DNA of 64,000 bases from Clostridia bacterium. GTDB lineage: Bacteria > Bacillota > Clostridia > UBA1212 > UBA1255. This document shows positions 1-64,000 of this stretch, one piece after another. The notes under the pieces are model-generated. The model was not told the origin of the DNA, made no database searches, and saw only the letters and a list, made by a program, of their open reading frames with translations. The position numbers and the translations under genes are program-made. Every line of letters begins with the position of its first letter. Positions within the stretch are counted from its first letter, which is position 1. The DNA is taken from positions 388 to 64,387 of the forward strand of contig JAFWZX010000038.1 in NCBI GenBank assembly GCA_017517275.1, written 5' to 3'.

Positions 1-331
1 AGCTGATTTTTATATGATCGTTAAAAAATTCTACCACTACGTCCACTACAGCATTTCTTAGTGCCGACACACTCATAATTGTAATAAATGCTACAGATAA
101 CAGAATCATTATTGCCAGAGCTATTCGGAAAAGGAGCCTGTAGCGTCTGACTTTCCTTGGCTTGCATCTTTCCTTCTTAGTCAAAGCCTTTTTCTTTTGC
201 TCAAATTTCCTACTGAAAACAACTTGCGTTACGTCTAATGATTCAAATAATTCTATATCATCCGACAATTTATTATCACAAAGAGCCGAAGCTATCATGA
301 TGTCTAATTTATCAAAATTATCCTTATTCAT
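1..331 (-). CDS. anti-sigma-factor-like membrane protein (partial, C-terminus lies beyond the window start)
   Basis: The minus-strand frame is open from the ATG at 331 to the window edge. It reads MNKDNFDKLDIMIASALCDNKL...KPRKVRRYRLLFRIALAIMILLSVAFITIM, a basic stretch followed by one TM helix. Its start overlaps the stop of the upstream sigma gene (ATGAATAA), as is typical for sigma/anti-sigma pairs. It is absent from the ORF track because it has no stop in the window. Confidence 0.5.
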   Translation of the reverse strand, partial: MNKDNFDKLDIMIASALCDNKLSDDIELFESLDVTQVVFSRKFEQKKKALTKKERCKPRKVRRYRLLFRIALAIMILLSVAFITIMSVSALRNAVVDVVVEFFNDHIKIS

Positions 332-893
332 ACAGTCTGGCACCTCCTTTCTCAAGGAGAATCTTCTTTGCTCTGCTGATTCTGGTAGCAACAGCACCGG
401 GATTAATGCAAAGAAGTTCTGCAATCTTATTATTTCCCATATTGAAATAATATTTGAGAATAAGTACGTCTCTGTATTTATAGTCCAGTTCGCTTACAAG
501 CTTGAAAAGAAATCTGTTATTTTCTTCACTAATTATGATTCGTTCAGGATCGTATGTATCGTCAATTACCGCCTCTTCTTCCATAGACTCCTCATCCATA
601 GTTATTGACTTTTCGCGGACTCTTTTCAAATTACCGTTTCTATAGAAGTTAAAAGCTTCATTTCTGCAATAAATCATAATTAACCTTATCAGATCGTCAC
701 CTTCTACAGATCTGAAAATTTCCAGGTGGTTAATTATTCTTTTTACAACTTCGTGAACACAATCTTCCGACGACTCGTGATTTCCTAATATCTTAAAGAT
801 ATAGGCAAACATTTTCTTTGAGTATTTTTCGTATATATCCTCTACGAAGATTTTATCCTCTTCAGAAGATATACACGTTATTATTGGTAACAT
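324..893 (-). CDS. RNA polymerase sigma factor, sigma-70 family (small ECF-like, regions 2 and 4)
   Basis: The product is ~190 aa. It has a C-terminal region-4 HTH (KYYFNMGNNKIAELLCINPGAVATRISRAKKILLEK) and a region-2-like segment (DCVHEVVKRIINHLEIF). The ATG at 893 is preferred over the TTG at 908. Confidence 0.8.
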   Translation of the reverse strand: MLPIITCISSEEDKIFVEDIYEKYSKKMFAYIFKILGNHESSEDCVHEVVKRIINHLEIFRSVEGDDLIRLIMIYCRNEAFNFYRNGNLKRVREKSITMDEESMEEEAVIDDTYDPERIIISEENNRFLFKLVSELDYKYRDVLILKYYFNMGNNKIAELLCINPGAVATRISRAKKILLEKGGARLYE

Positions 894-946
894 ATATATC
901 ACTTCCAAGGTCTATTTTAACATATAATAAGTAAGTTTGCATTTTA

Positions 947-2293
947 TTATTTTACTGACAATTGTTGTTTAATAATATTTGCAACTTTTTCACATATATC
1001 CTTGGTTTGTTGAGGATCCTCTCCTTCTGTCATAACACGAACCAAAGGCTCTGTACCAGATGGTCTTACAACAATACGCCCTTTATCGGCAAACTCTTCA
1101 TTTGCTGCCATCAAGGCCTCTTTTATTACGTGGTCTGTATAGAAAGCAATCTTGCCGTCATTCGATACCTCTACATTTATCATGTGCTGAGGAAAACGAG
1201 TCATTACTGAAGCTGCTTGTTCTAAGGAGATTTTCTTTCGTTTCAAAATTGATAACAGCTGAATAGCAGTAAGCTGTCCATCTCCGGTTGTAGCATAATC
1301 GTTGAAAATAATATGTCCCGATTGTTCTCCTCCAAGGTTAATTCCTTCTAAGAGCATTTTTTCCAGAACGAACCTATCGCCAACTTTTGTTGTTTGAGTT
1401 GTAATACTATTTTCGCGAGCAAATTTTTCAAAACCCATATTAGTCATAATCGTTCCGACTACTGAGTTTTTATACAGTTTGCCGCGTTCCTTCATGTCCT
1501 GCGCGCAAATTGCCATAATAAAATCTCCGTCAATTACATTTCCTTTTGAATCAACACAGATGCAACGGTCAGCATCACCGTCAAAAGCTATGCCCGCATC
1601 CATTCCATTATCCACAACGTACTGCCTTAAAGGTTCAATATGGGTAGATCCGCAATTCTTATTTATATTCCATCCGTTAGGGCTTGCATTTAGTATGGTA
1701 ACGTCTGCCCCTAACTCTGTAAAAAGTGTTTTTGCACTTACAAAGCTACTTCCATTAGAGCAGTCAACTGCCACCTTCATTCCGTCAAGAGAGTTCATTA
1801 CAGTACTCTTTAAGTGATCAACATAATCTCTTACTGCCTTTGTTGCATATTTTATTTTACCGATTTCCGTTTCAGACAGTATGCTATCACTCTCATCTAA
1901 TACAATAGATTCAATCTTCTCCTCCAGTTCATCCGGAATCTTATATCCTTCACCGCCAAAAATTTTGATACCGTTATATTCCGCGGGATTATGCGAAGCA
2001 GATATCATTATTCCACTGTCAGCCTTATATTTATTAACCAGATATGCAAGTGCAGGAGTAGGCACTACCCCTAAAATTATTACATCCGCGCCAGCTGAGC
2101 ATAGCCCTGCGGCAATACTGTGACAAAGCATATCAGAAGATATTCTCGTATCGCATCCTACGCAAAAGAGTAATCTGCGTCTGTCATCTTCTAACACCTG
2201 GGCTGTCGCTCTTCCGATTCTCAGTGCCATCTCGCACGTAAGATAAGTATTTGCCTTTCCTCTAATTCCATCAGTTCCGAATAATCTGCCCAT
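947..2293 (-). CDS. glmM: phosphoglucosamine mutase
   Basis: N-terminus MGRLFGTDGIRGKAN, phosphoserine loop SASHNPAEYNGIK, metal site FDGDADR and GEQSGH are all present. The length (448 aa) also fits. Confidence 0.95.
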   Translation of the reverse strand: MGRLFGTDGIRGKANTYLTCEMALRIGRATAQVLEDDRRRLLFCVGCDTRISSDMLCHSIAAGLCSAGADVIILGVVPTPALAYLVNKYKADSGIMISASHNPAEYNGIKIFGGEGYKIPDELEEKIESIVLDESDSILSETEIGKIKYATKAVRDYVDHLKSTVMNSLDGMKVAVDCSNGSSFVSAKTLFTELGADVTILNASPNGWNINKNCGSTHIEPLRQYVVDNGMDAGIAFDGDADRCICVDSKGNVIDGDFIMAICAQDMKERGKLYKNSVVGTIMTNMGFEKFARENSITTQTTKVGDRFVLEKMLLEGINLGGEQSGHIIFNDYATTGDGQLTAIQLLSILKRKKISLEQAASVMTRFPQHMINVEVSNDGKIAFYTDHVIKEALMAANEEFADKGRIVVRPSGTEPLVRVMTEGEDPQQTKDICEKVANIIKQQLSVK

Positions 2294-2916
2294 TAGTAAT
2301 TTCTCCTTACCACGTTATCTTTTGATTTGTAAATACTATTGTTAGGGACAGTGCCCCTTACCATCGATAAAGGATATACTATTGACTCTCTGCCTATAAT
2401 ACTTCCGGGACACAGTACGCTGTTAGATCCTATCTCTGCATAATCTCCTACTATCGCACCAAGCTTTCTAAAGCCAAAACGCACCGGCGCTTTGTCACTT
2501 CTGACATTCGCTGTTATAACGCCGGCACCAAAATGTGCCTTATATCCCAGTATCGAATCTCCCACATAGTTAAAATGCGGCACCTGAACCCCGTCGAAAA
2601 GTACACTGTTTTTTATTTCTGTTGAATTTCCAACAACACAGTTTTTACCAATAATGGCACTTCCCCGTATAAAAGCACAATGCCTTATCTCGCTGTTTTC
2701 ATCAATAATACAAGGAGCATTTATGCATGCATTTTGCGCAATCACAGCGGTCTTTGCAACCCATACTCCGGGCTGAGGATTATCAAAGATCTCCTTAGGA
2801 AGCTTAGGTCCAATATCATAAATAAAATCGCATATCAAAGGCAGCGCCATTGATAAATCTTCCTTGCAACAGAAAAGATCTCTTGCTATAGTCCTGTCGA
2901 TATCAAGCATTGTCAT
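2293..2916 (-). CDS. hexapeptide-repeat (left-handed beta-helix) acyltransferase, GlmU C-terminal-domain-like
   Basis: Imperfect hexapeptide repeats run through the 207-aa product (IRGSAIIGKNCVVGNSTEIKNSVLFDGVQV...GAIVGDYAEIGSNSVLCPGSIIG). There is no nucleotidyltransferase domain. Its stop overlaps the glmM start (TAATG). Confidence 0.6.
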   Translation of the reverse strand: MTMLDIDRTIARDLFCCKEDLSMALPLICDFIYDIGPKLPKEIFDNPQPGVWVAKTAVIAQNACINAPCIIDENSEIRHCAFIRGSAIIGKNCVVGNSTEIKNSVLFDGVQVPHFNYVGDSILGYKAHFGAGVITANVRSDKAPVRFGFRKLGAIVGDYAEIGSNSVLCPGSIIGRESIVYPLSMVRGTVPNNSIYKSKDNVVRRNY

Positions 2917-3046
2917 ATATTTATATATCCTTTCTCAAATAGCCCTCATTTTAAAACTACCACACGCAATTACAGCTGTCAATACTTCTTTACTACTATT
3001 TATTATTCACATTCAACGAAAATAATGCACCTACATAATTCAACTC

Positions 3047-3082
3047 ATAAAAAAAGGCATTATTCAGTGAGAATAATGCCTT
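3047..3082 (-). terminator. rho-independent terminator after the surface-protein pair
   Basis: In the minus sense it reads AAGGCATTATTC-tcact-GAATAATGCCTT followed by TTTTTTTAT. That is a 12-bp perfect stem about 20 nt downstream of the stop at 3105. Confidence 0.75.
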
Positions 3083-3104
3083 ACCTTTTCACTCAATCAA
3101 CAGA

Positions 3105-4250
3105 CTATTTTCTCTTTTTGATAATAACAGTTGCACCGAGAATCATCAGAATCTGAGCGATTGCCATAGAAGATCCGCATCCGCCTGATTTTTCATTCTT
3201 GTTGTCTGCAGTAGGAGCCTGTGTAGCTTCAGGAGCTTTAGTAGCAGGAGCCTGCGTAGGAACTGTAGTTGGAGCAGGTGTAGCTGTAGGCTCAGGAGTT
3301 GTGTTAATCGGATCATCAACATCAGCACTGAACTCATACGGCACTACTGCCCAATTGTCGATACCCATGATACCGGGGTTGAGAGACGCTAAGTTGAAGT
3401 TTGCATATGTGTTGATATATGCATTTGAAGTAGAGGCTACTTCCTCTCCTGCTGCATTGTAAATAACAGCTTTTGTAAAGAAGTCATCCTTAATTTCAGA
3501 AAGCTTCATAGTAGCAATAAGCTGATTTGTATTGCAATAAAACTTTACAGTACCTGAAATATCATCAATGACAGTAATCTTATTCCATGACTCTAACGCA
3601 CCGTTAGCCAAAGTATGAACGTATTGAGCTTTGACAGTAGCATCTTTATCAACAACGTAAATAACAATCTCGTCTTTTGTATCATCTGCTACGTTAAATG
3701 CTACACAGAAACCAATCTTTGCAGCATACTTGTCAGATTCGGAATTTGTAGCAACACATACCTTCTCTTTGCCCTGCGGGCCTTTGCCGTCTGCATTCTC
3801 ATCTACGTCAAAAACAAGACCTACAAATTTGTCTGCTTCTGCGCCAATTAACTTTATATCCATCTGAATCATATATGAATCAGCAATATACTGGTCAATC
3901 ATAAAATACGTATCTTTTGTATAAGAAACGTAACGATTATCTTCTTCATCACTAAAATACGGTGTCTTGGTATCGTCAAAATCAATATTGAACATCGAAA
4001 CATTATCCCTGATATAACTGTAATAAGCTCTACCAGATCTTATGATCTCACCGTCCTCAAACGTCTGGGCGATGTCATCTTCACTGTCCATCCAAAAACC
4101 ATCGTTCTCATCATTTACAACTTCTCCACCATAAACGTCAAAGAAAGTTCTATCCTCCGGATAGGGAGCTGCCATCACAGTCGTAACAGACAAAGATGCC
4201 AGGATGATGATAGTTAGTGCAAGCAACAACAATTTTGTAAAAAGTTTCAT
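3105..4250 (-). CDS. secreted protein with Pro/Thr-rich linker and conserved C-terminal SGGCGSS-TM-KKRK module (paralog A)
   Basis: It has an N-terminal signal peptide (MKLFTKLLLLALTIIILASLSVTTVMA|AP) and a ~270-aa globular part of unknown fold. A TPEPTATPAPTTVPTQAPATKAPEATQAPT linker follows. The C-terminus is SGGCGSSMAIAQILMILGATVIIKKRK. Confidence 0.8.
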   Translation of the reverse strand: MKLFTKLLLLALTIIILASLSVTTVMAAPYPEDRTFFDVYGGEVVNDENDGFWMDSEDDIAQTFEDGEIIRSGRAYYSYIRDNVSMFNIDFDDTKTPYFSDEEDNRYVSYTKDTYFMIDQYIADSYMIQMDIKLIGAEADKFVGLVFDVDENADGKGPQGKEKVCVATNSESDKYAAKIGFCVAFNVADDTKDEIVIYVVDKDATVKAQYVHTLANGALESWNKITVIDDISGTVKFYCNTNQLIATMKLSEIKDDFFTKAVIYNAAGEEVASTSNAYINTYANFNLASLNPGIMGIDNWAVVPYEFSADVDDPINTTPEPTATPAPTTVPTQAPATKAPEATQAPTADNKNEKSGGCGSSMAIAQILMILGATVIIKKRK

Positions 4251-4287
4251 TGTTTAACCTCCTCATATTTTATATCAATTATTTGAA

Positions 4288-5439
4288 TTACTTTCTCTTC
4301 TTTATAATCAAGCCACAGGCCAGAACTGCCATAATTTGAGCAATAGCTAATGATGAACCACAGCCGCCGGACTCTTTATCTGTCTCAGGGGCTTGCGTAG
4401 CAGGTACCGTAGTAGGTGCTGTAGTAGGTGCTGTAGTAGGTGCACTTGTCGGCGGAACCGGAGTCTCCTTAACAGCTTCTTTGATAGGATCATTAAGTGT
4501 CATATCATATTCATCAGGATAAATGCCCCAATTGTCAACACAAAAGTCTCCTGTGGAAATATTTGCAATACTAACGTTAGACTCTTGATAAACCTTAGCC
4601 TTTGAAGTTGACGCTACTTCCTTTCCCGTTTTATCAAGAATTGTTGCTTTAGTAAAATATGAATCTTTAAGTTCTGCAAGGTTAATCGTAGCAACCAATT
4701 CATCTTTAACATAAAGCTTCATTACGCCTTCATTATTGTCAATAAGAGTAATATTTGTCCATGTATCAAAAGTTGCATTATCATAGTCGATTTCATATGA
4801 AGCAGTAACAGTTCCGTCACTATTTACAGCATATATAATAACCTGATCTTTTGTATCATCTGCTGCATATACACCAAAACCAAGACCAATTTTACTTGCG
4901 TATTTCAAGGAATCTGACAGGGTAGCTGTGCAAATGACTCCGTTATTATATTCAGCAGAGTTTGAATCCTGGTCTCCGCCCATTACAAAACCTGCAAAAG
5001 CGTCTCCCTCTACGGAGCTTTCTAATTTAACATCTACGTCCATGCGGAAAGCATCCCTGATAACAAAGTCAAAAATAATATAAGTACTTCCATTAAATCT
5101 AATATACTTGTTCACTTCATCTTCGCCGACCGCCTCATCTTTAAAAAAGGGACCGTCTCCGTCTGCACCGCTTGTATGCTTAGGTGTACTTGCATCTCTC
5201 AGATAACTCTGATAATGGTCACCTGATCTTACAGGTTCACCATCAGGAAAGGCAAGGGAAATATCATCTTCCGAATCCATCCAGAAGCCTTCGTTCTCAC
5301 TGTTAACGACAGAAGAACCGTAATGATCAAAAAAAGATGTAGAATCATCATAAGGAAATGCAACTACAGATAACTGCATTATTATAATGCTAAGCGAAAT
5401 AATAGCAATGATGCCCACAATCGATAATCTTTTCTTCAT
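4288..5439 (-). CDS. secreted protein with Pro/Thr-rich linker and conserved C-terminal SGGCGSS-TM-KKRK module (paralog B)
   Basis: It has a signal peptide (MKKRLSIVGIIAIISLSIIIMQLSVVA|FP). It shares N-terminal motifs with paralog A (FFDxYGxxVVNxENxGFWMDSEDDI), has an APTTAPTTAPTT linker, and ends SGGCGSSLAIAQIMAVLACGLIIKKRK. It lies 37 nt upstream of paralog A. Confidence 0.8.
   Translation of the reverse strand: MKKRLSIVGIIAIISLSIIIMQLSVVAFPYDDSTSFFDHYGSSVVNSENEGFWMDSEDDISLAFPDGEPVRSGDHYQSYLRDASTPKHTSGADGDGPFFKDEAVGEDEVNKYIRFNGSTYIIFDFVIRDAFRMDVDVKLESSVEGDAFAGFVMGGDQDSNSAEYNNGVICTATLSDSLKYASKIGLGFGVYAADDTKDQVIIYAVNSDGTVTASYEIDYDNATFDTWTNITLIDNNEGVMKLYVKDELVATINLAELKDSYFTKATILDKTGKEVASTSKAKVYQESNVSIANISTGDFCVDNWGIYPDEYDMTLNDPIKEAVKETPVPPTSAPTTAPTTAPTTVPATQAPETDKESGGCGSSLAIAQIMAVLACGLIIKKRK
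4409..4444. repeat. 3 x 12-bp in-frame tandem repeat (gtagtaggtgct) encoding APTT units
   Basis: There are three consecutive near-identical 12-mers inside the linker of the 4288-5439 CDS. Confidence 0.85.
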
Positions 5440-5506
5440 AACTAAACACCTCTTTGTTTTATTCTTTGTTTTATTTTTTTTGTAAAAGTATTAAAAATCA
5501 CAAAGT

Positions 5507-5535
5507 ATTCTACTGTACTGTTAATTATTTGTCAA
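5507..5535 (-). promoter_or_regulatory. putative sigma-A promoter for the surface-protein pair
   Basis: In the minus sense it reads TTGACA - 17 nt - TAGAAT, about 65 nt upstream of the ATG at 5439. Confidence 0.5.
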
Positions 5536-5573
5536 TACATTGTTCATATTTATCAAGTTTTATGTTCGGAAAT

Positions 5574-6440
5574 CTACAAAGACGCAATATAATCGTAGTC
5601 TGTCGGGTCGTATGTACAGGAAGCATCTATATCATCCCTTTTCAATGCATTCCACAGCATAGGATCTTCCTTACCCTCTATCGTGAAAACATACGACCAA
5701 GCAGCAACATTTTCATATATCCATTTAGAATCCTCTACAGCAAGTCGTATACAGCCGTCAGAGGCAGGAGTACCTAATTTATTCCAATCTTGCCACTTAA
5801 GGGAATTGTTATTTCCCCTTGATCCATACGGAACTGAATGGAATAAATAGTGGCTGAATGAATTTGATTCGTTACTCTGTCCGTAATTTGTCACAGAGAA
5901 CATTCTTGTTGCATAATGCCCGTAAACGTTATTAAATAATGACCGCCAAGTATATCTTGAATCTGATTTTATGTTATTTTCCAAAATAACCCAAGTCCCA
6001 ATGGGCGTCTCGTCTCCGCTTCTTCCTGAAGAACATATCATAGCACGTACAAGCTCGCCCTTGCCTCCGTTGTCAGTCATATCATAAACGTATACAATTT
6101 GCGCTTTAAGTGATACTTCAATATAATACTTCTTTTTCACAGGAACAGATACAGTCTTATCTATTATATGAGTCGGAACAGGACTTGGAGTCGGTGTATG
6201 CAAAGGATCAGAAGTAGGAGTTACAGACGGAACTACCGTTTGCATAGAACCTGAATGCATCGGCGATGAAGTATGTAACGGAGACTGCGACTGTATAACG
6301 GTGGCAGGCGGAGTTATATTTGGCAAATCATGCTCGTCATTAGAACATTTAGAAAACATCAACAAACTGAGTGTCGTAATAAAAATCAAAATTGCAAAGG
6401 CAAACGTAATATAAATTATTTTTTCTCTTTTGTGTTTCAT
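5574..6440 (-). CDS. L,D-transpeptidase (YkuD fold) with N-terminal membrane anchor and Pro/Ser/Thr-rich linker
   Basis: The catalytic motif is HSVPYG...GTPASDGCIRL (His ... Ser-x-Gly-Cys-Ile-Arg). There is one N-terminal TM helix (IIYITFAFAILIFITTLSLLMF). The start at MKHKREK (6440) has a GGAG RBS; the longer ORF to 6488 is less likely. Confidence 0.85.
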   Translation of the reverse strand: MKHKREKIIYITFAFAILIFITTLSLLMFSKCSNDEHDLPNITPPATVIQSQSPLHTSSPMHSGSMQTVVPSVTPTSDPLHTPTPSPVPTHIIDKTVSVPVKKKYYIEVSLKAQIVYVYDMTDNGGKGELVRAMICSSGRSGDETPIGTWVILENNIKSDSRYTWRSLFNNVYGHYATRMFSVTNYGQSNESNSFSHYLFHSVPYGSRGNNNSLKWQDWNKLGTPASDGCIRLAVEDSKWIYENVAAWSYVFTIEGKEDPMLWNALKRDDIDASCTYDPTDYDYIASL

Positions 6441-6487
6441 TATCTTTTGTTCTCCGTTATTTCTTATTCTTTTCCATAAGTATAGCA

Positions 6488-7255
6488 CTAAAAGCTCTCT
6501 ACGGCAAACGATACACCGTCAAGGCTCTCTAATTTCTTGATTTTATCTTCTCCATCCTCAAGATTTGCCGTGTTAATACATACTGTAACGCCCAAATATC
6601 CTACAGTATTACTTCTTGACGGAATTACCTGAAGCGACAGCGGTTTATAATTATCTCGTATATGATTCACAACAAAGGCAACCTTGTTGATATCCGAGAT
6701 CTCAAGATATATGTAAATCTGTTTTACTCTCTTATTTATATTAAACTCTACTTTAATCAAGATGGTAAACGTTAAAAGTACTATTCCAGCAACAATAATA
6801 GCGCCCTCGTAGAAACCGGCACCACAGGCAAGACCGACAGAAGCAGTAGCCCACAGACCGGCCGCTGTTGTAAGTCCCGTAATCTTCGCATCACCTTTTA
6901 TAAGTATCGTACCTACACCAAGAAAACCTATACCGGATATTACTTGAGCACCAAGGCGCATAGGATCTGATACATAGCCTAAAATCTCTGTTGTGTATAG
7001 TCCAAGCATAGCAGTAAGTGTGGCGCCTATACTAACCAAAATATGGGTTCTGAGTCCGGCAGCTCTACCGTGCTTTCCTCGCTGCATACCTATAATTCCG
7101 CTAAGGCAGGCGGCAAGTAAACACCGTATAATTATACTTATAATATTTAACTCCCGAATCGGATCCAAAAAATCCAACAACTGCGACACCTCTTCTTCTA
7201 ATATTGCATATAGAGTTGAATGATTTATTTTATGCTCCGTCACCTTTTGTGTCAA
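6488..7255 (-). CDS. MgtC/SapB family membrane protein
   Basis: It carries GMQRGKHGRAAGLRTHILVSIGATL and multiple TM helices, plus a C-terminal ACT-like soluble domain. The annotated start is a TTG, so the exact start is uncertain. Confidence 0.8.
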   Translation of the reverse strand: MTQKVTEHKINHSTLYAILEEEVSQLLDFLDPIRELNIISIIIRCLLAACLSGIIGMQRGKHGRAAGLRTHILVSIGATLTAMLGLYTTEILGYVSDPMRLGAQVISGIGFLGVGTILIKGDAKITGLTTAAGLWATASVGLACGAGFYEGAIIVAGIVLLTFTILIKVEFNINKRVKQIYIYLEISDINKVAFVVNHIRDNYKPLSLQVIPSRSNTVGYLGVTVCINTANLEDGEDKIKKLESLDGVSFAVESF

Positions 7256-7263
7256 GCAAATAT

Positions 7264-7299
7264 TTATAAAAATACAGCACGTGTAATCACGTGCTGTAT
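7264..7299 (-). terminator. rho-independent terminator after the lipoprotein gene
   Basis: The stem is ATACAGCACGTG-atta-CACGTGCTGTAT (12-bp perfect), followed by TTTTTAT in the minus sense. Confidence 0.75.
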
Positions 7300-7335
7300 T
7301 ATATATATGTGTATTAAGAATATATATTCGATAAA

Positions 7336-8139
7336 TTATTGAGCGTTTGTTACGTGTGCAGGATTCCAGTTCTGAGCTGCTTCTACAGTATCAAAGAAAC
7401 CGATGTAATCAACGTGGAAATAAAATTCGCCTGCCTGTTGTAAATCACTTAAATACTGATCAACAGAAAGTGCGTCAAGTCTTAAGTAACCAATATCAAT
7501 ACCGTTTGCAGCATCAACAAAGGACTTTCCCTTAACTGCTGTTAAATCAATAATGTATTCCTGGAATTCTGTGTCATTTGTTGATATCTGGTACTGTACG
7601 GTAGCCGCACCTAAGTTGCCGCCTGCGGCACACACAAATACCTCAAAAACTGGTACAGGGGTGGGGTTTTTAACTCTGATCTTCATTACCGGATAGTCGT
7701 AGAAAGACCATGGCATACCATCATCACCTGTTATCGGTAAATAAAAATACGGGTCATTAGCTACTATTTTGATTGTAAGTCCGTTGCCTTCCTCGTAATA
7801 ATATTCGCATGCTGTTCCCAAAGGAGACGTACCTACATCTGACGAAGAAATAAATCCTTCTAAATCCCACATATACATATCTTCTTCCCAGAATCTATAA
7901 AGAACCGCATCCACCTCAGGATCCGCCAAAGATGGGTCTTGAGTAGGCTTCAGGGTAGGCTCACTGGTCGGCTCTGTAGTAGGGGCTGTAGTAGGTGCCG
8001 TAGTTGGAGCAGCAGTCGGAGCAGTAGTCGGTGCTGTAGTTGGAGCTGTTGTTGGATCAGCATTATTATCATCTGAACAAGCAGCAAAGAACGTTACACA
8101 TAAGCACATAGTTAAAAGCAATGCTATTATTTTTTTCAT
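7336..8139 (-). CDS. lipoprotein with (A/E)PTT-repeat linker and C-terminal domain of unknown function
   Basis: It has a lipobox signal (MKKIIALLLTMCLCVTFFAAC|SDD). The linker PTTAPTTAPTTAPTAAPTTAPTTAPTTEPTSEPTLKPT follows, and then a ~190-aa globular domain. Confidence 0.8.
   Translation of the reverse strand: MKKIIALLLTMCLCVTFFAACSDDNNADPTTAPTTAPTTAPTAAPTTAPTTAPTTEPTSEPTLKPTQDPSLADPEVDAVLYRFWEEDMYMWDLEGFISSSDVGTSPLGTACEYYYEEGNGLTIKIVANDPYFYLPITGDDGMPWSFYDYPVMKIRVKNPTPVPVFEVFVCAAGGNLGAATVQYQISTNDTEFQEYIIDLTAVKGKSFVDAANGIDIGYLRLDALSVDQYLSDLQQAGEFYFHVDYIGFFDTVEAAQNWNPAHVTNAQ
7970..8056. repeat. imperfect 12-bp in-frame tandem repeats encoding the APTT linker
   Basis: The sequence reads ggctctgtagtaggggctgtagtaggtgccgtagttggagcagcagtcggagcagtagtcggtgctgtagttggagctgttgttgg. 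It shares a 14-nt core (gctgtagtaggtgc) with the repeat at 4409-4444. Confidence 0.8.
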
Positions 8140-8222
8140 ATATTAACCTCCAATTTCATATTTTTATATAATTTTAACACGGTGTTAACATTTCATCAAC
8201 CACTTTTGTACAAAATCGCTTA

Positions 8223-9479
8223 TTACATTCTACTTTTTTCTTCTAAATCATACGTCTCAACCAGCGCTTTAGTTATGGCATCGGCAATAACAGGCTTGTT
8301 ATCTATAATCCATTGAGCAGTTATCGGATTATCGTGAAAATTGACTTCTACAATCAATCCCATTATACCTACACTGTGAGGATTCCTTACCTCTCCGTAT
8401 CCGGCACCGTCAAACGCCTTCATACCGTCAATCAGCCACCCTTGATTAGATTCAATCGGACAACATTCTGTCAGTTCATCAATCAAATTACGTCCCAGCG
8501 TCATTCCTTCCTCGTCATCCGGATAATGGAAACACACAGGTCCGGTAGCAGTAGGAGCTTTACCTGTTGCGTTAGAGTGAATTGCCAGATATACGTCGCA
8601 ATTATTAGCTGCCGCTTCTGCAGAACGTTCACTAAGTCCGATTCCTATAGTCAAATCAGCGAGCATAACTTCACATTTGTACTTTTGAAGATTGTTATAA
8701 ACCATTTTAGCAACTGCAACCATTTGTTCCTCTTCATTAGTATCGCCCACGGCATACAGGTTTCCCGGCTGTTTGGATGGAGACAGATATATTTTCACGT
8801 TACCTTTATTAATTTCTTCCAATTCGTTTACCTTCTTTACATATGGAATACCTACTAATATTATTGCTGCGAGGCATAATGAAACAACGCATAACGGTTC
8901 CCAGATACTATGTCTTATGTTTTTTACTGAGTATTGAGGATTTTTACCTTTATTAACCAATGAAAATACAACTTTGAAGAGGAGGAAGCCTATCAACAAT
9001 CCAAACAGTCTGTATACTAAGAACGTAGTCCTTAATACGTATCCTACGTTAAGCAGACAAACGACTTCTATAATAACAGGAAACAATATTATGTAAATCG
9101 GTGCAATGTACAATTTCCTTGCTTTGTCCCATACGAGAGGAAACATTGCCCCCACTACGGTGAAAAGTAGCAGGGTGGTGACAATATCAGCCGTTTCCCC
9201 CGGTACAAAATGATATATATTGCCTGTAAGATAATTAATTTCCACCTCAAAAAACGGTATAGGATGTGCGTTTTCTAAATTAATTTGTGTTGTAAATCCC
9301 TGTCCTGTTATAATATCAGCCGACCAAACAGCAGCAGCGAATGTAATAGAAAAAACAAGAACAAATATAGCATGCAACCAATCAAAGGGCTTATTTTTAA
9401 CCTTTTTTAAAATGAAAATAACCATCTGCAAAAGTAACGTAATAATAAACGCTGCTGATAAAATGTAAATTTGTCCCAT
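8223..9479 (-). CDS. polytopic membrane (VanZ-like) domain fused to N-acetylmuramoyl-L-alanine amidase (Amidase_3)
   Basis: The C-terminal half carries DVYLAIHSNA ... GLIVEVNFHDN, typical of Amidase_3/CwlD-type enzymes. The N-terminal ~220 aa have 5-6 TM helices and VanZ-like motifs (INLENAHPIPFFE, ETADIVTTLLLFTVVGAMFP). Confidence 0.75.
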   Translation of the reverse strand: MGQIYILSAAFIITLLLQMVIFILKKVKNKPFDWLHAIFVLVFSITFAAAVWSADIITGQGFTTQINLENAHPIPFFEVEINYLTGNIYHFVPGETADIVTTLLLFTVVGAMFPLVWDKARKLYIAPIYIILFPVIIEVVCLLNVGYVLRTTFLVYRLFGLLIGFLLFKVVFSLVNKGKNPQYSVKNIRHSIWEPLCVVSLCLAAIILVGIPYVKKVNELEEINKGNVKIYLSPSKQPGNLYAVGDTNEEEQMVAVAKMVYNNLQKYKCEVMLADLTIGIGLSERSAEAAANNCDVYLAIHSNATGKAPTATGPVCFHYPDDEEGMTLGRNLIDELTECCPIESNQGWLIDGMKAFDGAGYGEVRNPHSVGIMGLIVEVNFHDNPITAQWIIDNKPVIADAITKALVETYDLEEKSRM

Positions 9480-9542
9480 AATTTCCGTCTCCTATTAATT
9501 AATCTTCTTTCATTTTAATTCATTAGAATAAATAAAACAAGA

Positions 9543-11276
9543 TTAATTATCCTGTTTTGCACTTATTTTCGGAGCGAAAGCTGAGGATATTTTCCTTGAA
9601 AACGGTGCAAATGCTTTCCTGGCTGCAGAAGCTAATTTAGGGTTTTTGAAAACATTATCGATTATCATCTCAACATTTTTGGTTATAACCCGAGAGGAAG
9701 GAATCTCATTGAAAACAAGTTCTAACGATTCGGCATCATTTTTCGTTCTGATATCTATGGTCCTCGAACATGCAAGTTCAAGAAAGGATACTCTGATTGA
9801 AAGCTTTCCGTAGACCACCTCACCCATAACAGCTATCTCGTATGATTCTGCTCCGATTTGTATAGTCTGCCTTGTAACCTTTCCGAAAGTGACGCAAAGC
9901 ATATATTCGTTGTTATTTTCTTTTACGGAAATTTCCAGCGTAGGCAACTTTTTTTTACCGTCACAAACTATTTTTTTCAGGAAAGAAATATTTGTTATTC
10001 CTTGTGAAAAATTATTATGCATTGCTTGTGAAATCAATGGAAACAAAGCCCCGCGTGCTGTATTTTTACCTGTAATAATATACTTCTTATTTTGTATTTT
10101 ATCTGAAAACCTGATAAAGGCCGCCCGTTTATTTTTATCATAATTCGGAATAATATTTGACTCAGTCGGAGCAGGTTTTGGAAGCGGTACCGATGAGGGA
10201 AAATAAGTTTTACCGAAGTACTTATGTGTTATGGCAAAAAAAGGTCCATTCTGTCCCAGTTCCTCATTACCGCAATTAGATACTATAAGCATATCTTTAT
10301 CTGTAAATCCAAGTATGTTTTGTCCAAAGATTCCGTTAAACAAGAATGTATTATCCTCACGGCCTACCCATATCTGACGGCCATAGTCATAATCTCCCAT
10401 CCACGAAGGAACAGACACTTTCTCTGCAAGCATATTATTTATTATGTTCACGGGAATTACAGCCTGCCCTTTCCATTTTCCTCCATTCAAAAAAAGTTGG
10501 CCCAGCTTTGCCGCATCATACAAGGTAAGGTATAGTCCCCAACCGCCTTTTTCAATTCCACACGGTGACAGCTCCCAGCATACGTCCGTAATATCAAGAG
10601 GTTGCCAAAGACGTGGCTTTAGATATTCCATCATATTTATTCCTGTTTTTTTCTTTACTATAGCACTCAACATAAAAGAATTCATACTGTCATAGTAGAA
10701 AATTTTTCCAGCCTTCTTGATTGCAATAGCATCAAAGTATCCTTTTATCCAGTCCGGCTCGTTCAAAGAGGATGATTCATTAAAAAGAACTCCGCTTTGC
10801 ATATTAAGAAGATGCTTTACCGTCACGTTTTTTCGCGCATTATATTGATGTTTTGTAATGTCTTCAGCAAAGATATCTGAAATACTTTCACCTATATTTA
10901 ACAAGCCCTCTTCCTGTAAAAAACCGACGGCAATACCTGTAATCGTTTTACTCAAAGAGTAGCACTCATGCCATATTCCGGCTTCATAACCGTGAAAACT
11001 CTGCTGCCATATTATCTTTCCGTGGCGAAGTATCATTATATTATGAAGATCAATCGTTCTTACACTTTTGAGGGCCTCAATATATTCCTTAATATATCTT
11101 GTATTAACGCCTTCGTCTTCAGGCAATACGTATGGAAAATCATTACCGTGCTTATCTTCCGATTTCCTCTGGACAGTTTTTTGCGTACAAAGAGGGAGCG
11201 CCGGAGTCAATCTTTTATCCGGAGACAGAATATCCATTATCATTTTTATACTTTTCAATTGCCTTTTTATACTCAT
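9543..11276 (-). CDS. serine hydrolase, beta-lactamase/transpeptidase fold (class C-like) with long C-terminal extension
   Basis: The SxxK motif appears in CYSLSKTITGIAVGFL, in a beta-lactamase-family context (HLLNMQSG). The product is 577 aa, with ~200 extra C-terminal residues of unknown function. Confidence 0.75.
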   Translation of the reverse strand: MSIKRQLKSIKMIMDILSPDKRLTPALPLCTQKTVQRKSEDKHGNDFPYVLPEDEGVNTRYIKEYIEALKSVRTIDLHNIMILRHGKIIWQQSFHGYEAGIWHECYSLSKTITGIAVGFLQEEGLLNIGESISDIFAEDITKHQYNARKNVTVKHLLNMQSGVLFNESSSLNEPDWIKGYFDAIAIKKAGKIFYYDSMNSFMLSAIVKKKTGINMMEYLKPRLWQPLDITDVCWELSPCGIEKGGWGLYLTLYDAAKLGQLFLNGGKWKGQAVIPVNIINNMLAEKVSVPSWMGDYDYGRQIWVGREDNTFLFNGIFGQNILGFTDKDMLIVSNCGNEELGQNGPFFAITHKYFGKTYFPSSVPLPKPAPTESNIIPNYDKNKRAAFIRFSDKIQNKKYIITGKNTARGALFPLISQAMHNNFSQGITNISFLKKIVCDGKKKLPTLEISVKENNNEYMLCVTFGKVTRQTIQIGAESYEIAVMGEVVYGKLSIRVSFLELACSRTIDIRTKNDAESLELVFNEIPSSRVITKNVEMIIDNVFKNPKLASAARKAFAPFSRKISSAFAPKISAKQDN

Positions 11277-11294
11277 GCAAAACCATCCTTATTG

Positions 11295-11332
11295 ACAAAT
11301 AAAGCCTGCTTAACTGATGATAAAGCAGGCTT
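11295..11332 (-). terminator. rho-independent terminator after rubrerythrin
   Basis: In the minus sense it reads AAGCCTGCTT-tatcatcagtt-AAGCAGGCTT followed by TATTTGT. Confidence 0.6.
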
Positions 11333-11354
11333 CGTAGTTACTATAGTTATTATA

Positions 11355-11894
11355 TCAATAATTCTCAGCTTTAATCTGGAAATATGCCTGTGGATGATCG
11401 CATACAGGACATTTTACAGGAGCTTTCTTGCCGACCATAATGTGTCCGCAGTTAGCACACTGCCAAATAACGTCACCGTCTTTTGAGAAAACAGCCTCGC
11501 CCTTAACGTTTGCAAGGAGTTTTCTGTATCTTTCTTCATGCTCTTTCTCAATCTTAGCTACAGCTTCGAATAAATAAGCAATTCTTGTAAAGCCTTCTTC
11601 TTTTGCTTCTTTTGCAAAAGTTGCGTACATATCCGTCCACTCATAATTTTCCCCCTCAGCTGCATCAAGAAGATTATCTGCTGTTGCAGGAACTCCGTCA
11701 TTATGAAGAATCTTAAACCATATTTTTGCATGTTCTTTTTCATTATTTGCTGTCTCTTCAAATATAGCAGCAATCTGCTCATAACCGTCTTTTCTTGCTT
11801 TTGATGCGTAGTAAGTATACTTGTTTCTTGCCTGTGACTCACCTGCAAATGCTGCCATCAAGTTAGCTTCTGTCTTTGAACCTTTTAATTCCAT
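11355..11894 (-). CDS. rbr: rubrerythrin
   Basis: It has an N-terminal diiron ferritin-like domain ([28 protein letters not shown]) and a C-terminal rubredoxin-like CANCGH...CPVCDHP. The ATG at 11894 (MELKGSK) has better RBS spacing than 11903. Confidence 0.9.
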
Positions 11895-11956
11895 TGTAAT
11901 CATACTCCTTTTATTTTTTTATCTATTATACCAAAAAAAAATGAATTCCTCCACTT

Positions 11957-12598
11957 TTATTTCTGATATTCTTCAATACTTCTTGCAATTATTATATATG
12001 TGTCATTCTTCATCAAGCGAAGAGCAGCCAGCATATTCTCCTGCGGAATGCAGACGCATCCGGCAGAGCCGTCAGACCCTTTGCGAGTACAATGAAGAAA
12101 TATAGCCGACCCTCTTGCGGGAATTATCGGATCGACGTTAAAATTAATCATCGCTGCATAATTATATGACTCTTTATAGTCAATTAAATGTTCTGAAGCT
12201 CCGCGATTCCAGTTATCAGGCATATCACAGCCGCGTACGTGAGTATTATACGTAGGAGAGTTACAATCCCCATCCCAATAGTCTTCCTCATCTACTTTTG
12301 TATATGAACAACTGAGTCCCCCGGGATTATCACATATTCCAAACTTTTCACCGATAGAATATATGCCTTGAGGAGTAGTCATGCTGCCTTCTTGTCTATA
12401 TTCAGGATGCATATCAACACCGTTTCTGCCAAGATATCCGCGACATTCAAAGGCTTGCCGCCACTGATTACCGTTTTTAATAAAAGCATGAAAAGTGCAT
12501 TTATTGCAATCTCTGTCTTGATATGTCAAAAAGACGGTATCAGCCGTCTTTCCGTTTAATATTTTATTAATTGCTGCAGTAAAGTCATTATTTAACAT
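11957..12598 (-). CDS. L,D-transpeptidase-fold protein (YkuD_2/YafK-like), no signal peptide
   Basis: It carries GSAIFLHCTRKGSDGSAGCVCIP (His ... Gly-Cys active-site arrangement). It is a paralog of the upstream gene (shared ASEHLIDYxESYNYAAMINFNVDP). The start is uncertain (12598 or 12619). Confidence 0.65.
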   Translation of the reverse strand: MLNNDFTAAINKILNGKTADTVFLTYQDRDCNKCTFHAFIKNGNQWRQAFECRGYLGRNGVDMHPEYRQEGSMTTPQGIYSIGEKFGICDNPGGLSCSYTKVDEEDYWDGDCNSPTYNTHVRGCDMPDNWNRGASEHLIDYKESYNYAAMINFNVDPIIPARGSAIFLHCTRKGSDGSAGCVCIPQENMLAALRLMKNDTYIIIARSIEEYQK

Positions 12599-13316
12599 AA
12601 TTCTCAAATTCCTCTGCATTACGTAATATCACGATATAGCCGTCTTTATTTCCCATAAGTTTGAGACACTCTATCATTTTATCTTCCGGAATCGCAACAC
12701 ATCCGGCGGAAGAGGAAGCACCTGTTCTTGTACAATGCAGGAAAATACACGAGCCTTTCCCCGGAATCGCAGGATCAACGTTAAAGTTAATCATCGCTGC
12801 ATAATTGTATGATTCTACATAATCTATAAGATGCTCTGAAGAGGCAGGATTCCATGAATCCGGCATTTCACTTCCCTTTACGTGCTGATTATACGTATCG
12901 GTACTTGAATCTCCGTTCCAATAATCATCTTCAGTGACCTTTGTATATTGTCCTGCAAGACCTGAGGGCCTGTCATATATTCCGAAACGCTCTCCTAAAG
13001 AATATATTCCGCCGGGAGTCGTACCGTCACCGGCATGGCGTGTATCAGGGTCGGACAATACTCCACTCCTGCCAACGTATCCTTCTGTAACGAATTCTTC
13101 TGTCCATACTCCCCAAGACTTAGTGTATGCATAATACGTGCAAAATGTAGTAAACTCGTCTTGTACAACAACGAAAATCACGTCGGCATCATCTGAAATT
13201 GGAAGTTCCTTTAACCTCATACCGAATGTTCCTCCGACTTTTTCAGGATCCGGTGCGCATCCAATCATAGAAAAGAATACTGCAATCAACAGAAAAAAAC
13301 ATAAAAACTTTCGCAT
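12588..13316 (-). CDS. L,D-transpeptidase-fold lipoprotein (YkuD_2/YafK-like)
   Basis: It has a lipobox signal (MRKFLCFFLLIAVFFSMIGC|APD) when started at 13316, and GSCIFLHCTRTGASSSAGCVAIP. The 13355 start of the ORF track would overlap the upstream deaminase gene. Confidence 0.7.
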   Translation of the reverse strand: MRKFLCFFLLIAVFFSMIGCAPDPEKVGGTFGMRLKELPISDDADVIFVVVQDEFTTFCTYYAYTKSWGVWTEEFVTEGYVGRSGVLSDPDTRHAGDGTTPGGIYSLGERFGIYDRPSGLAGQYTKVTEDDYWNGDSSTDTYNQHVKGSEMPDSWNPASSEHLIDYVESYNYAAMINFNVDPAIPGKGSCIFLHCTRTGASSSAGCVAIPEDKMIECLKLMGNKDGYIVILRNAEEFENYVK

Positions 13317-13320
13317 AACT

Positions 13321-13809
13321 TTAGTACCCACGGACACCCTCCACTGATTCATCATTCTCTATCCAATCTGATACCTTAATAACTCTGTACGAATCTTTGT
13401 CGTCTCTTATGTATACTGTCTCAATGCCACTGTTTATTACAACTCTTTTGCACATTGAGCAACACATACCATTAGAAACGTAGCTGCCGTCTTTAACGTT
13501 TATTCCGGTAAGAAACATCGCGGCTCCTATCATTTTATCGCGGGGAGCAGATATAATTGCATTCATTTCAGCATGTACACTTCTGCACAGCTCGTAGCGT
13601 TCCCCCCTGGGAATTTGCAGCTTTTCACGAATACAAACACCAATATCCGAACAGTTTTGTCTTCCTCTGGGCGCTCCCACGTATCCGGTGGAGATAACCT
13701 CGTCATTCTTTACGATTACTGCGCCATAGCGTCTTCTGAGGCACGTGCCTCTTTGTGAAACGACTTCTGCCAAATCGAGGTAGTAGTTAATCTTATCCCT
13801 GCGTGCCAT
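13321..13809 (-). CDS. comEB: deoxycytidylate (dCMP) deaminase, ComEB-type
   Basis: The zinc motifs are VHAEMNAI and CCSMCKRVVINSG. The N-terminus (YYLDLAEVVSQRGTCLRRRYGAVIV) is typical of dCMP deaminases. Confidence 0.85.
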   Translation of the reverse strand: MARRDKINYYLDLAEVVSQRGTCLRRRYGAVIVKNDEVISTGYVGAPRGRQNCSDIGVCIREKLQIPRGERYELCRSVHAEMNAIISAPRDKMIGAAMFLTGINVKDGSYVSNGMCCSMCKRVVINSGIETVYIRDDKDSYRVIKVSDWIENDESVEGVRGY

Positions 13810-13816
13810 AAAAACC

Positions 13817-15025
13817 TCACTTTTTGAATTTTACAAAGTTCTTCTTACCTATCTTAAGAACATCTCCATCTTCTAATTCTTTATCAATCTGAGCAAAGCT
13901 TATCTTATCCCCATTGAGCTGTACGCCGCCTTGCTTGAGCATGCGGATAAATTCGCTTTTACTTGGGACGAATTTCATCTCTACAAAATTTAACGCCACA
14001 CTTCCGATTGTTGCACCTGCTTCAATAGTAAGTTCCGGAATATCATCAGGAATTGCTTTTTTACTAAAAGCCGCATCGTAGAAGCTCATAGCCTTTTGAA
14101 CTTCATCCTCGCTATGATAGAGACCTGTAATAACCTTAGCGAGCCCGTATTTGACGTCGCGTGGATTCGCTCCGTTTGCAAGTTGCGCCTTTATAGCATC
14201 CACTGTATCGGGATGTTCATCTGTACAAAGCTCATAATACTTGATAATAAGTGAATCCGGAACCTCCATCACCTTCTTAAACATTACTTCGGCCGGCTCG
14301 TTTACACCGATGTAATTACCAAGACTCTTCGACATCTTCTCCACTCCGTCGAGTCCTTCAAGGATAGGCATGAACATAGCGATCTGCTGTTCCTGACCCA
14401 CTGACTTTTGAAGCATTCTGCCCATGAGAATATTAAAGGTTTGGTCTGTACCGCCAAGCTCGATGTCCGCTTCCAGTTCCACAGAATCTTTTGCCTGCAT
14501 AAGCGGATAGAAGAATTCGTGAATTCCAATCGGTACCTGCTTTGCATATCTGTTTTGGAAATCGTCTCTTTCTAACATGCGAGCTACTGTAGTTGTAGAA
14601 GCAAGACGAATTACGTCTTCAAACGTCATTTTTGAAAGCCACTCGCTGTTAAAACGTACATGAGTCTTATCTCTGTCCAGTATTTTGAAAATCTGATCGC
14701 AATACGTCTTTGCATTGGCTCGTACCTGCTCGTCAGAAAGTGCCACACGACCTTTCGATTTTCCTGTAGGATCACCAATCTTGCCGGTGAAATCTCCAAT
14801 AATTATAACAACCTGATGGCCCAAATCCTGCATCTGTTTAATCTTACGTAAGACAACGGCGTGTCCTATATGGATATCCGGTGCAGACGGATCAAGACCC
14901 AATTTTATAATAAGCGGTTTATTATTATCGTATGACTTTTGCAACTTCTGCATAAGTTCTTCTTCATTAACAAGTGTTTGTACACCTTTTGTGATTATTC
15001 TGTATTGTTCTTTTGGTGATAACAT
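13817..15025 (-). CDS. tyrS: tyrosine--tRNA ligase
   Basis: It has the class I HIGH motif (PDIHIGHAV), KMSKS, GDFTGKIGDPTGKS and a C-terminal S4-like domain (RMLKQGGVQLNGDKI). Confidence 0.93.
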   Translation of the reverse strand: MLSPKEQYRIITKGVQTLVNEEELMQKLQKSYDNNKPLIIKLGLDPSAPDIHIGHAVVLRKIKQMQDLGHQVVIIIGDFTGKIGDPTGKSKGRVALSDEQVRANAKTYCDQIFKILDRDKTHVRFNSEWLSKMTFEDVIRLASTTTVARMLERDDFQNRYAKQVPIGIHEFFYPLMQAKDSVELEADIELGGTDQTFNILMGRMLQKSVGQEQQIAMFMPILEGLDGVEKMSKSLGNYIGVNEPAEVMFKKVMEVPDSLIIKYYELCTDEHPDTVDAIKAQLANGANPRDVKYGLAKVITGLYHSEDEVQKAMSFYDAAFSKKAIPDDIPELTIEAGATIGSVALNFVEMKFVPSKSEFIRMLKQGGVQLNGDKISFAQIDKELEDGDVLKIGKKNFVKFKK

Positions 15026-15102
15026 AATAATGCCTACCTTTTTTATTTTCTATCTAATTAATTATATCGGTATTCAGATAAAAGTCAAATAAAATCCAAT
15101 TA

Positions 15103-16977
15103 TCATTTCACACTTACGTCAACGTAAATAGGCAAGTGATCCGATGTTTTCCTTGCAAAAGTCGTTTCTATTACGTCAAAAACGTGAACATCTAAATCAC
15201 TACCCATATAGAAAATGTGATCTATAGTGGTATTCTGTTTATCTTTCTTCGGATTTCCGTATTCATAGTAATATCCGTAGTAGGAATCATATTTAGGATA
15301 TCCGGTATAAGCTGTATGTGCATCTGCAACAGGAACAGTCAGCTGAGCTGACTTCATACCATTTTTTTCCAATTCACGAAGTGCAATTCTGCCGCCGTGA
15401 AGAGTAATAACGGAGTTGCGAGTCTCATCTATATACCTGCTGTTAAGGTCGCCTCCCAGCACAACAGGTAAATCGGCATATTCAGGGGTTGATTTTATTT
15501 CATCCAAGACTTCGAACAATTCGCGAACATTGTCGATTCTCGCAAGATTAGCACCTGCTATGTAACGTAAATCAGATTTGTCATAAGCCTTTCCGTCAAG
15601 ATCATATCCATCAGCATTCCAGTACATATGTGTGTTAAGCAAAATAATCATTTTACCTGTTTTCTTAATCCTCATAACAGCCCAAGTCACACCCTTGGAG
15701 TTCGAATCATTTTTAACTCTGCTGTCAGTCTGACATACGTACGTATACAAATATCTGCCGGCTTCTACAACTTCAACAACGTCTTTCTTATAAAAAATCG
15801 GCGTGTATAAGCGTATTCCGTTAATTTCAACAGGTACCTCGCTGTAGCCGGCTGCTTTTAATCCGGATACAGCTCTTTGGGCAGTGGGACTAAACTCCTG
15901 CAACATCAACACATCGGCATCATATTCCTCGTAAAGTTCTCGCTGAATTCTGAATCTTCTGGTGGGATTAATTGTAGGATTTCTGTCGCCGCCGAAAATA
16001 TTATGAGACAGTATTCTAAGATCTCCTGTTTTATCCCCCAGCATATTTGCATCTAATTTAAATTCGAAACTCAAATCTTCCCTCCGATTGAAGCCGTCTG
16101 AAATATCAACAGACTCTTTATCTATAAAAATCTCAGTAAATGCCTGATACGCAGCATCATATGCAGCAGCTGATCCTGCACTGATATATAAGTTGCCGTT
16201 CTCCGCTGCAATCTCATATTCGGTTAATGTCAATTGTTCTGCTCGTTCCGAAGAATAGCCAATATATACTGCCTTTCCGTTTGCCGGCTGTTTGTCTGAT
16301 ATTTCCAGCAATTTACCGCAAGCTTGCGCAACAGCCTGCTGCACCATTACCGCAAACTCATTTTCAATTGTAGTTTCATTTGCATTCAATATAATTGTGA
16401 AATTTTTTATATCGGTTCCGTTTATCGTCATACTTTTCACAGCATATCCTCCTTTATTATGAACATTCATTTCATTTTCATAATCAATATATGAGGTGCC
16501 GTCTTCCAAAGAAATCATATTATTAAATGCTTCAACAGCCTTCGCAGTAGCTTGAACGCAGCCGCCGGCAATTACAATTTTATTGCCGATTCTCTTGATC
16601 TCGTAGTCGTTAAAATCAAGTTCTTCAATTACGGAGTCACTTTCAGGAAAGCCTGTGTCACCTACAAGAATCTGGAAAACCTCCTCCTCATAGAACAAAG
16701 CCTCTGACACTTCCGTTGGCAGCGTTGCGTTTGTTTTAGTCTTTGCAATTTCCAGCAAATTTCCAATATTTACCTGAAGATCGTTATTGCTTTTATATTC
16801 CTTCTCAACGTATACCACAGTAAAATCACTCATACCTGCAGAGGCTATTGTCATCGTGTTGTCATCCGCTACGTAATGCCTTTGCAAATCATCTTCCTTA
16901 CAACTTACAAGTACAATACAAATAATCGATATAAGAACAATCAAAACAATATATATTTTATATCTGCGTTCTTGCAT
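15103..16977 (-). CDS. membrane-anchored endonuclease/exonuclease/phosphatase (EEP) family protein
   Basis: The C-terminal EEP signature includes ILSHNI, DVLMLQEF, GGDLNS and the terminal TSDHLPIYVDV. There is an N-terminal TM helix and a ~300-aa uncharacterised domain. Confidence 0.75.
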   Translation of the reverse strand: MQERRYKIYIVLIVLISIICIVLVSCKEDDLQRHYVADDNTMTIASAGMSDFTVVYVEKEYKSNNDLQVNIGNLLEIAKTKTNATLPTEVSEALFYEEEVFQILVGDTGFPESDSVIEELDFNDYEIKRIGNKIVIAGGCVQATAKAVEAFNNMISLEDGTSYIDYENEMNVHNKGGYAVKSMTINGTDIKNFTIILNANETTIENEFAVMVQQAVAQACGKLLEISDKQPANGKAVYIGYSSERAEQLTLTEYEIAAENGNLYISAGSAAAYDAAYQAFTEIFIDKESVDISDGFNRREDLSFEFKLDANMLGDKTGDLRILSHNIFGGDRNPTINPTRRFRIQRELYEEYDADVLMLQEFSPTAQRAVSGLKAAGYSEVPVEINGIRLYTPIFYKKDVVEVVEAGRYLYTYVCQTDSRVKNDSNSKGVTWAVMRIKKTGKMIILLNTHMYWNADGYDLDGKAYDKSDLRYIAGANLARIDNVRELFEVLDEIKSTPEYADLPVVLGGDLNSRYIDETRNSVITLHGGRIALRELEKNGMKSAQLTVPVADAHTAYTGYPKYDSYYGYYYEYGNPKKDKQNTTIDHIFYMGSDLDVHVFDVIETTFARKTSDHLPIYVDVSVK

Positions 16978-17051
16978 AACAAATCACCCATTTTCTTAGC
17001 ATATGCAGAAAAGTATCATATTTTACGTAAAAACTCAAGATTTTTTTATAT

Positions 17052-17087
17052 ATATAAAGAAACGTGGTATATTACAATACACCACGT
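17052..17087 (-). terminator. terminator closing the mdh-to-transporter operon
   Basis: In the minus sense it reads ACGTGGT-gtattgtaatat-ACCACGT followed by TTCTTTATATAT, about 35 nt after the stop at 17121. Confidence 0.55.
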
Positions 17088-17120
17088 CGTCAATGTTTAA
17101 AATGTTTTTAATATACAATA

Positions 17121-18362
17121 TCAGAATAACAATATCAGGAACTGTGATACCAGTACTACTGCAATCAATGCAATAGGATACGTTGCAGCATAAGCTGCAG
17201 CAACGTCTTCCGTCTTAGCTACGTTAATGAGCGTACCCAGAGCCGGAGTACTTGTCATACCGCCTGTAATAGAACCAAGGTTATTGAGCAAGCTTAATTT
17301 GAGAACGTATTTTGCAAAAATATAGCCTACAATCATAGGGAAGATTGTCATGATTACACCGTAGATAAAATACGTAAGATTGAACAGTTCAATAAATTTA
17401 GCCCCGCCTGCAATACCGGCACCGATTAAGAATAACATCAATCCAAGTTCACGGAACACCTTAAGAGTATGCTCATCAGGCATAATAGAGATCTTGCCGA
17501 TTCGGTTGAAATGACCGAAGATAAGAGCTATCAGCAAACATCCTCCTGTTGTTGTCAATGAAAAGGTAGTGCCGCTTAATCCGTTTCCTGTAAGAGGAAT
17601 CTTTATAGCACCGACAAAAACACCTATAATGGCTGCCAGTGAAAAGGCTGCAAAACCAAATCCGTCAATGTGAATTAATTTGCCGTTGTAAATCTTTTGT
17701 TTACCCTCAGATACTAAAACGAGCTTCTTACGTTCATCGTCCATATTTGCCTTAGAAAACTTAGGCATAAGCTGTACAAATAATACAACGCCTATAACAC
17801 CGAAGATGTATGCAATACCGTGTCCCACAGATACAAGATTCTCAAGTTCAGGAGCAACAGTGTCCTTTGCCGCGGAAAATGCCGGTGTAGAAGTCAATGA
17901 ACCGGATAAAAGGCCTACAATCATAGCTGTAAATCCGTCGTTATCAAGTCCTCCTGTACCAACAGCTCTGCCAATATATATACATGCTATAGCAGAAACA
18001 CCGCCTGCAAGTATTACTATGAGACCCAAAAGTACGTAAGACTTAAAATTCTTTTTCATGTTTCCGAAGAATTTAGGTCCTGCGATAAAACCAACTGAAG
18101 TAACAAATAAAATCAATCCGAAAGTCTCAACTAATTTAAGCGATTTACCTATATCCATTCCGTTTGCTGTTAAATTCTCCTGAAGCTGAGTGTAGAACAA
18201 GCAACCAAATAATAAAGCTATAATAAATACGCCGGCTGTACCAAGAGATACACCCTTAATTGTAACCCTGCCAAGTAGATAACCAACAGCAGCAATCGCA
18301 AATACACAAAAAAGCAAGAATGCAACACCGTTTACGGTTATTACTCCTCCAAATAAATTCAT
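17121..18362 (-). CDS. AAE-family (AspT/YidE/YbjL, Asp-Al_Ex duplication) transporter; putative C4-dicarboxylate (succinate) exporter
   Basis: The product is 413 aa with two homologous halves of ~5 TM helices each. The N-terminus LGRVTIKGVSLGTAGVFIIALLFG is typical of the YidE/YbjL family. There is no central TrkA_C domain. Confidence 0.7.
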   Translation of the reverse strand: MNLFGGVITVNGVAFLLFCVFAIAAVGYLLGRVTIKGVSLGTAGVFIIALLFGCLFYTQLQENLTANGMDIGKSLKLVETFGLILFVTSVGFIAGPKFFGNMKKNFKSYVLLGLIVILAGGVSAIACIYIGRAVGTGGLDNDGFTAMIVGLLSGSLTSTPAFSAAKDTVAPELENLVSVGHGIAYIFGVIGVVLFVQLMPKFSKANMDDERKKLVLVSEGKQKIYNGKLIHIDGFGFAAFSLAAIIGVFVGAIKIPLTGNGLSGTTFSLTTTGGCLLIALIFGHFNRIGKISIMPDEHTLKVFRELGLMLFLIGAGIAGGAKFIELFNLTYFIYGVIMTIFPMIVGYIFAKYVLKLSLLNNLGSITGGMTSTPALGTLINVAKTEDVAAAYAATYPIALIAVVLVSQFLILLF

Positions 18363-18390
18363 TGTTATATTACCTCTTTCCCAAACTTAA

Positions 18391-19986
18391 TTACTTTCTC
18401 CTGTAATCAGGAAGCAGCTTAGGTGATACTGCATCTGTATCAAGGCCGGCTGCTTTAATTTCATTTTCGAATGCTTCAACATGTGCAAGAGTAAGCGTAC
18501 CCACTTGAACATCTTTACATTTTGCAGCTGCACTCTTACCTGCACTACGGCCAAACACAATAATATCGAGAAGTGAATTACCCATAAGCCTGTTTCTACC
18601 GTGTATTCCTCCCACTGCCTCACCTGCAACGAAGAGATTCTCTACGTTTGTTGTCATACAGTCAGCACTGATATCAAGACCGCCATTCTGATAATGAAGT
18701 GTGGGATAGACAAGAATCGGTTCTTTACGGATATCAATACCGTATTTACCAAACATACGCATCATAGCAGGAATTCTCGCTTCGATAGTGCCTTCTCCTC
18801 CGATTTTCTCAATCATAGGCGTATCAAGCCATACTGCAAGGCCGCTGCCTGTATCTATTCCGTTGCCTCTTGTGGAGCATTCACGAATAATGGAAGCTGC
18901 TGAAACGTCACGAGTTTCTAACGGATGCATAAATGCTTCGCCGTTTACGTTAATAAGTTTAGCGCCAAGAGATCGAACTTTCTCTGTAACCAAAGCACCA
19001 AAAATTTGTTCAGGATATGCGGCGCCTGTAGGATGATATTGAAGTGTATCTGCATAAAGGAGCTTTGCGCCGACACGGTAACCCAATACTAAACCGTCAG
19101 CGGTAGCTCCGTAATGGTTTGAGGTAGGGAATCCCTGGTAATGCATACGACCTGCACCGCCTGTTGATATAATAACTGTCTTTGCTTTAGCAACAAGCAG
19201 TTCTTTTGTCTCCATGTTAAGGAGAACTGCACCTGCAGCATTTCCTTTATCATCTAAAATCAGCTCTATTGCAGCAGTAAAATCAACTACCGGAATACCG
19301 CGATTGAGAACCTCATCACGAAGTGTACGCATAATCTCAGCACCCGAATAGTCTTTTGCAGCGTGCATACGCTTTCTTGACGTACCGCCGCCGTGTGTTG
19401 TAATCATGTTGCCTTCTGCATCTTTATCAAACTCAACTCCAAGATCGTTAAGCCATTTAATAGCATCAGGAGCATCACAAACGAGTTTTGATAAAAGCTC
19501 ACGTTTAGCAGCATAGTGACCGCCGCCAAAGGCATCTACAAAGTGAATTGCAGGAGAGTCATTTGCTTTATCTGCGGCCTGTATACCACCTTCTGCCATC
19601 ATTGTGTTGGCATCTCCGATACGAAGCTTTGTTACGATCATAACGTTAGCCCCAGCCTCATGAGCTTCGATTGCAGCTGAAGAGCCTGCGCCGCCGCCAC
19701 CGATAACAAGTACATCTACGTCATAATCAGGTTTATCAAGGTTAACACTGTCTGCGGTGATACGGCTGTGAGCCTGCAAAATCGCAGCCAATTCAACCGG
19801 TACCTTTTCACCTTTATTAGGACCGATCTTTAGCTCTGTAAATTGATCTTCTTTATAATCCGGATGATATGCCTTAAGCAAATCTTCTTTTTCCTGAGCC
19901 GTCATACGACGCGGTTCTAATTTTATATTATTCTCTCTTGCTGCCTCAACAGCCTTTAAGGATTCTGCAAATCTTTCAGGATACAT
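18391..19986 (-). CDS. fumarate reductase/succinate dehydrogenase-type flavoprotein (FrdA/TfrA-like, soluble)
   Basis: It has the FAD dinucleotide fold DVLVIGGGGAGSSAAIEA. The FrdA active-site counterparts are present: QYHPTG, TEKVRSLGA (Arg), LHYQNGG and HGRNRLMGNSLLD. Where SdhA/FrdA have the FAD-linking His (SHTVAAxGG), this protein has ANTMMAEGG. It also has a ~95-aa N-terminal extension. Confidence 0.8.
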   Translation of the reverse strand: MYPERFAESLKAVEAARENNIKLEPRRMTAQEKEDLLKAYHPDYKEDQFTELKIGPNKGEKVPVELAAILQAHSRITADSVNLDKPDYDVDVLVIGGGGAGSSAAIEAHEAGANVMIVTKLRIGDANTMMAEGGIQAADKANDSPAIHFVDAFGGGHYAAKRELLSKLVCDAPDAIKWLNDLGVEFDKDAEGNMITTHGGGTSRKRMHAAKDYSGAEIMRTLRDEVLNRGIPVVDFTAAIELILDDKGNAAGAVLLNMETKELLVAKAKTVIISTGGAGRMHYQGFPTSNHYGATADGLVLGYRVGAKLLYADTLQYHPTGAAYPEQIFGALVTEKVRSLGAKLINVNGEAFMHPLETRDVSAASIIRECSTRGNGIDTGSGLAVWLDTPMIEKIGGEGTIEARIPAMMRMFGKYGIDIRKEPILVYPTLHYQNGGLDISADCMTTNVENLFVAGEAVGGIHGRNRLMGNSLLDIIVFGRSAGKSAAAKCKDVQVGTLTLAHVEAFENEIKAAGLDTDAVSPKLLPDYRRK

Positions 19987-19998
19987 GAAACTACCTCC

Positions 19999-20673
19999 TT
20001 ATTTTTCAATATCTCTGTGATTGTAAAGCTCTTTAATCTCATCTACCGGCTTATTCATAAGGGCCTCGATAAGATCTGTGAATGTTCCGTCTTTAATCTC
20101 TTGTACTCTGTTCTCAAGATGAGCTGACTTAGGAGCAAGATATTTGCCGTTAAGTCTGCGCGCAAGCATTGCCACTTGAGGATGTGAGATTCCGGCAGGA
20201 CAACGTGATGAACATACGCCGCACATTACACAGTCAAATGATTCTTCTGCGCATTTCTCGTATTCTCCTCTTTGAGCGTATGCAATGTACTGCATTACGT
20301 TAAGATCCTGTGTACAACTCTTTGTACAAGCATTGCAACCGATACAAGCATAAATCTCAGGATAGAGTTGCATCATTATCTGTTCTGTAGGCTTTACTTC
20401 TTCAATGTTATATACTTCTTTAACAAGGGGGAAGAAAGGAAGTGTTGCAATATACATGTTGTCTTCTACCTTTGTTTGACAAGCAAGACATGCTTTTAAC
20501 TCTTTATCTCCTTTGATTCGATAAATCGTTGCGCACGCACCGCAAAATCCGTTACGGCATCCACAACCACGCACTAACTGATATCCTGCATATTCCATAG
20601 CAGTCATGATTGTAAGGTTCTCCGGCACTGTATATTTTTTACCGAATAAAAATATATTTACCATATTTTCCAT
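19999..20673 (-). CDS. iron-sulfur subunit, FrdB/SdhB-like (2Fe-2S + two Cys-cluster motifs)
   Basis: It has an N-terminal plant-ferredoxin-like motif (CGCRNGFCGAC...C), followed by CIGCNACTKSC and CVMCGVCSSRCP. The product is 224 aa. Confidence 0.75.
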   Translation of the reverse strand: MENMVNIFLFGKKYTVPENLTIMTAMEYAGYQLVRGCGCRNGFCGACATIYRIKGDKELKACLACQTKVEDNMYIATLPFFPLVKEVYNIEEVKPTEQIMMQLYPEIYACIGCNACTKSCTQDLNVMQYIAYAQRGEYEKCAEESFDCVMCGVCSSRCPAGISHPQVAMLARRLNGKYLAPKSAHLENRVQEIKDGTFTDLIEALMNKPVDEIKELYNHRDIEK

Positions 20674-20693
20674 CTTTATTATCCTCCTTGTTA

Positions 20694-21527
20694 TTAATAC
20701 TCATCAGGTAATTCTTCTAACTGGTCACAGCGGAATACCGGGCCGTCTTTGCAAACGTATTTTGAGCCAATATTACATCTTCCGCATTTGCCCACTCCGC
20801 ATTTCATGCGAAGCTCCATCGTTGTGTAAACCTGCTGTTTGTTGTAGCCCATAGAAATAAGGCCTTCTAACGTAAATTTAATCATTATCGGTGGGCCGCA
20901 GATAATTACTGTCTTATTTGTATCGAAATTAAGTTCTTTTACATAATTTGGTACGAATCCAACGTGTCCGTCCCAGCCTTCTTGTTCACGGTCGATAGTA
21001 AGGTGAACGTCAATACCGTCATCTTCCATCCACTCGTTAATGATTTCCTGATAATCTACCAGATCATCTTTACTTCTTGAACCATATACTATGTCAATCT
21101 TGCCGTATCTGTCTCTGTAGTGTCTGCAATAATTGATTACAGAACGTAGCGGTGCAAGGCCGATACCACCGGCAACAAACAGAAGATCTTTTCCCACAAA
21201 TGCGTCATCTACAGGGAACGGATTGCCGTAGGGACCTCTGATTGTTATTTGTTGTCCTACTTCTGCTTGGTGAAGCCACTCAGTAACACATCCGCATTTC
21301 TTTATTGAAAATTCCATATATTCTGTATTTGTAGGCGCAGACGTTATTGAAAACATTGCCTCGCCTACGCCCGGAATAGAAAGCATCGCGCATTGTCCGG
21401 GTTTATGGTCAAAAGCCTTCTTGCCATCCGGAGTGACAACTCGGAAAGTCTTAACATCCGGAGTATCTATACGTACGTCGGTAATCACACCGACTTTCGG
21501 AATCAAAGCTTCGTAATTAACGTCCAT
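20694..21527 (-). CDS. FAD/NAD(P)H-binding oxidoreductase with C-terminal 2Fe-2S (PyrK/AsrB/HydG/FlxA-like)
   Basis: It has an FNR-like fold with a GGIGLAP nucleotide motif and an FSITS flavin motif. The C-terminal motif is CGVGKCGRC...C. Confidence 0.8.
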   Translation of the reverse strand: MDVNYEALIPKVGVITDVRIDTPDVKTFRVVTPDGKKAFDHKPGQCAMLSIPGVGEAMFSITSAPTNTEYMEFSIKKCGCVTEWLHQAEVGQQITIRGPYGNPFPVDDAFVGKDLLFVAGGIGLAPLRSVINYCRHYRDRYGKIDIVYGSRSKDDLVDYQEIINEWMEDDGIDVHLTIDREQEGWDGHVGFVPNYVKELNFDTNKTVIICGPPIMIKFTLEGLISMGYNKQQVYTTMELRMKCGVGKCGRCNIGSKYVCKDGPVFRCDQLEELPDEY

Positions 21528-21528
21528 A

Positions 21529-22545
21529 TCATTCTTCTCCTAACTTCTTCATAACTTTAACAATATTCATTGAGATCGGGCATTTAGCCAAACATCTTCC
21601 GCAACCGACACAGCCAAAAATGCCTTCGTTGTTTTCCGGATAATATACAAGCTTGTGCATAAATCTCTGACGAAACCGCTCTACCTGGGAATTTCTTGAA
21701 TTACCGTGAGCCATTTTCGTAAAGTCTGAATACATGCAGGAATCCCAACAACGGAAACGAATGACGCCATTGCCTGTATCATAATCTTTTATATCATAGC
21801 ACTGACAAGTAGGACATACAAACGTACAAGTACCACAGCCTAAGCAAGCTTGTGACAACTCTTTCCATGCCGGAGAATTAAAGAATTCATTTGTTTTTCC
21901 GCCACCGAATTTCTCAGCGGAAAGATTCGCAAGAGGCAATCTTTCCATGATTCTGCGGGTCTTGTCTTGCTGAGCTGAAACTGCGCTGTCATCACATTCT
22001 TCAGTAAGACCGTCTAATTTAGCCAGCAATTTCTCTCCTTTGTCTGTATTTGCACGCATATATATACTGTCTTGTGTTTTCCAACAAGTAATATCACCGG
22101 CAGGATTTGCAGCATCAATATCAAACGTACCGCAAAAACACGTCTCTGCAGGTCTTGTACATGCCATAGAAATAATAACACTATGTGCTCTTCTATTTGC
22201 ATAATAGCTGTCAATAGGTTCTGAAAGGAAAACTCTGTCTAATATGTCAAAGCTTCTTACGTCACAGGCGCGAACACCAAATACAACAAAGTCTTCATTT
22301 TCATTTCTAACGTCAATGATATCAATCTGTTTTCCCGTTACTTTAAACTCTATTAAATTCTCAGTCTGCGGGAAGAAGAAATCTTTTGCGCTACGTACAG
22401 TATTAAGAGCGTCGCTCATCTGAACTCCGGGCTCCCAAAGCTTGTAGTTACTGCCGTTTTCACCGTCAACAGGCAGATAAAGCTTCTCATCTGCAGCAAT
22501 CTTTGCAAATATTGTATCTAATGCTTGTATTGAAAATTTACGCAT
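21529..22545 (-). CDS. Fe-S protein, AsrA/HydB/FlxB-like
   Basis: It carries CLGCGTCTFVCPTCQC and CVGCGRCLAKCP, plus the conserved WDSCMYSDFTKMAHGNSR block typical of AsrA-type subunits. Confidence 0.7.
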   Translation of the reverse strand: MRKFSIQALDTIFAKIAADEKLYLPVDGENGSNYKLWEPGVQMSDALNTVRSAKDFFFPQTENLIEFKVTGKQIDIIDVRNENEDFVVFGVRACDVRSFDILDRVFLSEPIDSYYANRRAHSVIISMACTRPAETCFCGTFDIDAANPAGDITCWKTQDSIYMRANTDKGEKLLAKLDGLTEECDDSAVSAQQDKTRRIMERLPLANLSAEKFGGGKTNEFFNSPAWKELSQACLGCGTCTFVCPTCQCYDIKDYDTGNGVIRFRCWDSCMYSDFTKMAHGNSRNSQVERFRQRFMHKLVYYPENNEGIFGCVGCGRCLAKCPISMNIVKVMKKLGEE

Positions 22546-22549
22546 ATTC

Positions 22550-23536
22550 TCACACTCCTCTGCCTACAGCTTCGCCGGGTTCAAGATCGTCAAACGTATA
22601 ATTGATAAGAGGTGCTCTGGAGCCTTCCTCCTGTCCTGCCTGGTAATCACCGTAGAAACTGTTAATGTCTTTAATGAACTTTCTGTTGAGCAAGTGAAGC
22701 GGAATTCCCTGAGGACATACTCTTGAGCATTCACCACAGTCCGTACATCTTCCGGCAACGTGGAATGCACGTATGATATGGAACATTTTTTCTTCAAAGC
22801 TGTCAGAAATCGCCTTGTTGTTTACGCTGGATTTCGGATTATCGAAAACACACTTTTCACACGTACACGCGGGGCAAATATCACGGCAAGCGTTACATCT
22901 TATGCATTTTGACAGTTGGCTTTGCCAGAAAGCAAAGCGCTCGTCTGCTGACATTTTTTCGATTTTTTCAACTTCGTCGAAGCGATTTGAATCAATTACG
23001 TCGCCTTCTTCACCCATAAGCTCGTCGTATACAACGTGTTTTTTGCTCTTACAGCTAAGACATCTTTCTGTAAGAACGTCTCCGTATGCAAGTGTCTTTT
23101 CTTCCTCGTAAAGATTCTTTACCGTAATAGAACCTTCACCTGGTATAACATCAATAATGCCCTCTCCGGCAAGAGCTTTAATCTTGCCGATATCTAACAT
23201 ACCTTCACAAGGAATGCCTACTGCATATACTTTTTCTCTTGAGAAACGGTGTTCTGTAAGAAGTTGGTTAAAGCTATAAGTGTCGCAGGGTTTTAAGAAT
23301 ACAAGCACCTTCTCTTCTGCTTTGCGCGTTTCTGCTATAAGATATTTTGAAAAATTAGCATTGCAAAAGTCATCAAAGATAAAATCTTTTTGAAGGTCTT
23401 CTTTTGTTGTGAAAACTGCCGGAGTTACGTCGTATGCAAACTCACCGATCTTCCAACCAAGAACTCTGCTCACAGTGCCGTTATCTAACAGTTCAATTGC
23501 TTTGTTTATGAGATTTTCCCGAGTTATCTTTTGCAT
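22550..23536 (-). CDS. Fe-S protein, FlxC-like (two 4Fe-4S binding motifs)
   Basis: It carries CIRCNACRDICPACTCEKC and CTDCGECSRVCP. The product is 328 aa, and its start overlaps the mvhD-like gene by 13 nt. Confidence 0.65.
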   Translation of the reverse strand: MQKITRENLINKAIELLDNGTVSRVLGWKIGEFAYDVTPAVFTTKEDLQKDFIFDDFCNANFSKYLIAETRKAEEKVLVFLKPCDTYSFNQLLTEHRFSREKVYAVGIPCEGMLDIGKIKALAGEGIIDVIPGEGSITVKNLYEEEKTLAYGDVLTERCLSCKSKKHVVYDELMGEEGDVIDSNRFDEVEKIEKMSADERFAFWQSQLSKCIRCNACRDICPACTCEKCVFDNPKSSVNNKAISDSFEEKMFHIIRAFHVAGRCTDCGECSRVCPQGIPLHLLNRKFIKDINSFYGDYQAGQEEGSRAPLINYTFDDLEPGEAVGRGV

Positions 23537-23961
23537 CTTAAGTCCTCCAATCTCTTATTTTCACCTAACGCAGCTACAGTCTGAGTAAAATCATTCATTG
23601 TTGCTGCAAATTTAGCACCCTCGGCAGCGGATACCCATTCTACACGTGTACGTTCTTTCTCAATACCAAGATATTCCAACATGGAGAATAACAGTGCCAT
23701 TCTTCTTCTGGTGTAATAGTTTCCTGACGTATAATGACAATCTCCCGGGTGGCAACCGCAAAGAATTACGCCGTCTGCACCGCGTTGGAAAGCACGCAAT
23801 ATAAACATTGGATTTACTCTGCATGAGCAAGGTACTCTAATAATCTTTACATTTTCAGGATATGCAAGACGATTGCTACCTGCAAGGTCTGCACCTGCAT
23901 ATGAACACCAGTTACAACAAAAAGCCACAATCTTAGGCTTATATTCACTATTTATCGACAT
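23524..23961 (-). CDS. mvhD: MvhD/FlxD-type iron-sulfur protein (methyl-viologen-reducing hydrogenase delta subunit family)
   Basis: It carries KIVAFCCNWCSYAGADLAG ... VPCSCRVNP ... DGVILCGCHPGDCHY, the canonical MvhD Cys pattern. The product is 145 aa. Confidence 0.88.
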   Translation of the reverse strand: MSINSEYKPKIVAFCCNWCSYAGADLAGSNRLAYPENVKIIRVPCSCRVNPMFILRAFQRGADGVILCGCHPGDCHYTSGNYYTRRRMALLFSMLEYLGIEKERTRVEWVSAAEGAKFAATMNDFTQTVAALGENKRLEDLRCKR

Positions 23962-25946
23962 ATTGCATCCACCTCCGCAATGATCTGAGCACTTTCAAAA
24001 CCGTTAAGGTCCATAGCGCCTGAAGGACAAGCTACCGTACATGCACCGCAACCTTGGCAGACAGCCGGATTGACAGATGCAACACGTCTTATGGCAGTAG
24101 TTCTGTTTGGCATACGGAACTCTTTGTCAATATATGAAATAGCACCGTAAGGACAAACGTTTGCACAAGATGAACAGCCGTTGCACATAAGCTCGTCAGC
24201 GTGTGCAACACATGGATTACTTGTAAGCTTATCTTTTGCAAGCAATCCGATAACTTTAGCTGCAGCTGCACTTGCCTGTGATACAGTTTCCGGAATATCC
24301 TTAGGTCCCTGACACGTACCTGACAGGAAAACGCCGGCAGTCGGACTCTCAACAGGACGAAGCTTTGGATGCGCTTCTGTGAAAAAGTCGTTTGTGTCCA
24401 TACTTGCAGTGAGCATTGTTGCGATTGATCTAGCTGATTTGTCAGGCTCTATTGCAGCAGCTAAAACAACCAGATCTGCTTCTATATGAAGTTGTTTATT
24501 TGCGAGAAGATCAGAAGCCTGAACCATAAGCTTATCGCCCTGAGGTGATACCTTGCCTACCATCCCCTTGATATAATGAACACCATATTCTTCTACCGCA
24601 CGACGATAGAACTCGTCGAAATTTTTACCGGGTGTACGAACGTCTATGTAGAATACGTAAACGTCAGTATCAGGATATTTATCTCTGGTGAGCATAGCGT
24701 GCTTTGCAGTGTACATACAGCAAATCTTTGAACAATATTCCTTGCCTTTGTCTGCACATGCAGCGCATCTTGAACCAACACACTGTACAAAAACGATAGT
24801 ATGAGGATGCTTTCCGTCAGAAGGACGAAGAAGCTTTCCTGCTGTGGGACCTGCCGCATTTGTAAGACGTTCGAATTCCAACGATGTAATAACGTCCTTC
24901 GACTGGTTATATGCATATTCATCAAATTTATCAAGGCTGATAGGGTTAAAACCTGTAGCTGCTACGATTGCACCGTACTGCTCTTCGATGATCTCATCTT
25001 TTTGTGTATAATCAATAGCGCCTGCCGTACATACCTTGGCACAAAGTCCGCACTTTCCTGTCTTAAGCATTGTACAATAGTCTGCATCAATAGTTGCAAC
25101 CTTAGGTACTGCCTGAGCAAAAGGAATATATACAGCTCTTCTGTTATCCATACCAAGGTTAAATTCGTTAGGCACCTTTTTCTGTGGACACTTCTCTGTA
25201 CAGATACCGCAACCCGTACATACATCCTCTTTTACAAAGCGAGCTTTTTTCTTTATTTTTACATTAAAATTACCAACAAAACCTTTTACTTCCTGAACTT
25301 CACTATATGAGAAAATTCTGATATTTTCGTTTTGTGCAACGTCAACCATCTTAGGTGTGAGAATACATGCCGCACAGTCAAGTGTCGGGAACGTTTTGTC
25401 AATCTGTGCCATCTTACCGCCGATTGTAGGTTTCTTCTCCACGATATCAACAGGAAAACCTGCTTCTGCGATATCTAAAGCTGTCTGAATACCTGCAATG
25501 CCGCCTCCGATTACGAGAGCTCTTTTTGTAACCGGAGTCTGACCAGGAATAAGAGGCGCGTTGAGATTTACTTTTGCAACTGCAGCGCGGCCTAATATAA
25601 TAGCTTTCTGAGTACCGGTCTCCATATCTTTGTGAATCCACGAACATTGTTCTCGGATATTGGCAATCTCTACCATATACGGATTAAGGCCGGCGGCCTG
25701 TGCTGTCTTACGGAATGTGGCTTCATGCATTCTCGGAGAACATGAACATACGACAACACCTGTTAACTTGTGTTCTTTAATAGCTTCCTTAATAATCTCC
25801 TGTCCCGCCTGTGAACACATGTATTGATAATCTGTGGAAAAGACAACACCGGGTTCACTTCTAAGAGCCTCAGCTACAGCCTTAACATCTACAGTACCTG
25901 CGATATTACTACCGCACCAGCATACGAATACACCAATTCTTTGCAT
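23952..25946 (-). CDS. hdrA: heterodisulfide reductase subunit A-like flavoprotein (HdrA)
   Basis: It has an N-terminal Cys domain (IGVFVCWCGSNIAG) and the FAD fold ALVIGGGIAGIQTALDIAEAG. An inserted ferredoxin domain (CTGCGICTEKCP, CGLCAKVCTAGA), CVGSR and a C-terminal 2x4Fe-4S domain (CNGCSSCANVCP, CQGCGACTVACP) are also present. The product is 664 aa. Confidence 0.9.
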   Translation of the reverse strand: MQRIGVFVCWCGSNIAGTVDVKAVAEALRSEPGVVFSTDYQYMCSQAGQEIIKEAIKEHKLTGVVVCSCSPRMHEATFRKTAQAAGLNPYMVEIANIREQCSWIHKDMETGTQKAIILGRAAVAKVNLNAPLIPGQTPVTKRALVIGGGIAGIQTALDIAEAGFPVDIVEKKPTIGGKMAQIDKTFPTLDCAACILTPKMVDVAQNENIRIFSYSEVQEVKGFVGNFNVKIKKKARFVKEDVCTGCGICTEKCPQKKVPNEFNLGMDNRRAVYIPFAQAVPKVATIDADYCTMLKTGKCGLCAKVCTAGAIDYTQKDEIIEEQYGAIVAATGFNPISLDKFDEYAYNQSKDVITSLEFERLTNAAGPTAGKLLRPSDGKHPHTIVFVQCVGSRCAACADKGKEYCSKICCMYTAKHAMLTRDKYPDTDVYVFYIDVRTPGKNFDEFYRRAVEEYGVHYIKGMVGKVSPQGDKLMVQASDLLANKQLHIEADLVVLAAAIEPDKSARSIATMLTASMDTNDFFTEAHPKLRPVESPTAGVFLSGTCQGPKDIPETVSQASAAAAKVIGLLAKDKLTSNPCVAHADELMCNGCSSCANVCPYGAISYIDKEFRMPNRTTAIRRVASVNPAVCQGCGACTVACPSGAMDLNGFESAQIIAEVDAICR

Positions 25947-25960
25947 TTGTCTTTCCCTCC

Positions 25961-26359
25961 TTATTTATGATATTTTCTTAAAGCACTTACGATAGCCTGC
26001 TGCGGCAGATCCTCTTCTACCATTGCAGGAATACTGTCAGGCTTCATATGATTTGCGCCTTGTTTACGAATTACCTCAAGACGTACGGCTTCAACTAATT
26101 TTGCAGGTTCAACGCCTCTCGGGCATCTGTCCACACATGCAAAGCATGTAAGACACTGGTACAGCGAATTGCTGTTCATAAGAGGCTCGATGTCTCCGCT
26201 CTCTACCATGTACACAAATTGATGCGGATGATATTCCATAGTATCAAATGCAGGACACGTAGCCGTGCATTTACCGCAGCGCATGCATTTTACCGGATTA
26301 ACACCGCTTCTGCGTATAATCTCGCTGCGAACGTTGTCATTCTTGTTATGCATTTGCAT
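25961..26359 (-). CDS. hdrC: heterodisulfide reductase subunit C-like (2 x 4Fe-4S)
   Basis: It carries CMRCGKCTATCP and CLTCFACVDRCP. The product is 132 aa. Confidence 0.85.
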   Translation of the reverse strand: MQMHNKNDNVRSEIIRRSGVNPVKCMRCGKCTATCPAFDTMEYHPHQFVYMVESGDIEPLMNSNSLYQCLTCFACVDRCPRGVEPAKLVEAVRLEVIRKQGANHMKPDSIPAMVEEDLPQQAIVSALRKYHK

Positions 26360-27137
26360 CCTCCTTTACTCCAAATGCTTCTGCCATAAGCTCTGTGAAA
26401 TATACAACGGGAATAGGACTTCCGTTTTTCTCCAGGTTGTATTTGCAAAGCGGGCATGCCGTTACAATCAGGTCAGCGCCGCTGTTATAAGCACTTTCTG
26501 TTACTTTATGACTTCTCAAAGCGGAAAACTCAGGATTTTCAAGAGTTATATAGCCGCCGCAACATTCATTTCTTTCTGAATATATTACAGGCTCTGCACC
26601 AAGCGCCCTGATAAGATCTTCCATAATAGTAGGATTTTCAGGATCATCTGTATGCATAACACTGTTTGGACGAAGTAGCAGGCAACCGTAATAAGCCGCA
26701 ACTTTTTTGCCTGCAAGTGAATTTATTACCTTCTTCGCAACATTGTCGTATCCTACTTTGTCTCTTAATAGCTCAAGATAGTGAAGTATCTCGGTAGTGC
26801 CGTCATACTCTTCACCTTTGCCAAGATAATTGTTGACACGTTGTGCAAATTCAGCGTCGTTTTGCATCGCGTAATTCGTCTGCTTGATAACGTTGTGGCA
26901 AGCAGAACAAACAGTCACCAGAACATTGTTGTTTTTCTTGGCAGCAGATAAGGCTCTTACGGATGAAAGTTTGGTTGCCACTTCGTCGCGTGAGGTAGTA
27001 AATACGCCGCCGCAGCACTGCCAATCTTCAACCTCTTCAAGAGAAACGTCAAGTATTTCAGCGCACTTCCTTGCATATCTGTCAAGCTCTTTTGCTTTTG
27101 TTTTTAATGTACAGCCCGGAAAGTATGCCACCTTCAT
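26346..27137 (-). CDS. hdrB: heterodisulfide reductase subunit B-like (two CCG domains)
   Basis: It has two Cx(n)CCGx(n)CxxC units: PGC...QCCGG...CSAC and YGC...ECCGG...CPLC. The product is 263 aa. Confidence 0.85.
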   Translation of the reverse strand: MKVAYFPGCTLKTKAKELDRYARKCAEILDVSLEEVEDWQCCGGVFTTSRDEVATKLSSVRALSAAKKNNNVLVTVCSACHNVIKQTNYAMQNDAEFAQRVNNYLGKGEEYDGTTEILHYLELLRDKVGYDNVAKKVINSLAGKKVAAYYGCLLLRPNSVMHTDDPENPTIMEDLIRALGAEPVIYSERNECCGGYITLENPEFSALRSHKVTESAYNSGADLIVTACPLCKYNLEKNGSPIPVVYFTELMAEAFGVKEDANA

Positions 27138-27156
27138 TTAATATTGCCTCCTTTTA

Positions 27157-28533
27157 TTAAACCATCTGTTCAGGATGGAAAACTTCATCAAATTTTTCTG
27201 CTGTAAGGAAGCCAAGTTCTACGCATGCTTCTTTAAGCGAAATATTATCTTTAAATGCTTTTTTTGCTGTCTTAGCGGCATTTTCATATCCGATATACGG
27301 ATTAAGAGCCGTAACAAGCATTAATGAATTATGCAGATTATGGTGCATTTTTTCCTTATTAGCCTTGATACCTACTGCACAATTCTTATTGAAAGACAGA
27401 ATTGCTTCTGCTAAAAGTCTTGCCGACTGTAAAAAATTGTAAATACATACCGGCATAAATACGTTGAGTTCAAAGTTTCCTTGGGAAGCTGCCATGCCAA
27501 CGGCTACGTCATTTCCCATAACCTGAACGGCAACCATTGTAACGGCTTCACACTGTGTCGGATTAACTTTTCCGGGCATAATTGATGATCCCGGTTCATT
27601 TTCCGGAATATAAATCTCTCCCAATCCGTCTCTGGGTCCGCTTGCAAGCCACCTTACGTCATTTGCGATTTTCATCATGTCGCAAGCAAGAGCCTTAATA
27701 GCTCCATGAGCAAATACTATCTCATCTTTTGATGTAAGTGAATGGAACTTATTGGCAGCTGTTACAAAGGGCTTGCCGGTAAGACCTGCAACCTCAGCTG
27801 CCACAACCTCACCAAAGCCTTTTGGTGCATTCAAGCCTGTACCTACAGCAGTACCGCCTAATGCCAGTTCACAAAGTGGTGCGATAGAACGTTCAATAAG
27901 CTCGACGTCTTTTTCAAGACTTGATCTCCAGCCGCTTATTTCCTGGCTAAAAGTAATAGGTGTTGCATCCTGTAAATGGGTTCTGCCGCTTTTTACAATA
28001 CCTTCGTTCTCTATTTCAAGGTGTCTGAAAGTATCAATTAATGTACGTGCAGCCGGAATAAGCTTATTTTCAAGCATCAAAACAGCTGCAATGTGCATAG
28101 CAGTAGGGAAAGTATCATTCGAAGACTGACTCATATTAACGTCATCATTTGGGTGCAGAAGCTTTTTACCTGCAATCTCATTACCTCTGTTGGCGATTAC
28201 TTCGTTAGAGTTCATATTAGATTGAGTTCCGGAACCGGTTTGCCATACAACTAAAGGGAAATTATGGTTCTGTTTACCTGCAATAATCTCGTCACAAGCA
28301 GTAGAAATAGCAACCAGCTTTTCTGACGTCATCTTTTCCGGACGAAGCTTATGGTTAGCCTGGGCCGCTGCCTTTTTCAGTATTCCGAACGCATGGATAA
28401 TCTCCATAGGCATTGTTTCAATATTAACACCAATTTCAAAATTCTCGTGACTTCTTTGTGTTTGGGCTGCCCAAAGCTTATCGGCAGGTACTCTTACCTC
28501 GCCCATAGAGTCATGTTCGATACGATATTCCAT
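27157..28533 (-). CDS. fumC: class II fumarate hydratase
   Basis: It has the signature [16 protein letters not shown], plus [12 protein letters not shown] and THLQDA. The product is 458 aa. Confidence 0.93.
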
Positions 28534-28566
28534 TTTTAATCCTCCCGTAATCTCTGTGAAAATTAC

Positions 28567-29499
28567 TTAAATCTCAACGCTTGCTATCGTTGCTTTGAGA
28601 GCATCTGCACTCTTTTGAAGTTGCGCAATCTCATCGTCAGTAAGCGGAATGTCCACTTTACTCTTAACACCGTTGCGATCAATAATATTAAGAGTACTAA
28701 GGCAAACATCACTGATACCGTACTCACCGTTCATCATTGTTGATACAGGAAGAACAGTAGGCACACCGTCAATAATAGCTCTGCATATTGCACATACAGC
28801 AATTGAAATTGCATAATATGTAGCACCTTTGCGCTCAATAACCTTTCCGCCTGCTTTACGAACGTACTCTTCTGCTTCCTCGCGATTAAGCTCGTAATCA
28901 ACGTCGAAAGCTTTGCTGCACTGATCCAACGGAATACCGCAAATATTTGCATTTGACCACGGAACAAATGATGAGTCGCCATGTTCGCCCAATACGTAAG
29001 CATGTACGTTTTCATGTCCAATCTCATATTTTTCTGAAAGATACGCACTAAGACGTGCTGTATCGATTGTATTACCGGAACCAATTATTCTGTTGAGCGG
29101 GATACCGGAACACTTGCAGAATGCATATGTAAGTACGTCTACAGGATTGCTTACCAAAACGTATATTGCCTCAGGAACACGACGTGTAATTTCCGGAATA
29201 ACGCTCTTTAAAATGTCAATATTAACCTGAGCAAGTTCAAGTCTTGATTGACCGGGTTTTCTGCCCACACCGGATGTGATAATAACAATATCTGAACCTA
29301 TAGCATCATCATACGTGCCACCATAAATTTTTCCTGGATTACAGAAAAAGATACCTTGTTCGATATCCAGCGCTTCGCCCTCAGCTCTTGCTTGATTAAT
29401 ATCAATAAGAACGATTTCCGATGAGAGACCGGAAACAACTAATGAGTGTGCAATTGTTGCGCCAACCTTTCCACTTCCGATAATTGTAATTTTGTTCAT
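28567..29499 (-). CDS. mdh: LDH-like malate dehydrogenase (L-2-hydroxyacid dehydrogenase, Arg at the substrate-discriminating position)
   Basis: It has the Rossmann motif KITIIGSGKVGAT and a catalytic His in GEHGDS. The substrate loop GVGRKPGQSRLEL has Arg where LDHs carry Gln (..NQKPGETRLDL). Confidence 0.8.
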   Translation of the reverse strand: MNKITIIGSGKVGATIAHSLVVSGLSSEIVLIDINQARAEGEALDIEQGIFFCNPGKIYGGTYDDAIGSDIVIITSGVGRKPGQSRLELAQVNIDILKSVIPEITRRVPEAIYVLVSNPVDVLTYAFCKCSGIPLNRIIGSGNTIDTARLSAYLSEKYEIGHENVHAYVLGEHGDSSFVPWSNANICGIPLDQCSKAFDVDYELNREEAEEYVRKAGGKVIERKGATYYAISIAVCAICRAIIDGVPTVLPVSTMMNGEYGISDVCLSTLNIIDRNGVKSKVDIPLTDDEIAQLQKSADALKATIASVEI

Positions 29500-29596
29500 A
29501 CTTTCTACCTCTTTTTTCCACTTTCTCTAATGCTACGGCTATTTACAACCATGCAAAAAGCCACCTATTGTTCCAAATTAACACATAGGCTTTGCG

Positions 29597-29625
29597 ATTG
29601 TATCACTTTTATTTCTTTTTTACAA
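29597..29625 (-). promoter_or_regulatory. putative sigma-A promoter of the mdh-fumC-hdr-flx-frd operon
   Basis: In the minus sense it reads TTGTAA - 17 nt - TACAAT, about 95 nt upstream of the mdh ATG (29499). Confidence 0.5.
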
Positions 29626-29720
29626 CATTTTATTACATAGCAAAATACAAAAACATACAGTTTTTGATAAAAACAATTATTTAACTTTGTTACGATAGTA
29701 TTACTTCAAAAAGGCTTAAA

Positions 29721-30962
29721 TCATTCAGCATTCAGAACTGCAACAATAATCTCCGGCCTGTTATTAACCCTAAACGGGAAACGGCTGTTGCCAAGTCCTC
29801 TGCTAACGATCATCTGTGTGTTATTTTCGATAAAAAGACCACTGTCATATTCCGGAAATAATCCCTGTCCCGGGGAAAAAACGCCACCAATAAATGGAAT
29901 CCTTACCTGACCTCCGTGCGCATGTCCTGTAAAAACCAGATCCGCATCACACTCTACATACTCATTAAATAAATCAGGTCTGTGACTTAAAAGTATAGTA
30001 TAATAGTCTTTCGTTTCTTTTAAAAGTTCCTCAAGAGCATTTTTAAACTCATTCAAATCATTTTGATCGTATGATCCCGTTACAAAAAAACCAAGATCGT
30101 TTATTCCGGCAATGCAGATTTTATCACCGTTTTTTTCAATTATGTCATATTCCTCATCTAAAACCACTACGCCGGCATCCTCTAAACGAGCCTTGAATCC
30201 GTGATATTGTCCGTATATACCCGCCTCGTGATTACCTGTTACAAAATACGTAGGAGCAATTTGTGTAACCTTTTGGGCAAAATTAACCGTAACGTCTATA
30301 TCAGTTCTGTTCCCGTCTATCATATCTCCCGTAAAAAGGATGACGTCGGGTTTGGCAGCTTTTATATCATCTATAAGCTTTTTGTTATTCTTTCCGAATT
30401 CTGCATTATGCAAATCAGATATCTGAACTATTTTAAATCCATCAAAGCCTTCAGGTATATTCTCGCTTTTGACTATAATATTCGTCGTTACAAGTGCTTT
30501 ATTTCCCCATGCAATCCATATTCCACCAACAATAATCAAGACAGCAAGAGCAGACAGGATAATCAGTTTGCGAGATTTCCTTGTCTTTTTCTGTTCTTCA
30601 GTCTTGTTTTTACGATTTTTCACAGCTAATTTCGCCTTTTCATGTAATTTTCTTAATATTGCAAGGGTTTTTTGATCGTTCGGAAATAAAAATCTTAATA
30701 AGGCAATTGCAATTACCAGCGTTATCAGTTTCTCCGGAGTGAAAGGAAACCACAAGAATGCCATATATCCTCCGCCTACAGCGGCCATCCATCCGATACC
30801 AAAGTACGTTCCTACCGCAAAGAAGACGTATGACCAACCGTTTGTAATTATCCAAGCAAGTCCCAGGCACAAAAGAAGTCTAGGATTCAGTATAAATTGC
30901 AATACAGTTTTTATTATGTTCTTTACCTTTTCCTTATTCATAACATTTTTATTATGGCACAA
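29721..30962 (-). CDS. membrane-anchored metallophosphoesterase (calcineurin-like)
   Basis: It has the motifs ISDLH, GDMIDG, GNHE and GHAHGG, with N-terminal TM helices. The start may be the second Met (MNKEKV, 30941). Confidence 0.8.
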   Translation of the reverse strand: MCHNKNVMNKEKVKNIIKTVLQFILNPRLLLCLGLAWIITNGWSYVFFAVGTYFGIGWMAAVGGGYMAFLWFPFTPEKLITLVIAIALLRFLFPNDQKTLAILRKLHEKAKLAVKNRKNKTEEQKKTRKSRKLIILSALAVLIIVGGIWIAWGNKALVTTNIIVKSENIPEGFDGFKIVQISDLHNAEFGKNNKKLIDDIKAAKPDVILFTGDMIDGNRTDIDVTVNFAQKVTQIAPTYFVTGNHEAGIYGQYHGFKARLEDAGVVVLDEEYDIIEKNGDKICIAGINDLGFFVTGSYDQNDLNEFKNALEELLKETKDYYTILLSHRPDLFNEYVECDADLVFTGHAHGGQVRIPFIGGVFSPGQGLFPEYDSGLFIENNTQMIVSRGLGNSRFPFRVNNRPEIIVAVLNAE

Positions 30963-31039
30963 TTATCCGATTTTGACAATTTAACTTTTAATGACAAACA
31001 TGGTATAATCTATACATAGCATTTACAGGGGGTGTTCAG

Positions 31040-31699
31040 ATGGTAAGTACAATCAGAAAAACAGCAATATTTCTTATGTTTGCCCTTTGTGCGGTGATGC
31101 TCGCGTCCTGCGCAAACATATTTGGTGAAAATCCGCCTGCAGCTGAACCTGTAGCAACTCTGACGCCCGAACCGGATAATCCCACCATAGCCCCGCCAAC
31201 TAAGGCTCCGGAGCTGACACAGGAGGAAGTGGTGGCGGATTATTTTGAAAAGCGTCAATTATGCATATCTTTCTACCTGCCTTTTTTTGGCAACACGCAG
31301 ATAGGACAAGAGAAATGCTCTGCAGATGACGGACTTATCTTTATTTTAAGCTACTATGACTTTTATAACAAATATACAGAATACAAACACGATATCGATG
31401 ATGACACATTCTATTATGAAATCCCGGCGCAGCTCATTCAGAGCTTACTTGATAAAACGTTTGTAAATCCGCCGCTGATAACAGACAGCACATTTTATAT
31501 AAAAGGTTCAGATATCGTAAAATACCAACATACCGACAGCGTTTTAGAGTCCGCCACCGGTATGCTTACAATCAATTCTGTCAGAAAAGAGTCAGACAGA
31601 TTTTTAATATTTTTCGCAGGAGACAATATTTCTTCTGTATTAACTGTTTATCAACGGGAGAACGGCTATATAATAGAAAGCTATTTACCCAATGATTAA
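31040..31699 (+). CDS. lipoprotein of unknown function
   Basis: It has a signal with a lipobox (FALCAVMLASC|ANIF) and a short Pro-rich linker. I do not recognise a family for it. Confidence 0.65.
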   Translation: MVSTIRKTAIFLMFALCAVMLASCANIFGENPPAAEPVATLTPEPDNPTIAPPTKAPELTQEEVVADYFEKRQLCISFYLPFFGNTQIGQEKCSADDGLIFILSYYDFYNKYTEYKHDIDDDTFYYEIPAQLIQSLLDKTFVNPPLITDSTFYIKGSDIVKYQHTDSVLESATGMLTINSVRKESDRFLIFFAGDNISSVLTVYQRENGYIIESYLPND

Positions 31700-31707
31700 A
31701 CCCGCAA

Positions 31708-33933
31708 TTATTCTTCATACGTCAGAAATTCTTTCTCAACCGAAGCTGTAACGTCTTTGTTGATATCTGTAAGAGATAAGTTATTTTCTTTGATATAGTC
31801 ATCTATTTTATTATCAAATTTCTCTGCTTTAATTGCATTTGTAATTTGAGTCTTAACAGCTTCACAGGAAACGTTCTCATCATCTGCCGCGATGCCCTTT
31901 TGTTCTGTAATCGTTGTAATTCCCTCTATAACAAATATCTCGTAGCCCTCTTTCGTTTCGAATACTTTCTTTGAACCGATTTCTGTCTGGCTGTAGATCC
32001 ACTGATTAATCTGGTCATCGAAATCTGAATATGCTTTTACAATGTCTGCAAGTCCTTCGTCTGTATCAACGCCGGAATCCTGTGACCATGCCTTTGCTAA
32101 AGCAGCCAGAGAATCTCCGTCATCAATCTTAGCTATAATAGCTTCAACGATCTTATATACCTCTGCCTTCTGCTCATCTGTGTATTCCTTGCCATCACTG
32201 TCGACAGTAGATCTTAGTATTCTTCTTACAGTGATAATCTTAAGTTCTTCTTCATGTTGAACGTAATATTCAGCTATCTCATCATCAGAAGCTGTAATAT
32301 CCTTAATGATAGCTTCTGAATAGTCATTTACCTGAATCTGATCTATATATATCTTTTTGTAATCTTCAACATTCATACCTACGTAGAGGTTCATAAACTC
32401 ATCTCTTGTAGAAACTTCATAATACGAGCCGTAATATGAGAGCATTTGATCGATTTGGCTGTCCAGTTCAGCCTCGTATGAAGCTATTTTTTCTTCAGTA
32501 AGTGCATGTTCTGACTCCATAGCAATCTTCTTTGTTACCATAAATTTCAAAAGCAATTCTACAGCTTTGTCATGAGTAGCCTGGGAATACGTTTTACCGT
32601 CTTTATACTCTTTTTTCATCTGTTCAATAAGATATTCATACTGTTGCTCCAGCTCCATATCCTCCGGAATCTCCAGGTCGGGTAATAAAATCGTAGATAC
32701 CGCCTGTGAAAAGAATTCTCTATAATACGGCTTAGTTATGATTATATCACCAAGCTTTGCAACAACCGTAGTATCTGCCGCAGCATCATTATATTCTACA
32801 GGTGTAGCGCTGGGAGCCTGTGTGGCACTCTTATCATCGTCCTCATCTTCGAAGTCACCTACAAGACTTCTTAAAATGATCTTCTCTGCATATGACTTAT
32901 TAACGTCTTTTATTTCATAAACTTCCTTCTTCGACTCTTCTTCGATAAGCTTGCTTACAACGTCATCAGCATATCCTATCTCTACCTTTGCTTTGACAGT
33001 CTCATCATCAAACGTCTTTATACCTGTACATTGCATTATATGATAGCCATACGTTGTCTCGACTATTTCCAAATCATCAGATACTTCCTTGCGAGAGACT
33101 GCCCACTGCTGGAATTCCGGAACAAATTGTCCGTTTGCAACTACGTCGTAATAACCGTCTTTGGAATCGTCACTTTTCTCAACAATCTCATCCATAGTCA
33201 TTTCACCGTTGTTATATTTCTCAATGTACTCTTCTGCCTTTGCAAGAACCTCAGCCTTCTTTGTTTCATCAAGGCCTTCAGTTTTTAGCAGTGAGTGTCT
33301 TACTGTAACTATTCTGTATAAATCAACGTTCTCTTCATAAAACTTCTTCAAATCTTCTTCGGTAAACTCTACTGTCTTACCTAATTCATCCTGGAATTTG
33401 TTAAGAGCTGAGGTAAAGGCAAAATATTCCATATAATCGTCAGCAGTCATTCCATACATCATACCTGCCAGTTGATTTATAGAAGAAAACGAATATCCAT
33501 AATACTGATAGTACGATAAGTAATATTCAAGCTCTGACTTAGCCTCCTCTTCAGAGCTTTTTAACTCTTCACTTGTAGCCCACTTGTTATCCTTTACAGC
33601 CATTTGCTTTGCAACGATCATAAGTTTCGCTCTTGACAAGGCCTCATTTATAAAATAGTCAATATAAAGCTCCCCTGATTCTGTTTTCTTTTCTTTCAGT
33701 TGCTCAAAGAATTTTTCTCCCTCTAATGTGTAATCCAGACCGGTATCTTCATCTTTGTATAATTCATCAAGCACTTCGTTAAACATCGCCATAAATATGC
33801 CGTCAGCTACATTGTCTCCGTTAATTTTTGCAACATAACTTACGGGCTTCTTGTCCTTGCAAGCTACGAAGCACGTTACCATAAGGCATATCGCCAATAA
33901 AACTAATGCAATCTTTACTATATTCTTCATCAT
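31708..33933 (-). CDS. PrsA/SurA-like foldase lipoprotein with two PpiC (parvulin) domains
   Basis: It has a lipobox (LMVTCFVAC|KDK). Two parvulin-type segments end in TTYGYHIMQC and TKEGYEIFVIEG. The product is 741 aa. Confidence 0.75.
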   Translation of the reverse strand: MMKNIVKIALVLLAICLMVTCFVACKDKKPVSYVAKINGDNVADGIFMAMFNEVLDELYKDEDTGLDYTLEGEKFFEQLKEKKTESGELYIDYFINEALSRAKLMIVAKQMAVKDNKWATSEELKSSEEEAKSELEYYLSYYQYYGYSFSSINQLAGMMYGMTADDYMEYFAFTSALNKFQDELGKTVEFTEEDLKKFYEENVDLYRIVTVRHSLLKTEGLDETKKAEVLAKAEEYIEKYNNGEMTMDEIVEKSDDSKDGYYDVVANGQFVPEFQQWAVSRKEVSDDLEIVETTYGYHIMQCTGIKTFDDETVKAKVEIGYADDVVSKLIEEESKKEVYEIKDVNKSYAEKIILRSLVGDFEDEDDDKSATQAPSATPVEYNDAAADTTVVAKLGDIIITKPYYREFFSQAVSTILLPDLEIPEDMELEQQYEYLIEQMKKEYKDGKTYSQATHDKAVELLLKFMVTKKIAMESEHALTEEKIASYEAELDSQIDQMLSYYGSYYEVSTRDEFMNLYVGMNVEDYKKIYIDQIQVNDYSEAIIKDITASDDEIAEYYVQHEEELKIITVRRILRSTVDSDGKEYTDEQKAEVYKIVEAIIAKIDDGDSLAALAKAWSQDSGVDTDEGLADIVKAYSDFDDQINQWIYSQTEIGSKKVFETKEGYEIFVIEGITTITEQKGIAADDENVSCEAVKTQITNAIKAEKFDNKIDDYIKENNLSLTDINKDVTASVEKEFLTYEE

Positions 33934-34184
33934 AGTCCTCCGTCTGAAATAATTCTAAACATTTCTTTACTGTCTTCTTTTTTTGTACTGTTATTTATAC
34001 ACATTACTTCAAATTTTGTTTTACTACTGCCAAAGCTTACCTCAACAATATCTCCCACATTTACATCCGTGCAGGCCTTTGCTACTTTGCCGTTAATTGT
34101 TACTCTGCCTGCATCACACGCATCGTTTGCAACCGTACGTCTTTTTATAACTCTGGATACTTTAAGATATTTATCTATTCTCAT
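33930..34184 (-). CDS. S4-domain RNA-binding protein (YabO-like)
   Basis: It reads MRIDKYLKVSRVIKRRTVANDACDAGRVTINGKVAK, an S4 motif. The product is 84 aa. Confidence 0.8.
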   Translation of the reverse strand: MRIDKYLKVSRVIKRRTVANDACDAGRVTINGKVAKACTDVNVGDIVEVSFGSSKTKFEVMCINNSTKKEDSKEMFRIISDGGL

Positions 34185-34846
34185 AACTCGTCCTTCTTTG
34201 CTGCATCTATAACTTTGTTTGTATATTCTCTCAATGCCAGATTACTGTCTACTCCTTGCTTTTCGGCCAGGCAGCACACATCAAAGAGCATTTTACCAAT
34301 ATCTTGTGAAAAATCTATGTTATTTAATGTGTTTTCAGGAAGATTTTTACCTGACTTTTTGATTCTCTTATACACTTTCTGTGCGCGGAGTGTTGCCGGA
34401 AACACTTCCGGGATATCATCAAGTTCCTCAGAAAGTGAAGTAAACCCCTTCTCCTGCGTCTTCATCTTCTCCCAGTTAACCAGAGCCTCCTTGCAATCCT
34501 GCGCATCTACATCACCAAACACGTGAGAATGCCTGAATATCATCTTGCGGGCACAACCGTCTACCACGTCATCAAAGCCAAACTCGTTATCCTCAGTACC
34601 GATAATAGAATGAAAAATAACCTGCAAAAGCACATCGCCTAACTCTTCTACCATTTTAGGAGTGCTCTGCTTGTTAATCGCATCGACCGTCTCATAAGCT
34701 TCTTCAACCATCCCTTTTGTAAGGCTCTTGTGCGTCTGTACGCGATCCCAGGGACAACCGTCAGGAGACCTCAATATTTCAATAATTCTATACAATTCGT
34801 CTAAAGTATATTTCTCATGATCTTGCTTAATCTTAATATCTGTCAT
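34181..34846 (-). CDS. mazG: MazG-family nucleoside triphosphate pyrophosphohydrolase
   Basis: It carries GCPWDRVQTHKSL...EEAYET...EELGDVLLQV, an EExxE/D MazG motif. The start is placed at MTDIKIK (34846); the 86-aa upstream extension in the ORF track is hydrophobic junk that overlaps the divergent tadA promoter region. Confidence 0.85.
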   Translation of the reverse strand: MTDIKIKQDHEKYTLDELYRIIEILRSPDGCPWDRVQTHKSLTKGMVEEAYETVDAINKQSTPKMVEELGDVLLQVIFHSIIGTEDNEFGFDDVVDGCARKMIFRHSHVFGDVDAQDCKEALVNWEKMKTQEKGFTSLSEELDDIPEVFPATLRAQKVYKRIKKSGKNLPENTLNNIDFSQDIGKMLFDVCCLAEKQGVDSNLALREYTNKVIDAAKKDEL

Positions 34847-34972
34847 ATATATTCCTCTTGTTTTACATTGTTTTATTGCTGAGTGTATCGTATAATTATA
34901 GCACCGTTGTTTGATTCTTACAAACATTATTATAAATGTGACGGGGGTTTTAATTTGTTCCATTCCGATTAT

Positions 34973-35392
34973 ATGCGCAAGGCAATATGCGAAGCGCTGA
35001 AATGTGATTCTGACGTTCCTGTGGGCGCCGTTATAGTTAAGGATAATATTATCATAGGTTCCGGCCATAATACCCGGGAAGAAGATAATAAAATCACCGG
35101 ACATGCTGAGATTTGCGCCATTAATGCAGCCTGTGAAACGTTAGGTTCGTGGCATCTTGAGAATTGTGATATCTACGTAACGTTAGAGCCTTGTCCTATG
35201 TGCGCCGGTGCAATAAAAGCTGCCAAAATACGAAGCGTTTACTTCGGAGCGTTTAATAAAACGGACGGGGCAGCTTTATCGGTTTATAATCTTCTTTATC
35301 CTGAAGTAATCGTCTATCCCGGTATTCTTCGGGAGGAATGCAGCAGTTTACTTACGGATTTTTTTGAAAAACTTAGACTCAGGAATTCTTGA
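34973..35392 (+). CDS. tadA: tRNA-specific adenosine deaminase
   Basis: It has the motifs GHAEICAI and PCPMCAGAI with an N-terminal VPVGAVIV. The start at MRKAICEAL is likely; the GTG at 34883 in the ORF track is probably too far upstream. Confidence 0.85.
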   Translation: MRKAICEALKCDSDVPVGAVIVKDNIIIGSGHNTREEDNKITGHAEICAINAACETLGSWHLENCDIYVTLEPCPMCAGAIKAAKIRSVYFGAFNKTDGAALSVYNLLYPEVIVYPGILREECSSLLTDFFEKLRLRNS

Positions 35393-36014
35393 TAATCGCA
35401 TTTTCAACAGATCTTCCTAATTCCTGGCATTGGTCAAAGCACTCTTCAAGCAATTCGTATATTATTCTCCATTTTTGTAATTCAATTGGATCTTTTTCGC
35501 CGGCAAACAGTTCTTTTACTGTGCTACGATATAAGTTATCTCCTTCATATTCCATTTCATTCAACTCATCAATGGATTTACGTATTGTGGTGGATTTCTT
35601 AAATGATTTAAATTCTTCTAATACGTTGCGGGCTTTTGCCAGACATTTGCACAGCAGCGAGACGAAAACATTAATGTTCTGATTCATTCTTTTTATATTG
35701 TACATATTAAACGCAAAAGCCAATTCTTCAATTGCATCTGTTACGTCGTCGATTCTCTTTGCAATTTCCAGAATATCTTCACGCTCTATCGGTGTAATAA
35801 ATGCGATATTGAGTTCGTATACGATTTTAGAATATATTTCATCTGCCTCATGCTCTTTTTTGTGCATTACGTTTAAAATTTCCGGCAGACTGTTTTCGCT
35901 GAATTGAGGCGAATACTGTTTTATTATATCAGAAAGCATATCTCCCAGTATAATTGAGTAATCTATTGCCTCTACGAATAATGCGTAATAATCCACTTCT
36001 TTCTTCTTTGCCAT
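35379..36014 (-). CDS. DUF47/PhoU-like phosphate-transport regulator (YkaA-type)
   Basis: It is an all-helical 211-aa protein with a repeated E-x-x-x-D pattern (HKKEHEADEI, MEYEGDNLY). It lies immediately downstream of a PiT transporter, the usual pairing. Confidence 0.7.
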   Translation of the reverse strand: MAKKKEVDYYALFVEAIDYSIILGDMLSDIIKQYSPQFSENSLPEILNVMHKKEHEADEIYSKIVYELNIAFITPIEREDILEIAKRIDDVTDAIEELAFAFNMYNIKRMNQNINVFVSLLCKCLAKARNVLEEFKSFKKSTTIRKSIDELNEMEYEGDNLYRSTVKELFAGEKDPIELQKWRIIYELLEECFDQCQELGRSVENAIIKNS

Positions 36015-36035
36015 AATATTTAACCTCCTTGCTCA

Positions 36036-37100
36036 TTAAAAAATTATCACGAAAATTTTGGCCATTATGAATCCTATGATTCCGCATCCGGGAAACGTAA
36101 GTACCCAGGCAGCAACCATTTCCTTTACGATAGACCAATTAACTAAAGATAATCGTCTCGCAGCTCCTACTCCCATTATCGCCGTAGTTTTCGTGTGCGT
36201 TGTACTGACAGGCAATCCTGTTACAGATGCACATAACAAGCATGCTGCGCCGGCAATATCTGCAGCAAAACCCTGATACCGTTCCAGTTTAACCATATCC
36301 ATTCCTACGGATTTTATTATTTTATAACCACCAATAGACGTTCCTAAGGCCATTATGGCTGAAACAAGAATCATCAACCAGATCGGAATGGACGAGAAGC
36401 CTTGATTTGGCTGATAGGTTCCCTTAGCCAGCGTTTGTCCAAGCAAAAAAACACCGATGAATTTTAATCCGTCCTGAGCTCCGTGCATAAAAGCCATTGC
36501 TGCGCCGCCACATATCTGAGCCCCTTTAAAGAAACTGTCTGCCTTGCGTCTGTTAAAACCCTTGCAAATGGCAGTAATAAGCTTTGATGCTCCAAAGCCC
36601 ATTGCAAAACCGAGAACAGCCGATAAACCCAAACCGTAAATAACATTTATCCATTCATTCATATTGATGCCGGAAGCACCGCTCATAGCCATAGCCGCTC
36701 CTGTAATACCTGCAATCAAGGCATGACTCTCACTTGTAGGAATCCCAAAAAACCATGCTCCGACAGCCCATAAAACGATAGCAAATAAGGCGGCGCAAAG
36801 CGCAACCTGCGCTTTTTTATTATCGCCGCCAAAATCAACCATTTTATAAATCGTATCAGCAACTTTTTTGCTGAAAATCGACATAACAAGAACACCAAGA
36901 AAATTAAACACAGCCGCCATTAAGATAGCAGTCCGTGGTTTTAAGGAACGGGTAGATACTACGGTTGCAATAGCATTAGGGGCATCTGTCCAGCCGTTTA
37001 CAAGGATTACACCTAAGACCAACACGGTAGTTATAAGCAATGCCGGATTACTTATACACATTCCGAAAAACTCAATCATATTTCTTATTTCACCTATCAT
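36036..37100 (-). CDS. inorganic phosphate transporter, PiT family
   Basis: It has the PiT signature NGWTDAPNAIATVVSTR, and a second copy GAQDGLKFIGV/PVSTTHT. The start at MIGEIRN (37100) overlaps the HIT stop (TAATG). Confidence 0.85.
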   Translation of the reverse strand: MIGEIRNMIEFFGMCISNPALLITTVLVLGVILVNGWTDAPNAIATVVSTRSLKPRTAILMAAVFNFLGVLVMSIFSKKVADTIYKMVDFGGDNKKAQVALCAALFAIVLWAVGAWFFGIPTSESHALIAGITGAAMAMSGASGINMNEWINVIYGLGLSAVLGFAMGFGASKLITAICKGFNRRKADSFFKGAQICGGAAMAFMHGAQDGLKFIGVFLLGQTLAKGTYQPNQGFSSIPIWLMILVSAIMALGTSIGGYKIIKSVGMDMVKLERYQGFAADIAGAACLLCASVTGLPVSTTHTKTTAIMGVGAARRLSLVNWSIVKEMVAAWVLTFPGCGIIGFIMAKIFVIIF

Positions 37101-37444
37101 TATACTATCTTTTCTCCCATATCTCTGCCTGCAAGTATATGATAATGTATATGCGGTACGGATTGTTTCGCATCCCTTCCGCAATTATTTATTACTCTAA
37201 AACCACTTTCTGTAAGCTCCAACTGACGTGCAATCTTAGCTATCGCCAATTGAATCCTACCTAAATGAGACGCGTCATCTTCACTGAACGCCAAAACACT
37301 CGGAAGATGTTTCTTTGAGACTACCACTATATGTATTGGAGCCTGAGGATTGATATCGTAGAAAGCAAGACAATCCTCATCTTCGTATACTTTTTTGCAG
37401 GGTATCTCTCCTTTGATTATCTTACAAAAAATACAATCATTCAT
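37100..37444 (-). CDS. HIT-family (histidine triad) nucleotide hydrolase
   Basis: It carries CIFCKII... and the triad VPHIHYHILAG. The product is 114 aa. Confidence 0.9.
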   Translation of the reverse strand: MNDCIFCKIIKGEIPCKKVYEDEDCLAFYDINPQAPIHIVVVSKKHLPSVLAFSEDDASHLGRIQLAIAKIARQLELTESGFRVINNCGRDAKQSVPHIHYHILAGRDMGEKIV

Positions 37445-37457
37445 TTTATATCACCCT

Positions 37458-40085
37458 TTATGAAATAAACTCTTCTGCTCTTGAGATCATTTCGTCAATC
37501 TTTTCAGGAGCCTTACCTCCTGCTTGAGCCATATCGGGACGTCCGCCTCCGCCACCCTGGCAAATTGCAGCAGCCTTTTTAACCACAACGGAGCAGTTGA
37601 TTTTCCTTTCAACGGCTGATTTTGTAGCCATAGCTACAATTGTCACTTTGCCTTCAGCGCCTGAGGCAACAAGTGCAACACCGCAATCCAGCTTATCTCT
37701 GATTGCTTCACACATTTCACGAAGTCCGTCTGAGCCAAGTGAATCAAAGCGAGCGGCAACAATACTTACGTCTCCAACTTTCTTTGCACCTGCAATTAAG
37801 TCGTCTATATTAGAACCGGCTGCAGCCTTCTTTACCTGCTCAAGTTCTTTTGCAAGCTGCTTATTCTCAGCAATCAAGTCCGCAACTTTCGTTGGAACTG
37901 TGAAATAATCAGATTTGATGCTATCTGCTGTCTGAGCTAAAGCACTTTCATATGATTTATAAATGTTTCTTGCAACGTTACCTGTCACGGCCTCTATTCT
38001 GCGCACACCGGCAGCAACAGCGCTTTCTTTTACAATCTTAAAAAGACCTATTGCAGACGTATTCTTTACATGAGTACCGCCACACAGCTCCACACTATAA
38101 TCGCCCATGTTTACAACTCTTACATTTTTGCCGTACTTTTCCCCAAACAAAGCCATAGCTCCTGATTTTTTTGCTTCTTCCACGTCCATAACTTTTGTTA
38201 CCACGTCATAGTGCGCATAGATAGCTTCGTTTACAAGTTCCTCTACCTTTGCCAATTCTTCTGCTGTTACAGCCTGCAGATTATTAAAGTCAAATCTAAG
38301 TCTGTCTTCATTTACAGAAGAACCCGCCTGATGAACGTGATCACCAAGTACTGTGCGAAGCGCCTTTTGAAGTAAGTGAGTTGCACTGTGGTTTCCTTCC
38401 GTAGCATACCTTTTGGCCTTATCGATAGACATTGTTACCTGCTGACCTACAGCCAAAGTTCCTTCTGTTATATTGCCTATATGCTTGAACTTACCGTCTT
38501 CTGTCTTTGTTGTATCTGTAACAACAACAGTTACATAGTCATTTTCAATAATACCTGTATCAGCAGTTTGTCCGCCGCTTGTAGCGTAGAAAGGTGTCTT
38601 GTCGCATACGACTACAACGTTCTCGCCTGCGTTTGCTTCAGAAGTAAACTCGCCCTTTTCATTTATTATATACAAAACTGTTGCTTCACTGCTTTGTTTT
38701 TCATAGCCTTCAAAAACAGTCTGAGGACATTCTTTCGGCAATACGACTTCCTGGCCTGCCCATGAGGTATCTCTCTTGATTGCATCCCTCGCCATCTGTC
38801 TTTGAATACTCATTTGAGCCTTGAAGCCTTCTTCATCAACCTGAATACCTGCTTCTGCGCAAATATTTCTTGTCAGGTCAAGAGGGAAACCGTACGTATC
38901 GTGAAGCTTAAATGCTACGTCGCCCGGCAAAATCTTTTGCGAATCACTCTTCTCAATCTCACTTATAAATCCGTCAAGCATGTTCATTCCGGCTTCAATT
39001 GTAGAAGCAAATCTATCTTCTTCCGTCTTAATAACCTTCTTGATATATGCCTGTTTTTCTTTGAGTTCCGGATATGCTCCGCAAGACAGCTCAATTACAA
39101 CGTCGCAAAGTTCGTATAAGAAACAACCCTTGATACCAAGCTTTCTTCCGTGTCGGGCAGCGCCTCTTAACAATCTTCTGAGAACGTAGCCTTTACCTTC
39201 ATTGGAAGGAATAACGCCGTCGCTTATCATCATAACAGTACTTCTGATGTGATCAGTAATTACACGGATAGAAACGTCGTTTTGTGTGTCGTCTCCGTAA
39301 TTTTTGCCGGAAAGTTCACACACTGTATCGATAATCTTTCTGATTGTATCTACTTCAAACATGTTGTCAACATCCTGCATTACGCAAGCAAGTCTTTCAA
39401 GACCCATACCCGTATCAATATTTGGGTGAGCAAGTTTTAAGTATGAGCCATCCTTTTGCTGATCAAACTGCGTAAAAACAAGATTCCAAATTTCAATAAA
39501 TCTGTCGCAGTCGCACCCAACGCCACAGTCAGGGCTACCGCAACCGTATTTTTCTCCTCTGTCGTAATGAATTTCAGAATCCGGACCGCAAGGACCGAGC
39601 CCAAGCTCCCAGAAGTTCTCTTCTTTACCTTGTCTTTTAATCTTATAAGCCGGAATTCCAACTTCTTTTGTCCAAATGTCAAAAGCCTCGTCATCATCTT
39701 CATAAATAGTAACCCACAGCTTTTCACCCGGAATCTCCATAACTTCCGTCAAAAATTCCCATGCCCATGTAATAGCTTCTCTCTTAAAATAATCTCCAAA
39801 AGAAAAATTACCCAGCATTTCAAAGAAAGTTCCGTGTCTTGCCGTCTTACCTACGTTGTCAATATCAGGAGTTCTTATACATTTCTGACATGTTGTAACT
39901 CTCTTGCAAGGAGGTGTTTGTGTGCCTAGAAAGTACGGCTTAAGCGGTGCCATACCTGCATTTATAAGTAAAAGGCTGGGATCATTTTGCGGCACAAGTG
40001 AAAAGCTTGGCAATCTCAGGTGCTGCTTTGATTCAAAAAATGCTAAATATTTTTCTCTAATTGTATTTAAACTAAGTTTTTCCAT
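37458..40085 (-). CDS. alaS: alanine--tRNA ligase
   Basis: The product is 875 aa. It has the N-terminus FFESKQHLRLPSFSLVP, the class II core FEMLGNFSFGDYFK, the editing domain HSATHLL...CGGTHV, and a C-terminal DHHA1 domain (GGGGRPDMAQAGG). Confidence 0.95.
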   Translation of the reverse strand: MEKLSLNTIREKYLAFFESKQHLRLPSFSLVPQNDPSLLLINAGMAPLKPYFLGTQTPPCKRVTTCQKCIRTPDIDNVGKTARHGTFFEMLGNFSFGDYFKREAITWAWEFLTEVMEIPGEKLWVTIYEDDDEAFDIWTKEVGIPAYKIKRQGKEENFWELGLGPCGPDSEIHYDRGEKYGCGSPDCGVGCDCDRFIEIWNLVFTQFDQQKDGSYLKLAHPNIDTGMGLERLACVMQDVDNMFEVDTIRKIIDTVCELSGKNYGDDTQNDVSIRVITDHIRSTVMMISDGVIPSNEGKGYVLRRLLRGAARHGRKLGIKGCFLYELCDVVIELSCGAYPELKEKQAYIKKVIKTEEDRFASTIEAGMNMLDGFISEIEKSDSQKILPGDVAFKLHDTYGFPLDLTRNICAEAGIQVDEEGFKAQMSIQRQMARDAIKRDTSWAGQEVVLPKECPQTVFEGYEKQSSEATVLYIINEKGEFTSEANAGENVVVVCDKTPFYATSGGQTADTGIIENDYVTVVVTDTTKTEDGKFKHIGNITEGTLAVGQQVTMSIDKAKRYATEGNHSATHLLQKALRTVLGDHVHQAGSSVNEDRLRFDFNNLQAVTAEELAKVEELVNEAIYAHYDVVTKVMDVEEAKKSGAMALFGEKYGKNVRVVNMGDYSVELCGGTHVKNTSAIGLFKIVKESAVAAGVRRIEAVTGNVARNIYKSYESALAQTADSIKSDYFTVPTKVADLIAENKQLAKELEQVKKAAAGSNIDDLIAGAKKVGDVSIVAARFDSLGSDGLREMCEAIRDKLDCGVALVASGAEGKVTIVAMATKSAVERKINCSVVVKKAAAICQGGGGGRPDMAQAGGKAPEKIDEMISRAEEFIS

Positions 40086-40108
40086 TATTTATTTTCTCCT
40101 TTACTGAA

Positions 40109-41302
40109 TTATTTACCTGTAGCTTCTTTATAAAGCGCCGCAAAGGCTTCTTTAGACCCGGTAATTTGACTCATTGATACGCAATATGCAATTCTGAAAT
40201 AGCCGGGGTACCCAAAGCCCTTACCACTTACAATTACTATATTATGTTTAAGTGCCATATCGCAAAAAGCGCCGTCATCTTCTATAGGAGACTTTACAAA
40301 CAGATAAAAAGCTCCTTTCGGAAGAGTGCACTCAAAACCGATATCTGTTAGAATTTTGTAAAATACGTCTCTTCGTTCCTTATATGAATCAAGGCCTACA
40401 ACGTCATCAAGATGATCTGCTACCAACTTTTGGAAAAGCGACGGTGCATTTACAAAGCCCAGGGTACGATTTGAATAAATAAGCGCATCAACCAGTATAT
40501 CAGAATCTTTGATAAGAGGATTAACCGCAACGTAGCCTATACGTTCGCCCGGAAGAGACAATGATTTACTGAATGAATTTACAATAATCGCATTATCAAA
40601 GATAGATGCAACTTCAGGAATCTGAACGTTATCATATGAAACCTTTACATACGGCTCGTCTGATACAACGTATATCGGCTGTCCGTATTTTGTCTCTGCG
40701 CCAAGAAGTACCGAATTAAGTTTGAGCAAATCCTCCTCAGGATATACTGCACCGCTTGGGTTATTGGGTGAATTGATTATGATAGCCTTAGTCTTTGCCG
40801 TAATAGCATTACCGATCGCATCTATATCAAGCTGGAAAGTACCGGGAATCGCACGCACAGGAACTATAACACCGCCATATTGTGTTACGTATGACCTGTA
40901 TTCGCCAAAAAACGGTGCTATAACGATAACCTCGTCTCCCGGATTTAATATTGAATTCATAGTAATCGTAAGTCCCGCAGCCGCGCCTGTACACATAATA
41001 ATGTGTCTGGCTTCGAAAGCAACGTCAGTCTTATTCTTCATAAAATCAGCAATCTTCTGCCTTACATCGGCATGTCCTGCATTTGCCATATATTTATGAA
41101 TATCCGGCTGTGAAACAAGTGCTTTCATATCCTCAATTATCTCCGCAGACGGTTCTAAATCAGGATTGCCAAGTGCAAAATCATACACGTTTTCAGGACC
41201 GTAGAGCTTTTTTAAAGCGTTACCCTGTTCAAACATCGCGCGTATCATTGAGCCTGAAGCTAAACTTTTTACGATTCTTTCGGAAAACATACTATTTACC
41301 AA
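40109..41302 (-). CDS. class I/II pyridoxal-phosphate aminotransferase (aspartate aminotransferase-like)
   Basis: The PLP-Lys motif is in NSFSKSLSLPGERIGY, with NPSGAVY as well. The product is 397 aa. Confidence 0.8.
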   Translation of the reverse strand: MVNSMFSERIVKSLASGSMIRAMFEQGNALKKLYGPENVYDFALGNPDLEPSAEIIEDMKALVSQPDIHKYMANAGHADVRQKIADFMKNKTDVAFEARHIIMCTGAAAGLTITMNSILNPGDEVIVIAPFFGEYRSYVTQYGGVIVPVRAIPGTFQLDIDAIGNAITAKTKAIIINSPNNPSGAVYPEEDLLKLNSVLLGAETKYGQPIYVVSDEPYVKVSYDNVQIPEVASIFDNAIIVNSFSKSLSLPGERIGYVAVNPLIKDSDILVDALIYSNRTLGFVNAPSLFQKLVADHLDDVVGLDSYKERRDVFYKILTDIGFECTLPKGAFYLFVKSPIEDDGAFCDMALKHNIVIVSGKGFGYPGYFRIAYCVSMSQITGSKEAFAALYKEATGK

Positions 41303-41324
41303 ACCTTTCAGAATTCAATATGAG

Positions 41325-41981
41325 TTACTGTTTACTTTTCATCAGTGAAATAAGTCCTTTGGGATCATCAGACGTGAAGATTGCATTGCCTGCAACCAAC
41401 ACGTTCGCGCCGGCATTTACTACTTTGCTGTACGTGTTTGCATCAACGCCACCGTCGACTTCAATATCCATATCAGGATAACCTTCTCTGATGCACATCT
41501 GTCTGCAATCTGCAATTTTCTGCGTAACGACAGGAATATATGATTGAGCACCAAAACCGGGATTAACCGACATGATAAGGATCATATCAATGTCAGGTAA
41601 AATATATTTGAGTGTCTCAACGTTTGTCATAGGATTAAGCGCGACACCGGCTTTGATGCCGTGCTTTTTAATCATTTGGATTACTCTGTGAAGATGTACG
41701 CAAGCTTCCTGATGCACAGTGATTATATCGGCACCGGCATTAACAAATTCATCTATATACTTCTCAGGATTCTCAATCATAAGATGCACGTCAAACGGAA
41801 GCTTTGTAACTTTCCTGAGTTTCTTTACTACCGGCATACCTAAAGTAATATTAGGTACAAAATGGCCATCCATTACGTCTATATGAATAAGGTCAGCTCC
41901 CGCTGCCTCCACACTTGTGATTTCCTCTCCCAGCTTTGAAAAGTCAGCTGATAATATTGAAGGTGATACTCTAACGTCCAT
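41325..41981 (-). CDS. rpe: ribulose-phosphate 3-epimerase
   Basis: It carries SPSILSADF, HIDVMDGHFVPN, DVHLM and VDGGV. The product is 218 aa. Confidence 0.93.
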   Translation of the reverse strand: MDVRVSPSILSADFSKLGEEITSVEAAGADLIHIDVMDGHFVPNITLGMPVVKKLRKVTKLPFDVHLMIENPEKYIDEFVNAGADIITVHQEACVHLHRVIQMIKKHGIKAGVALNPMTNVETLKYILPDIDMILIMSVNPGFGAQSYIPVVTQKIADCRQMCIREGYPDMDIEVDGGVDANTYSKVVNAGANVLVAGNAIFTSDDPKGLISLMKSKQ

Positions 41982-42000
41982 ATCTACATCCCTTTCACTA

Positions 42001-42915
42001 TTACTTATATTTGTTCTTATTCTTTATAACCAGCTCGTTATAAATCTCTACGTATCGTCTATATCGATCGGAAGACAAATCTCCTCTTTCCAGAGTATCC
42101 ACGACAACACACCCCGGCTCTCCGGTATGACTGCAGTCTTGGAATCTGCACGAGCCATTCTTTGTATTATACATCTCCGGATAGTAATTTGACAAGTCTT
42201 CAGGCGGAATCATTTCTATGTCGTACATGCTAAAACCGGGAGAATCGATGATCAACGTTTTATCAGCAAAAACTCCTTGTTCCGGTATAAATATTTCTGA
42301 ATGTCTTGTGGTATGTCTTCCTCGATCTGTCTTATTACTTAAATCCCCTGTTTGCATCGCTTTTATACCGAGCATATGATTCAAAAGAGTAGATTTACCC
42401 ACCCCGGATTGGCCTGCAAGGACACATGTAAAGCCTTCAATCTCACCTTTTATCTCATCGATACCTGTTCCGTCTACATTATTTGCCACGATGCATTTAA
42501 CTGCCTTTGAGTAGCATGTGAAAACATTCTGTGCAAACGTGAAGTCCTGATCCGACTTGTTGATAATCAATACAGGTTCAACGTTGTTCATAAAAGCTGT
42601 AATCAACATTTTGTCTACCAGCATAAAATCTGCAGCAGGTTTTTTCGAGGCTATAACTATTATCAGTTTATCAATATTGGCAACGTCAGGTCTGTAAAAT
42701 CTATTTTTACGTGTAAAAAAGGACGATATTGTCGCTTTTTTGCCAATATCGTCACATTCCGTTATTTCAACTCTGTCACCGGGAAGCGGTTTAAATTTTT
42801 CTTTTCTGAATATACCTCGGACGTTACATTCGTAGATATTCCCCTCCGAATATACAAAATAGAGTCCGCCTATTCCTTTTAAAATTATACCTTCTTTAAT
42901 AGTCTGCATACACAT
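42001..42915 (-). CDS. rsgA: ribosome small-subunit-dependent GTPase A
   Basis: It has a circularly permuted GTPase layout (INKSD before GQSGVGKSTLLN) and a C-terminal zinc motif CRFQDCSHTGEPGC. The start may be the Met at 42909. Confidence 0.9.
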   Translation of the reverse strand: MCMQTIKEGIILKGIGGLYFVYSEGNIYECNVRGIFRKEKFKPLPGDRVEITECDDIGKKATISSFFTRKNRFYRPDVANIDKLIIVIASKKPAADFMLVDKMLITAFMNNVEPVLIINKSDQDFTFAQNVFTCYSKAVKCIVANNVDGTGIDEIKGEIEGFTCVLAGQSGVGKSTLLNHMLGIKAMQTGDLSNKTDRGRHTTRHSEIFIPEQGVFADKTLIIDSPGFSMYDIEMIPPEDLSNYYPEMYNTKNGSCRFQDCSHTGEPGCVVVDTLERGDLSSDRYRRYVEIYNELVIKNKNKYK

Positions 42916-45442
42916 ATTTTATTTCATACAATTGAGCTGTAATCGCGTTAGCTCCCATATACACCGTTACCTTTGTATGTTCTCCTAAGACAGATACAGG
43001 TACGTTGAATTGAAGCGGGAATTGACCTGCCTCGACAATAGCACCACCACCAAGAGGGAATGACTTAGTTCCGTTGAAATCCTCAACCTCCGCATAAATA
43101 TAATATGAGGTAAATCCTGCCATCATCGGATCTTCTATAGACACTGTTTTATATTGTGTAAGCAAAGATAAATCGTGATAGAAGTATACGTGAACAGTTT
43201 CATTTGCCAGAACTGTCTGATATGCCCCGGGATACTGGTTCACAACCGTTAAGGATGCGTAATTAGGAGTAGGAGTAAGTTCCGGCGTAATATCCGGCGT
43301 AATATCCGGCGTAATATCGGGTGTAATATCGGGCGTAATATCGGGTGTAATATCAGGTGTAACATCGGGTGTCGTACCGGGAGTAACATCTAATGGCGGC
43401 TCCGGAGTTGTTAATCCGGGTGTTGTCTCAGGAGTCTGCTCTAAACCAGGCAAAGCCGGTGTAGCATCATTGAGTATGATAGGTTCATCGCTTGGTTCCG
43501 GAGTATTTTCATCCGGCTTGTCATTATCCCCCGGATTATCTGTAGTATCGGGTTCAACACTCGTACCAGGTGTGGAATTTTGCGGATCCTCAGTAGGATT
43601 CTGTACGTCAGGAGTAGCATTAGGATCAAGAGTCGGCGTAGGAGATACGATCTCGGGTGTGCTGTATAAGCCGTCTACGACTGTTCCCGGTTCAGGGAAT
43701 ACAACACCTAACTTCAGATTTATCTTCTTAAGTGCAGCTTCTGCCTCTTCAAGAGTCATCCCAGTAAGATCCGGCACATTCACGTATGAATATCTTGTGC
43801 CTGCACTGTAATATACAATAATTTCCGCACCGGGAGTTATAATAGAGCCGGCTTTAGGACTTGTGCGAATAACAAGAGAATTATTTACTTTGCTACTGTA
43901 AACTGCTTTATAACGGACTACTGCACCGTTCTCTTCAAGTTTTGTACCAATTTCTTTATAGTCTTTCTTAGAAGCAGAGTAATCATCAAGAACGAAAGAG
44001 CCCTCCACACTTGATACACTGAAGGTTATTCTTAGGTTACTCTTAAGTTCTGTCCCCTTCGGTACGTCCTGACCAATAATATATCCGCTGGGATACTTGT
44101 CTGTTTCTACAAGAACCTTGTCCACGTTAACGTCGAATTCTTCCAGCGCTGCCTCCACAGCATTAATCTGCATTCCGGTATAGTCTTGAATGTATACCTT
44201 TGTATCAACAAACTGTATGATGTTGTCCTTTGCAGCTTCGTATCTGTTGTGTATAAAATATATACCGACAATGCCGACTATAATAGCTATGGCATAAGTT
44301 ATCGTAGCAAATACAATTCTTCTTACACTAAGGTCTCCCGAAAGCACTTCCTCGTCTTCATAGGTATAATCATCAGTGGTATTTTCCGCCTCTTCAAATC
44401 CCTCTTCTGCTTCCGATTTATTAACAATAGGAACTATCACTTCCTCGTCTTCTGCTTCATTAGCTTCTTCAAAGAAATCATCGTCATCTACAAATTCATA
44501 TTGTGAATTATCTCCATTGTCACCATAGGAAATATCTTCGTTAGATATTTTCACAGGTTCAAGTTTTACATCATGTGTTGTAGGAATTGTGCTCAAGAAT
44601 GATGTGTACGGTACATTCAAAACTTTCTCCAATCTAAGCAACATGTCCTTAGCTGATTGGAATCTCATTGCAGGGTCTTTCTTTGTTGCAAGTACGATAA
44701 GATCGCTCACTCCACGTGGTATACCCGGATCGACCTCATGCGGGGGCGTTATCTTCCCGTCAATGTGCTTTAGTGCAATTGAAACGTGGGAATCACCATC
44801 AAACGGAGCCGTTCCGGTTACCATCTCATACATCATGATGCCTGTAGAATACAAATCAGTACGTTCATCTACAAATCCGCCTCTTGCTTGTTCGGGTGAA
44901 AGATAATGTACGCTTCCGGCGCTGTCGGGTGTTGCCGATTTTGTAGCTCCTGATACTGCCTTAGCAATACCAAAATCTGCTAATTTAACCACCCCGCCCG
45001 GTGTAAGCATAATATTTTGAGGTTTTATGTCTCTGTGTATTATTTTATGTTCGTGAGCGTGATCTAACGCAGTTAATATCTGTCCCGTAATATTGAGAGT
45101 ATCTCTCCATTTAAGAGAATGCTTTGCTATAATATATTCCTTAAGTGTAATGCCTTCTATTAACTCCATTACAATATAATGCGTATCTCCGTCGCACCCC
45201 ACGTCATATATCTCAACAATGTAAGGATGTGACAAATTTTTAGCAGCATTGGCTTCATTATTAAACCGTCTAATAAAGTCCTCGTCAGTACAAAATTCTT
45301 CTTTCAAAATTTTAACGGCAACAAAACGTTCTTCTATAGCATCTTTAGCTTTATAGACAACCGACATGCCACCGCAACCGATTTTCGACAGCAGTTTATA
45401 TCTATCATTTAAAAATCTACCTTCGTATGCGTCGTGAATCAC
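42896..45442 (-). CDS. prkC: Ser/Thr protein kinase with three PASTA domains, long Pro/Thr/Asp linker and C-terminal beta-rich domain (PrkC-type)
   Basis: It has the Hanks kinase motifs GCGGMSVVYKA, VAVK, HRDIKPQN, DFG and SPE. One TM helix, three PASTA-like units (e.g. VPDLTGMTLEEAEAALKK) and a (TPDI)n repeat follow. The product is 848 aa. Confidence 0.9.
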   Translation of the reverse strand: MIHDAYEGRFLNDRYKLLSKIGCGGMSVVYKAKDAIEERFVAVKILKEEFCTDEDFIRRFNNEANAAKNLSHPYIVEIYDVGCDGDTHYIVMELIEGITLKEYIIAKHSLKWRDTLNITGQILTALDHAHEHKIIHRDIKPQNIMLTPGGVVKLADFGIAKAVSGATKSATPDSAGSVHYLSPEQARGGFVDERTDLYSTGIMMYEMVTGTAPFDGDSHVSIALKHIDGKITPPHEVDPGIPRGVSDLIVLATKKDPAMRFQSAKDMLLRLEKVLNVPYTSFLSTIPTTHDVKLEPVKISNEDISYGDNGDNSQYEFVDDDDFFEEANEAEDEEVIVPIVNKSEAEEGFEEAENTTDDYTYEDEEVLSGDLSVRRIVFATITYAIAIIVGIVGIYFIHNRYEAAKDNIIQFVDTKVYIQDYTGMQINAVEAALEEFDVNVDKVLVETDKYPSGYIIGQDVPKGTELKSNLRITFSVSSVEGSFVLDDYSASKKDYKEIGTKLEENGAVVRYKAVYSSKVNNSLVIRTSPKAGSIITPGAEIIVYYSAGTRYSYVNVPDLTGMTLEEAEAALKKINLKLGVVFPEPGTVVDGLYSTPEIVSPTPTLDPNATPDVQNPTEDPQNSTPGTSVEPDTTDNPGDNDKPDENTPEPSDEPIILNDATPALPGLEQTPETTPGLTTPEPPLDVTPGTTPDVTPDITPDITPDITPDITPDITPDITPELTPTPNYASLTVVNQYPGAYQTVLANETVHVYFYHDLSLLTQYKTVSIEDPMMAGFTSYYIYAEVEDFNGTKSFPLGGGAIVEAGQFPLQFNVPVSVLGEHTKVTVYMGANAITAQLYEIKYVYADY
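43281..43376. repeat. about 8 x 12-bp in-frame tandem repeat (cggcgtaatatc-type) encoding TPDITPDITPDI...
   Basis: The sequence reads ccggcgtaatatccggcgtaatatccggcgtaatatcgggtgtaatatcgggcgtaatatcgggtgtaatatcaggtgtaacatcgggtgt. It lies inside the extracellular linker of prkC. Confidence 0.9.
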
Positions 45443-45463
45443 AATACATTTCCTCGCATTTCA

Positions 45464-46201
45464 TCATAACTTGATAAGAGCAACAGATATATTATCCGTA
45501 CCGCCTGCATTATTAGCTTTTTGTATTAATTCTTCGCAAGCATCAAATACGTTATTCTTTTCAATAATACTTGTTCGAATATCCTCGTCGCTGATCATAT
45601 TTGTAAGTCCGTCAGAACAAAGGAGCAGATAGCTCCCTTTTTTATATTCACCGACAAAAATATCAACCTCCACGTCTTCGCCTGCTCCAAGAGCTCTGGT
45701 TATCTCGTTCTTTCTCGGATGGTTCCTCGCATCAGTATCATCAATCAAACCCTGTTCAACTAAATACTGCACATATGAATGATCTCGCGTAATTTGCTTG
45801 ATCTCTTGATCTTCAACAGCATATGCTCTGGAGTCTCCTACATTTGCAATCATAAAGAACTTCTCAGTAACAGCAGCCACAACAAGAGTCGTACCCATGC
45901 CTTTGAGTGCTGAATTAATCTGCGCTCTTTTATAAATAAGCGAATTGGCTTTCTTTATCGTGTGAACAATAAATCGTTCTAAGCCTTTATCGCTGTCAAC
46001 GTCAAAGAAATCCTTAGAGGCATCAATAAAAGTGATTGCAGCCATAGAGCTGGCAATTTCTCCGGCATTATGGCCGCCCATGCCGTCTGCAACGAAAAAG
46101 AAAGCAATTTCATATTTATCTGCAACGTGATACCCGCAAAAGTCCTGATTTGCGTTTCTCTTGTTTCCTATATCCGTTCTGGTGCAAAAATTTAATATCA
46201 A
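45464..46201 (-). CDS. PP2C-family Ser/Thr phosphatase (Stp/PrpC)
   Basis: It has the motifs RNANQD, VADGMGGH and GGTDNISV. It lies directly downstream of rlmN and upstream of prkC, as in other Firmicutes. Confidence 0.9.
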   Translation of the reverse strand: MILNFCTRTDIGNKRNANQDFCGYHVADKYEIAFFFVADGMGGHNAGEIASSMAAITFIDASKDFFDVDSDKGLERFIVHTIKKANSLIYKRAQINSALKGMGTTLVVAAVTEKFFMIANVGDSRAYAVEDQEIKQITRDHSYVQYLVEQGLIDDTDARNHPRKNEITRALGAGEDVEVDIFVGEYKKGSYLLLCSDGLTNMISDEDIRTSIIEKNNVFDACEELIQKANNAGGTDNISVALIKL

Positions 46202-46202
46202 A

Positions 46203-47243
46203 TTATTCTTCTCCGTTTATAGCACTTCGTCTCAACTGTCCGCAGGCCGCTTCTATATCCCTGCCCAAAGATCTCCTTATCGTTACGTTTATTCCGTCTT
46301 TCTCAAGAAGCGCTTTGAATCTCTCTACAGCTTCTCTGTCTACGGTAACAAAACCCGTGTCACTTACTTCATTTACAGGAATTAGATTTACATGACATAG
46401 AATCCCACGGATCAGCTTAACTAATCTCGATGCATGTTCCTGCGAATCATTGACCCCTTTAATCAACGCATATTCGAATGTTATGCGACGATTCGTTCTC
46501 AATCTATAAATATTACACGCATCAAGCAATTTGTCAAGTGCGTATTTCCTATTGACCGGCATAATCACAGATCTCTGCTCGTCTATAGGATTATGAAGAG
46601 AAATACACAAGGTAATCGGTAAATTCTCATCGGCAAGCCTGACTATTTTGTCTGCCAGTCCGCAGGTTGACAGAGAAATATTCCTGTAACTTATATTCAG
46701 CCCTTCTTTATCGTTGATTAAATGTAAAAATTTAACAATATTATCGTAATTATCAAGCGGTTCTCCAATTCCCATTATAACAACTCTGGTTATTGTAACT
46801 CCGTTATCCGTATTCATACCGATAATCTGTCCCAAACACTCTCCCGGTGTAAGGTCTCTTATAAAGCCACATTTGGCCGACGCACAGAAAGTACAACCCA
46901 TTTTGCAACCTACCTGAGATGAAATGCATGCCGTATAACCATATTTATACTTCATTAAAACACTTTCTATAAGATTCCCGTCTCCGGTATCAAATAAATA
47001 CTTAATTGTGCCATCAAGTTCAGACGTAAGTTTCTTGAATATTTTTAACTTCCCGGAAGAAAATTTTTCACTCATGGATTGTCTCATTTCCTTAGGAAGA
47101 TTTGTCATTTCGTCAAAATCCCTTCCCTGATATATCCATTTGTAAACTTGTTCTCCCCTAAAAGGCGCAAACCCCTCGGCCTTCATTAAAACTTTTAATT
47201 CATCTAAGGAATAATCAAGTAAATTGCGTAACCTTGTGTCCAT
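46203..47243 (-). CDS. rlmN: 23S rRNA/tRNA (adenine-C2)-methyltransferase, radical SAM (RlmN)
   Basis: It has the radical-SAM motif CKMGCTFCAS, FRGEQVYKWIY and a C-terminal ...IEAACGQLR. The start at MDTRLRN (47243) has an AGGAG RBS; the ORF-track start 47294 overlaps fmt more deeply. Confidence 0.88.
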   Translation of the reverse strand: MDTRLRNLLDYSLDELKVLMKAEGFAPFRGEQVYKWIYQGRDFDEMTNLPKEMRQSMSEKFSSGKLKIFKKLTSELDGTIKYLFDTGDGNLIESVLMKYKYGYTACISSQVGCKMGCTFCASAKCGFIRDLTPGECLGQIIGMNTDNGVTITRVVIMGIGEPLDNYDNIVKFLHLINDKEGLNISYRNISLSTCGLADKIVRLADENLPITLCISLHNPIDEQRSVIMPVNRKYALDKLLDACNIYRLRTNRRITFEYALIKGVNDSQEHASRLVKLIRGILCHVNLIPVNEVSDTGFVTVDREAVERFKALLEKDGINVTIRRSLGRDIEAACGQLRRSAINGEE

Positions 47244-48186
47244 TGATAAAGTCTCCTGCTGCCATTCGTTTGGCTCCGTCTGCCTGAATTTCAATAATCC
47301 TCAGTACTCCATGTCCTGTTATAACGTCTATACCGTCTTTATCTGCTTTAATAACAGTTCCTGGCGCTCCTTGAGTGGTCGCCTGCTGAGAGGAAACAAT
47401 GCTTTTATGGATTTTTACTCTCTCACCACCATTGTACGTCGTATATGCAGACGGAAAAGGATTCGTTCCCCTTATAAGATTATGAATCTCCATAGCAGAT
47501 TTATTCCAGTCGATATGCCCCGTATCACGATTTACCATAGCTGCATACGTTGCTTTACTATGATCCTGCTTTATAGGAACAAGAGTTCCTTCTTCAAGCA
47601 GTTTAAGGGTTTTTATCAATACAGGACCGCTAATTTCTGCCAATTTATCATGTAGCTCACCGGTAGTCATATTGTCGTCTATATCAACTGTTTCGGTAAG
47701 AAGCATATCTCCGGTGTCAATCCCAGAGTCAGTCATCATCGTAGTTACGCCGCTTTGTTTGTCACCGTTTATGATGCTATGCCATATCGGAGCCGCGCCC
47801 CTTAGCGCAGGAAGCAAGCTGGCATGAACGTTTATGCAGCCAAGTCTCGGTATATCTAATACAGCCTGCGGAAGAATTTTTCCATATGAGATTGTAACGA
47901 ATACGTCAGCATTGTAACTTCGAAGTTGATTCAAGATAGGTTCAAGTACATCCTTCTTGTAGCTCTCAGGTTGCATAATATCTATAACGTTACCCTGTAC
48001 AGCTCCTGATAATACATCTTGATTATGTTGCTGTACGAAGACTTTTACAGGCGGAGGAGTCATTACGTTACCTCTGCCCTTAGGACGGTCAGCTTTCGTA
48101 ACTACGCAGACAACCTGGTGCGTTTGAGTTAATATTCTTAACGTGGGCACTGAGAAATCAGGTGTGCCCATAAATACTATTTTCAT
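47215..48186 (-). CDS. fmt: methionyl-tRNA formyltransferase
   Basis: It carries MKIVFMGTPDFSVP..., the HASLLPxxRGAAP motif (HASLLPALRGAAPI), and a C-terminal beta-barrel domain. Confidence 0.92.
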   Translation of the reverse strand: MKIVFMGTPDFSVPTLRILTQTHQVVCVVTKADRPKGRGNVMTPPPVKVFVQQHNQDVLSGAVQGNVIDIMQPESYKKDVLEPILNQLRSYNADVFVTISYGKILPQAVLDIPRLGCINVHASLLPALRGAAPIWHSIINGDKQSGVTTMMTDSGIDTGDMLLTETVDIDDNMTTGELHDKLAEISGPVLIKTLKLLEEGTLVPIKQDHSKATYAAMVNRDTGHIDWNKSAMEIHNLIRGTNPFPSAYTTYNGGERVKIHKSIVSSQQATTQGAPGTVIKADKDGIDVITGHGVLRIIEIQADGAKRMAAGDFINGHKVTQFT

Positions 48187-48656
48187 TATTTTTCCTCCGG
48201 TGGTATTGGCTCATATACAAAAGCAACGTCCTTGTATAAAATTCCGTCCAGATGATCTATCTCATGGCAAAGTATAACAGCCAGGAAGCCTTCTGCGTTT
48301 ACAGTAATCAGATTGCCGTTTTCATCTAATGCTTTAACTTCTACCTTATATGGCCTTTTAACTTTCCCTCTGTAGCCGGGAAGACTAAGACAACCCTCAT
48401 CTGAATCTTGTTCGCCCTCTTTTAACGTGAATTCAGGATTTATAAGAGCCATTTTATGACCAACAGTGTCGTCTATAACAACAATTCTCTTTACAACGCC
48501 GATTTGCGGAGCTGCCAGACCCACTCCGTTTGTAGCATACATAGTCTCAAACATGTCACCTATGAGTTGGCGTGTTCCTCTGTTTACTTCGGCTACTTTT
48601 TTACATTTTATTCTGAGAACTTCATCCTCTTCTGTTCTAACCTTTCTTATAGCCAT
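48186..48656 (-). CDS. def: peptide deformylase
   Basis: It has GVGLAAPQIG, EGCLS and HEIDHLDG. The stop overlaps the fmt start (TAATG). Confidence 0.93.
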   Translation of the reverse strand: MAIRKVRTEEDEVLRIKCKKVAEVNRGTRQLIGDMFETMYATNGVGLAAPQIGVVKRIVVIDDTVGHKMALINPEFTLKEGEQDSDEGCLSLPGYRGKVKRPYKVEVKALDENGNLITVNAEGFLAVILCHEIDHLDGILYKDVAFVYEPIPPEEK

Positions 48657-48673
48657 AATACTTCCCTCCTTAT

Positions 48674-50932
48674 TTATTCAAACTTTATGTTCACGGTTAT
48701 ATTGCCCCCGCGCTTCTTTACATTAATCCACCTTTTAAGAATTTGCAATATTTTTTCTCTCGAATTTGCTTTAATTGTGATATTCCATCTGTATTTTTTG
48801 TTCATTTTTATCATTGTATCTCTCGCGGGGCCTAACACCAGTACGTCTTGTTCATTATTTTCACATATTATATTCCTTAGTTTCGCCACTTGAGTTTTTG
48901 CATGAAGAAATACTCTTTTATCATCATTCGCGCTGAATCTTATCGTACACATACTGCAAAAAGGGGGAAAATCTAAATTCCTCCTTACAATTATCTCGTT
49001 CTTGTAAAAATCCATGTAATCACCGTTTGCGCCGGCAGTAAGCGGATATGAATCAACGTCATATGCCTGAATAAGAACCTTGCCGGGGAGTTCCGCGCGT
49101 CCGGCTCGGCCCGCTACCTGGGTAAAAAGTTGAAATGCCCGTTCGGAAGCCAGATAGTCTTGCATATTCATAAGAGAGTCTGCGTTAACTATGCAGACTA
49201 ACGTAACGCCAGGAAAATCGTGTCCTTTTGCAATCATTTGTGTCCCCACAAGAATATCAGCCTCTTTTGAGGCAAAGCGTGATAGAATATCACTATATCC
49301 ATCCTTTGTAGCAGTAGAATCCGCGTCCATGCGTAATATTCTTGCCTCAGGAATCAGCGCATGCAGCTCCTGACACAGCTTTTGCGTACCCGGACATTGA
49401 TTATTAAATTCTGTGCTTCCACATTCAGGACATTTCTCCGGTTTAATTACAGTATTACCGCAATAGTGACAAATAAGTCTGTTTTGAGACGAATGATAAG
49501 TCATTGGGATGTTGCATTTTTTACACTTTAATGTCTTTGTGCAGCCTGCACACATCACCTGTCCGCTGTATCCTCTACGGTGCACGAATACCATTGTCTG
49601 AAGACCTTGGGCATAATTCTTTATTATCTCCGTCTTCATGTCGTCACATATAATGGAATCACCCATGCCGGACAAGCGTTTTTGGCGCATATCGTATATA
49701 CAACATTGCGGAAGCGGCTTGTTGTTGGCTCTGCTTTTGAGAGCCATATAATACATATCATGATTTACGGCTCTGTAAAAAGTTTTAACGGAAGGAGTCG
49801 CAGAGCCGTATAGGACCACTGCATTCTCCTGCTTTGCTCTCATAACAGCAACTTCTCTTGCATCATAATGAGGATTTGCTTCTTCAGAATAATATGATGT
49901 ATCATGCTCCTCATCAATAATGATTATACTGAGATTTTTCACAGGTGCAAAGACAGCAGAGCGAGTTCCAATGATAATCCTCACTTCTTGATTCCTGATT
50001 CGCTGCCATTGAGTACCTCTTTGTGAATCAGTGAGCTTGCTGTGAAGGACAGCTACCGTATTCCCGAACCTTGCCGTAAAATTAGCTATCATCTGAGGTG
50101 TAAGTGCAATTTCCGGAACAAGAACCATACTGCTTGATCCTTTTTCCATAACCTTGGATATTATTTGCATATATACTTCAGTCTTGCCGCTGCCTGTAAC
50201 ACCATGAAGCAAACATTCTGCAAATTTACCGTTATTTACTAATCTTACAATAAAATCATGTGCTTTTTGCTGTTCTGATCTGAGAACATGAGCCTCGTAC
50301 GTGTTCATCCCCCTGACATCAACAGGTTGATTATATTCCTGTAATTGTATCTCTTCTTCAATACGCACAAGACCTTTTTTTATCAGTGTTTTTACTACAG
50401 AATCTCCTTTGAGTCCTAAGATGCTCATTATCTCTTTGCAGGTCATGCCTGCAGTATTCTCTGTAAGGATCCTTAGTGTATCAATCTGTTTTATATTACG
50501 AAGAGTGTTTCCGTTAATAATATCATCTATGTCGCTACGAGGCTTAGCGAGAAAAACTTTCTTTACAACACGTGCTTTATATCCTTCTTTTGCTATAAAG
50601 CATCTTATCGCATCTCCTACGGTACAGAAGAAATACTCATGCATTTGCCATACTAATTTAAGCTGCTTATCGTCCAAAGCAGGAATATTCTCACAGACGT
50701 CGCTTATGTATTTGAGTTTAACATTATTTATATCACGGTCAGGAGGCAAAATCGACCATACAACAGCACGTATAGGCTTATTTGTTCTACCAAAAGGTAC
50801 AGTAACAAAACTACCTCGTTTAATTTTGCGGGCATAATCGCGCTCAACATTTACGAGGTAGCTGTATTCAATATCAAATTCATTTGTACTCTGCAGCAAG
50901 TAAACACCCACCGCATAATCCGCAGTACACAC
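48674..50932 (-). CDS. priA: primosomal replication-restart helicase PriA
   Basis: It has Walker A (GVTGSGKTEVY), DEEH, a zinc-binding Cys cluster (CAGCTKTLKCKKCNIPMTYH...CHYCG...CPECGS) and helicase C motifs (QVAGRAGR). Confidence 0.92.
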   Translation of the reverse strand: MCTADYAVGVYLLQSTNEFDIEYSYLVNVERDYARKIKRGSFVTVPFGRTNKPIRAVVWSILPPDRDINNVKLKYISDVCENIPALDDKQLKLVWQMHEYFFCTVGDAIRCFIAKEGYKARVVKKVFLAKPRSDIDDIINGNTLRNIKQIDTLRILTENTAGMTCKEIMSILGLKGDSVVKTLIKKGLVRIEEEIQLQEYNQPVDVRGMNTYEAHVLRSEQQKAHDFIVRLVNNGKFAECLLHGVTGSGKTEVYMQIISKVMEKGSSSMVLVPEIALTPQMIANFTARFGNTVAVLHSKLTDSQRGTQWQRIRNQEVRIIIGTRSAVFAPVKNLSIIIIDEEHDTSYYSEEANPHYDAREVAVMRAKQENAVVLYGSATPSVKTFYRAVNHDMYYMALKSRANNKPLPQCCIYDMRQKRLSGMGDSIICDDMKTEIIKNYAQGLQTMVFVHRRGYSGQVMCAGCTKTLKCKKCNIPMTYHSSQNRLICHYCGNTVIKPEKCPECGSTEFNNQCPGTQKLCQELHALIPEARILRMDADSTATKDGYSDILSRFASKEADILVGTQMIAKGHDFPGVTLVCIVNADSLMNMQDYLASERAFQLFTQVAGRAGRAELPGKVLIQAYDVDSYPLTAGANGDYMDFYKNEIIVRRNLDFPPFCSMCTIRFSANDDKRVFLHAKTQVAKLRNIICENNEQDVLVLGPARDTMIKMNKKYRWNITIKANSREKILQILKRWINVKKRGGNITVNIKFE

Positions 50933-50953
50933 TATATAATCACTTCACCTGTG

Positions 50954-51361
50954 TCAAATATATTTTGCGATAAAGTCAGGCGTTGCAGCTTCATCTCCGT
51001 TGATACTGATATAGAAATGTGCATTATGTTCTGCTGAAATCTTCTCTACACCTTCAAAAAAGGTCCTAAGAGATTCCGGTGTCTGGTGAACGATATAAGT
51101 AAGACCGTCAATGAATATTGTCTCAATATCATAATTCTGTGAAACAACACCACAGAGGAATCCCAAAAATGGCTCTGAACCGTAAATCGGATAATCCAAT
51201 ATATTAATAAATCTGATTTTATGAGATAACTTCATCATCAGTTCGTTACTGTCATCAATATAAACTACGGAACCGCTTGTTTCTTTTGAACAAGCATTTG
51301 CAGCGTCGAGCATTTGCTTTGTTTTGCCAGTACCTTTTTTGCCATAAAATACTTTTATCAT
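50954..51361 (-). CDS. small P-loop NTPase-like protein of unknown function
   Basis: It has a Walker A-like motif (MIKVFYGKKGTGKTKQ) and a Walker B-like hydrophobic strand + DD (VVYIDDS). A GGAGG RBS sits 8 nt upstream of the ATG at 51361. Confidence 0.5.
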   Translation of the reverse strand: MIKVFYGKKGTGKTKQMLDAANACSKETSGSVVYIDDSNELMMKLSHKIRFINILDYPIYGSEPFLGFLCGVVSQNYDIETIFIDGLTYIVHQTPESLRTFFEGVEKISAEHNAHFYISINGDEAATPDFIAKYI

Positions 51362-51439
51362 CTTTATCGCCTCCAAATGTTTTATGCATAAAGTATACAA
51401 CGAATCCAGTCGAATATCAAGGATGTTTTCTGCCCATGT

Positions 51440-51474
51440 AAAAAATCCCGCACAAATATAAGTCGGCGGGATTT
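51440..51474 (-). terminator. rho-independent terminator after the SleB-like gene
   Basis: In the minus sense it reads AAATCCCGC-cgacttatatttgt-GCGGGATTT followed by TTTAC. Confidence 0.7.
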
Positions 51475-51505
51475 GTAAAGTCTCACAACAAATTGCTACG
51501 TTTTA

Positions 51506-52240
51506 TCATGTCGCATGGCAAAAAACATGTCGTCCGATTCTCACGGACACAGGTAAAGATCTAATCCACTTGTTTGAAGCTGTAGACGGATTGTAGTAAT
51601 AAAGGCATCCATAGGTTGGATCCCATCCGTTTAAGGCATCTCGAGCAGCTTTATACGCAGTATCGTCCGGAGTAAGATTTATTTGTCCGTCTGAGACAAC
51701 GTCAAAAGCCCCGGCCTGATAAACTACACCTGCAACAGTTTTGGGAAAACGTGAATCTGCAACTCTATTCAATATCACAGCGGCCACAGCAACCTGTCCC
51801 ATATACGGCTCACCTCTTGCCTCCCCGTATATAACTCTGGCCAGTAATTCAAGATTGGAATCCACACTGGATGAAGCTGAAGACTTATATATCCCCATAG
51901 CTTGCAAGGTTATCGGGCCTGCTACACCGTCTACCGTCAGACCGTTTCTTTTTTGAAAAAGTTTCACAGCCTTTTCAGTAAGACTTCCGTAAATCCCGTC
52001 AACACTACCCGTATAATAGCCCCACGTCTTTAATTTTTTTTGAATACTTGTTACTTCACTCCCCCAGCTTCCTCTTTTAGAAAGCACAGGAGCAAACTCT
52101 TCTACGTTTTGTTCACTTACCTCATCAAAAATCACATCCGGAGTCATATCTGTTGTAAAAACAGAAGCACCCAGCAATGTAAGACCGCTTATAATCAGTA
52201 TAAAAGAAATAACTAATAATTTTGTTATTTTATCTGTCAT
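51506..52240 (-). CDS. spore cortex-lytic enzyme SleB-like (PG_binding_1 + Hydrolase_2 domains)
   Basis: It has a PG-binding repeat (VTSIQKKLKTWGYYTGSVDGIYGSLTEKAVKLFQKRNGLTVDGVAG) and the SleB/CwlJ catalytic domain (LLARVIYGEARGEPYMGQVAVAAVILNRV). An N-terminal TM/signal is present, and a GAGG RBS supports the start at 52240. Confidence 0.85.
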   Translation of the reverse strand: MTDKITKLLVISFILIISGLTLLGASVFTTDMTPDVIFDEVSEQNVEEFAPVLSKRGSWGSEVTSIQKKLKTWGYYTGSVDGIYGSLTEKAVKLFQKRNGLTVDGVAGPITLQAMGIYKSSASSSVDSNLELLARVIYGEARGEPYMGQVAVAAVILNRVADSRFPKTVAGVVYQAGAFDVVSDGQINLTPDDTAYKAARDALNGWDPTYGCLYYYNPSTASNKWIRSLPVSVRIGRHVFCHAT

Positions 52241-52310
52241 AAAAAAACACCTCAAAACATAAATTGTTTTCAGGTGTAGTATTTACGCACTTTTACGAAT
52301 TTATTCGTTA

Positions 52311-53303
52311 TCAATATGTACCTATAAAATCAGCCGGATTGATACGTTCATTATTCTCATGTACCTCGAAATGAAGATGAACTCCCGTAGATAAACCGGT
52401 GGTTCCCATAGTGGCGATATGTTGGCCTTTATCGACTTCGTCTCCCACAGAGACAAGACACGTTTTATGTGATTTTAAATGAGCATATCTTGTTTTGTAT
52501 CCATTGCCGTGATCTATTTCAATAAACCAACCGTAACTATCATTCCACTGGACCATTGTGACAACACCTTTGCCGGCAGCATATATGGCAAGGCCACCGC
52601 TCTTTGACAAATCAACACCGTAATGGAACTTAGTATAACCGAGGACCGGATGTTTCCTGTATCCGAAAGGAGAAGTCGTCTTGCCTGCAGCAGGCCTGTA
52701 ATTAGGTATTCTGTCATAATAATCTTGCAAGGCAGCGGCTTGTTCATCTATTGATGCTATCAGGTCTGATACTTGTTGCTCATCCTCAAACAATTGGGAA
52801 ACGTACTCTTTAAGCTCTTTGATTTCCTGAGAAGCAGTAAGCCATTCCTCCTGACCCTTGGTAGCAAGGCCAGAAGAACGTGCAGCATATCCATCATATA
52901 AGCCGTTGGTTATATAGTCGGAAATAAAATCCTTAAGATCTTCTATTTCTTGTTTCAGCTCTTCCTTCTCAGCAGTGTCCTTTTCATGTTGATTTTCTTG
53001 GTCTTCCAAGGAGTTTTCCAAATCCTCTATCTGCTGATCTTTCTCGTTTGCGGAATTTTCCTGATCTTGAATAGTATCATTCTTTATGTTATTTATTTCC
53101 TCTAAATTGTTTCTTTCCTGTTCAAGATTGGAAACACTCTTCTCCAAGTCAGAAATTTTTGAGTTATACTTAACAATAAGAGAAACACTCACACAGAGAA
53201 CAGCCACAACAACGGCAACACAAACAGCACATATAACCAGGTCAGTGCGACCCTTTATACGCGCTATCGCTGTCTTAATTTTATTTGTAAAACCAGTAAA
53301 CAT
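52311..53303 (-). CDS. M23 family metallopeptidase with N-terminal TM helix and coiled coil
   Basis: It has the motifs HYGVDL (HxxxD) and HLHFEV (HxH). A long E/Q/K-rich coiled-coil segment is also present. Confidence 0.85.
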   Translation of the reverse strand: MFTGFTNKIKTAIARIKGRTDLVICAVCVAVVVAVLCVSVSLIVKYNSKISDLEKSVSNLEQERNNLEEINNIKNDTIQDQENSANEKDQQIEDLENSLEDQENQHEKDTAEKEELKQEIEDLKDFISDYITNGLYDGYAARSSGLATKGQEEWLTASQEIKELKEYVSQLFEDEQQVSDLIASIDEQAAALQDYYDRIPNYRPAAGKTTSPFGYRKHPVLGYTKFHYGVDLSKSGGLAIYAAGKGVVTMVQWNDSYGWFIEIDHGNGYKTRYAHLKSHKTCLVSVGDEVDKGQHIATMGTTGLSTGVHLHFEVHENNERINPADFIGTY

Positions 53304-53366
53304 ACTAAATTATCCCTTGTTGCTCTATGTGACACCGAACCATTTTACCGCGGCTTCAAGTATTTG

Positions 53367-54740
53367 TCAACTTTTACTCAAATTCTTAAATTCATCTGCC
53401 AATTTATCAAGATCTCCGCAACTTAAAAGGACAATCATATCCTTACTCGTAACGTGTTCTTCTAAATAAGCAGCAATTTGAGAAAAAGATCCTATATTTC
53501 TTGAATCCAGTCCTTTCTGAACACAATAGTCAGAAATCTGTTTTCCGGTAATCTCATGCTTATCTATTTCTCTTGCGGCATAAATATCCGTAACTATAAC
53601 AACGTCTGCATCTTTAAGAACTTCCGGAAACACTTCAAAAAAAGCCAAAGCGCGTGAAAACGTAACAGGTTGGAAAACAGCATAAATCTTCCCACCCTCT
53701 TGCTTCTTACTCTTTGCTATTTCCAAAGTCACCTTAAGTTCCGTAGGATGATGGGCGTAATCATCGATAAGAGGAGCACCGTTTACGTAGCCCACACATT
53801 CAAACCGTCTTTTTGTACCAGTATACTGGTTAAGTCCGTCACAAATCTCTTCCGGACTACAACCAAGCTCGCAGCAAACAGCACATGCAGCCAAACTATT
53901 CAAAACGTTAAAGCTTCCCGGCACACTTATCTTAACGGCGAAAGATTCCCCTGTTGCTTTTCTTAGTACTTTATAAGAGGTTTTGTCTTTGCCGATGCAA
54001 ACGTCAGTAGCGCAATAATCAAAATCTCCGTCAATTCCATACGTCAGTACGCGGCACTTCGCTCCGGCCGTAATCTGAGAGATATATTCATCATGACCGC
54101 ATACTACCGCAAAGCCGTCATCACGGCATTGCAATACAAATTGTCTGAAGGCAGCAATAAGATTATCAAATGTTTTATAATAATCAAGGTGATCTTCCTC
54201 AATGTTCGTGACGACTGCCGCATAAGGGTAAAAATGAAGAAAACTGCCGCTGAATTCACAAGCCTCAGTAACAAAATAGTCACCGTCAGACGGCAGTACA
54301 TTATTATGAATACGTTCAAGAACCCCGCCTATGTGTATGCAGGGTTCTTTGTTAGCTGAAATCATTATAGATGAAATCATAGAAGTCGTAGTAGTCTTCC
54401 CGTGAGTGCCGGAAACAGCTACCGTATACGGATGTCTCTTGGCCAGTTGTCCCAGATATTCGCCACGTTCTACCGTAGGAATACCTCTTCTTCTTGCCTC
54501 AACAAGTTCCGGATTATCAGATGCAATCGCTGCGGAATAAACCACCAGATCGATATCATCAGATATATTTTCGGAACTGTGCACCGGATATATGGTAATA
54601 CCTGATGCCATAAGCTTCTTTGTCTTAGAGTTTTGTGCTCTGTCTGACCCACTTACCCTACATCCGCTACTTCTTACAAGCTCAGCGATTCCGCTCATGC
54701 TTGATCCGCCAATTCCTATGAAATATACATGTTTTGGCAT
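53367..54740 (-). CDS. murC: UDP-N-acetylmuramate--L-alanine ligase
   Basis: It carries HVYFIGIGGSSMSGIAE and VSGTHGKTTTTSM (P-loop). The Mur ligase middle and C-terminal domains are present (DDYAHHP). Confidence 0.92.
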   Translation of the reverse strand: MPKHVYFIGIGGSSMSGIAELVRSSGCRVSGSDRAQNSKTKKLMASGITIYPVHSSENISDDIDLVVYSAAIASDNPELVEARRRGIPTVERGEYLGQLAKRHPYTVAVSGTHGKTTTTSMISSIMISANKEPCIHIGGVLERIHNNVLPSDGDYFVTEACEFSGSFLHFYPYAAVVTNIEEDHLDYYKTFDNLIAAFRQFVLQCRDDGFAVVCGHDEYISQITAGAKCRVLTYGIDGDFDYCATDVCIGKDKTSYKVLRKATGESFAVKISVPGSFNVLNSLAACAVCCELGCSPEEICDGLNQYTGTKRRFECVGYVNGAPLIDDYAHHPTELKVTLEIAKSKKQEGGKIYAVFQPVTFSRALAFFEVFPEVLKDADVVIVTDIYAAREIDKHEITGKQISDYCVQKGLDSRNIGSFSQIAAYLEEHVTSKDMIVLLSCGDLDKLADEFKNLSKS

Positions 54741-54765
54741 GTTAAATAATCATCCTTTTTGTTAA

Positions 54766-56523
54766 TTACATTGCGTTTACGCGGTTGCAAAGAGCTTCGT
54801 ACTGAGCCTTGATCTCTGCAGGGAGCTTTTCGAAGCGAGCAAGGTGTGCCTTCTGGTCTTCGATTTCCTGGAGCCAAGCATCCTTGTCGATGGAAAGAAG
54901 GTTCTCAAGAACTTTCTCATCAACTTCACAGCCTTCAAGATCAATGTCCTTAGCATAAGGCAGATAACCGATAGCAGATTCGCGTGCATCAACTGTACCG
55001 TTACATCTTGCAAGAATCCAAAGAAGAACTCTGAGATTGTCGCCAAATCCCGGCCAAATGAAGTTTCCTTCATCATCAAGACGGAACCAGTTAACGTTGA
55101 AGATCTTAGGCGGGTTAGGAATCTTCTTGCCCATTTCAAGCCAGTGAGCAAAATATTCACCCATATTGTATCCACAGAAAGGAAGCATAGCCATAGGATC
55201 TCTTCTTACTACGCCAACAGCACCCGTAGCAGCTGCAGTTGTCTCAGAAGCCATTGTAGCACCAACAAACACACCGTGTTCCCAGTTAAATGACTGATAT
55301 ACCAACGGAGCAACTTTAGCACGTCTACCACCAAAGATCATTGCTGAAATCGGTACACCTGCAGGATTCTCCCACTCCTTAGAAATGCAAGGACACTGAC
55401 AAGCAGGAGCTGTAAATCTTGAGTTAGGATGAGCAGCCTTGGTCTCCATATCAGGAGTCCAATCGTTGCCTCTCCAGTCAAGAGCCTTCGTCGGTGCAGG
55501 AACACCCATCTTCTCCCACCAAATCTTCTTATCCGGTGTAAGTGCAACGTTTGTGAAAATTGTATTAGCTTTGCATGTGAGTAAAGCGTTAGGATTGGAC
55601 TTCATACTTGTTCCCGGAGCAACGCCGAAGAATCCTGCTTCAGGGTTAACTGCCCACAGTCTACCATCACTGCCAATTCTGAGCCATGCAATATCATCGC
55701 CGACAGTCCATACTTTATAGCCAAGCTTCTGATATTTCTCCGGAGGAATAAGCATAGCCAGGTTAGTCTTACCGCAAGCACTGGGGAAAGCGGCTGATAC
55801 GTATTGAACATTTCCGTTAGGATCTTCTACACCAAGAATAAGCATATGTTCTGCCATCCAGCCTTCCTTACGTCCGAGCCAGCTTGCAATACGAAGAGCA
55901 AAGCACTTCTTACCAAGAAGAACGTTTCCGCCGTAGCCTGAACCAAATGACCAGATACTATTGTCCTCAGGGAAGTGGCAAATAAATCTTCTTTCCGGAT
56001 TAACGTCGCCTCTTGCATGCAGACCCTTGATAAAGTTAGGAGAATCTCCCAACATATCCATAGCAACCTTACCCATTCTTGTCATAATTCTCATGTTAAG
56101 AACAACGTAGATACTGTCTGTAATCTCAATACCAACCTTGCTGAACTCTGAGAACGCAGGTCCCATGATATAAGGAATAACGTACATCGTACGACCTTTC
56201 ATTGATCCTGTAAAATAAGTACCTAATTTTGCATACGCAGCGCTCTTCTCCATCCAGTTGTTAGTCGGACCTGCATCTTCTTTATGTTCAGTACAAATGA
56301 AAGTAAGGTGCTCAACTCTGGCAACGTCATTTTCAGCTGTTCTGTGATATAAACATCCGGGATATTCCTGTTGATTTAATTCAACTAATTCGCCTGTAGC
56401 TACAGCTTCTGCTGTGAGGCGGGCTTTTTCTTCTTCTGAGCCGTCGAGCCAAACAATCTTATCAGGCTGTGTCATATTAGCCATCTGCTCTACCCACTCA
56501 TTAACATATACATTCTTGTACAT
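54766..56523 (-). CDS. pckG: phosphoenolpyruvate carboxykinase (GTP)
   Basis: At 585 aa it has the length and blocks of GTP-PEPCK: FPSACGKTN (kinase-1a P-loop), WLGRKEGWMAEHMLI, GDDIAWLR and NWFR. It does not look like the ATP-type PckA. Confidence 0.88.
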   Translation of the reverse strand: MYKNVYVNEWVEQMANMTQPDKIVWLDGSEEEKARLTAEAVATGELVELNQQEYPGCLYHRTAENDVARVEHLTFICTEHKEDAGPTNNWMEKSAAYAKLGTYFTGSMKGRTMYVIPYIMGPAFSEFSKVGIEITDSIYVVLNMRIMTRMGKVAMDMLGDSPNFIKGLHARGDVNPERRFICHFPEDNSIWSFGSGYGGNVLLGKKCFALRIASWLGRKEGWMAEHMLILGVEDPNGNVQYVSAAFPSACGKTNLAMLIPPEKYQKLGYKVWTVGDDIAWLRIGSDGRLWAVNPEAGFFGVAPGTSMKSNPNALLTCKANTIFTNVALTPDKKIWWEKMGVPAPTKALDWRGNDWTPDMETKAAHPNSRFTAPACQCPCISKEWENPAGVPISAMIFGGRRAKVAPLVYQSFNWEHGVFVGATMASETTAAATGAVGVVRRDPMAMLPFCGYNMGEYFAHWLEMGKKIPNPPKIFNVNWFRLDDEGNFIWPGFGDNLRVLLWILARCNGTVDARESAIGYLPYAKDIDLEGCEVDEKVLENLLSIDKDAWLQEIEDQKAHLARFEKLPAEIKAQYEALCNRVNAM

Positions 56524-56601
56524 TTCGTTTACCTCTTTCTAAATATTGTGTATTTGCGCACGTATAAAAAGCACGTGAAATCTCAAATTCCCACATTTAT
56601 A

Positions 56602-57456
56602 TTATACTCGCAAACTCGATTTGTGCAACAAGAAATTTGCAATTGTCGCAAACTCCTCTGGAGATAATACTTCTCCGCGTACAAGTTCATTACGATTGAT
56701 TGATGCCAGGGCCTCGCGCACATCTTCGCGGGTAATTCCAAGATATCCGGCATTAGTCAGGGAATTAACAAGCATTTTTCTGCGTTGACAAAAAGAAGCC
56801 TTGATTATTTTGAAGAAATACTCCTTATTTTCAAGTTCATACGGCGGATTTTCACGAATGAGGAGCCTTACTACGCAGGAGTCTACGTTAGGTTGCGGAT
56901 TAAAACAATGAGGAGGCACGGTAAAAAGCATCTTACCTTCTGCAAAAAAACCTACCGAAACGCTGAGAGCACCATATTCTTTACCTCCGGGTGTTGCTGT
57001 CATACGCTGCCCTACTTCTTTTTGAACCATAAAAGTCATAGAATGAAGGTAAGGCACGTCACCCTCCAGGAAGGCCATAATAATAGGTGTTGTTATATAA
57101 TATGGGAGATTTGAAATAATTTTCACTCTCTGCAACTGTGGATTTGCCGCAAATTGTTCTTCAATAAGATTCCTTATGTTGACCTTCAGAATGTCGTCGT
57201 ATACAACCTTAATATTACCGTGAATTGTCTCAAGGACAGACAGCACAGGTTGCAGACGTTCGTCTATCTCTACAGCAAGAACAAGTCCTGCATACGTTGC
57301 TAATTCTCCTGTCATAGCGCCCATTCCGGGACCGACCTCAATTACCATATCTTCTTGAGTAAGGTCTGCTGATTCTACAATATGCCTGACAATATTCATG
57401 TCATTCAGAAAGTTCTGGCCAAGGCTTTTTATCGGTTTGATTGTGCTGTTTTTCAT
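56602..57456 (-). CDS. rsmA: 16S rRNA (adenine1518/1519-N6)-dimethyltransferase
   Basis: It carries KSLGQNFL, EVGPGMGAMT and SNLPYYITTPI. The start is placed at MKNSTIK (57456). Confidence 0.9.
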   Translation of the reverse strand: MKNSTIKPIKSLGQNFLNDMNIVRHIVESADLTQEDMVIEVGPGMGAMTGELATYAGLVLAVEIDERLQPVLSVLETIHGNIKVVYDDILKVNIRNLIEEQFAANPQLQRVKIISNLPYYITTPIIMAFLEGDVPYLHSMTFMVQKEVGQRMTATPGGKEYGALSVSVGFFAEGKMLFTVPPHCFNPQPNVDSCVVRLLIRENPPYELENKEYFFKIIKASFCQRRKMLVNSLTNAGYLGITREDVREALASINRNELVRGEVLSPEEFATIANFLLHKSSLRV

Positions 57457-57495
57457 ATATATATTCCTGCTTCGTAAAAAAATCAAATCTTTTCA

Positions 57496-57524
57496 ATTTT
57501 ATACAAAGGCAGAGTAAGTGTCAA
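57496..57524 (-). promoter_or_regulatory. putative sigma-A promoter for rsmA
   Basis: In the minus sense it reads TTGACA - 17 nt - TAAAAT, about 40 nt upstream of the rsmA ATG. Confidence 0.45.
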
Positions 57525-57620
57525 ATAGTATTATATTAGAGGATTTGGTGTCTGATAAATAACGGGTGTGATTATTAATATTTGAATTTGAGCCCAGTAA
57601 GAAACTGTCTGCTGTGTTAT

Positions 57621-58400
57621 TTATGGCATTTCAAAAAATCTTTTCGCATTTTCCGTTGTCATATCGCATACGTATTCGTACGACAAATCTAAGATATCTG
57701 CAATTTTTCTGATTGTATAGACAGTCTTACCCGAATCATTTCTCGTTCCGCGAAATGGTTCAGGTGTAAGATACGGACAGTCCGTCTCTATCAAAATGCG
57801 TTCTCGCGGCATAACTTTGACCGCTTCTACTAATTTCCTTGCATTTTTGAAGGTTACAACTCCTCCAACAGAAAAGCAACAATTCATACTTACATATTCT
57901 GCAACAGACTCACTACTGCCTGAATAGCAATGAATCAAAGCGCCGCGCTTTGCATCAAGATGTTCTTTGAGTATAGTCATTGTATCAAGATGAGCATCTC
58001 TGTTGTGAACGATAACAGGTTTTGACAGTTCAGAGGCCAGTGCAAGATGTTTTACAAAATTCGTTTTTTGCGCTGCAATCTGTTCTTCTGAATAATCATA
58101 ATGATAGTCTAGACCGGTCTCCCCTATTCCAAGAATCTTCCTGTTATTTCCGCCGGTGAAAAGCTTCCTTATTCTATCAATTTCAGTATCGTTTGATTCT
58201 AAAGCATATTCAGGATGAATGCCCACGGTAACAAACATATTGCTGTATTTGTTCGCAAGCATAACAGCATCATCAATATCACCCGGACAAGTTGCTGAGT
58301 TGATTACGTATATGTCATCATCCAGAAACGACTTCATCAGACTATCTAAATCCTCATCGTATCTATCATCATTATAATGTGCGTGTACGTCTATAATCAT
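57621..58400 (-). CDS. tatD: TatD-family metal-dependent hydrolase
   Basis: It carries MIIDVHAHY, GETGLDYHY and a C-terminal ETDCPYLTP. The start overlaps the upstream stop by 4 nt (ATGA). Confidence 0.9.
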   Translation of the reverse strand: MIIDVHAHYNDDRYDEDLDSLMKSFLDDDIYVINSATCPGDIDDAVMLANKYSNMFVTVGIHPEYALESNDTEIDRIRKLFTGGNNRKILGIGETGLDYHYDYSEEQIAAQKTNFVKHLALASELSKPVIVHNRDAHLDTMTILKEHLDAKRGALIHCYSGSSESVAEYVSMNCCFSVGGVVTFKNARKLVEAVKVMPRERILIETDCPYLTPEPFRGTRNDSGKTVYTIRKIADILDLSYEYVCDMTTENAKRFFEMP

Positions 58401-60130
58401 GCAGTTTCAATACCTGCCGCTTCATGTAAATTAAGGGCGTCAATAGCCGCCTCGCGCATTTTATACTTCTGAATCTTTCCGCTTGCTGTCATCGGGAATT
58501 TATCCATAAACCAAATGTAACGGGGCATCTTATGGCGTGACAGGTTAACTCTGATATATTCCTTCATTTCCTCTTCTGTACATACTTCATTCTCTTTGAG
58601 AATAACACACGCGCATACCTCTTCGCCGTAATTCTTATCCGGAACGCCGATTACCTGGACGTCTTTTACCTGCGGGTGTGTGTAGAGGAATTCTTCCAAC
58701 TCTTTCGGATAAATATTTTCACCGCCGCGAATAATCATATCCTTGATACGTCCCGTAATTTTAAAATATCCGTCTTTATCTATTGTAGCAAGGTCACCTG
58801 AATGGAGCCAGCCTTCGCTGTCGATAACAAGACTTGTTGCTTCAGGCATGTTGTAGTAGCCTTTCATAACTGAGTACCCTCTTATTACCACCTCGCCTGG
58901 AGTGCCGCATGGAACATCCTCATAAGTCTCAGGATCAACTACTTTTACTTCAATGAAAGGCATTTTGCGGCCTACCGTGGATACTCTCTTGTCAATAGAA
59001 TCATAAATATTTGTCATAGTACAAACAGGAGATGCTTCTGTCAAACCGTACGGTATTGTAATTTCAGTCATATGCATAAGATCTACGACTTTTTTCATTA
59101 TTTCAATAGGACAAGGAGATCCTGACATGATGCCTGTACGGAGAGTTGTGAAATCATATTTAAAGAAATCCGGATGTTCCAGCATCGCAATGTACATAGT
59201 GGGCACACCGTACGTAGCCGTACATCTTTCTTTCTGAATTGTCTGCATAACTCTTACAGGGTTATATCTTTCAACGGGAACAATTGTAGAACCGTGGGTA
59301 ATACATGCCATTATACCAAGTACACATCCAAAGCAATGGAAGAATGGCACCGGCAGGCAAACTCTGTCTTGAGGGGTAAGAGTCTGGTTATCGCCTATAT
59401 TTTTACCATTGTTTAAGATGTTGTAATGTGTAAGCATTACGCCCTTCGGGAAGCCGGTGGTTCCTGACGTATACTGCATATTAACAACGTCATAAGGACT
59501 TACAGAGGCCTTAACCTCATTGAAATATTCCATCGATATCTCTTCAGCCTTTGCGCTGATATCTGACCAGTGATACATACCTTTGGGTGTCTTTTCCTTT
59601 TCATCAAGATAGATTATCCTCTTGAGTACGGGAAGCGACGGACTTAAGAGGTTACCGGGCCGGCTGTCTTTGAGTTCCGGACAGAGTTCATTTATTATTT
59701 GTACGTAGTTTGTATCTTTAAGACCTTCCATAAGGATAAGCGTATCTGTATCTGATTGCTTTAATAAGTATTCTGCTTCAAATATTTTATAGTTCGTATT
59801 GACCGTTACAAGTGTAGCTCCGATTTTTGCAGATGCGAACATCGTAACAATCCATTGGGGATAATTCGTAGCCCAGATTGCAACGTGAGAGCCTCTCTTA
59901 ACACCCATTGCCAGCAAGCCTCTTGCTACTTTCTCACATTCCTCGTTGAATTCTCTATAAGTCATTCTAAAGCAATTATTCTTCTGAGATGCAGGCGAAC
60001 TGACTTCATTAAAAAGAACAGCCTCGTTGTCCGGATATACTTCAGCTACTCTGTTGAGTAAATTGCCCAAAGTCATCGTTATGAGAGAATCTTTGCCTTC
60101 TCCGAATAATTTGTAAGTTTCCATTTCCAT
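58397..60130 (-). CDS. AMP-forming acyl-CoA synthetase-like adenylating enzyme (ANL superfamily, FadD/YngI-like)
   Basis: It has the AMP-binding core YTSGTTGFPKGVMLTH. It also carries YGLTEASP, GWLHSGDLATIDKDGYFKITGRIKDMIIRGGENIYP and a C-terminal SGKIQK. The product is 577 aa. Confidence 0.85.
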   Translation of the reverse strand: MEMETYKLFGEGKDSLITMTLGNLLNRVAEVYPDNEAVLFNEVSSPASQKNNCFRMTYREFNEECEKVARGLLAMGVKRGSHVAIWATNYPQWIVTMFASAKIGATLVTVNTNYKIFEAEYLLKQSDTDTLILMEGLKDTNYVQIINELCPELKDSRPGNLLSPSLPVLKRIIYLDEKEKTPKGMYHWSDISAKAEEISMEYFNEVKASVSPYDVVNMQYTSGTTGFPKGVMLTHYNILNNGKNIGDNQTLTPQDRVCLPVPFFHCFGCVLGIMACITHGSTIVPVERYNPVRVMQTIQKERCTATYGVPTMYIAMLEHPDFFKYDFTTLRTGIMSGSPCPIEIMKKVVDLMHMTEITIPYGLTEASPVCTMTNIYDSIDKRVSTVGRKMPFIEVKVVDPETYEDVPCGTPGEVVIRGYSVMKGYYNMPEATSLVIDSEGWLHSGDLATIDKDGYFKITGRIKDMIIRGGENIYPKELEEFLYTHPQVKDVQVIGVPDKNYGEEVCACVILKENEVCTEEEMKEYIRVNLSRHKMPRYIWFMDKFPMTASGKIQKYKMREAAIDALNLHEAAGIETA

Positions 60131-60233
60131 TTCTGATACACTCCTTTTGGTTCGTACTTTTGCGGCAAATAAAAAATCGCCTTAATTCAATAATCATAAG
60201 ATTATATGAATAGAGACGAAAATGTTATCATAT

Positions 60234-60450
60234 CCGCGGTACCACTCTAATTAACAGACTCCGTTTGGCTGTGTGCCTCCCATTTATCCGTTCCCTCAAA
60301 GTGCAGTTAACGCCTGCCCATACGTCTTTGGTTACTGTGCTTCGCCAAAGCTGCTCCGGAACGAGTTCACATGAATCTAATGCATATCCCGTCTCACCAT
60401 CCCGGGACTCTCTGAAACGCCGACACCAGCTACTACTTTCCTTCATCGCA
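60234..60450 (-). promoter_or_regulatory. T-box riboswitch leader (tRNA-sensing) upstream of the acyl-CoA-synthetase-like gene
   Basis: In the minus sense, Stem I starts with UGCGAUGA (GA/K-turn), followed by an AGUAGUA box. An AGAGAG bulge and a distal hairpin UCCCG-GGAUGGUGAGA-CGGGA (GGUGNRA-type loop) follow. An F-box-like GCGUUA and the near-consensus T-box sequence AAUUAGAGUGGUACCGCGG (60234-60252) complete the set. The specifier codon and expression platform could not be assigned by eye. Confidence 0.85.
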
Positions 60451-60473
60451 TTTATCAATATTAAATTGGATGA

Positions 60474-60502
60474 AGTATACACTGTGCAAAAACTCATGTC
60501 AA
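60474..60502 (-). promoter_or_regulatory. sigma-A promoter driving the T-box leader
   Basis: In the minus sense it reads TTGACA (60497-60502) - 17 nt - TATACT (60474-60479). This places the TSS ~15-20 nt upstream of the Stem I start. Confidence 0.7.
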
Positions 60503-60577
60503 GACAAAACTATCAGATTCTTGAAAAAAAACATGCTTAATGTTAATATTATAAAAGAGTTCAATAGGAGGTGTAAT

Positions 60578-61522
60578 ATGTCTTCGAAAAACAGTAAGAA
60601 AATTAAAGACAGTTATCTATGGTTAATTCCTGCAGGTACGTTAACTGCAATGATTATTGCCTGTTGCGTTGCCATCGTCATGCTTATAAACACCGGTCTT
60701 CCGGGATTATTTTCACAGATTGATTTAGGAGTAACGATTTCTCAGGAATCTTTAGACAGCTTTGCGCAGAAAGCCAATATTGCAATAGACTCTTCAATAG
60801 CAGAAAAATCTTTGTCAACTCACAAATACATATGCCAAGGAGAAACTTTTCACGAAGAACTGCCTATATCAAGTGATGAATTTTCCTCTTTTATCGCATA
60901 TACCATGCCGGGAGATTTTCCAATAAAATCAACTCAGGTAAAGTTCAACGACGGAGGAGTTGAGATGTCCGCCAAAGTTAAACTTTCTGATTTTATAGAC
61001 ATGTTTGAAGAGGGAGACTCAGAATCCGGTTCCACGGATGACCCCACAGAACCTCTTAGGCCATTTGAGCCCGACGAGTTCCCCACACCTGAAAATCCTG
61101 AAAATTCAGGTTCGTTATTTAGTCCTGCCGCGATACGCACTATGGATTTATTTGAACCTACTCCGTCTGAGGGGGATAATGATTCTGAAGATGAAGACGA
61201 TGATGATTCCGGCGAAGAAGGTTTGAAGGAATTAATGCGCCGGCTTCCAAACACCGTAAACGTATACGTAAAAGGTACAGGTGTGATTGTGAATAACGAA
61301 ATAGCTGATTTACGCGTTGACGTGCTCAATCTTTCCGGTTTTAATCTGACAGACTTTGTAGACGAAGAAACGGCTTACGAATTGTCAAAAGCTATTATAA
61401 ACGGTATTCTCGACATAATGAATGAACAGTTAAATATCAATTTTGCATATGCAGTATTTACCGCAGATTCAATGGTTTTCACCGGTACAATGCCCGAATC
61501 GATTACAATGGTTGAGAAATAA
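60578..61522 (+). CDS. membrane-anchored protein with highly acidic low-complexity segment, unknown function
   Basis: An AGGAGG RBS lies 7 nt upstream of the ATG at 60578. There is one N-terminal TM helix (YLWLIPAGTLTAMIIACCVAIVMLI) and the acidic stretch SEGDNDSEDEDDDDSGEEG. The upstream part of the ORF-track frame (from 60470) overlaps the divergent promoter. Confidence 0.65.
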   Translation: MSSKNSKKIKDSYLWLIPAGTLTAMIIACCVAIVMLINTGLPGLFSQIDLGVTISQESLDSFAQKANIAIDSSIAEKSLSTHKYICQGETFHEELPISSDEFSSFIAYTMPGDFPIKSTQVKFNDGGVEMSAKVKLSDFIDMFEEGDSESGSTDDPTEPLRPFEPDEFPTPENPENSGSLFSPAAIRTMDLFEPTPSEGDNDSEDEDDDDSGEEGLKELMRRLPNTVNVYVKGTGVIVNNEIADLRVDVLNLSGFNLTDFVDEETAYELSKAIINGILDIMNEQLNINFAYAVFTADSMVFTGTMPESITMVEK

Positions 61523-61576
61523 AATTTATTGTGAAAAAAGAGCCCTTCGTTTAGGCCGGTGCTCGTAAAACAGTTA

Positions 61577-61614
61577 AATCCGACCTATGGTTTCGATCAT
61601 AGGTCGGATTTTTT
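61577..61614 (+). terminator. strong rho-independent terminator
   Basis: The stem is AATCCGACCTATG-gtttcgat-CATAGGTCGGATT (13-bp perfect), followed by TTTTT. Confidence 0.85.
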
Positions 61615-61635
61615 GCGATGTTATTGCTTATTTTC

Positions 61636-61830
61636 CTATTTTTCGTGATGGTAATGAGCATTGTTAGCGTGATAATAGTTACCGCTCGTCTTAACGGAAT
61701 CAAGCGCAAGCATACTTTCGGGGATCAGAGGAATGCCGTTTTCGCTCTTCTTCTCCTTCAAGAACCAACAGAACACAATACGTCCAATAAGTCTTACGGC
61801 AAACTCGGCATACTTAATGCTTTTTACGCC
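61636..61830 (-). pseudogene. remnant resembling the N-proximal helical region of an N6-adenine DNA methyltransferase (type IIG/BREX-like)
   Basis: A 64-codon minus-strand frame with no start codon reads ...KYAEFAVRLIGRIVFCWFLKEKKSENGIPLIPESMLAL.... The RxxFxxFLxEK(g)LIP pattern is what I associate with that family. It is bounded by stops on both sides. Confidence 0.35.
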
Positions 61831-61988
61831 TTAACAAACTTCTGGTTTGAGCTCTTAGGCTTGTCGGGCATAGTCATTTTCAGCTTGCCTTCAGCAACAA
61901 GCGGGCAAACGATCTGCGTCATTACATGGTTTTTAGATTTACCTACAAAAGCTACGATTTCTGCTCTTGTTCTGGGTACGGTTAAAAT
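61824..61988 (-). pseudogene. remnant: C-terminal winged-helix tail of a larger ATPase/regulator-type protein
   Basis: A minus-strand frame without a start reads ...RTRAEIVAFVGKSKNHVMTQIVCPLVAEGKLKMTMPDKPKSSNQKFVKA*. The ending (L..G.L..t.PDKP.S..QKy) resembles the C-termini of AlbA_2/HATPase-type or Fic-associated wHTH proteins. It sits directly after a terminator. Confidence 0.3.
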
Positions 61989-62000
61989 TCAAGTTTGAAC

Positions 62001-62048
62001 GAAAAAAAATCAGAATTAACGATTTCGTTCATTCTAATCGTTAATTCT
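62001..62048 (-). terminator. rho-independent terminator after the AAA ATPase gene
   Basis: In the minus sense it reads AGAATTAACGATT-agaatgaacga-AATCGTTAATTCT (13-bp perfect stem) followed by GATTTTTTTT. Confidence 0.85.
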
Positions 62049-62086
62049 CAATTCATTCTTTGCACTTTTGATATGTGCGGTTGTTG

Positions 62087-63406
62087 TCAGAGCGCAGTCA
62101 GCAAAAATGCCATATAGTGCGGCAAGGTCAGCACCTGGTCATTTCGTCCTACGTTGTAATCTCCTAATTTAATAGCACTGTTGACATGATACTTCTCAGG
62201 ATGCGCCAAAATTGTTTTTGTACTCTTGATGTTTCCGCTTGCCGCCTTTACTTCCACAAGCGTGCATTCACCCTTATAGCGGATCACGAAATCCACTTCC
62301 AGTCCGGAGTCCTTATGAAAGTAATATATCTTGCGGCCCATCTTGGCAAAAATATCGGCAATCAGATTTTCAAAGACAGCACCCTTGTATCTGTAAAGAT
62401 TTCCCTGGAGAATATCGTATTGGGTACCATCTTCCAGCATACTGACAAACAAACCCATATCCCGCATATAGACCTTGAATACACCTTCTTCTGCATTGCC
62501 GTCCAACGGCAGCTCGGTGATGGAAAGATTATAGCAACGGGAGATAATTCCTGCGTCCTCCACCCATTGCAGACTTCCTGCGAATTTCGAAGCAGTCGAA
62601 CCTTTTTTTACAACGGAATACTGGAACTTCTTGTTCTCCTTTGCAAGCTGGCGAGGGATAGATTGGAAACAAGCCTTGATATGGGGCTTATCCTTTTTCT
62701 CAGCGTGCTTAACCATATCGTCCTCATAGGAGCGGACAATATCTCTTTGGATGCGCAGTACCTCGTCCATTTGCTTTGTGTTTACAAAAGTCTGAACCGC
62801 ATCGGGCATACCACCTACAACTGCATACTGCAACAAAAGCTGGCACATACGGTTATGGAGGGCTTCGGGTACCGGTGTTTCATTATCCAGACACTTTTTC
62901 AGCACATTGATGACCGTAGCATCAATGCCATTTGCCCACAAGAATTCTTCAAAATCAAGGGGATACATATCAATAACGGTTTCCGATCCCACAGGAACAG
63001 ATTTTGGGTCCTTGCCATAGCCTTTTACACCAAGCAAAGAGCCGGTGCCGATTACATCGTACCGTCCGTCAATACGGAAGAATTTCAGTGCCGTTCGTGC
63101 CTCTGGGCAATCCTGTATCTCATCCAAAACAAGTACGGTTTCTCTCGCTTCAAATACAGCTTCCTTGCCAAGCAAGGCAGACAACAGCATAACGAGGTTA
63201 TCGATCTCCAGGGATCCGGAAAACACCGAAGCATAGTCCGGGTTCTCAAAGAAATTCAAATACACAACGTTCTTATAGTTCTTGCGTGCAAAGTCCAAAA
63301 CGGAAAAGGTTTTGCCACACTGCCTACAGCCCTTGATAATAAGAGGCTTGTGGTCAGGTGTGTTTTTCCATTCGATCAATTTTGCTTCAATTTTCCGTTT
63401 CAGCAT
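62087..63406 (-). CDS. AAA_14 + DUF4143 family ATP-binding protein
   Basis: It reads MLKRKIEAKLIEWKNTPDHKPLIIKGCRQCGKTF (Walker A), with Walker B VLVLDEIQ. The C-terminal part is typical of DUF4143 proteins (EVDFVI...LVEVKA). An AGGAGGG RBS lies before the ATG at 63406. Confidence 0.8.
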   Translation of the reverse strand: MLKRKIEAKLIEWKNTPDHKPLIIKGCRQCGKTFSVLDFARKNYKNVVYLNFFENPDYASVFSGSLEIDNLVMLLSALLGKEAVFEARETVLVLDEIQDCPEARTALKFFRIDGRYDVIGTGSLLGVKGYGKDPKSVPVGSETVIDMYPLDFEEFLWANGIDATVINVLKKCLDNETPVPEALHNRMCQLLLQYAVVGGMPDAVQTFVNTKQMDEVLRIQRDIVRSYEDDMVKHAEKKDKPHIKACFQSIPRQLAKENKKFQYSVVKKGSTASKFAGSLQWVEDAGIISRCYNLSITELPLDGNAEEGVFKVYMRDMGLFVSMLEDGTQYDILQGNLYRYKGAVFENLIADIFAKMGRKIYYFHKDSGLEVDFVIRYKGECTLVEVKAASGNIKSTKTILAHPEKYHVNSAIKLGDYNVGRNDQVLTLPHYMAFLLTAL

Positions 63407-63455
63407 ATGTGATCCCTCCTGCGATTTTCTTGTTTGCATTTAGTATGCCACAAAC

Positions 63456-63504
63456 AATCAACTTTTTCAAGGGAGTTTTATAAAGTTTAATCAACTTTTT
63501 CAAG
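63456..63504. repeat. two direct copies of a 16-nt element (aatcaactttttcaag), 33 nt apart, in the ATPase upstream region
   Basis: The copies lie at 63456-63471 and 63489-63504. In the minus sense each reads CTTGAAAAAGTTGATT and supplies a TTGAAA -35-like hexamer. The proximal one is followed 17 nt later by TG-n-CATACT. Confidence 0.7.
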
Positions 63505-63509
63505 CGACT

Positions 63510-63584
63510 TTATTTGACAATACGCAACTTTTTTGTCATGCCGGTTTCCTCGGCAATTGCTGTAATTAAGTCTTTCTTGTTCAT
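63510..63584 (-). pseudogene. truncated HU-family DNA-binding protein gene (first ~19 codons only)
   Basis: An AAGGAG RBS precedes MNKKDLITAIAEETGMTKK, the canonical HU/IHF N-terminus. The frame then diverges (LRIVK*) and stops after 24 codons, versus ~90 aa for intact HU. Confidence 0.6.
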
Positions 63585-63604
63585 TGTTATCAATCTCCTT
63601 TGTT

Positions 63605-64000
63605 TTATTGGATAGTAAACTTCAGACTCCAGCTTTCGTGAACCGAATCGCCGGCAACCGAATAACTGTTGCTTGCATGTGCGACAACAGGCTCTCCACC
63701 GCTTACAACCGTAACGGTATGATGGTCAACGTACACTTCGGCTTTGACGGTGTCGCTTTCTTGTGTAACCGAGCGGATTTCAACTTTTATCTTATCTTCT
63801 ATGGGTAGAGGATACTCAGCGCCTTCTCTTAATTGATACTGTTCTTCGCCGCTGTCTTCGTCAAACCAAGTGCTTTCCTTGTCGTACTTATAGTCCCATT
63901 TCATAGCCAAGTAACGGTCATTCATAGGCTCGGCGGTAACCTGTTCCGCTTCCTCTGCTGTTAACCACCGGATGGTTGCTGTAAAGTTCTCATAGCCACT
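63605..64000 (-). CDS. hypothetical protein (partial, N-terminus beyond the window end)
   Basis: The minus-strand frame stays open from the window edge (SGYENFTATIRWLTAEEAEQVTAEP-MNDRYLAMKWDYKYD...) to the stop at 63605. I do not recognise a family for it. Confidence 0.5.
   Translation of the reverse strand, partial: SGYENFTATIRWLTAEEAEQVTAEPMNDRYLAMKWDYKYDKESTWFDEDSGEEQYQLREGAEYPLPIEDKIKVEIRSVTQESDTVKAEVYVDHHTVTVVSGGEPVVAHASNSYSVAGDSVHESWSLKFTIQ

Follow-up and report, generated by a model that had tools for sequence, protein, structure and literature searches.

Two adjacent genes in a 64-kb window (the whole stretch of DNA that was analysed, 64,000 nucleotides of the Clostridia bacterium contig JAFWZX010000038.1) encode proteins with predicted signal peptides whose C-termini share a tail composed of a Cys-containing motif, a hydrophobic helix and a basic cluster. 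The tail was found on dozens of unrelated secreted proteins and for this reason looks, from its sequence, like an undescribed protein-sorting or anchoring signal. It is a portable module, present in many copies per genome and under purifying selection. Our best explanation, which we give a slightly better than even chance with the proposed processing included, is that the last 26-27 residues represent a lineage-specific, portable surface-anchoring or sorting signal of the Cys-containing tripartite class. Cleavage, Cys modification and a dedicated enzyme are proposed for it by analogy with characterised systems.

The tandem genes and their shared tail

ORF B (4288..5439, minus strand, 383 aa) comprises a signal peptide, a putative lectin-like ectodomain, a Pro/Thr-rich (PT) linker and the GGCGSS tail, and its tandem paralog ORF A (3105..4250, minus strand, 381 aa) has the same architecture. 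The predicted Sec signal peptides, read from the sequence, span aa 1-27 in both A (4170..4250, minus strand; ...TTVMA|AP, where the cleavage site follows from the small-x-small rule and not from a computed prediction) and B (5359..5439, minus strand; ...SVVA|FP). The ectodomain of A (3306..4169, minus strand, aa 28-315) leads into a linker (3189..3305, minus strand) with a charged patch at its end (NTTPEPTATPAPTTVPTQAPATKAPEATQAPTADNKNEK); the linker of B (4372..4470, minus strand) also ends in a charged patch (KETPVPPTSAPTTAPTTAPTTVPATQAPETDKE). The tail of A (3108..3188, minus strand; SGGCGSSMAIAQILMILGATVIIKKRK) consists of SGGCGSS, the helix MAIAQILMILGATVII, KKRK and the stop codon, and that of B (4291..4371, minus strand; SGGCGSSLAIAQIMAVLACGLIIKKRK) of SGGCGSS, the helix LAIAQIMAVLACGLII, KKRK and the stop codon. 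The gap from B to A is 37 nt, and a terminator-like hairpin (3054..3082, minus strand, 12-bp stem and T run) 23 nt past the stop of A suggests that B and A form a bicistronic unit. The promoter-like site upstream of B (5507..5535, minus strand; TTGACA, 17 nt spacer, TAGAAT) agrees with the consensus at 11/12 positions. It was recognised from this match only, and such sites are no more numerous in the region than chance would give.

The preliminary description of this DNA had taken A and B for adjacent signal-peptide genes with diverged bodies. Both ORFs were recovered at these coordinates, and the bodies have indeed diverged: the proteins are 41% identical (BLASTP, E 6e-89), and their ectodomains have an amino acid identity of 0.42 (pS 0.69, pN 0.37). 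The description of the tail as strictly conserved was correct for SGGCGSS, AIAQI and IIKKRK and incorrect for the remainder, with 19/27 residues common to A and B. The shared motif is written in different codons, as had been noted (TCA GGC GGA TGC GGA TCT TCT versus TCC GGC GGC TGT GGT TCA TCA), and the tail DNAs are identical at 51/81 positions; over the last 27 residues the amino acid identity was 0.70, with pS 0.88 and pN 0.20. Because synonymous sites are saturated and nonsynonymous change is low, the common tail is not a product of gene conversion, and the earlier claim of purifying selection without recent conversion was borne out.

These data bear on one explanation that takes two forms, in which the tail is common to A and B through recent duplication or gene conversion, or is a divergent LPXTG-type sortase signal. 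The first form has in its favour that A and B are tandem paralogs. Against it stand the tail DNA identity and pS just given, the presence of the tail on unrelated proteins at unlinked loci, and an orthologous pair already present in another species. P0002 is the ortholog of A (75%), syntenic in locus L001, and P0003 is the ortholog of B (43% to A), in a syntenic position in MAG JAZQDE01. The second form is opposed by the lack of an LPXTG-like pentapeptide in the tail, of a sortase signature in the window and of an LPXTG model match. Codon divergence, the ortholog pair and the tails at unlinked loci already refute this explanation, and we hold it to be extremely improbable.

The ectodomain of A had no Pfam or NCBIfam match. 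The AF2 model of A had an overall pLDDT of 52.6, with residues 180-305 all-beta at pLDDT 75-90, and its top Foldseek matches in the PDB (TM-scores 0.25-0.48) were BoNT Hc lectin-like domains, galectin-like YesU (1oq1), the calreticulin lectin domain and legume lectin. The ectodomain is thus probably a concanavalin-A-like lectin beta-sandwich; this assignment is tentative because the model is poor.

Spread and conservation of the tail

A profile built from 13 tails was searched exhaustively against 1.84 billion representative proteins and matched 39 protein clusters (E<=1e-3) with 71 unique tails; every match was at the extreme C-terminus, in proteins of 58-1766 aa. The exhaustive search was used because the word index of a 5.8-billion-protein collection is ill-suited to short profiles (a 41-aa tail alignment gave 1 match there, from 205 candidates). 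Cargo was unrelated between clusters and included CBM6, NPCBM, discoidin-like, Ig-like and tyrosine phosphatase domains and a 1766-aa coiled coil; Pfam assigned CBM6, NPCBM, Big_3, F5/8-type-C-like, sialidase lectin insertion, Flg_new and Y_phosphatase3. The possibility raised in the preliminary description, that the motif is confined to the two genes of the window, did not hold, given at least this number of clusters, unrelated cargo and many copies per genome.

At the DNA level, a degenerate tail pattern gave 2 matches in the window versus 0.00 expected (100 shuffles), and 20 matches in 185,579 species genomes, all within two Oscillospiraceae/Clostridia MAGs, SVJB01 and JAZQDE01 (GCA_045546695.1); in the loci around these matches one MAG has at least 15 tail ORFs and the other at least 7, variants included. 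JGI metagenome contigs yielded 1 tail match only, on a short contig. The hosts of tail-bearing proteins are Ruminococcaceae/Oscillospiraceae by NCBI names, and a SleB-type spore cortex hydrolase is encoded in the window. The lineage of the tail is narrow, comprising a few uncultured gut Oscillospiraceae.

The succession of Pro/Thr linker, charged patch, tail and stop codon was present in 28/28 tail-bearing ORFs of the window and related loci, and all tail-bearing ORFs complete at the 5' end start with a signal peptide. Of the features that operationally define tripartite sorting signals (Haft), the succession of motif, helix and basic cluster at the extreme C-terminus of proteins with an N-terminal signal peptide was found, as was the occurrence of one tag on several proteins per genome with unrelated cargo. 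A third defining feature is a cognate processing enzyme that co-occurs with the tag across genomes; approximately 250 kb of window and surrounding DNA showed no candidate for it.

The tail consensus reads [G/S/K]-G-C-G-S-S, a 16-residue helix (x-A-I-A-Q-v-M-L-v-L-G-A-A-l-i-I), K-K-[K/R]-K and the stop codon. In 53/71 unique tails the Cys occupies the 24th position from the C-terminus, and it is the only invariant column of the alignment; in these fixed-length tails (Cys 53/53) the flanking positions are nearly as constant (G-1 52/53, G+1 52/53, S+2 49/53, S+3 51/53), and so are three helix positions (A+7 52/53, Q/H+8 52/53, G+14 49/53). The helix columns contain no Pro, the first Gly of GGC is replaced by S, K or E in 16/53 tails, and two rare variants (P0044, P0046) have two adjacent Cys (GCCAGS). 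Over 253 tail pairs, mean pS was 0.71 and mean pN 0.16. A polar residue and a Gly kept inside the helix are as would be expected if a membrane enzyme reads it.

The constancy of these positions has to be set against a simpler reading, that the tail is a plain, unprocessed type I anchor, i.e., a stop-transfer helix, basic at its cytoplasmic end, which was spread by domain shuffling in one lineage and is never cleaved; the Cys, Gln and Gly would then serve helix packing, disulfide dimerisation, S-acylation or docking to a partner membrane protein. A hydrophobic helix with KKRK suffices for anchoring, the family does not extend beyond a very narrow lineage, the tail matches no curated sorting-domain model, and no processing enzyme lies near the approximately 30 loci inspected, all of which accord with this reading. 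Ordinary anchors, however, lack an invariant extramembrane GCGSS and a fixed distance to the C-terminus, and the A, Q/H and G of the helix are near-invariant across unrelated cargo although synonymous sites are saturated; moreover, a multi-copy, diverse-cargo, extreme-C-terminus pattern is what defines processed sorting signals (10.1101/2023.06.07.544157). We consider the plain anchor unlikely, though it is the alternative to be taken most seriously.

Comparison with known sorting signals

Isolated tails and the full A and B proteins, when compared with NCBIfam and Pfam, fell into no family and gave sub-threshold tail similarities only. The weak NCBIfam similarities were to the C-termini of MYXO-CTERM-anchored families (8/13 tails, best E 0.0048), with the MXAN_6652 and MXAN_2561 family models as the sub-threshold matches; Synerg-CTERM (TIGR04564) was reported for 1/13 tails (E 0.015, below threshold), arch_PEF_CTERM was matched weakly by two tails, and the only weak LPXTG-type match was Rumino_NPXTG (E 0.016, to some part of that model). 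For the 13 tails neither TIGR03901 (MYXO-CTERM) nor GlyGly-CTERM (TIGR03501), Firmicu-CTERM (TIGR04145), PEP-CTERM or PGF-CTERM was listed at E<=10, and none matched the CGP-CTERM model. The scan did report other short CTERM models, so that models of this length are detectable by it. The comparison with C-terminal sorting domains proposed earlier, with Firmicu-CTERM and MYXO-CTERM as its examples, was thereby made and matched neither. The suggestion that the tail is uncharacterised agrees with the lack of an NCBIfam or Pfam model, with the naming of its members as 'hypothetical protein' at NCBI, and with our having found no paper on it.

The closest counterparts of the tail are MYXO-, Synerg- and CGP-CTERM, tripartite signals that contain a Cys and are cleaved by intramembrane proteases of the CPBP type, yet by their membership tests it belongs to none of them. 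In the tail, as in MYXO-CTERM, the substrate tag of MrtX (TIGR03901; CPBP/Rce1-type), the invariant Cys lies within a motif rich in Gly and Ser (GC-G/S), helix and basic cluster come after it, targets are many per genome with diverse cargo, and the enzyme (here putative) is unlinked to the targets; the GCCAGS variants recall the GCGC motif of that system. The host, however, is a Gram-positive member of the Oscillospiraceae and not a diderm member of the Myxococcota, which rules out type II secretion to an outer membrane; Lys predominates in the basic cluster, which has exactly four residues, whereas that of MYXO-CTERM is Arg-rich; and the helix has a Gln/His that is nearly invariant, whereas for the MYXO-CTERM helix only the absence of charged residues and Pro is reported. 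Thus the invariant Cys of the class was found, and a TIGR03901 score and a Myxococcota host with type II secretion were not.

Synerg-CTERM (MrtS, TIGR04564) and CGP-CTERM (MrtA, Thermococcales) are similar in having a short Ser/Gly-rich motif with a single invariant Cys beside the helix and in being lineage-restricted, and CGP-CTERM also operates in a cell with a single membrane. The Synerg-CTERM motif stops at the Cys without a spacer and its helix has an invariant Pro, and an invariant GP follows the Cys of CGP-CTERM, whereas our tail reads C-G-S-S and has no Pro; it is a member of neither.

Other tags share the outline. PGF-CTERM, processed by archaeosortase A (haloarchaeal S-layer glycoprotein), also belongs to a single-membrane envelope and follows a Thr-rich linker, and there a lipid takes the place of the removed helix and keeps the C-terminal tether, as proposed here; the tail lacks the PGF motif, PGF-CTERM has no Cys requirement, and its enzyme is of the exosortase/archaeosortase family. 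GlyGly-CTERM, the tag of rhombosortase, has Gly-Gly at the start, small residues running into the helix and a basic end, but in the tail it is the Cys and not Gly-Gly that is invariant, and that system is restricted to Proteobacteria and depends on type II secretion; the replaceable first Gly and the lack of a TIGR03501 match place the tail outside it. LPXTG tags of sortase A are likewise Gram-positive surface tags of motif, helix and basic tail, often after a Pro/Thr-rich wall-spanning region, but the tail has no LPXTG/NPXTG pentapeptide, no sortase is encoded in the window, and the tail is not a member of TIGR01167. To our knowledge, sortase substrates have no Cys-based chemistry. Nor does the tail belong to Firmicu-CTERM, PEP-CTERM or PGF-CTERM by their models.

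The N-terminal lipoproteins (lipobox; Lgt, Lsp) resemble the tail in having a Cys at the outer face beside a discardable helix and small residues (G, S, S) after it, and these genomes use both means to display one and the same cargo domain. The lipobox ([LVI][ASTVI][GAS]C), however, needs a hydrophobic -3 residue and follows its helix, whereas the tail has D, K, E or S at -3, its helix comes after the Cys, and it stands at the C-terminus. Canonical Lgt/Lsp processing of the tail was rejected for the wrong -3 position and the reversed topology.

Proposed route to the cell surface

The N-terminal signal peptide, as judged from its sequence, would direct export through Sec. The C-terminal helix would then act as a stop-transfer anchor with KKRK in the cytoplasm, following the positive-inside rule, and in this orientation the invariant Cys would come to lie at the membrane's outer face. 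The helix face (A+7, Q/H+8, G+14) and GCGSS would be read by a dedicated enzyme of the membrane whose gene lies elsewhere. By analogy, the Cys thiol would be modified, most plausibly with a lipid, and the helix would be cut off next to the Cys; the enzyme, modelled likewise on MrtX, MrtS and MrtA, would most likely be a CPBP/Rce1-type glutamic intramembrane protease. Once mature, the lectin-like or CBM ectodomain would remain tethered to the Gram-positive membrane, with the Pro/Thr stalk of 30-45 residues as a spacer. The models for the processing step are four Cys-containing tripartite signals, each paired with a CPBP protease (10.1101/2023.06.07.544157), and MrtX, for which cleavage has been demonstrated experimentally and requires the Cys (PMC11980579).

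Besides the missing linked enzyme, three observations count against the sorting-signal reading: no known Cys-type signal is from a Gram-positive organism, similarity to the known CTERM models is far below thresholds, and the lineage is narrow, so that the helix conservation may partly reflect recent common origin of the module and not recognition. The saturated synonymous sites argue against recent origin as the cause.

The Cys-type signals known to us all come from diderm bacteria or archaea, none of them Gram-positive. The tail may represent the first Cys-dependent C-terminal sorting system in a monoderm, in which an unlinked intramembrane enzyme (CPBP-type or new) would take off the conserved helix and a modified, probably lipidated, C-terminal Cys would hold the protein; we put this at somewhat less than an even chance. 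Such a system would display lectin-like and CBM proteins on uncultured gut Oscillospiraceae and would be the mirror image of N-terminal lipoprotein anchoring.

C-terminal sorting signals decide surface display, and the description of every further one has brought a new enzyme to light (sortase, exosortase, archaeosortase, rhombosortase, myxosortase). If the proposal is true, Gram-positive Clostridia have a Cys-type signal, and Cys-based sorting would reach a type of envelope for which it is new. Prokaryotic CPBP proteases are abundant in Firmicutes and mostly lack known substrates; they would gain a candidate natural substrate class. With a profile of the tag, annotation pipelines could label about 40 'hypothetical' families as surface-displayed and mostly glycan-binding. 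What limits this significance is that the tail is taxonomically very restricted and has no cultured host.

Search for a putative processing enzyme, and the neighbouring genes

Neither the 64-kb window nor the 10 kb beyond its left end (an extension through GlmM) nor approximately 180 kb of related loci (approximately 250 kb altogether) yielded a CPBP, rhomboid, sortase or exosortase gene. For this search the neighbours of P0002, P0012, P0006 and P0045 were compared, 206 ORFs from the window and 17 loci were clustered, each ORF with at least 3 predicted helices or CPBP-like motifs was inspected, and membrane proteins without annotation were compared with Pfam, among them the 6-helix domain at the N-terminus of the amidase (8223..9479). 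Genes for housekeeping sorting enzymes do not usually lie near those of their targets, and the missing linked enzyme is for that reason weak evidence against the sorting-signal reading. The earlier statement that the window has neither LPXTG motif nor sortase was confirmed, no ORF of the window showing a C-terminal LPXTG-like signal or a TLxTC signature.

The processing could also be the work of an enzyme other than a CPBP protease, either a rhomboid (rhombosortase-like) that cuts GGCGSSxA and passes the protein to a lipid or sheds the ectodomain into the medium, or an exosortase/archaeosortase-like enzyme. Gly-Gly before the Cys in most tails, small residues into the helix and a helix-destabilising Gly at +14, which resemble features of GlyGly-CTERM and rhomboid substrates, point this way, as do the two weak arch_PEF_CTERM matches. 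We nevertheless think this improbable: the first Gly is replaceable and the Cys never varies, none of the GlyGly-, PEP-, PGF- and Firmicu-CTERM models was matched at E<=10, and neither a rhomboid nor an exosortase gene occurs in the DNA examined.

The neighbouring genes are as had been described, an L,D-transpeptidase (5574..6488; YkuD, Pfam E 4.6e-15) and a lipoprotein (7336..8139, minus strand) in which a lipobox (FFAAC|S) is followed by a PT linker and a domain. This domain has homologues among the cargo of several tail-bearing proteins (hhalign probability 97.5%, E 6.3e-12). That one cargo domain is found both with the tail and in an N-terminal lipoprotein with PT linker suggests that the tail gives an equivalent membrane tether. 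The lipoprotein, encoded next to the tail genes, thus carries the same cargo tethered from the opposite end.

The tandem paralogs and their common tail

We examined two adjacent minus-strand genes of the window, ORF A (3105..4250, 381 aa) and ORF B (4288..5439, 383 aa), which encode paralogs (41% identity, E 6e-89, BLASTP). Both proteins begin with a typical signal peptide. Their ends run from a Pro/Thr linker through a short charged patch to SGGCGSS, a hydrophobic helix, KKRK and the stop codon. The preliminary description, which held that these tandem secreted proteins have near-identical C-termini specified by different codons, was accurate on both points: 19 of the final 27 residues are common, just 51 of the 81 bases of tail DNA are identical, and the third positions of the GGCGSS codons differ exactly as it stated. 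Amino acid identity, synonymous differences (pS) and nonsynonymous differences (pN) were 0.70, 0.88 and 0.20 for the tail, and 0.42, 0.69 and 0.37 for the ectodomain. Synonymous sites are thus saturated in both regions, indicating that the tail is kept by selection on the peptide and ruling out recent gene conversion between the two tails, in full agreement with the earlier proposal. The A/B duplication must be old, since the tandem pair is found in synteny in another species (locus L001 of MAG JAZQDE01; orthologs 75% and 43% identical to A). A sigma-70-like promoter site (5535..5507, minus strand, 11/12 matches) upstream of B and a strong terminator-like hairpin (3082..3054, minus strand) 23 nt past ORF A suggest that the genes likely form a bicistronic transcription unit.

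No family could be assigned to the ectodomain of A or B. The AlphaFold model of ORF A was weak (pLDDT 52.6; residues 180-305 at 75-90), and resembled concanavalin-A-like lectin folds (BoNT Hc N-domain, galectin-like YesU, calreticulin, legume lectin).

Members, cargo and distribution

The ORF A search returned four ectodomain homologs along with nine proteins of unrelated body that matched in the linker and tail alone. A profile prepared from 13 tails, run over the full set of 1.84 billion representative proteins, detected 39 clusters at E<=1e-3 (21 at E<=1e-10), always at the very C-terminus, in proteins of 58 to 1766 aa. The cargo recognised by Pfam was mostly glycan-binding or adhesive (CBM6, NPCBM, Big_3, F5/8-type-C-like, sialidase lectin insertion, Listeria-Bacteroides repeats), with which a lectin-like A/B ectodomain would tentatively agree; a tyrosine phosphatase and a giant coiled coil also occurred, once each. 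In the tail-bearing protein P0028 (1766 aa), two copies of the lipoprotein-like display domain, with PT/PE linkers between them, are followed by an Ala/Glu/Lys-rich coiled coil of about 1000 residues that leads to the tail; the protein looks like a long surface fibril. P0013 is probably a product of metagenome misassembly or a gene-call chimera: its C-terminal half, with the tail, is almost identical to P0012, and its N-terminal half is unrelated.

The tail was also rendered as a codon-degenerate DNA pattern, which occurred twice in the window, versus 0.00 expected by chance, and 20 times in a set of 185,579 species represented by a single genome each. All 20 matches came from just two MAGs, SVJB01 ("Oscillospiraceae bacterium SIG424") and JAZQDE01 ("Clostridia bacterium ... 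SGB_1177"), which carry at least 15 and at least 7 tail ORFs, respectively, when variant tails in the fetched loci are counted, in addition to the 2 in the window; JGI metagenome contigs gave one additional match. Linker, charged patch and tail were present in 28/28 tail ORFs from the window and fetched loci, and every ORF complete at its 5' end started with a signal peptide. The tails thus form a genuine family that is multi-copy and limited to a narrow lineage of uncultured bacteria.

Anatomy of the tail

The Cys is 24th from the end in 53 of 71 unique tails, and the following counts cover these 53 only. Relative to the Cys (53/53), positions -6 to -3 are mostly E, D or K; -2 is G in 37 (otherwise S, K or E); G occupies -1 and +1 in 52 each; S occupies +2 in 49 and +3 in 51; +7 is A in 52, +8 is Q or H in 52, +14 is G in 49, and +20 to +23 are K or R in all. 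For 253 tail pairs from unlinked genes mean pS was 0.71 and mean pN 0.16. The invariant extramembrane motif, fixed length, and conserved polar residue and Gly within the helix exceed what a generic anchor needs. The main alternative, in which the tail is a conserved anchor that is never processed, we consider possible but less likely than our main model.

Variant tails may extend the motif beyond the core lineage. P0044 and P0046 have two adjacent Cys (…GCCAGS…AIAQIMF(I/V)LGAA…KSKKK), recalling MYXO-CTERM in its GCGC form. In P0045 and P0047, GGCGSS and KKR(K/D) are retained but the helix differs and lacks the AQ pair.

Comparison with known sorting signals

No model in Pfam or NCBIfam (release 20.0) matched the whole proteins or isolated tails. 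A scan of 13 tails yielded only far sub-threshold similarities: to two MYXO-CTERM-anchored families, in their C-termini (8 and 5 of the tails, best E 0.0048), Synerg-CTERM (1/13 tails, E 0.015), Rumino_NPXTG (E 0.016) and arch_PEF_CTERM (E 0.1). The models TIGR03901 (MYXO-CTERM), GlyGly-CTERM, PEP-CTERM, PGF-CTERM, Firmicu-CTERM and LPXTG gave no listed hit; two of these, Firmicu-CTERM and MYXO-CTERM, had been suggested beforehand for comparison. Tail-bearing members are named "hypothetical protein" at NCBI, and nothing on the tail came up in full-text literature searches, whether for its motif or for newly described C-terminal sorting signals. With 39 clusters, unrelated cargo and no curated model, these results support the earlier reading as a possible uncharacterised sorting signal in that the module exists, is portable and is new.

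Among described signals the tail comes nearest to a class defined by Haft, the Cys-containing tripartite signals MYXO-, JDVT-, Synerg- and CGP-CTERM. None of these is from Firmicutes, and comparative genomics links each to a CPBP/Rce1-type intramembrane protease (10.1101/2023.06.07.544157); experiments have shown that cleavage of MYXO-CTERM depends on MrtX and on the Cys (PMC11980579). The tail resembles this class in how it works on paper and belongs to none of its families, differing in model score, helix Pro, GP after Cys, and taxon. Judged by sequence, it is a Cys-containing tripartite C-terminal signal, a new variant in a Gram-positive lineage. That the tail is a processed signal served by a non-CPBP enzyme, a variant of our main model, seems improbable.

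In the main model, which we put forward as a best guess, Sec would export the protein, the helix would act as a stop-transfer anchor and KKRK would stay on the cytoplasmic side. The helix and GCGSS motif would then be recognised by a dedicated membrane enzyme whose gene is unlinked; with the Cys modified and the helix cut away, the ectodomain would remain tethered on its Pro/Thr stalk. The window, the 10 kb past its left end and the other examined loci contained no gene for a CPBP, rhomboid, sortase or exosortase, in agreement with the usual lack of linkage between housekeeping sorting enzymes and their targets. Specialists should find the tail of moderate to high interest, although its hosts form a narrow, uncultured group and no enzyme was found.

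Neighbouring genes

A lipoprotein with a lipobox Cys, PT linker and ~190-aa domain (window 7336..8139, minus strand) has relatives at the syntenic locus L001 (6113..6922) and at two further, non-syntenic loci (L002 8984..9778; L014 6176..7060), in each case adjoining tail genes. The cargo of tail-bearing proteins such as P0022, P0009 and P0035 is homologous to this domain (hhalign 97.5%, E 6.3e-12), so the same domain is displayed from an N-terminal lipid anchor or a C-terminal tail by a Cys-proximal PT stalk, an independent hint that the tail may give a membrane tether.

The pair adjoins a dense minus-strand cell-wall cluster (5574..13355), syntenic with MAG JAZQDE01, that includes three YkuD L,D-transpeptidase paralogs (5574..6488, 11957..12619, 12588..13355), an MgtC-family protein (6488..7255), a 577-aa beta-lactamase-fold protein (9543..11276) and a 418-aa amidase fusion (8223..9479). 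The latter joins an N-terminal membrane domain of ~226 aa (6 predicted helices; no Pfam match at E<=0.1) to Amidase_3 (N-acetylmuramoyl-L-alanine amidase), and its synteny is kept in L001 and in L025, the DNA reaching beyond the window's left end. Near the pair, just one unassigned polytopic membrane protein belonged to a family that may be hydrolytic: a HlyIII/PAQR-family multi-pass protein about 5 kb past that end (L025 16189..16860), which nothing connects with the tail. At several unlinked loci, an ECF-type sigma factor (Sigma70_r4_2) and its partner, a putative anti-sigma protein that is DUF4367-like, recurred within 2-10 kb of tail genes (window 324..908, minus strand; L025 11401..12667; L001 13386..14640; L002 1503..2757; L003 14547..15834). 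This pair might regulate the tail surface proteins, or may simply represent a common paralog family.

What the first reader, a model, noticed from the sequence alone, without database searches (positions are those of the whole stretch)
17121..29625. One operon joins Mdh-FumC to HdrABC, a FlxABCD-type NAD(P)H module and a soluble FrdAB-like pair: candidate electron-bifurcating fumarate reductase
Seen in the sequence: twelve co-oriented genes run from 29499 down to 17121, with spacings from a 14-nt overlap to a 33-nt gap. In order these are mdh -33- fumC -19- hdrB -overlap14- hdrC -14- hdrA -overlap10- mvhD/flxD -overlap13- flxC -4- flxB -1- flxA -20- frdB-like -12- frdA-like -28- transporter. 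A TTGTAA-17-TACAAT promoter lies upstream and a hairpin terminator lies downstream, so this looks like a single ~12.4 kb transcription unit. No FrdC/D-type membrane anchor is present in the unit. Established knowledge: HdrA flavoproteins are the bifurcating core of MvhADG-HdrABC. FlxABCD-HdrABC was described in Desulfovibrio as an NADH-linked Hdr complex. Methanogen thiol:fumarate reductase TfrAB combines an FrdA-like flavoprotein with a subunit carrying FrdB-type clusters and HdrB-type CCG domains. Inference: NAD(P)H enters at FlxA and HdrA-FAD bifurcates. The high-potential branch would run HdrC/HdrB -> FrdB -> FrdA -> fumarate (about +30 mV), and the low-potential branch would reduce ferredoxin. 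This would let a fermenter conserve energy from fumarate reduction without relying on a quinone-linked membrane enzyme, for example via Rnf or H2 production. I know of no biochemically characterised enzyme with this subunit composition.
Basis: partly seen in the sequence, partly recalled or inferred. Interest (0 to 1): 0.9.

Follow-up and report, generated by a model that had tools for sequence, protein, structure and literature searches.

The report
Hdr/Flx-linked soluble fumarate reductase operon
A gut Clostridia genome has a 12-gene operon that joins the malate-fumarate-succinate steps to an HdrABC/FlxABCD electron-splitting module; it is real and conserved in many gut species, but this enzyme type was already proposed in 2019-2020 and has not been tested biochemically.

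Summary
Twelve co-oriented minus-strand genes (29499 to 17121) have exactly the reported spacings. They encode an LDH-family malate dehydrogenase, FumC, HdrB, HdrC, HdrA, MvhD/FlxD, FlxC, FlxB, FlxA, an FrdB-like Fe-S protein, an FrdA-like flavoprotein and an AspT/YidE-family transporter.

HdrA aligns full length to the structurally solved bifurcating HdrA. All Fe-S cysteines of HdrB, HdrC and FrdB are invariant. FrdA-like keeps the His/Arg/His/Arg dicarboxylate site, but lacks the covalent-FAD histidine and the C-terminal domain, and has a family-specific 90-residue N-terminal extension.

In 80 species-level genomes of gut and rumen Clostridia, flxA-frdB sits directly upstream of frdA in 70 of 71 informative loci. 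In distant environmental relatives (about 50% identity) frdBA is still next to hdr, flx or kor genes, in many different gene orders.

The best reading is a soluble NADH-dependent fumarate reductase that probably also reduces ferredoxin by bifurcation. This is not new. The same "succinate operon" was described in Pseudoclostridium thermosuccinogenes (PMC7282089, citing a 2019 preprint), and a related cluster in tubeworm symbionts (PMC6315080). I found no biochemical proof.

The parts
29597..29625 (-). sigma-70-like promoter candidate, TTGTAA-17-TACAAT with an extended -10 TG
   Evidence: It is a consensus match only and is not enriched over shuffles.
28567..29499 (-). Ldh/Mdh-family NAD dehydrogenase (310 aa), predicted malate dehydrogenase
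   Evidence: Ldh_1_N and Ldh_1_C domains. The best NCBIfam models are L-LDH, above cut-off. Arg replaces the LDH Gln at the specificity position (GVGRKPGQSR against APQKPGETR of 2zqy_A). That Arg is present in 46 of 46 orthologs.
27157..28533 (-). class II fumarate hydratase FumC (458 aa)
   Evidence: TIGR00979 scores 712 bits against a cut-off of 664.75. The aspA models fall below their cut-offs.
26346..27137 (-). HdrB-like subunit (263 aa) with two CCG domains
   Evidence: PF02754 matches twice. It aligns to the HdrB of 8rvv, 8rvu and 5odc. The ten CCG cysteines are invariant in 58 of 58 sequences. The best NCBIfam hits are SdhE of methylmenaquinol:fumarate reductase and HdrB, both below cut-off.
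25961..26359 (-). HdrC-like subunit (132 aa) with two [4Fe-4S] motifs
   Evidence: All 8 Cys are invariant in 59 of 59 sequences.
23952..25946 (-). HdrA flavoprotein (664 aa), the putative bifurcating FAD site
   Evidence: 700.9 bits, residues 3-662 aligned to 5-649 of 5odc_A. All Fe-S motifs and the DCxxC motif are conserved in the alignment.
23524..23961 (-). MvhD/FlxD (145 aa)
   Evidence: PF02662 FlpD, 188.9 bits.
22550..23536 (-). FlxC-like Fe-S protein (328 aa)
   Evidence: Fer4 dicluster at residues 207-278. The cysteines are conserved.
21529..22545 (-). FlxB-like Fe-S protein (338 aa), related to AsrA and sulfhydrogenase beta
   Evidence: Fer4_22. ShyB, HydB and AsrA models hit below cut-off. 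It matches 9nez_B at 9.8e-48.
20694..21527 (-). FlxA-like NAD(P)H-binding flavoprotein with a [2Fe-2S] cluster (277 aa)
   Evidence: FAD_binding_6, NAD_binding_1 and DHODB_Fe-S_bind domains. HydG and AsrB models hit.
19999..20673 (-). FrdB-like Fe-S subunit (224 aa): an SdhB-type [2Fe-2S] motif plus two full CxxCxxCxxxC(P) motifs
   Evidence: Twelve Cys are invariant in 81 of 81 sequences. A natural FrdB-FrdA fusion exists (P0121).
18391..19986 (-). FrdA-like flavoprotein (531 aa), the putative fumarate-reducing subunit
   Evidence: FAD_binding_2 at residues 91-472 and no Succ_DH_flav_C. The best NCBIfam model is TfrA at 334 bits, below the 718 cut-off. H318, R359, H431 and R466 match SdhA H242, R286, H354 and R399. 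The AF2 model (pLDDT 86.7) is closest to E. coli FrdA, TM 0.71.
17121..18362 (-). AspT/YidE/YbjL-family (Asp-Al_Ex) permease (413 aa), putative succinate exporter
   Evidence: PF06826 at 194.8 bits and TIGR01625. It is present downstream of frdA in 51 of 72 related loci.
17061..17088 (-). terminator-like hairpin followed by a T-rich tail
54766..56523 (-). GTP-dependent PEP carboxykinase; a pathway partner, not part of the operon
   Evidence: NF003253 scores 879.5 bits against a cut-off of 504.

Best explanation
The operon encodes the reductive branch from oxaloacetate to succinate, built around one soluble multi-subunit fumarate reductase.

Shown:
- The gene content and the operon layout.
- The intact cofactor motifs.
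- The conserved linkage of frdBA with hdr and flx genes.

Inferred:
- NADH is oxidised at FlxA (FAD, [2Fe-2S]).
- Electrons pass through the FlxB and FlxC Fe-S clusters and the MvhD/FlxD [2Fe-2S] cluster to the FAD of HdrA.
- HdrA-FAD bifurcates. One electron goes downhill through HdrC and the two non-cubane clusters of HdrB into the FrdB-like chain ([4Fe-4S], [4Fe-4S], [2Fe-2S]). From there it reaches the non-covalent FAD of FrdA-like, which reduces fumarate. The other electron goes uphill through the ferredoxin domains of HdrA to ferredoxin.
- Net reaction: 2 NADH + Fd(ox) + fumarate -> 2 NAD+ + Fd(red) + succinate.
- Mdh and FumC supply fumarate from PEPCK-derived oxaloacetate, and the AspT/YidE-family permease exports succinate.
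- HdrCB plus FrdBA together correspond to a split methanogen thiol:fumarate reductase (TfrAB). Here it would be wired directly to HdrA rather than fed by free thiols.
For: - Twelve tightly packed co-oriented genes lie between a promoter-like site and a terminator-like hairpin.
- HdrA is a full-length homolog of the crystallised bifurcating HdrA: 700.9 bits, all cluster motifs and DCxxC conserved.
- All 10 CCG Cys of HdrB, all 8 Cys of HdrC and 12 Cys of FrdB are invariant across 58 to 81 orthologs.
- FrdA-like keeps the dicarboxylate-binding and catalytic residues, invariant across the family. These are H318, E335, R338, R359, H431 and R466. It folds like FrdA/SdhA.
- A natural FrdB-FrdA fusion (P0121) shows that the pair works together.
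- Linkage in genomes: flxA-frdB directly upstream of frdA in 70 of 71 loci, hdrA in 57 of 58, hdrB in 56 of 57, across 80 species.
- Linkage in distant relatives: in 48 informative environmental loci, the gene directly upstream of frdB is hdrB (27), flxA (7), flxC-like (5), korG (2) or mvhD (1). This holds across at least six different gene orders.
- TfrB is matched piecewise by FrdB-like, HdrC-like and HdrB-like. FrdB-like itself has no CCG domain, so it cannot oxidise thiols the way TfrB does.
- fumC, an R102-type mdh and a GTP-PEPCK in the same window point to the reductive direction.
- Published RNA-seq in P. thermosuccinogenes shows that the equivalent operon is co-regulated, about 4-fold (PMC7282089).
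Against: - There is no biochemical evidence anywhere that I could find.
- NADH to fumarate is strongly exergonic on its own, so bifurcation is not required.
- Relatives of the FrdAB-like pair work without HdrA: frdB-frdA-nuoF-like (L084-L086), frdBA alone (L081, L082, L115), hdrC-hdrB-frdBA alone (L137), and L054 within the close clade. The pair can therefore take electrons from other donors.
- The fully conserved HdrB disulfide-reductase site could still serve an unknown thiol/disulfide couple.
- A physical contact between HdrB or HdrC and FrdB is inferred from gene order only.
- Rnf, hydrogenases and menaquinone genes of this genome could not be examined.
Confidence: 0.6

Rival explanations
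1. It is a non-bifurcating NADH:fumarate reductase. Flx, MvhD and Hdr act only as an electron wire from NADH to FrdAB, and no ferredoxin is reduced.
For: NADH to fumarate is exergonic by itself (established redox potentials). A gammaproteobacterial relative pairs frdBA simply with a NuoF-like NADH module (L084-L086).
Against: A complete bifurcation-type HdrA, with both ferredoxin domains and all cluster motifs, is maintained at a median 86% identity across species. That is costly for a mere wire. The simpler FrdBA-NuoF solution exists elsewhere but is not used here.
Confidence: 0.15
2. It is a two-enzyme system coupled by a diffusible thiol/disulfide. FlxABCD-HdrABC would reduce an unknown disulfide (as proposed for DsrC in Desulfovibrio), and the thiol would then reduce fumarate through a Tfr-like enzyme.
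For: All ten CCG cysteines of the HdrB active site are invariant. Stand-alone hdrC-hdrB-frdB-frdA units exist that look like a split thiol:fumarate reductase (L137 and others). Methanogens do couple Hdr and Tfr through CoM/CoB thiols (established knowledge).
Against: The operon has only one HdrB/HdrC pair, and FrdB-like has no CCG domain. No separate thiol-oxidising site is therefore available. No thiol-carrier gene was recognised in the operon.
Confidence: 0.1
3. The complex runs in reverse (confurcation). Succinate oxidation to fumarate would be driven by simultaneous oxidation of reduced ferredoxin, yielding NADH, in a succinate-consuming or oxidative-TCA context.
For: Flavin-based bifurcating enzymes are generally reversible (established knowledge). 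Related clusters sit next to 2-oxoglutarate:ferredoxin oxidoreductase genes.
Against: The non-covalent FAD (no His at the SHT position) favours fumarate reduction. So do the co-operonic R102-type Mdh and FumC, the GTP-PEPCK nearby and an exporter-family permease. The P. thermosuccinogenes homolog belongs to a succinate producer (PMC7282089).
Confidence: 0.07
4. FrdA-like acts on a different substrate, as an L-aspartate oxidase or as a reductase for another enoate.
For: It passes no NCBIfam cut-off. NadB models score nearly as high as SdhA/FrdA models. The transporter belongs to the aspartate:alanine exchanger family.
Against: The best model is TfrA. The fumarate-site residues are invariant. 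The neighbouring lyase passes the fumC cut-off but not the aspA cut-off. From memory of NadB, the position of its Asp-specific Glu121 is His here and variable in the family; this was not verified with a tool.
Confidence: 0.05

Closest known systems
'Succinate operon' of Pseudoclostridium thermosuccinogenes (CDQ83_RS03365-03315; PMC7282089, citing preprint 10.20944/preprints201912.0288.v1)
   Same: The composition and logic are the same: fumarate hydratase, a seven-gene Flx-Hdr complex, a two-gene fumarate reductase and a putative succinate transporter in one unit. The authors proposed that it couples fumarate reduction to ferredoxin reduction, and found it co-regulated in RNA-seq.
   Different: The window operon adds an mdh at the 5' end, and it comes from a mesophilic ruminant-gut Clostridia MAG. 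Neither system has been characterised biochemically.
rTCA gene clusters of tubeworm symbionts and Thioflavicoccus mobilis (korABCD + tfrAB interspersed with flxABCD-hdrABC; PMC6315080)
   Same: A soluble Tfr-like fumarate reductase pair is linked to Flx/Hdr genes. The authors proposed one complex that delivers electrons directly to the fumarate reductase. The environmental loci L083, L088-L092 and L117-L126 found here have this kor-hdr-(flx)-frdBA layout.
   Different: That context is autotrophic (reverse TCA, with OGOR). The window has no kor genes and a fermentative context.
FlxABCD-HdrABC of Desulfovibrio vulgaris (Ramos et al. 2015, as cited in PMC7282089 and PMC6315080)
   Same: The seven-subunit domain set is the same: FlxA (NAD(P)H/FAD/[2Fe-2S]), FlxB and FlxC (Fe-S), FlxD (MvhD), and HdrA, HdrB and HdrC.
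   Different: The proposed high-potential acceptor there is a disulfide (DsrC). Here an FrdAB-like pair is encoded in the same operon and no DsrC was recognised. The gene order is hdrBCA-flxDCBA.
MvhADG-HdrABC of methanogens (PDB 5odc and related)
   Same: HdrA, HdrB, HdrC and MvhD are homologous over their full length, with all cluster ligands conserved.
   Different: The input is an NADH module (FlxABC) rather than a [NiFe] hydrogenase. The presumed acceptor is fumarate through FrdAB rather than CoM-S-S-CoB.
Thiol:fumarate reductase TfrAB of Methanothermobacter (Heim et al. 1998)
   Same: TfrA is the best-scoring curated model for FrdA-like. TfrB is matched piecewise by FrdB-like (residues 19-94), HdrC-like (133-220) and HdrB-like (262-484). 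The enzyme is soluble with no membrane anchor.
   Different: The scores are far below the equivalog cut-offs (334 against 718). TfrB is one fused protein, whereas here the parts are three genes. FrdA-like lacks the TfrA C-terminal region and has an extra 90-residue N-terminal extension. The electron donor would be NADH through HdrA, not free thiols.
Complex II quinol:fumarate reductase / succinate dehydrogenase (for example E. coli FrdABCD, 1kf6)
   Same: The flavoprotein fold is shared (TM 0.71), as are the His/Arg/His/Arg active site and an SdhB-type [2Fe-2S] motif in the Fe-S subunit.
   Different: There is no membrane anchor, no covalent-FAD histidine and no Succ_DH_flav_C domain. The third cluster motif has four Cys, predicting [4Fe-4S] rather than [3Fe-4S].

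Membership tests
Flx-Hdr-linked soluble fumarate reductase ('succinate operon' type, PMC7282089) | One co-oriented cluster with fumarate hydratase, seven flx/hdr genes, two fumarate-reductase genes and a putative succinate transporter | tested here: met
   The same layout is found in 46 complete loci of other species.
Flx-Hdr-linked soluble fumarate reductase ('succinate operon' type, PMC7282089) | Sequence orthology to the P. thermosuccinogenes proteins CDQ83_RS03315-03365 | not tested
   Those sequences were not retrievable. The single genome-contig scan returned only the 80 closest species.
Flx-Hdr-linked soluble fumarate reductase ('succinate operon' type, PMC7282089) | NADH- and fumarate-dependent ferredoxin reduction (bifurcation) | not testable with these tools
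   This needs anaerobic enzyme assays. No published assay was found.
FlxABCD-HdrABC | HdrA with FAD and the full set of [4Fe-4S] motifs | tested here: met
   700.9 bits, full-length alignment to 5odc_A with the Cys motifs conserved.
FlxABCD-HdrABC | HdrB with two CCG motifs (ten Cys) and HdrC with two [4Fe-4S] motifs | tested here: met
   The cysteines are invariant in 58 of 58 and 59 of 59 sequences. The curated HdrB and HdrC equivalog cut-offs are not reached, as expected for non-methanogen homologs.
FlxABCD-HdrABC | FlxA (NAD(P)H/FAD/[2Fe-2S]), FlxB and FlxC (Fe-S) and FlxD (MvhD-like) encoded next to hdrABC | tested here: met
   Domain content. Orthology to the Desulfovibrio proteins was not tested.
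FlxABCD-HdrABC | A disulfide (DsrC-type) as the high-potential acceptor | not tested
   No DsrC was recognised among the ORFs scanned, but small ORFs of the window were not searched systematically.
Complex II Frd/Sdh | Flavoprotein with FAD_binding_2 plus the Succ_DH_flav_C C-terminal domain | tested here: not met
   Only FAD_binding_2 is found (residues 91-472). The protein ends about 40 residues after the last FAD motif.
Complex II Frd/Sdh | Histidine for covalent 8-alpha-FAD linkage (S-H-T motif) | tested here: not met
   The query has D-A-N-T where SdhA and FrdA have R-S-H-T in the alignments.
Complex II Frd/Sdh | Dicarboxylate-binding and catalytic His, Arg, His, Arg | tested here: met
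   H318, R359, H431 and R466 align with E. coli SdhA H242, R286, H354 and R399. They are invariant in the family alignment A1.
Complex II Frd/Sdh | Fe-S subunit with [2Fe-2S], [4Fe-4S] and [3Fe-4S] motifs | tested here: not met
   The [2Fe-2S] motif is present (C39-x4-C44-x2-C47-x17-C65). Both ferredoxin motifs are complete CxxCxxCxxxC, so two [4Fe-4S] clusters are predicted.
Complex II Frd/Sdh | Membrane anchor subunit(s) FrdC/D or SdhC/D | tested here: not met
   None is present in the operon.
Thiol:fumarate reductase TfrAB | TfrA equivalog score | tested here: not met
   NF004900 scores 334.4 bits against a cut-off of 718. Only model positions 6-426 of 546 are covered.
Thiol:fumarate reductase TfrAB | TfrB as one protein fusing FrdB-type clusters with two CCG domains | tested here: not met
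   FrdB-like has no CCG domain. The CCG domains are in the separate HdrB gene.
L-aspartate oxidase NadB | Equivalog score | tested here: not met
   TIGR00551 scores 256.7 against a cut-off of 452.75.
L-lactate dehydrogenase (for the first gene) | HMM cut-off and Gln at the substrate-specificity position (Q102) | tested here: not met
   The HMM cut-offs are met (NF000824 at 354.4 against 339; TIGR01771 at 333.2 against 303.55). The specificity residue is Arg, as in malate dehydrogenases, in 46 of 46 orthologs.

The most novel reading that the evidence does not exclude
This would be a first-in-class flavin-based electron-bifurcating fumarate reductase. The two non-cubane clusters of HdrB would act as a through-wire into an FrdB-type Fe-S chain rather than as a disulfide-reducing site. 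NADH oxidation with fumarate would then generate reduced ferredoxin. The enzyme would be the standard, quinone-independent route to succinate, with energy conservation through Rnf or H2, in a large block of gut and rumen Oscillospirales. It would be one branch of a wider modular family in which FrdBA is paired with HdrCB, HdrA-MvhD, FlxABC, Kor or NuoF-like modules.
Probability: 0.5. Interest if true: 0.8.

Novelty: new member of a known kind. Interest (0 to 1): 0.5.

Why it matters
If the complex really bifurcates, succinate-forming Firmicutes without menaquinone would gain reduced ferredoxin from fumarate reduction, and through Rnf or hydrogenases ATP or H2. That would change the energy and hydrogen budgets assumed for rumen and gut fermentation models. 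It would also add fumarate to the short list of high-potential acceptors of HdrA-type bifurcation.

The survey adds two things to the published proposal. First, the operon is present, almost invariant, in at least 80 species-level genomes of gut and rumen Clostridia. These include a cultured strain (Yeguia hominis NSJ-40), which makes the question experimentally approachable. Second, the hdrB-frdB adjacency persists through many rearrangements in distant lineages. That is the strongest available in-silico argument for a physical HdrCB-FrdBA unit.

Tried and rejected
- Literature: nine full-text searches for a biochemical characterisation found only the P. thermosuccinogenes and tubeworm-symbiont proposals.
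- The 2019 preprint itself is not held.
- The RNF review and the CRISPRi paper contain nothing on this enzyme.
- Multi-subunit modelling was not attempted, because the tool returns neither coordinates nor PAE, so an interface could not be judged (one search showed that no model files are available).
- A search for an RNA leader or operator in the 5' region found nothing. Rfam found only a T-box elsewhere, and one weak AT-rich inverted repeat was seen.
- The promoter scan is not above chance, so the promoter is not claimed as shown.
- L-aspartate oxidase, a flavocytochrome-c-type enzyme and urocanate reductase were each considered for FrdA-like. They were rejected on model scores, active-site residues and neighbouring genes.
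- The count of 591 relatives comes from generic FAD-motif patterns, so it is not used as a family size.

Full report
**Observation**

The ORF table shows twelve consecutive minus-strand ORFs from 29499 down to 17121. Their coordinates give the spacings +33, +19, -14, +14, -10, -13, +4, +1, +20, +12 and +28 nt, exactly as reported.

The upstream intergenic region contains TTGTAA-17-TACAAT with a TG before the -10, at 29625-29597. A 12-pair hairpin followed by a T-rich tail lies at 17088-17061, directly after the last stop codon. Promoter-like matches are no more frequent in this region than in shuffles (34 against 32.7). The promoter is therefore only plausible; the terminator-like hairpin has the longest stem in the region.

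Flanking genes are unrelated housekeeping genes: a metallophosphoesterase, a PpiC-type protein, an Exo_endo_phos protein and TyrS/TrpS-type tRNA synthetase. No Rfam element lies in the leader.

**Gene identities**

- Gene 1 is an Ldh/Mdh-family dehydrogenase. It passes the L-LDH HMM cut-offs, and its closest solved structures are all L-LDHs. At the position where LDHs have Gln (APQKPGETR in 2zqy_A) it has Arg (GVGRKPGQSR). This is the classical LDH-to-MDH specificity switch (established knowledge), and the Arg is present in 46 of 46 orthologs. I therefore accept "mdh", on that residue rather than on the HMM.
- Gene 2 passes the class II fumarase cut-off and fails the aspartase cut-offs.
- HdrB has two CCG domains and HdrC two [4Fe-4S] motifs.
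- HdrA (664 aa) aligns over residues 3-662 with the crystallised HdrA of Methanothermococcus (5odc_A, 700.9 bits). Every Cys motif and the DCxxC motif is conserved.
- MvhD/FlxD matches FlpD (189 bits).
- FlxB resembles AsrA and the sulfhydrogenase beta subunit (9nez_B). FlxA has the FAD_binding_6, NAD_binding_1 and [2Fe-2S] architecture of AsrB and HydG. FlxC is a further Fe-S protein.
- The last gene is an AspT/YidE/YbjL-family permease. From my own knowledge, this family also contains the Corynebacterium succinate exporter SucE.

**The FrdAB-like pair**

FrdA-like (531 aa) has only the FAD_binding_2 domain (residues 91-472). Its best curated model is TfrA, at 334 bits against a cut-off of 718. 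SdhA/FrdA and NadB models follow, and it passes none.

Alignment to E. coli SdhA (1nek_A) places H318, R359, H431 and R466 on SdhA H242, R286, H354 and R399. The LVTE motif is also conserved. These residues are invariant in the family alignment A1. The covalent-FAD histidine is replaced (DANT against RSHT), and the C-terminal helical domain is absent.

In its place there is a 90-residue N-terminal extension with its own conserved motifs (HPDY; G-x-N-x-G-E). It is shared by only about ten 50%-identity clusters among 1.8 billion representatives. The AF2 model is confident (pLDDT 86.7, pTM 0.89), including the extension. Its closest folds are E. coli FrdA (TM 0.71), SdhA, flavocytochrome c3 and NadB.

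FrdB-like (224 aa) has an SdhB-type [2Fe-2S] motif and two complete CxxCxxCxxxC motifs. Its twelve Cys are invariant in 81 of 81 sequences, so two [4Fe-4S] clusters are predicted rather than a [3Fe-4S]. One relative (P0121, 727 aa) is a natural FrdB-FrdA fusion.

**Origin and distribution**

The exact FrdA-like protein is MBR3839458.1, annotated "MAG: FAD-binding protein [Clostridia bacterium]".

A scan of one genome per species returned 80 loci from 80 species with 74-91% identical FrdA-like proteins. All are gut or rumen Clostridia. They include Acutalibacteraceae, Oscillospiraceae, Ruminococcus spp., Faecousia, Congzhengia and the cultured Yeguia hominis NSJ-40 (PMC8140505).

tblastn of the twelve window proteins against these loci gave the following counts, wherever the contig reaches far enough:

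| Gene(s) near frdA | Loci with the gene / informative loci |
|---|---|
| flxA-frdB directly upstream | 70 / 71 |
| hdrA | 57 / 58 |
| hdrB | 56 / 57 |
| fumC | 52 / 55 |
| mdh | 44 / 54 |
| transporter | 51 / 72 |

The single exception is L054, a Congzhengia MAG. There frdBA follows pyrimidine-biosynthesis genes, ptsI and a CitMHS-family transporter.

**Distant relatives**

Because those 80 species are close relatives, I also looked at distant members.

- Context look-ups found frdA-frdB alone in a cluster that includes Prochlorococcus sp. MIT 1201.
- They also found the fused frdBA alone (L082).
- In Gammaproteobacteria MAGs, frdB-frdA is followed by a NuoF-like NADH/FMN subunit (L084-L086).
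- L083 has fer4-korABG-hdrA-mvhD-hdrC-hdrB-frdB-frdA.

A metagenome scan seeded with that last protein gave 79 further loci, at 47-88% identity to it and about 50% to the window protein. Among the 48 with at least 1.1 kb upstream of frdB, the gene directly upstream is hdrB in 27. It is flxA in 7, flxC-like in 5, korG in 2 and mvhD in 1. Four loci have no recognised partner.

At least six different gene orders occur:
- kor-hdrA-mvhD-hdrC-hdrB-frdBA.
- A divergent kor/mvhD/hdrA block facing hdrC-hdrB-frdBA.
- hdrC-hdrB-frdBA-hdrA-mvhD.
- kor-hdrA-mvhD-flxCBA-frdBA.
- mdh-hdrCBA-kor-frdBA.
- The window order, in L143.

Several loci carry only hdrC-hdrB-frdB-frdA; in L137 the upstream genes are unrelated. 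The linkage with Hdr genes therefore survives deep divergence and repeated rearrangement. The most persistent adjacency is hdrB-frdB.

**Mechanism**

The following points are shown:
- A complete NADH-input module (FlxABC).
- MvhD.
- A bifurcation-type HdrA.
- HdrC.
- HdrB with both non-cubane cluster sites under purifying selection.
- An Fe-S/flavoprotein pair with an intact fumarate site.
- All of these in one operon with the enzymes that make fumarate. A GTP-PEPCK lies 25 kb away in the same window.

NCBIfam maps TfrB piecewise onto FrdB-like (TfrB 19-94), HdrC-like (133-220) and HdrB-like (262-484). HdrCB plus FrdBA thus looks like a split thiol:fumarate reductase.

The operon has only one HdrBC pair, and FrdB-like has no CCG domain. 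A diffusible thiol shuttle between two separate enzymes is therefore hard to accommodate.

The simplest inference is direct wiring. Electrons would flow from NADH through FlxA, FlxB/C and MvhD to HdrA-FAD. From there one branch would run through HdrC, HdrB, FrdB and FrdA-FAD to fumarate. The other would run through the HdrA ferredoxin domains to ferredoxin.

Standard potentials are about -320 mV for NADH, +30 mV for fumarate and -420 to -500 mV for ferredoxin (established knowledge). With these, 2 NADH + Fd(ox) + fumarate is exergonic by a few tens of kJ/mol. This calculation is my inference.

The non-covalent FAD fits a reductase rather than a succinate dehydrogenase.

**What argues for caution**

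- NADH to fumarate needs no bifurcation.
- The FrdBA module evidently works with other donors: a NuoF-like subunit, HdrCB alone, or none encoded nearby.
- The conserved HdrB site could still bind an unknown disulfide.
- No contact between HdrB or HdrC and FrdB has been observed.

I put 0.6 on the bifurcating model. I put somewhat more on the weaker statement that Flx/Hdr delivers electrons from NADH to this fumarate reductase.

**Comparison with the literature**

The idea has been published. Koendjbiharie et al. (PMC7282089) describe a "succinate operon" in Pseudoclostridium thermosuccinogenes. It has fumarate hydratase, a seven-gene Flx-Hdr complex, a two-gene fumarate reductase and a putative succinate transporter. 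It is about 4-fold co-regulated under CO2 limitation. [quoted passage not shown] Rubin-Blum et al. (PMC6315080) noted korABCD and tfrAB interspersed with flxABCD-hdrABC in tubeworm symbionts and Thioflavicoccus mobilis. They proposed a complex that shuttles electrons directly to OGOR and the fumarate reductase. A 2024 preprint lists Sdh/Frd as a STRING neighbour of HdrA in Ruminococcus champanellensis.

Further searches found no enzymological or structural proof. No PDB entry contains such a complex.

**Verdict**

It is, however, a new member of an already proposed and still unproven kind, not a discovery of a new kind.

This analysis adds four things:
- The breadth of the operon in gut and rumen Oscillospirales.
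- A cultured carrier.
- The modular picture of the FrdBA family.
- The persistent hdrB-frdB adjacency, which supports a physical HdrCB-FrdBA unit.

I score interest at 0.5. The question of whether an electron-bifurcating fumarate reductase exists is open and important for gut and rumen energetics. It was already posed before this window was read.

Noticed in passing
window 54766-56523 (-): A GTP-dependent PEP carboxykinase (NF003253, 879.5 bits, above cut-off) lies 25 kb from the operon. It matches the PEPCK-Mdh-fumarase-Frd route described for P. thermosuccinogenes.
   Followed up: partly
window 60209-60455 (-), upstream of 58397-60130 (-): A full-length T-box leader (123.5 bits) precedes a fatty-acid-CoA-ligase-family AMP-binding enzyme rather than an aminoacyl-tRNA synthetase or an amino-acid gene. 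This is an unusual T-box target.
   Followed up: partly
window 28567-29499 (-): The 'mdh' passes the L-LDH HMM cut-offs and is closest to solved L-LDHs, but it carries Arg at the Gln102 specificity position in all 46 orthologs. It looks like an LDH-lineage enzyme recruited as a malate dehydrogenase.
   Followed up: yes
L082 5250-7433 (protein P0121): This is a natural fusion of the FrdB-like and FrdA-like proteins (727 aa). It sits on a contig with no hdr or flx genes in the 5 kb upstream.
   Followed up: partly
L084-L086, 9366-12891: Gammaproteobacteria MAGs carry frdB-frdA followed by a NuoF-like subunit (Complex1_51K, NADH_4Fe-4S). This looks like a three-subunit soluble NADH:fumarate reductase without any Hdr.
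   Followed up: partly
L081 10001-12357: A frdA-frdB pair in reversed order, 44% identical, stands alone in a cluster that includes Prochlorococcus sp. MIT 1201. Its electron donor is unknown.
   Followed up: no
L137 7871-11665 (also L138, L142, L146, L149, L162): Four-gene units hdrC-hdrB-frdB-frdA occur with no hdrA nearby and unrelated genes upstream. They resemble a split thiol:fumarate reductase in bacteria.
   Followed up: partly
L054 8079-11605: This is the one close relative (Congzhengia MAG, 81% identical FrdA) in which frdBA is not next to hdr/flx. It follows a CitMHS-family transporter, ptsI and pyrimidine-biosynthesis genes.
   Followed up: partly
L001-L080: Conservation is uneven within the operon. 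FrdA, FrdB, HdrA, MvhD, FlxA and FumC have median identities of 82-88%. HdrB, HdrC, FlxB and FlxC have 64-70%, and Mdh 59%. Yeguia hominis (63.6% GC) still shares 82% FrdA identity with this roughly 40% GC window.
   Followed up: no
L164/L165 and L135/L136: Some environmental loci carry three to six HdrA paralogs around frdBA, with mvhD and flxC-like genes.
   Followed up: no

What the first reader, a model, noticed from the sequence alone, without database searches (positions are those of the whole stretch)
18391..20673. FrdA-like flavoprotein keeps fumarate-site residues but lacks the FAD-linking histidine and carries a ~95-aa N-terminal extension
Seen: counterparts of the E. coli FrdA substrate and catalytic residues are present. 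These are QYHPTG (His), TEKVRSLGA (the proton-donor Arg position of TEGCRGEGG), LHYQNGG (His) and HGRNRLMGNSL (Arg). Where membrane SdhA/FrdA have R-S-H-T-V-A-A-x-G-G with the 8-alpha-FAD-linking His, this protein reads D-A-N-T-M-M-A-E-G-G (His replaced by Asn). Established: non-covalent FAD is typical of soluble fumarate reductases, TfrA and NadB, whereas covalent FAD raises the potential for succinate oxidation. Inference: the enzyme is tuned for fumarate reduction. The unusual N-terminal extension (MYPERFAESLKAVEAAREN...DKPDYDVD) could be a docking element for the Hdr/Flx module. The separate FrdB-like and HdrB-like genes together reproduce, in split form, the domain content of methanogen TfrB.
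Basis: partly seen in the sequence, partly recalled or inferred. Interest (0 to 1): 0.6.

Follow-up and report, generated by a model that had tools for sequence, protein, structure and literature searches.

The report
Soluble fumarate reductase flavoprotein, Hdr-linked
This gene encodes the catalytic flavoprotein of a soluble, quinone-free fumarate reductase wired to an NADH/heterodisulfide-reductase module, a system already proposed for one succinate-producing Clostridium and common in gut bacteria; it carries an extra N-terminal domain and lacks the usual C-terminal domain.

Summary
The residue observations hold, but the coordinates merge two genes. frdB-like (19999-20673) and the 531-aa flavoprotein (18391-19986) are separated by a real TAA.

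Alignments with E. coli FrdA, SdhA and NadB confirm Asn127 at the FAD-linking His. The full fumarate-site set is kept: H318, T334, E335, R338, R359, H431, R466. The Arg in TEKVR matches FrdA Arg248. The true proton donor (FrdA Arg287) is R359, and it is also conserved.

The roughly 87-aa N-terminal extension is conserved and modelled at high confidence as part of the flavoprotein. It persists in natural FrdB-FrdA fusions that have no Hdr or Flx neighbours, so a role as an Hdr/Flx docking element is unlikely.

The gene sits in a strictly conserved 12-gene operon: mdh-fumC-hdrBCA-flxDCBA-frdBA-transporter. Its content and order match the published "succinate operon" of Pseudoclostridium thermosuccinogenes, which was proposed as an electron-bifurcating NADH:fumarate/ferredoxin reductase.

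Verdict: a real, ordinary member of a widespread, hypothesised but biochemically untested enzyme family, with some family-level structural detail that I did not find described.

The parts
18391..19986 (-). frdA-like flavoprotein gene, 531 aa plus a TAA stop. It is the catalytic subunit.
   Evidence: PF00890 at 219.9 bits over residues 91-472. The best structural match is E. coli FrdA 1kf6_A (E 5e-34, TMq 0.72). The AF2 model has pLDDT 91.5 and pTM 0.92.
19726..19986 (-). N-terminal extension, residues 1-87. Model: helix 4-22, helix 30-40, short strands at 49-51 and 61-63, helix 64-70. Motifs: FHPDY, GPNKG and PxEL.
   Evidence: R17, L37, H41, P42, D43, G55, G59 and E65 are invariant in 24 diverse sequences (A4). 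pLDDT is 91-97. No Pfam hit and no PDB sequence hit (best E 0.78). No similarity to the canonical C-terminal domain (hhalign probability 1%). Found in 42 of 401 genomes of the phylum.
19606..19608 (-). Asn127 codon (AAC), at the position of the 8-alpha-FAD-linking His (FrdA His44 / SdhA His45).
   Evidence: It is invariant in the 140-sequence alignment A2.
18589..19035 (-). Span holding the dicarboxylate-site and catalytic residues. These are H318 (19033-19035), T334/E335/K336/R338 (18973-18987), R359 the proton-donor equivalent (18910-18912), H431 (18694-18696) and R466 (18589-18591).
   Evidence: All except K336 are identical in E. coli FrdA, SdhA and NadB (A1). All are invariant in A2.
18394..18504 (-). 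Short C-terminal tail, residues 495-531, standing in place of the canonical helical and C-terminal domains. It ends in a conserved SPxLLPDY motif.
   Evidence: The alignment shows the PF02910-type domain is missing. L500, H502, P522, L524, L525, P526 and Y528 are nearly invariant.
19999..20673 (-). frdB-like iron-sulfur subunit, 224 aa. Cys39/44/47/65 fit a [2Fe-2S] site. Cys110/113/116/120 and Cys148/151/154/158 are two complete CxxCxxCxxxC motifs, so a second [4Fe-4S] stands where FrdB/SdhB have the [3Fe-4S]. A family-specific helical C-terminal tail of about 60 aa follows.
   Evidence: Pfam Fer2_4 and Fer4 hits. Alignment with E. coli FrdB and SdhB and with family members. Cys positions. 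The gene is fused to frdA in P0121 and P0271-P0274.
20694..23961 (-). flxA (20694-21527), flxB (21529-22545), flxC (22550-23536) and flxD/mvhD (23524-23961). This is the NAD(P)H-oxidising input module.
   Evidence: Pfam hits: NAD_binding_1, FAD_binding_6 and DHODB_Fe-S_bind; Fer4_22; Fer4; FlpD. NCBIfam likeness to the HydG/AsrB and HydB/AsrA types.
23952..27137 (-). hdrA (23952-25946), hdrC (25961-26359) and hdrB (26346-27137).
   Evidence: HdrA2 model at 791 bits, HdrC, and CCG domains. HdrB has two complete CCG motifs: C9, C41, C42, C77, C80 and C152, C192, C193, C228, C231. HdrC has two CxxCxxCxxxC motifs.
27157..29499 (-). fumC (27157-28533) and an LDH/MDH-fold dehydrogenase (28567-29499). 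These are the first genes of the operon.
   Evidence: TIGR00979 fumC_II scores 712 bits against a cut-off of 664.75. The dehydrogenase scores above the L-LDH cut-offs and below the MDH cut-offs.
17121..18362 (-). AAEx (AspT/YidE/YbjL-type) transporter, the last gene. It is a candidate succinate exporter or C4-dicarboxylate exchanger.
   Evidence: PF06826 at 194.8 bits and TIGR01625. A terminator-like hairpin lies at 17088-17061 on the minus strand.

Best explanation
The gene encodes the flavoprotein (FrdA-type) subunit of a soluble, quinone-independent fumarate reductase.

Shown:
- The protein has the FrdA/SdhA fold and the complete fumarate-binding and proton-delivery residue set.
- It has Asn where covalent flavoproteins have His.
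- It pairs with a three-cluster FrdB-like subunit. The two are fused in some organisms.
- It is always encoded with Hdr-type genes, except where it occurs as a fusion.

Inferred:
- FAD is non-covalent, so the enzyme works as a reductase and not as a succinate dehydrogenase.
- Electrons enter as NADH at FlxA and pass through FlxBCD to the HdrA flavin. There the pair is split. One electron goes uphill to ferredoxin. The other goes downhill through HdrC and HdrB to the FrdB clusters and the FrdA FAD, and reduces fumarate.
- The overall reaction would be 2 NADH + Fd(ox) + fumarate -> 2 NAD+ + Fd(red) + succinate.
- Malate dehydrogenase and fumarase, encoded upstream, supply fumarate from PEPCK-derived oxaloacetate. 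The last gene exports succinate.
- The N-terminal 87 residues are an integral subdomain of this flavoprotein family. They probably stand in structurally, at or near the FrdB interface, for the lost C-terminal helical domain. They are not a dock specific to Hdr/Flx.
For: Fold and residues.

Family-wide invariance of Asn127 and the catalytic set.

This is the only full PF00890 protein in the genome.

Operon:
- Gene content is given.
- The operon is conserved in 80 related loci wherever the contig reaches. This includes cultured Yeguia hominis (L074).
- A source-named Defluviitaleaceae member (L103) has the same Flx-Hdr-FrdBA order.
- Loci L098 (source-named Chloroflexi) and L102 (unnamed) keep FrdBA next to HdrA, HdrBC and MvhD but have no FlxA. 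Hdr is therefore the constant partner.

Natural FrdB::FrdA fusions exist.

Genome context:
- MenA and RnfD were not found.
- A GTP-PEPCK and one [FeFe]-hydrogenase are present.

Expression: gut metatranscriptome contigs match pieces of the operon, mostly at 98-100% identity.

Literature: PMC7282089 describes an operon in P. thermosuccinogenes with the same gene count and order. That operon has a fumarase, seven Flx-Hdr genes, two FR genes and a putative succinate transporter. It is transcribed, changes about 4-fold with CO2 supply, and is interpreted as ferredoxin-reducing.

Established knowledge (recalled, not tested here): losing the FAD-linking His in E. coli FrdA abolishes succinate oxidation but not fumarate reduction. 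The NADH-to-fumarate span of about 350 mV is ample to drive ferredoxin reduction.
Against: - No biochemistry exists for any member in the literature I could search. Bifurcation, the ferredoxin partner and the HdrB-to-FrdB electron path are inferences.
- HdrB keeps both complete CCG motifs. In methanogens these form the disulfide-reducing site, so a thiol/disulfide intermediate is not excluded.
- The stand-alone fusions show that the FrdBA unit can work without an adjacent Hdr/Flx module.
- RnfD was not found. The fate of reduced ferredoxin rests on a single hydrogenase in a genome that is 80% complete.
- The AlphaFold2 model of the FrdB-FrdA read-through construct was low-confidence in the FrdB part (pLDDT 43-82, pTM 0.70). 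No coordinates were available, so the placement of the extension relative to FrdB is untested.
Confidence: 0.7

Rival explanations
1. The complex is a non-bifurcating NADH:fumarate oxidoreductase. Flx and Hdr subunits act only as an electron wire from NADH to FrdBA, and no ferredoxin is reduced.
For: All required cofactor modules for a simple wire are present. RnfD was not found in the genome, so there is no obvious route for conserving energy from reduced ferredoxin other than H2 release.
Against: HdrA is retained at full length (664 aa) and scores 791 bits on the HdrA2 model. HdrA-type genes also accompany FrdBA in the two loci that lack FlxA (L098, L102). A seven-subunit wire for a reaction that releases about 67 kJ/mol would waste energy. 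The P. thermosuccinogenes physiology was interpreted as ferredoxin-coupled (PMC7282089).
Confidence: 0.15
2. The system uses a thiol shuttle, as in methanogens. Flx-HdrABC reduces a disulfide carrier, and FrdBA (a split Tfr) re-oxidises the thiols to reduce fumarate.
For: HdrB has both complete CCG motifs. TfrA is the best-scoring NCBIfam model for the flavoprotein (334 bits). FrdB, HdrC and HdrB together cover the TfrB model.
Against: FrdB has no CCG domain, so FrdBA has no thiol-oxidising site. No carrier protein or thiol-biosynthesis gene lies in the conserved operon. Exclusive grouping with Gly-type TfrA-like proteins is rejected (p-AU 1e-4). All Tfr scores are far below their cut-offs.
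Confidence: 0.08
3. The complex runs in the oxidative direction, or acts on a different substrate. One option is confurcation, with succinate plus reduced ferredoxin giving NADH. Another is that the flavoprotein is an L-aspartate oxidase or another enoate reductase.
For: NadB shares the same His/Arg set. A sister position to NadB is not formally rejected (p-AU 0.06). The last gene belongs to the aspartate:alanine-exchanger family.
Against: - The TIGR00551 nadB score is 257 bits against a cut-off of 453.
- The position of NadB Glu121 is an invariant Gly199 here. The importance of Glu121 is recalled, not tested.
- The protein has an obligate Fe-S partner.
- The lyase in the operon is a fumarase by its equivalog cut-off, not an aspartase.
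- By established knowledge, the absence of the FAD-linking His disfavours succinate oxidation.
- A GTP-PEPCK and an exporter-type transporter fit a reductive branch.
Confidence: 0.05

Closest known systems
Fumarate reductase of the 'succinate operon' of Pseudoclostridium thermosuccinogenes (CDQ83_RS03365 to RS03315). Sources: Koendjbiharie and van Kranenburg 2019 preprint, doi 10.20944/preprints201912.0288.v1, and PMC7282089.
   Same: Gene content and order match as described in PMC7282089: a fumarase, seven Flx-Hdr genes, two fumarate reductase genes and a putative succinate transporter. The proposed function is also the same: NADH-dependent fumarate reduction that also reduces ferredoxin.
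   Different: The window's operon additionally starts with an LDH/MDH-fold gene. I could not fetch the P. thermosuccinogenes protein, so sequence-level membership (extension, Asn) is not verified. The preprint is not in the searchable library, so I do not know whether it reports the Asn, the N-terminal domain or the missing C-terminal domain.
E. coli quinol:fumarate reductase FrdABCD (PDB 1KF6) and succinate:quinone reductase SdhABCD (1NEK)
   Same: FrdA 1kf6_A is the best structural match (TMq 0.72, 30% identity). The two share the FAD and capping domains and an identical catalytic set. FrdB here has the same [2Fe-2S] motif and first [4Fe-4S] motif.
   Different: The window protein has no FAD-linking His (Asn127) and no C-terminal helical domain, and it has an extra 87-aa N-terminal domain. 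FrdB has a full second [4Fe-4S] motif in place of the [3Fe-4S], and a new C-terminal tail. No membrane-anchor genes lie in the operon, and MenA was not found in the genome.
Thiol:fumarate reductase TfrAB of methanogens (NCBIfam NF004900 and NF004898)
   Same: Both are soluble and quinone-independent and have no FAD-linking His. A true TfrA equivalog, P0202, has Gly at that position. Both are associated with HdrB/C-type CCG and ferredoxin modules.
   Different: The flavoprotein scores 334 bits against a cut-off of 718 and matches only model positions 6-426 of 546. The CCG module is a separate HdrB inside a full HdrABC, not fused to FrdB. Exclusive grouping with the Gly-type TfrA-like group is rejected.
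FlxABCD-HdrABC of Desulfovibrio vulgaris (Ramos et al. 2015, cited in PMC7282089)
   Same: The seven-gene module has the same domain content. The proposed NADH-driven flavin-based bifurcation to ferredoxin is also the same.
   Different: The high-potential acceptor proposed there is a DsrC disulfide. Here a FrdBA pair is encoded in the same operon, and no DsrC-like gene is present.
Soluble flavocytochrome c3 fumarate reductases (Shewanella Fcc3, 1QJD) and L-aspartate oxidase NadB (1CHU, 1KNP)
   Same: By recalled knowledge both have non-covalent FAD. NadB shares the active-site His/Arg set in the alignment made here; the Fcc3 correspondence is recalled. Fcc3 also has an N-terminal electron-transfer domain and no C-terminal helical bundle (recalled).
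   Different: The N-terminal extension here has no Cys or haem motif and no sequence likeness to any PDB chain. NadB has the C-terminal domain and no Fe-S partner. The NadB and flavocytochrome c NCBIfam cut-offs are not met.

Membership tests
SdhA/FrdA complex-II flavoproteins (PF00890 + PF02910; TIGR01812) | FAD_binding_2 domain with the catalytic His/Arg/Thr/Glu set | tested here: met
   PF00890 scores 219.9 bits. H318, T334, E335, R338, R359, H431 and R466 align with FrdA H232, T244, E245, R248, R287, H355 and R390.
SdhA/FrdA complex-II flavoproteins (PF00890 + PF02910; TIGR01812) | C-terminal helical domain (Succ_DH_flav_C) and a score above the family cut-off | tested here: not met
   There is no PF02910 hit. 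The protein ends 37 residues after the FAD domain, against 118-139 further residues in SdhA and FrdA. TIGR01812 scores 270.6 bits against a cut-off of 567.3.
SdhA/FrdA complex-II flavoproteins (PF00890 + PF02910; TIGR01812) | His for the 8-alpha-N3-histidyl-FAD bond | tested here: not met
   Asn127 stands at that column and is invariant in the family.
TfrA, thiol:fumarate reductase subunit A (NF004900) | Equivalog score and full-length match | tested here: not met
   The score is 334.4 bits against a cut-off of 718. Only model positions 6-426 of 546 are matched. The AU test rejects exclusive grouping with the Gly-type TfrA-like group (p = 1e-4).
L-aspartate oxidase NadB (TIGR00551) | Equivalog score, C-terminal domain and a stand-alone enzyme | tested here: not met
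   The score is 256.7 bits against a cut-off of 452.75. The protein has no C-terminal domain and is encoded with, and elsewhere fused to, an Fe-S subunit. It is not nested in the NadB clade, which has support 100. A sister position is only borderline (p = 0.06).
APS/PAPS reductase alpha subunit (AprA type) | Closest sequence or structure relatives are Apr proteins | tested here: not met
   The only sulfate-pathway reductase among the PDB hits is 8a8o, a PAPS reductase alpha subunit, at 41 bits. FrdA and SdhA chains score 164-202 bits.
Flx-Hdr-linked soluble fumarate reductase (P. thermosuccinogenes type) | frdB-frdA encoded in one operon after hdrBCA-flxDCBA and a fumarase, and followed by a transporter | tested here: met
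   It matches the description in PMC7282089. The arrangement is conserved in 80 loci.
Flx-Hdr-linked soluble fumarate reductase (P. thermosuccinogenes type) | Sequence orthology to CDQ83_RS03320/25 | not testable with these tools
   That genome could not be retrieved by name. The only genome-contig scan returned hits of at least 80% identity.
Flx-Hdr-linked soluble fumarate reductase (P. thermosuccinogenes type) | NADH-dependent fumarate reduction coupled to ferredoxin reduction | not testable with these tools
   This needs a biochemical assay. None was found in the literature searched.

The most novel reading that the evidence does not exclude
The SdhA/FrdA superfamily may contain a third, uncharacterised architecture. 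In it an 87-aa N-terminal domain is present, the C-terminal helical bundle is absent, FAD is non-covalent, and the FrdB partner carries [2Fe-2S] plus two [4Fe-4S] clusters. This unit would be the terminal module of a flavin-based electron-bifurcating NADH:fumarate/ferredoxin oxidoreductase. The family signature occurs in about a tenth of genomes sampled from this phylum. It also occurs, with other Hdr input modules, in two loci that lack FlxA, one of them named Chloroflexi by its source. If true, quinone-free gut and rumen Clostridia would gain extra energy or redox flexibility from succinate fermentation.
Probability: 0.5. Interest if true: 0.7.

Novelty: new member of a known kind. Interest (0 to 1): 0.45.

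Why it matters
Succinate is a major cross-feeding metabolite in gut and rumen communities. Textbook fumarate respiration needs menaquinone and a membrane-bound reductase.

This operon offers a cytoplasmic, quinone-free route that may couple fumarate reduction to ferredoxin reduction. The extension profile finds family members in 42 of 401 sampled genomes of the phylum. The window's own operon, or a near-identical strain's, is represented in gut metatranscriptome contigs.

The flavoprotein's unusual build gives concrete handles for testing the proposed bifurcating enzyme. These handles are the missing covalent-FAD His, the new N-terminal domain, the missing C-terminal domain and the natural FrdB fusions. 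To my knowledge from the searchable literature, the enzyme has never been purified.

Tried and rejected
1. One 761-aa protein, stop-codon read-through or selenocysteine. Rejected. The stop is TAA. In relatives the two genes share a frame in 21 of 70 loci, about the chance level.

2. The N-terminal extension as a circularly permuted copy of the canonical C-terminal domain. hhalign probability is 1%, so there is no sequence support.

3. The extension as a known domain. There is no Pfam hit. A profile search of all PDB sequences gave a best E-value of 0.78. Foldseek alignments cover only about 448-474 columns, which is the core.

4. AlphaFold2 on the window's FrdB-TAA(read as Gly)-FrdA read-through construct, to see whether the extension meets FrdB. 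The alignment combined in-frame relatives, natural fusions and unpaired rows. The FrdB part was poorly modelled (pLDDT 43-82, pTM 0.70). The tool returns no coordinates, so the test was inconclusive.

5. NadB, AprA-type and TfrA membership. The cut-offs are not met and the tree and AU tests do not support membership.

6. Aspartase instead of fumarase in the operon. Rejected by the TIGR00979 cut-off.

7. Literature search for a purified 'bifurcating fumarate reductase'. Nothing was found beyond the P. thermosuccinogenes papers.

8. The about-408-aa sister family as a characterised relative. It is uncharacterised and sits in an unrelated context in Miltoncostaea.
Full report
**What is at the coordinates**

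The finding's span (18391-20673, minus strand) holds two genes, not one. A 224-aa FrdB-like iron-sulfur protein occupies 19999-20673 and ends in TAA. Twelve bases later the 531-aa flavoprotein begins (ATG at 19984-19986; MYPERFAESL...). It ends with a TAA stop at 18391-18393. The two genes happen to share a frame. Among the 70 related loci scored, 21 share the frame, which is about the chance level. Read-through or a single fused protein is therefore excluded for this window.

**Residue check**

I compared the protein with solved structures by HMMER. I also made a MAFFT alignment with E. coli FrdA, SdhA and NadB, taken from NC_000913.3. The two agree.
- Asn127 stands at FrdA His44 / SdhA His45. 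NadB has Ser there.
- H318 = FrdA His232. T334 and E335 = Thr244 and Glu245. R338 = Arg248. R359 = Arg287 (SdhA Arg286, NadB Arg290). H431 = His355. R466 = Arg390.

The Arg in 'TEKVR' is the Arg248 equivalent. The proton-donor Arg287 equivalent is R359 in 'ETRDVSA'. It is also conserved, so the conclusion that the site is intact still stands.

These residues, including Asn127, are invariant in a 140-sequence family alignment (A2). They are also kept in all full-length representatives that carry the extension. Family-specific invariants include K336, where FrdA and SdhA have Gly, and G199, at the position of NadB Glu121.

The protein stops 37 residues after the FAD domain. It has no PF02910-type C-terminal domain. 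FrdA, SdhA and NadB have 90-139 further residues, and true TfrA has about 96. NCBIfam's TfrA model is matched only over positions 6-426 of 546. The architecture is therefore a new N-terminal domain plus the core, with the C-terminal helical domain missing.

**The N-terminal extension**

The extension is about 87 residues long. It is strongly conserved: R17, L37, H41, P42, D43, G55, G59 and E65 are invariant across 24 diverse members, giving the motifs FHPDY, GPNKG and PxEL. It contains no Cys.

AlphaFold2 with the 140-sequence alignment gives pLDDT 91.5 and pTM 0.92. Residues 1-90 score 91-97. This suggests that the extension packs against the core and is not a floppy tail.

Foldseek's best hit is E. 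coli FrdA (1kf6_A; E 5e-34, TMq 0.72, 448 aligned columns). The extension remains unmatched. A profile of the extension finds nothing in PDB sequences (best E 0.78). It has no similarity to the canonical C-terminal domain (hhalign probability 1%).

Searched over 401 genomes drawn evenly from the window's phylum, the extension profile hits 42 genomes in 32 of 278 genera. The listed hits lie at the N-terminal end of open frames of roughly 530-680 aa, apart from one truncated frame.

**Partner and context**

The window's operon runs on the minus strand from about 29499 to 17121. The genes, in order, are:
1. An LDH/MDH-fold dehydrogenase.
2. A class II fumarase (TIGR00979, 712 bits against a cut-off of 664.75).
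3. hdrB, hdrC and hdrA.
4. mvhD/flxD, flxC, flxB and flxA.
5. frdB and frdA.
6. An AAEx-type transporter.

A promoter-like site lies upstream and a terminator-like hairpin lies at 17088-17061. These are consensus matches only.

All 80 related loci from gut and rumen Clostridia keep this order wherever the contig extends far enough. They include cultured Yeguia hominis.

A family member named Defluviitaleaceae by its source has the same Flx-Hdr-FrdBA order (L103). In two further loci FrdB-FrdA sits next to HdrA-like, HdrBC and MvhD genes but without FlxA. One of these (L098) is named Chloroflexi by its source. The other (L102) is unnamed.

Five natural FrdB::FrdA fusion proteins exist (709-737 aa). 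The three fusion genes whose loci were read stand alone, with no Hdr or Flx neighbours, and all three keep the extension.

Three conclusions follow:
- FrdB is the direct partner of FrdA.
- The C-terminus of FrdB and the N-terminal extension of FrdA can be joined by a few residues, so they are likely close in the complex.
- The extension is not there to dock Hdr or Flx.

**FrdB**

FrdB has the [2Fe-2S] Cys set (39, 44, 47, 65). It also has two complete CxxCxxCxxxC motifs (110/113/116/120 and 148/151/154/158). E. coli FrdB and SdhB have the three-Cys [3Fe-4S] motif at the second site.

FrdB also has a family-specific C-terminal tail of about 60 residues. HdrB keeps both complete CCG motifs, and HdrC has two [4Fe-4S] motifs.

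**Genome context**

The assembly is 1.59 Mb and about 80% complete. It holds no other full-length PF00890 protein. No MenA, RnfD or ATP-PEPCK was found. It has one [FeFe]-hydrogenase and a GTP-type PEPCK inside this same window.

Contigs from two gut metatranscriptome runs (X25, X26) match pieces from mdh to the transporter, mostly at 98-100% identity. The operon, or a near-identical strain's, therefore appears to be transcribed in vivo. DNA carry-over in such libraries cannot be excluded.

**Phylogeny**

A quick maximum-likelihood tree was built on the core region of 62 sequences.
- The extension-bearing family lies with an uncharacterised family of about 400 aa on one side of the midpoint root (SH-aLRT 85).
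- The other side holds the clade with the C-terminal domain: NadB (support 100), SdhA/FrdA and TfrA-like proteins.

AU tests reject an exclusive grouping with Gly-type TfrA-like proteins (p = 1e-4). They do not quite reject a sister position to NadB (p = 0.06).

All curated cut-offs are missed by wide margins. This covers TfrA, sdhA_frdA, nadB and flavocytochrome c.

A bona fide TfrA equivalog (P0202, 765 bits) has Gly at the His position, and the NadB representatives have Asn or Ser.

**Mechanism**

Shown: an FrdA-fold protein with an intact dicarboxylate and proton-delivery site, no FAD-linking His, a three-cluster partner, and obligate genomic linkage to Hdr-type modules except where it is fused.

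Inferred: the FAD is non-covalent and the enzyme works as a reductase. This rests on established E. coli FrdA His44 mutant behaviour, which I recall and did not test.

Also inferred is the electron path. It runs from NADH to FlxA, through FlxBCD to the HdrA flavin, and then splits. One branch goes to ferredoxin. The other goes through HdrC and HdrB to FrdB, the FAD and fumarate.

The approximately 350 mV span from NADH to fumarate makes ferredoxin reduction thermodynamically easy. This is the model already proposed for P. thermosuccinogenes. Its 'succinate operon' has the same gene count and order and is transcribed (PMC7282089, citing the 2019 preprint).

I found no purification or assay of any member.

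Rival readings are scored in the rivals section. They are a simple non-bifurcating wire, a thiol shuttle as in methanogen Tfr, the oxidative direction, and another substrate.

**Novelty and score**

The system as a whole is already in the literature as a hypothesis, so this locus is a new member of a known kind. I did not find the following reported in the searchable literature:
- The invariant Asn at the His position.
- The conserved N-terminal domain combined with loss of the C-terminal domain.
- The all-[4Fe-4S] distal cluster motif in FrdB.
- The natural FrdB::FrdA fusions.
- The Hdr-only versions in loci without FlxA, one named Chloroflexi by its source.
- The roughly 10% prevalence in the phylum.

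I could not read the preprint itself, so some of these may be reported there. Interest is moderate at 0.45. The biology is attractive and testable, but the specific finding is a correct residue-level annotation of a member of a widespread family. Part of its interpretation, the docking role, is not supported.

Noticed in passing
window about 54787-55860 (-), equal to G000:C38:55174-56247: A GTP-type PEPCK (PF00821, 551 bits, 590-aa frame) lies in the same window. The genome has no ATP-type PEPCK. P. thermosuccinogenes likewise uses a GTP-dependent PEPCK to feed its succinate branch.
   Followed up: partly
window 28567-29499 (-): The first operon gene scores above the NCBIfam L-lactate dehydrogenase cut-offs (TIGR01771: 333 against 303.55). 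It scores below the malate dehydrogenase cut-offs.
   Followed up: no
L100:12153-12479, L105:7290-7607, L106:9548-9880: Each stand-alone FrdB::FrdA fusion gene is followed by a conserved, hydrophobic protein of about 105-110 aa with no Pfam hit. By eye it looks like three membrane helices. It may be a membrane partner or anchor of the fused enzyme.
   Followed up: partly
L104:7001-8227 (Miltoncostaea marina CP064655.1): The tree's nearest relatives, a PF00890 family of about 408 aa with neither extension nor C-terminal domain, occur in Actinomycetota. They have Pro in place of Thr244 and Asn or Lys at the His site. The gene sits next to ComA (phosphosulfolactate synthase) and ATP sulfurylase. 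This may point to a reductase acting on a sulfonated C3 acid.
   Followed up: partly
L098:455-9369 and L102:1-11620: In these two loci (L098 is named Chloroflexi by its source; L102 is unnamed) FrdB-FrdA with the same N-terminal extension follows clusters of several HdrA-like proteins, HdrC/HdrB and MvhD. There is no FlxA-type NAD(P)H module. These enzymes may use a different electron donor.
   Followed up: partly
P0001 (605 aa, from an ENA contig): This close homologue carries an internal duplication of about 75 residues. Query residues 381-458 appear twice. It is probably an assembly artefact and not a real variant.
   Followed up: no
L004:9314-9988: In this MAG the frdB gene has an in-frame TAA at codon 74 ('KVEDNM*IATLPFF'). 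It is either a sequencing error or a pseudogene.
   Followed up: no
own genome G000 (1.59 Mb, 80% complete): RnfD and MenA were not found. A single [FeFe]-hydrogenase lies at C12:13921-14778. If the complex does reduce ferredoxin, H2 formation is the only sink I found.
   Followed up: partly
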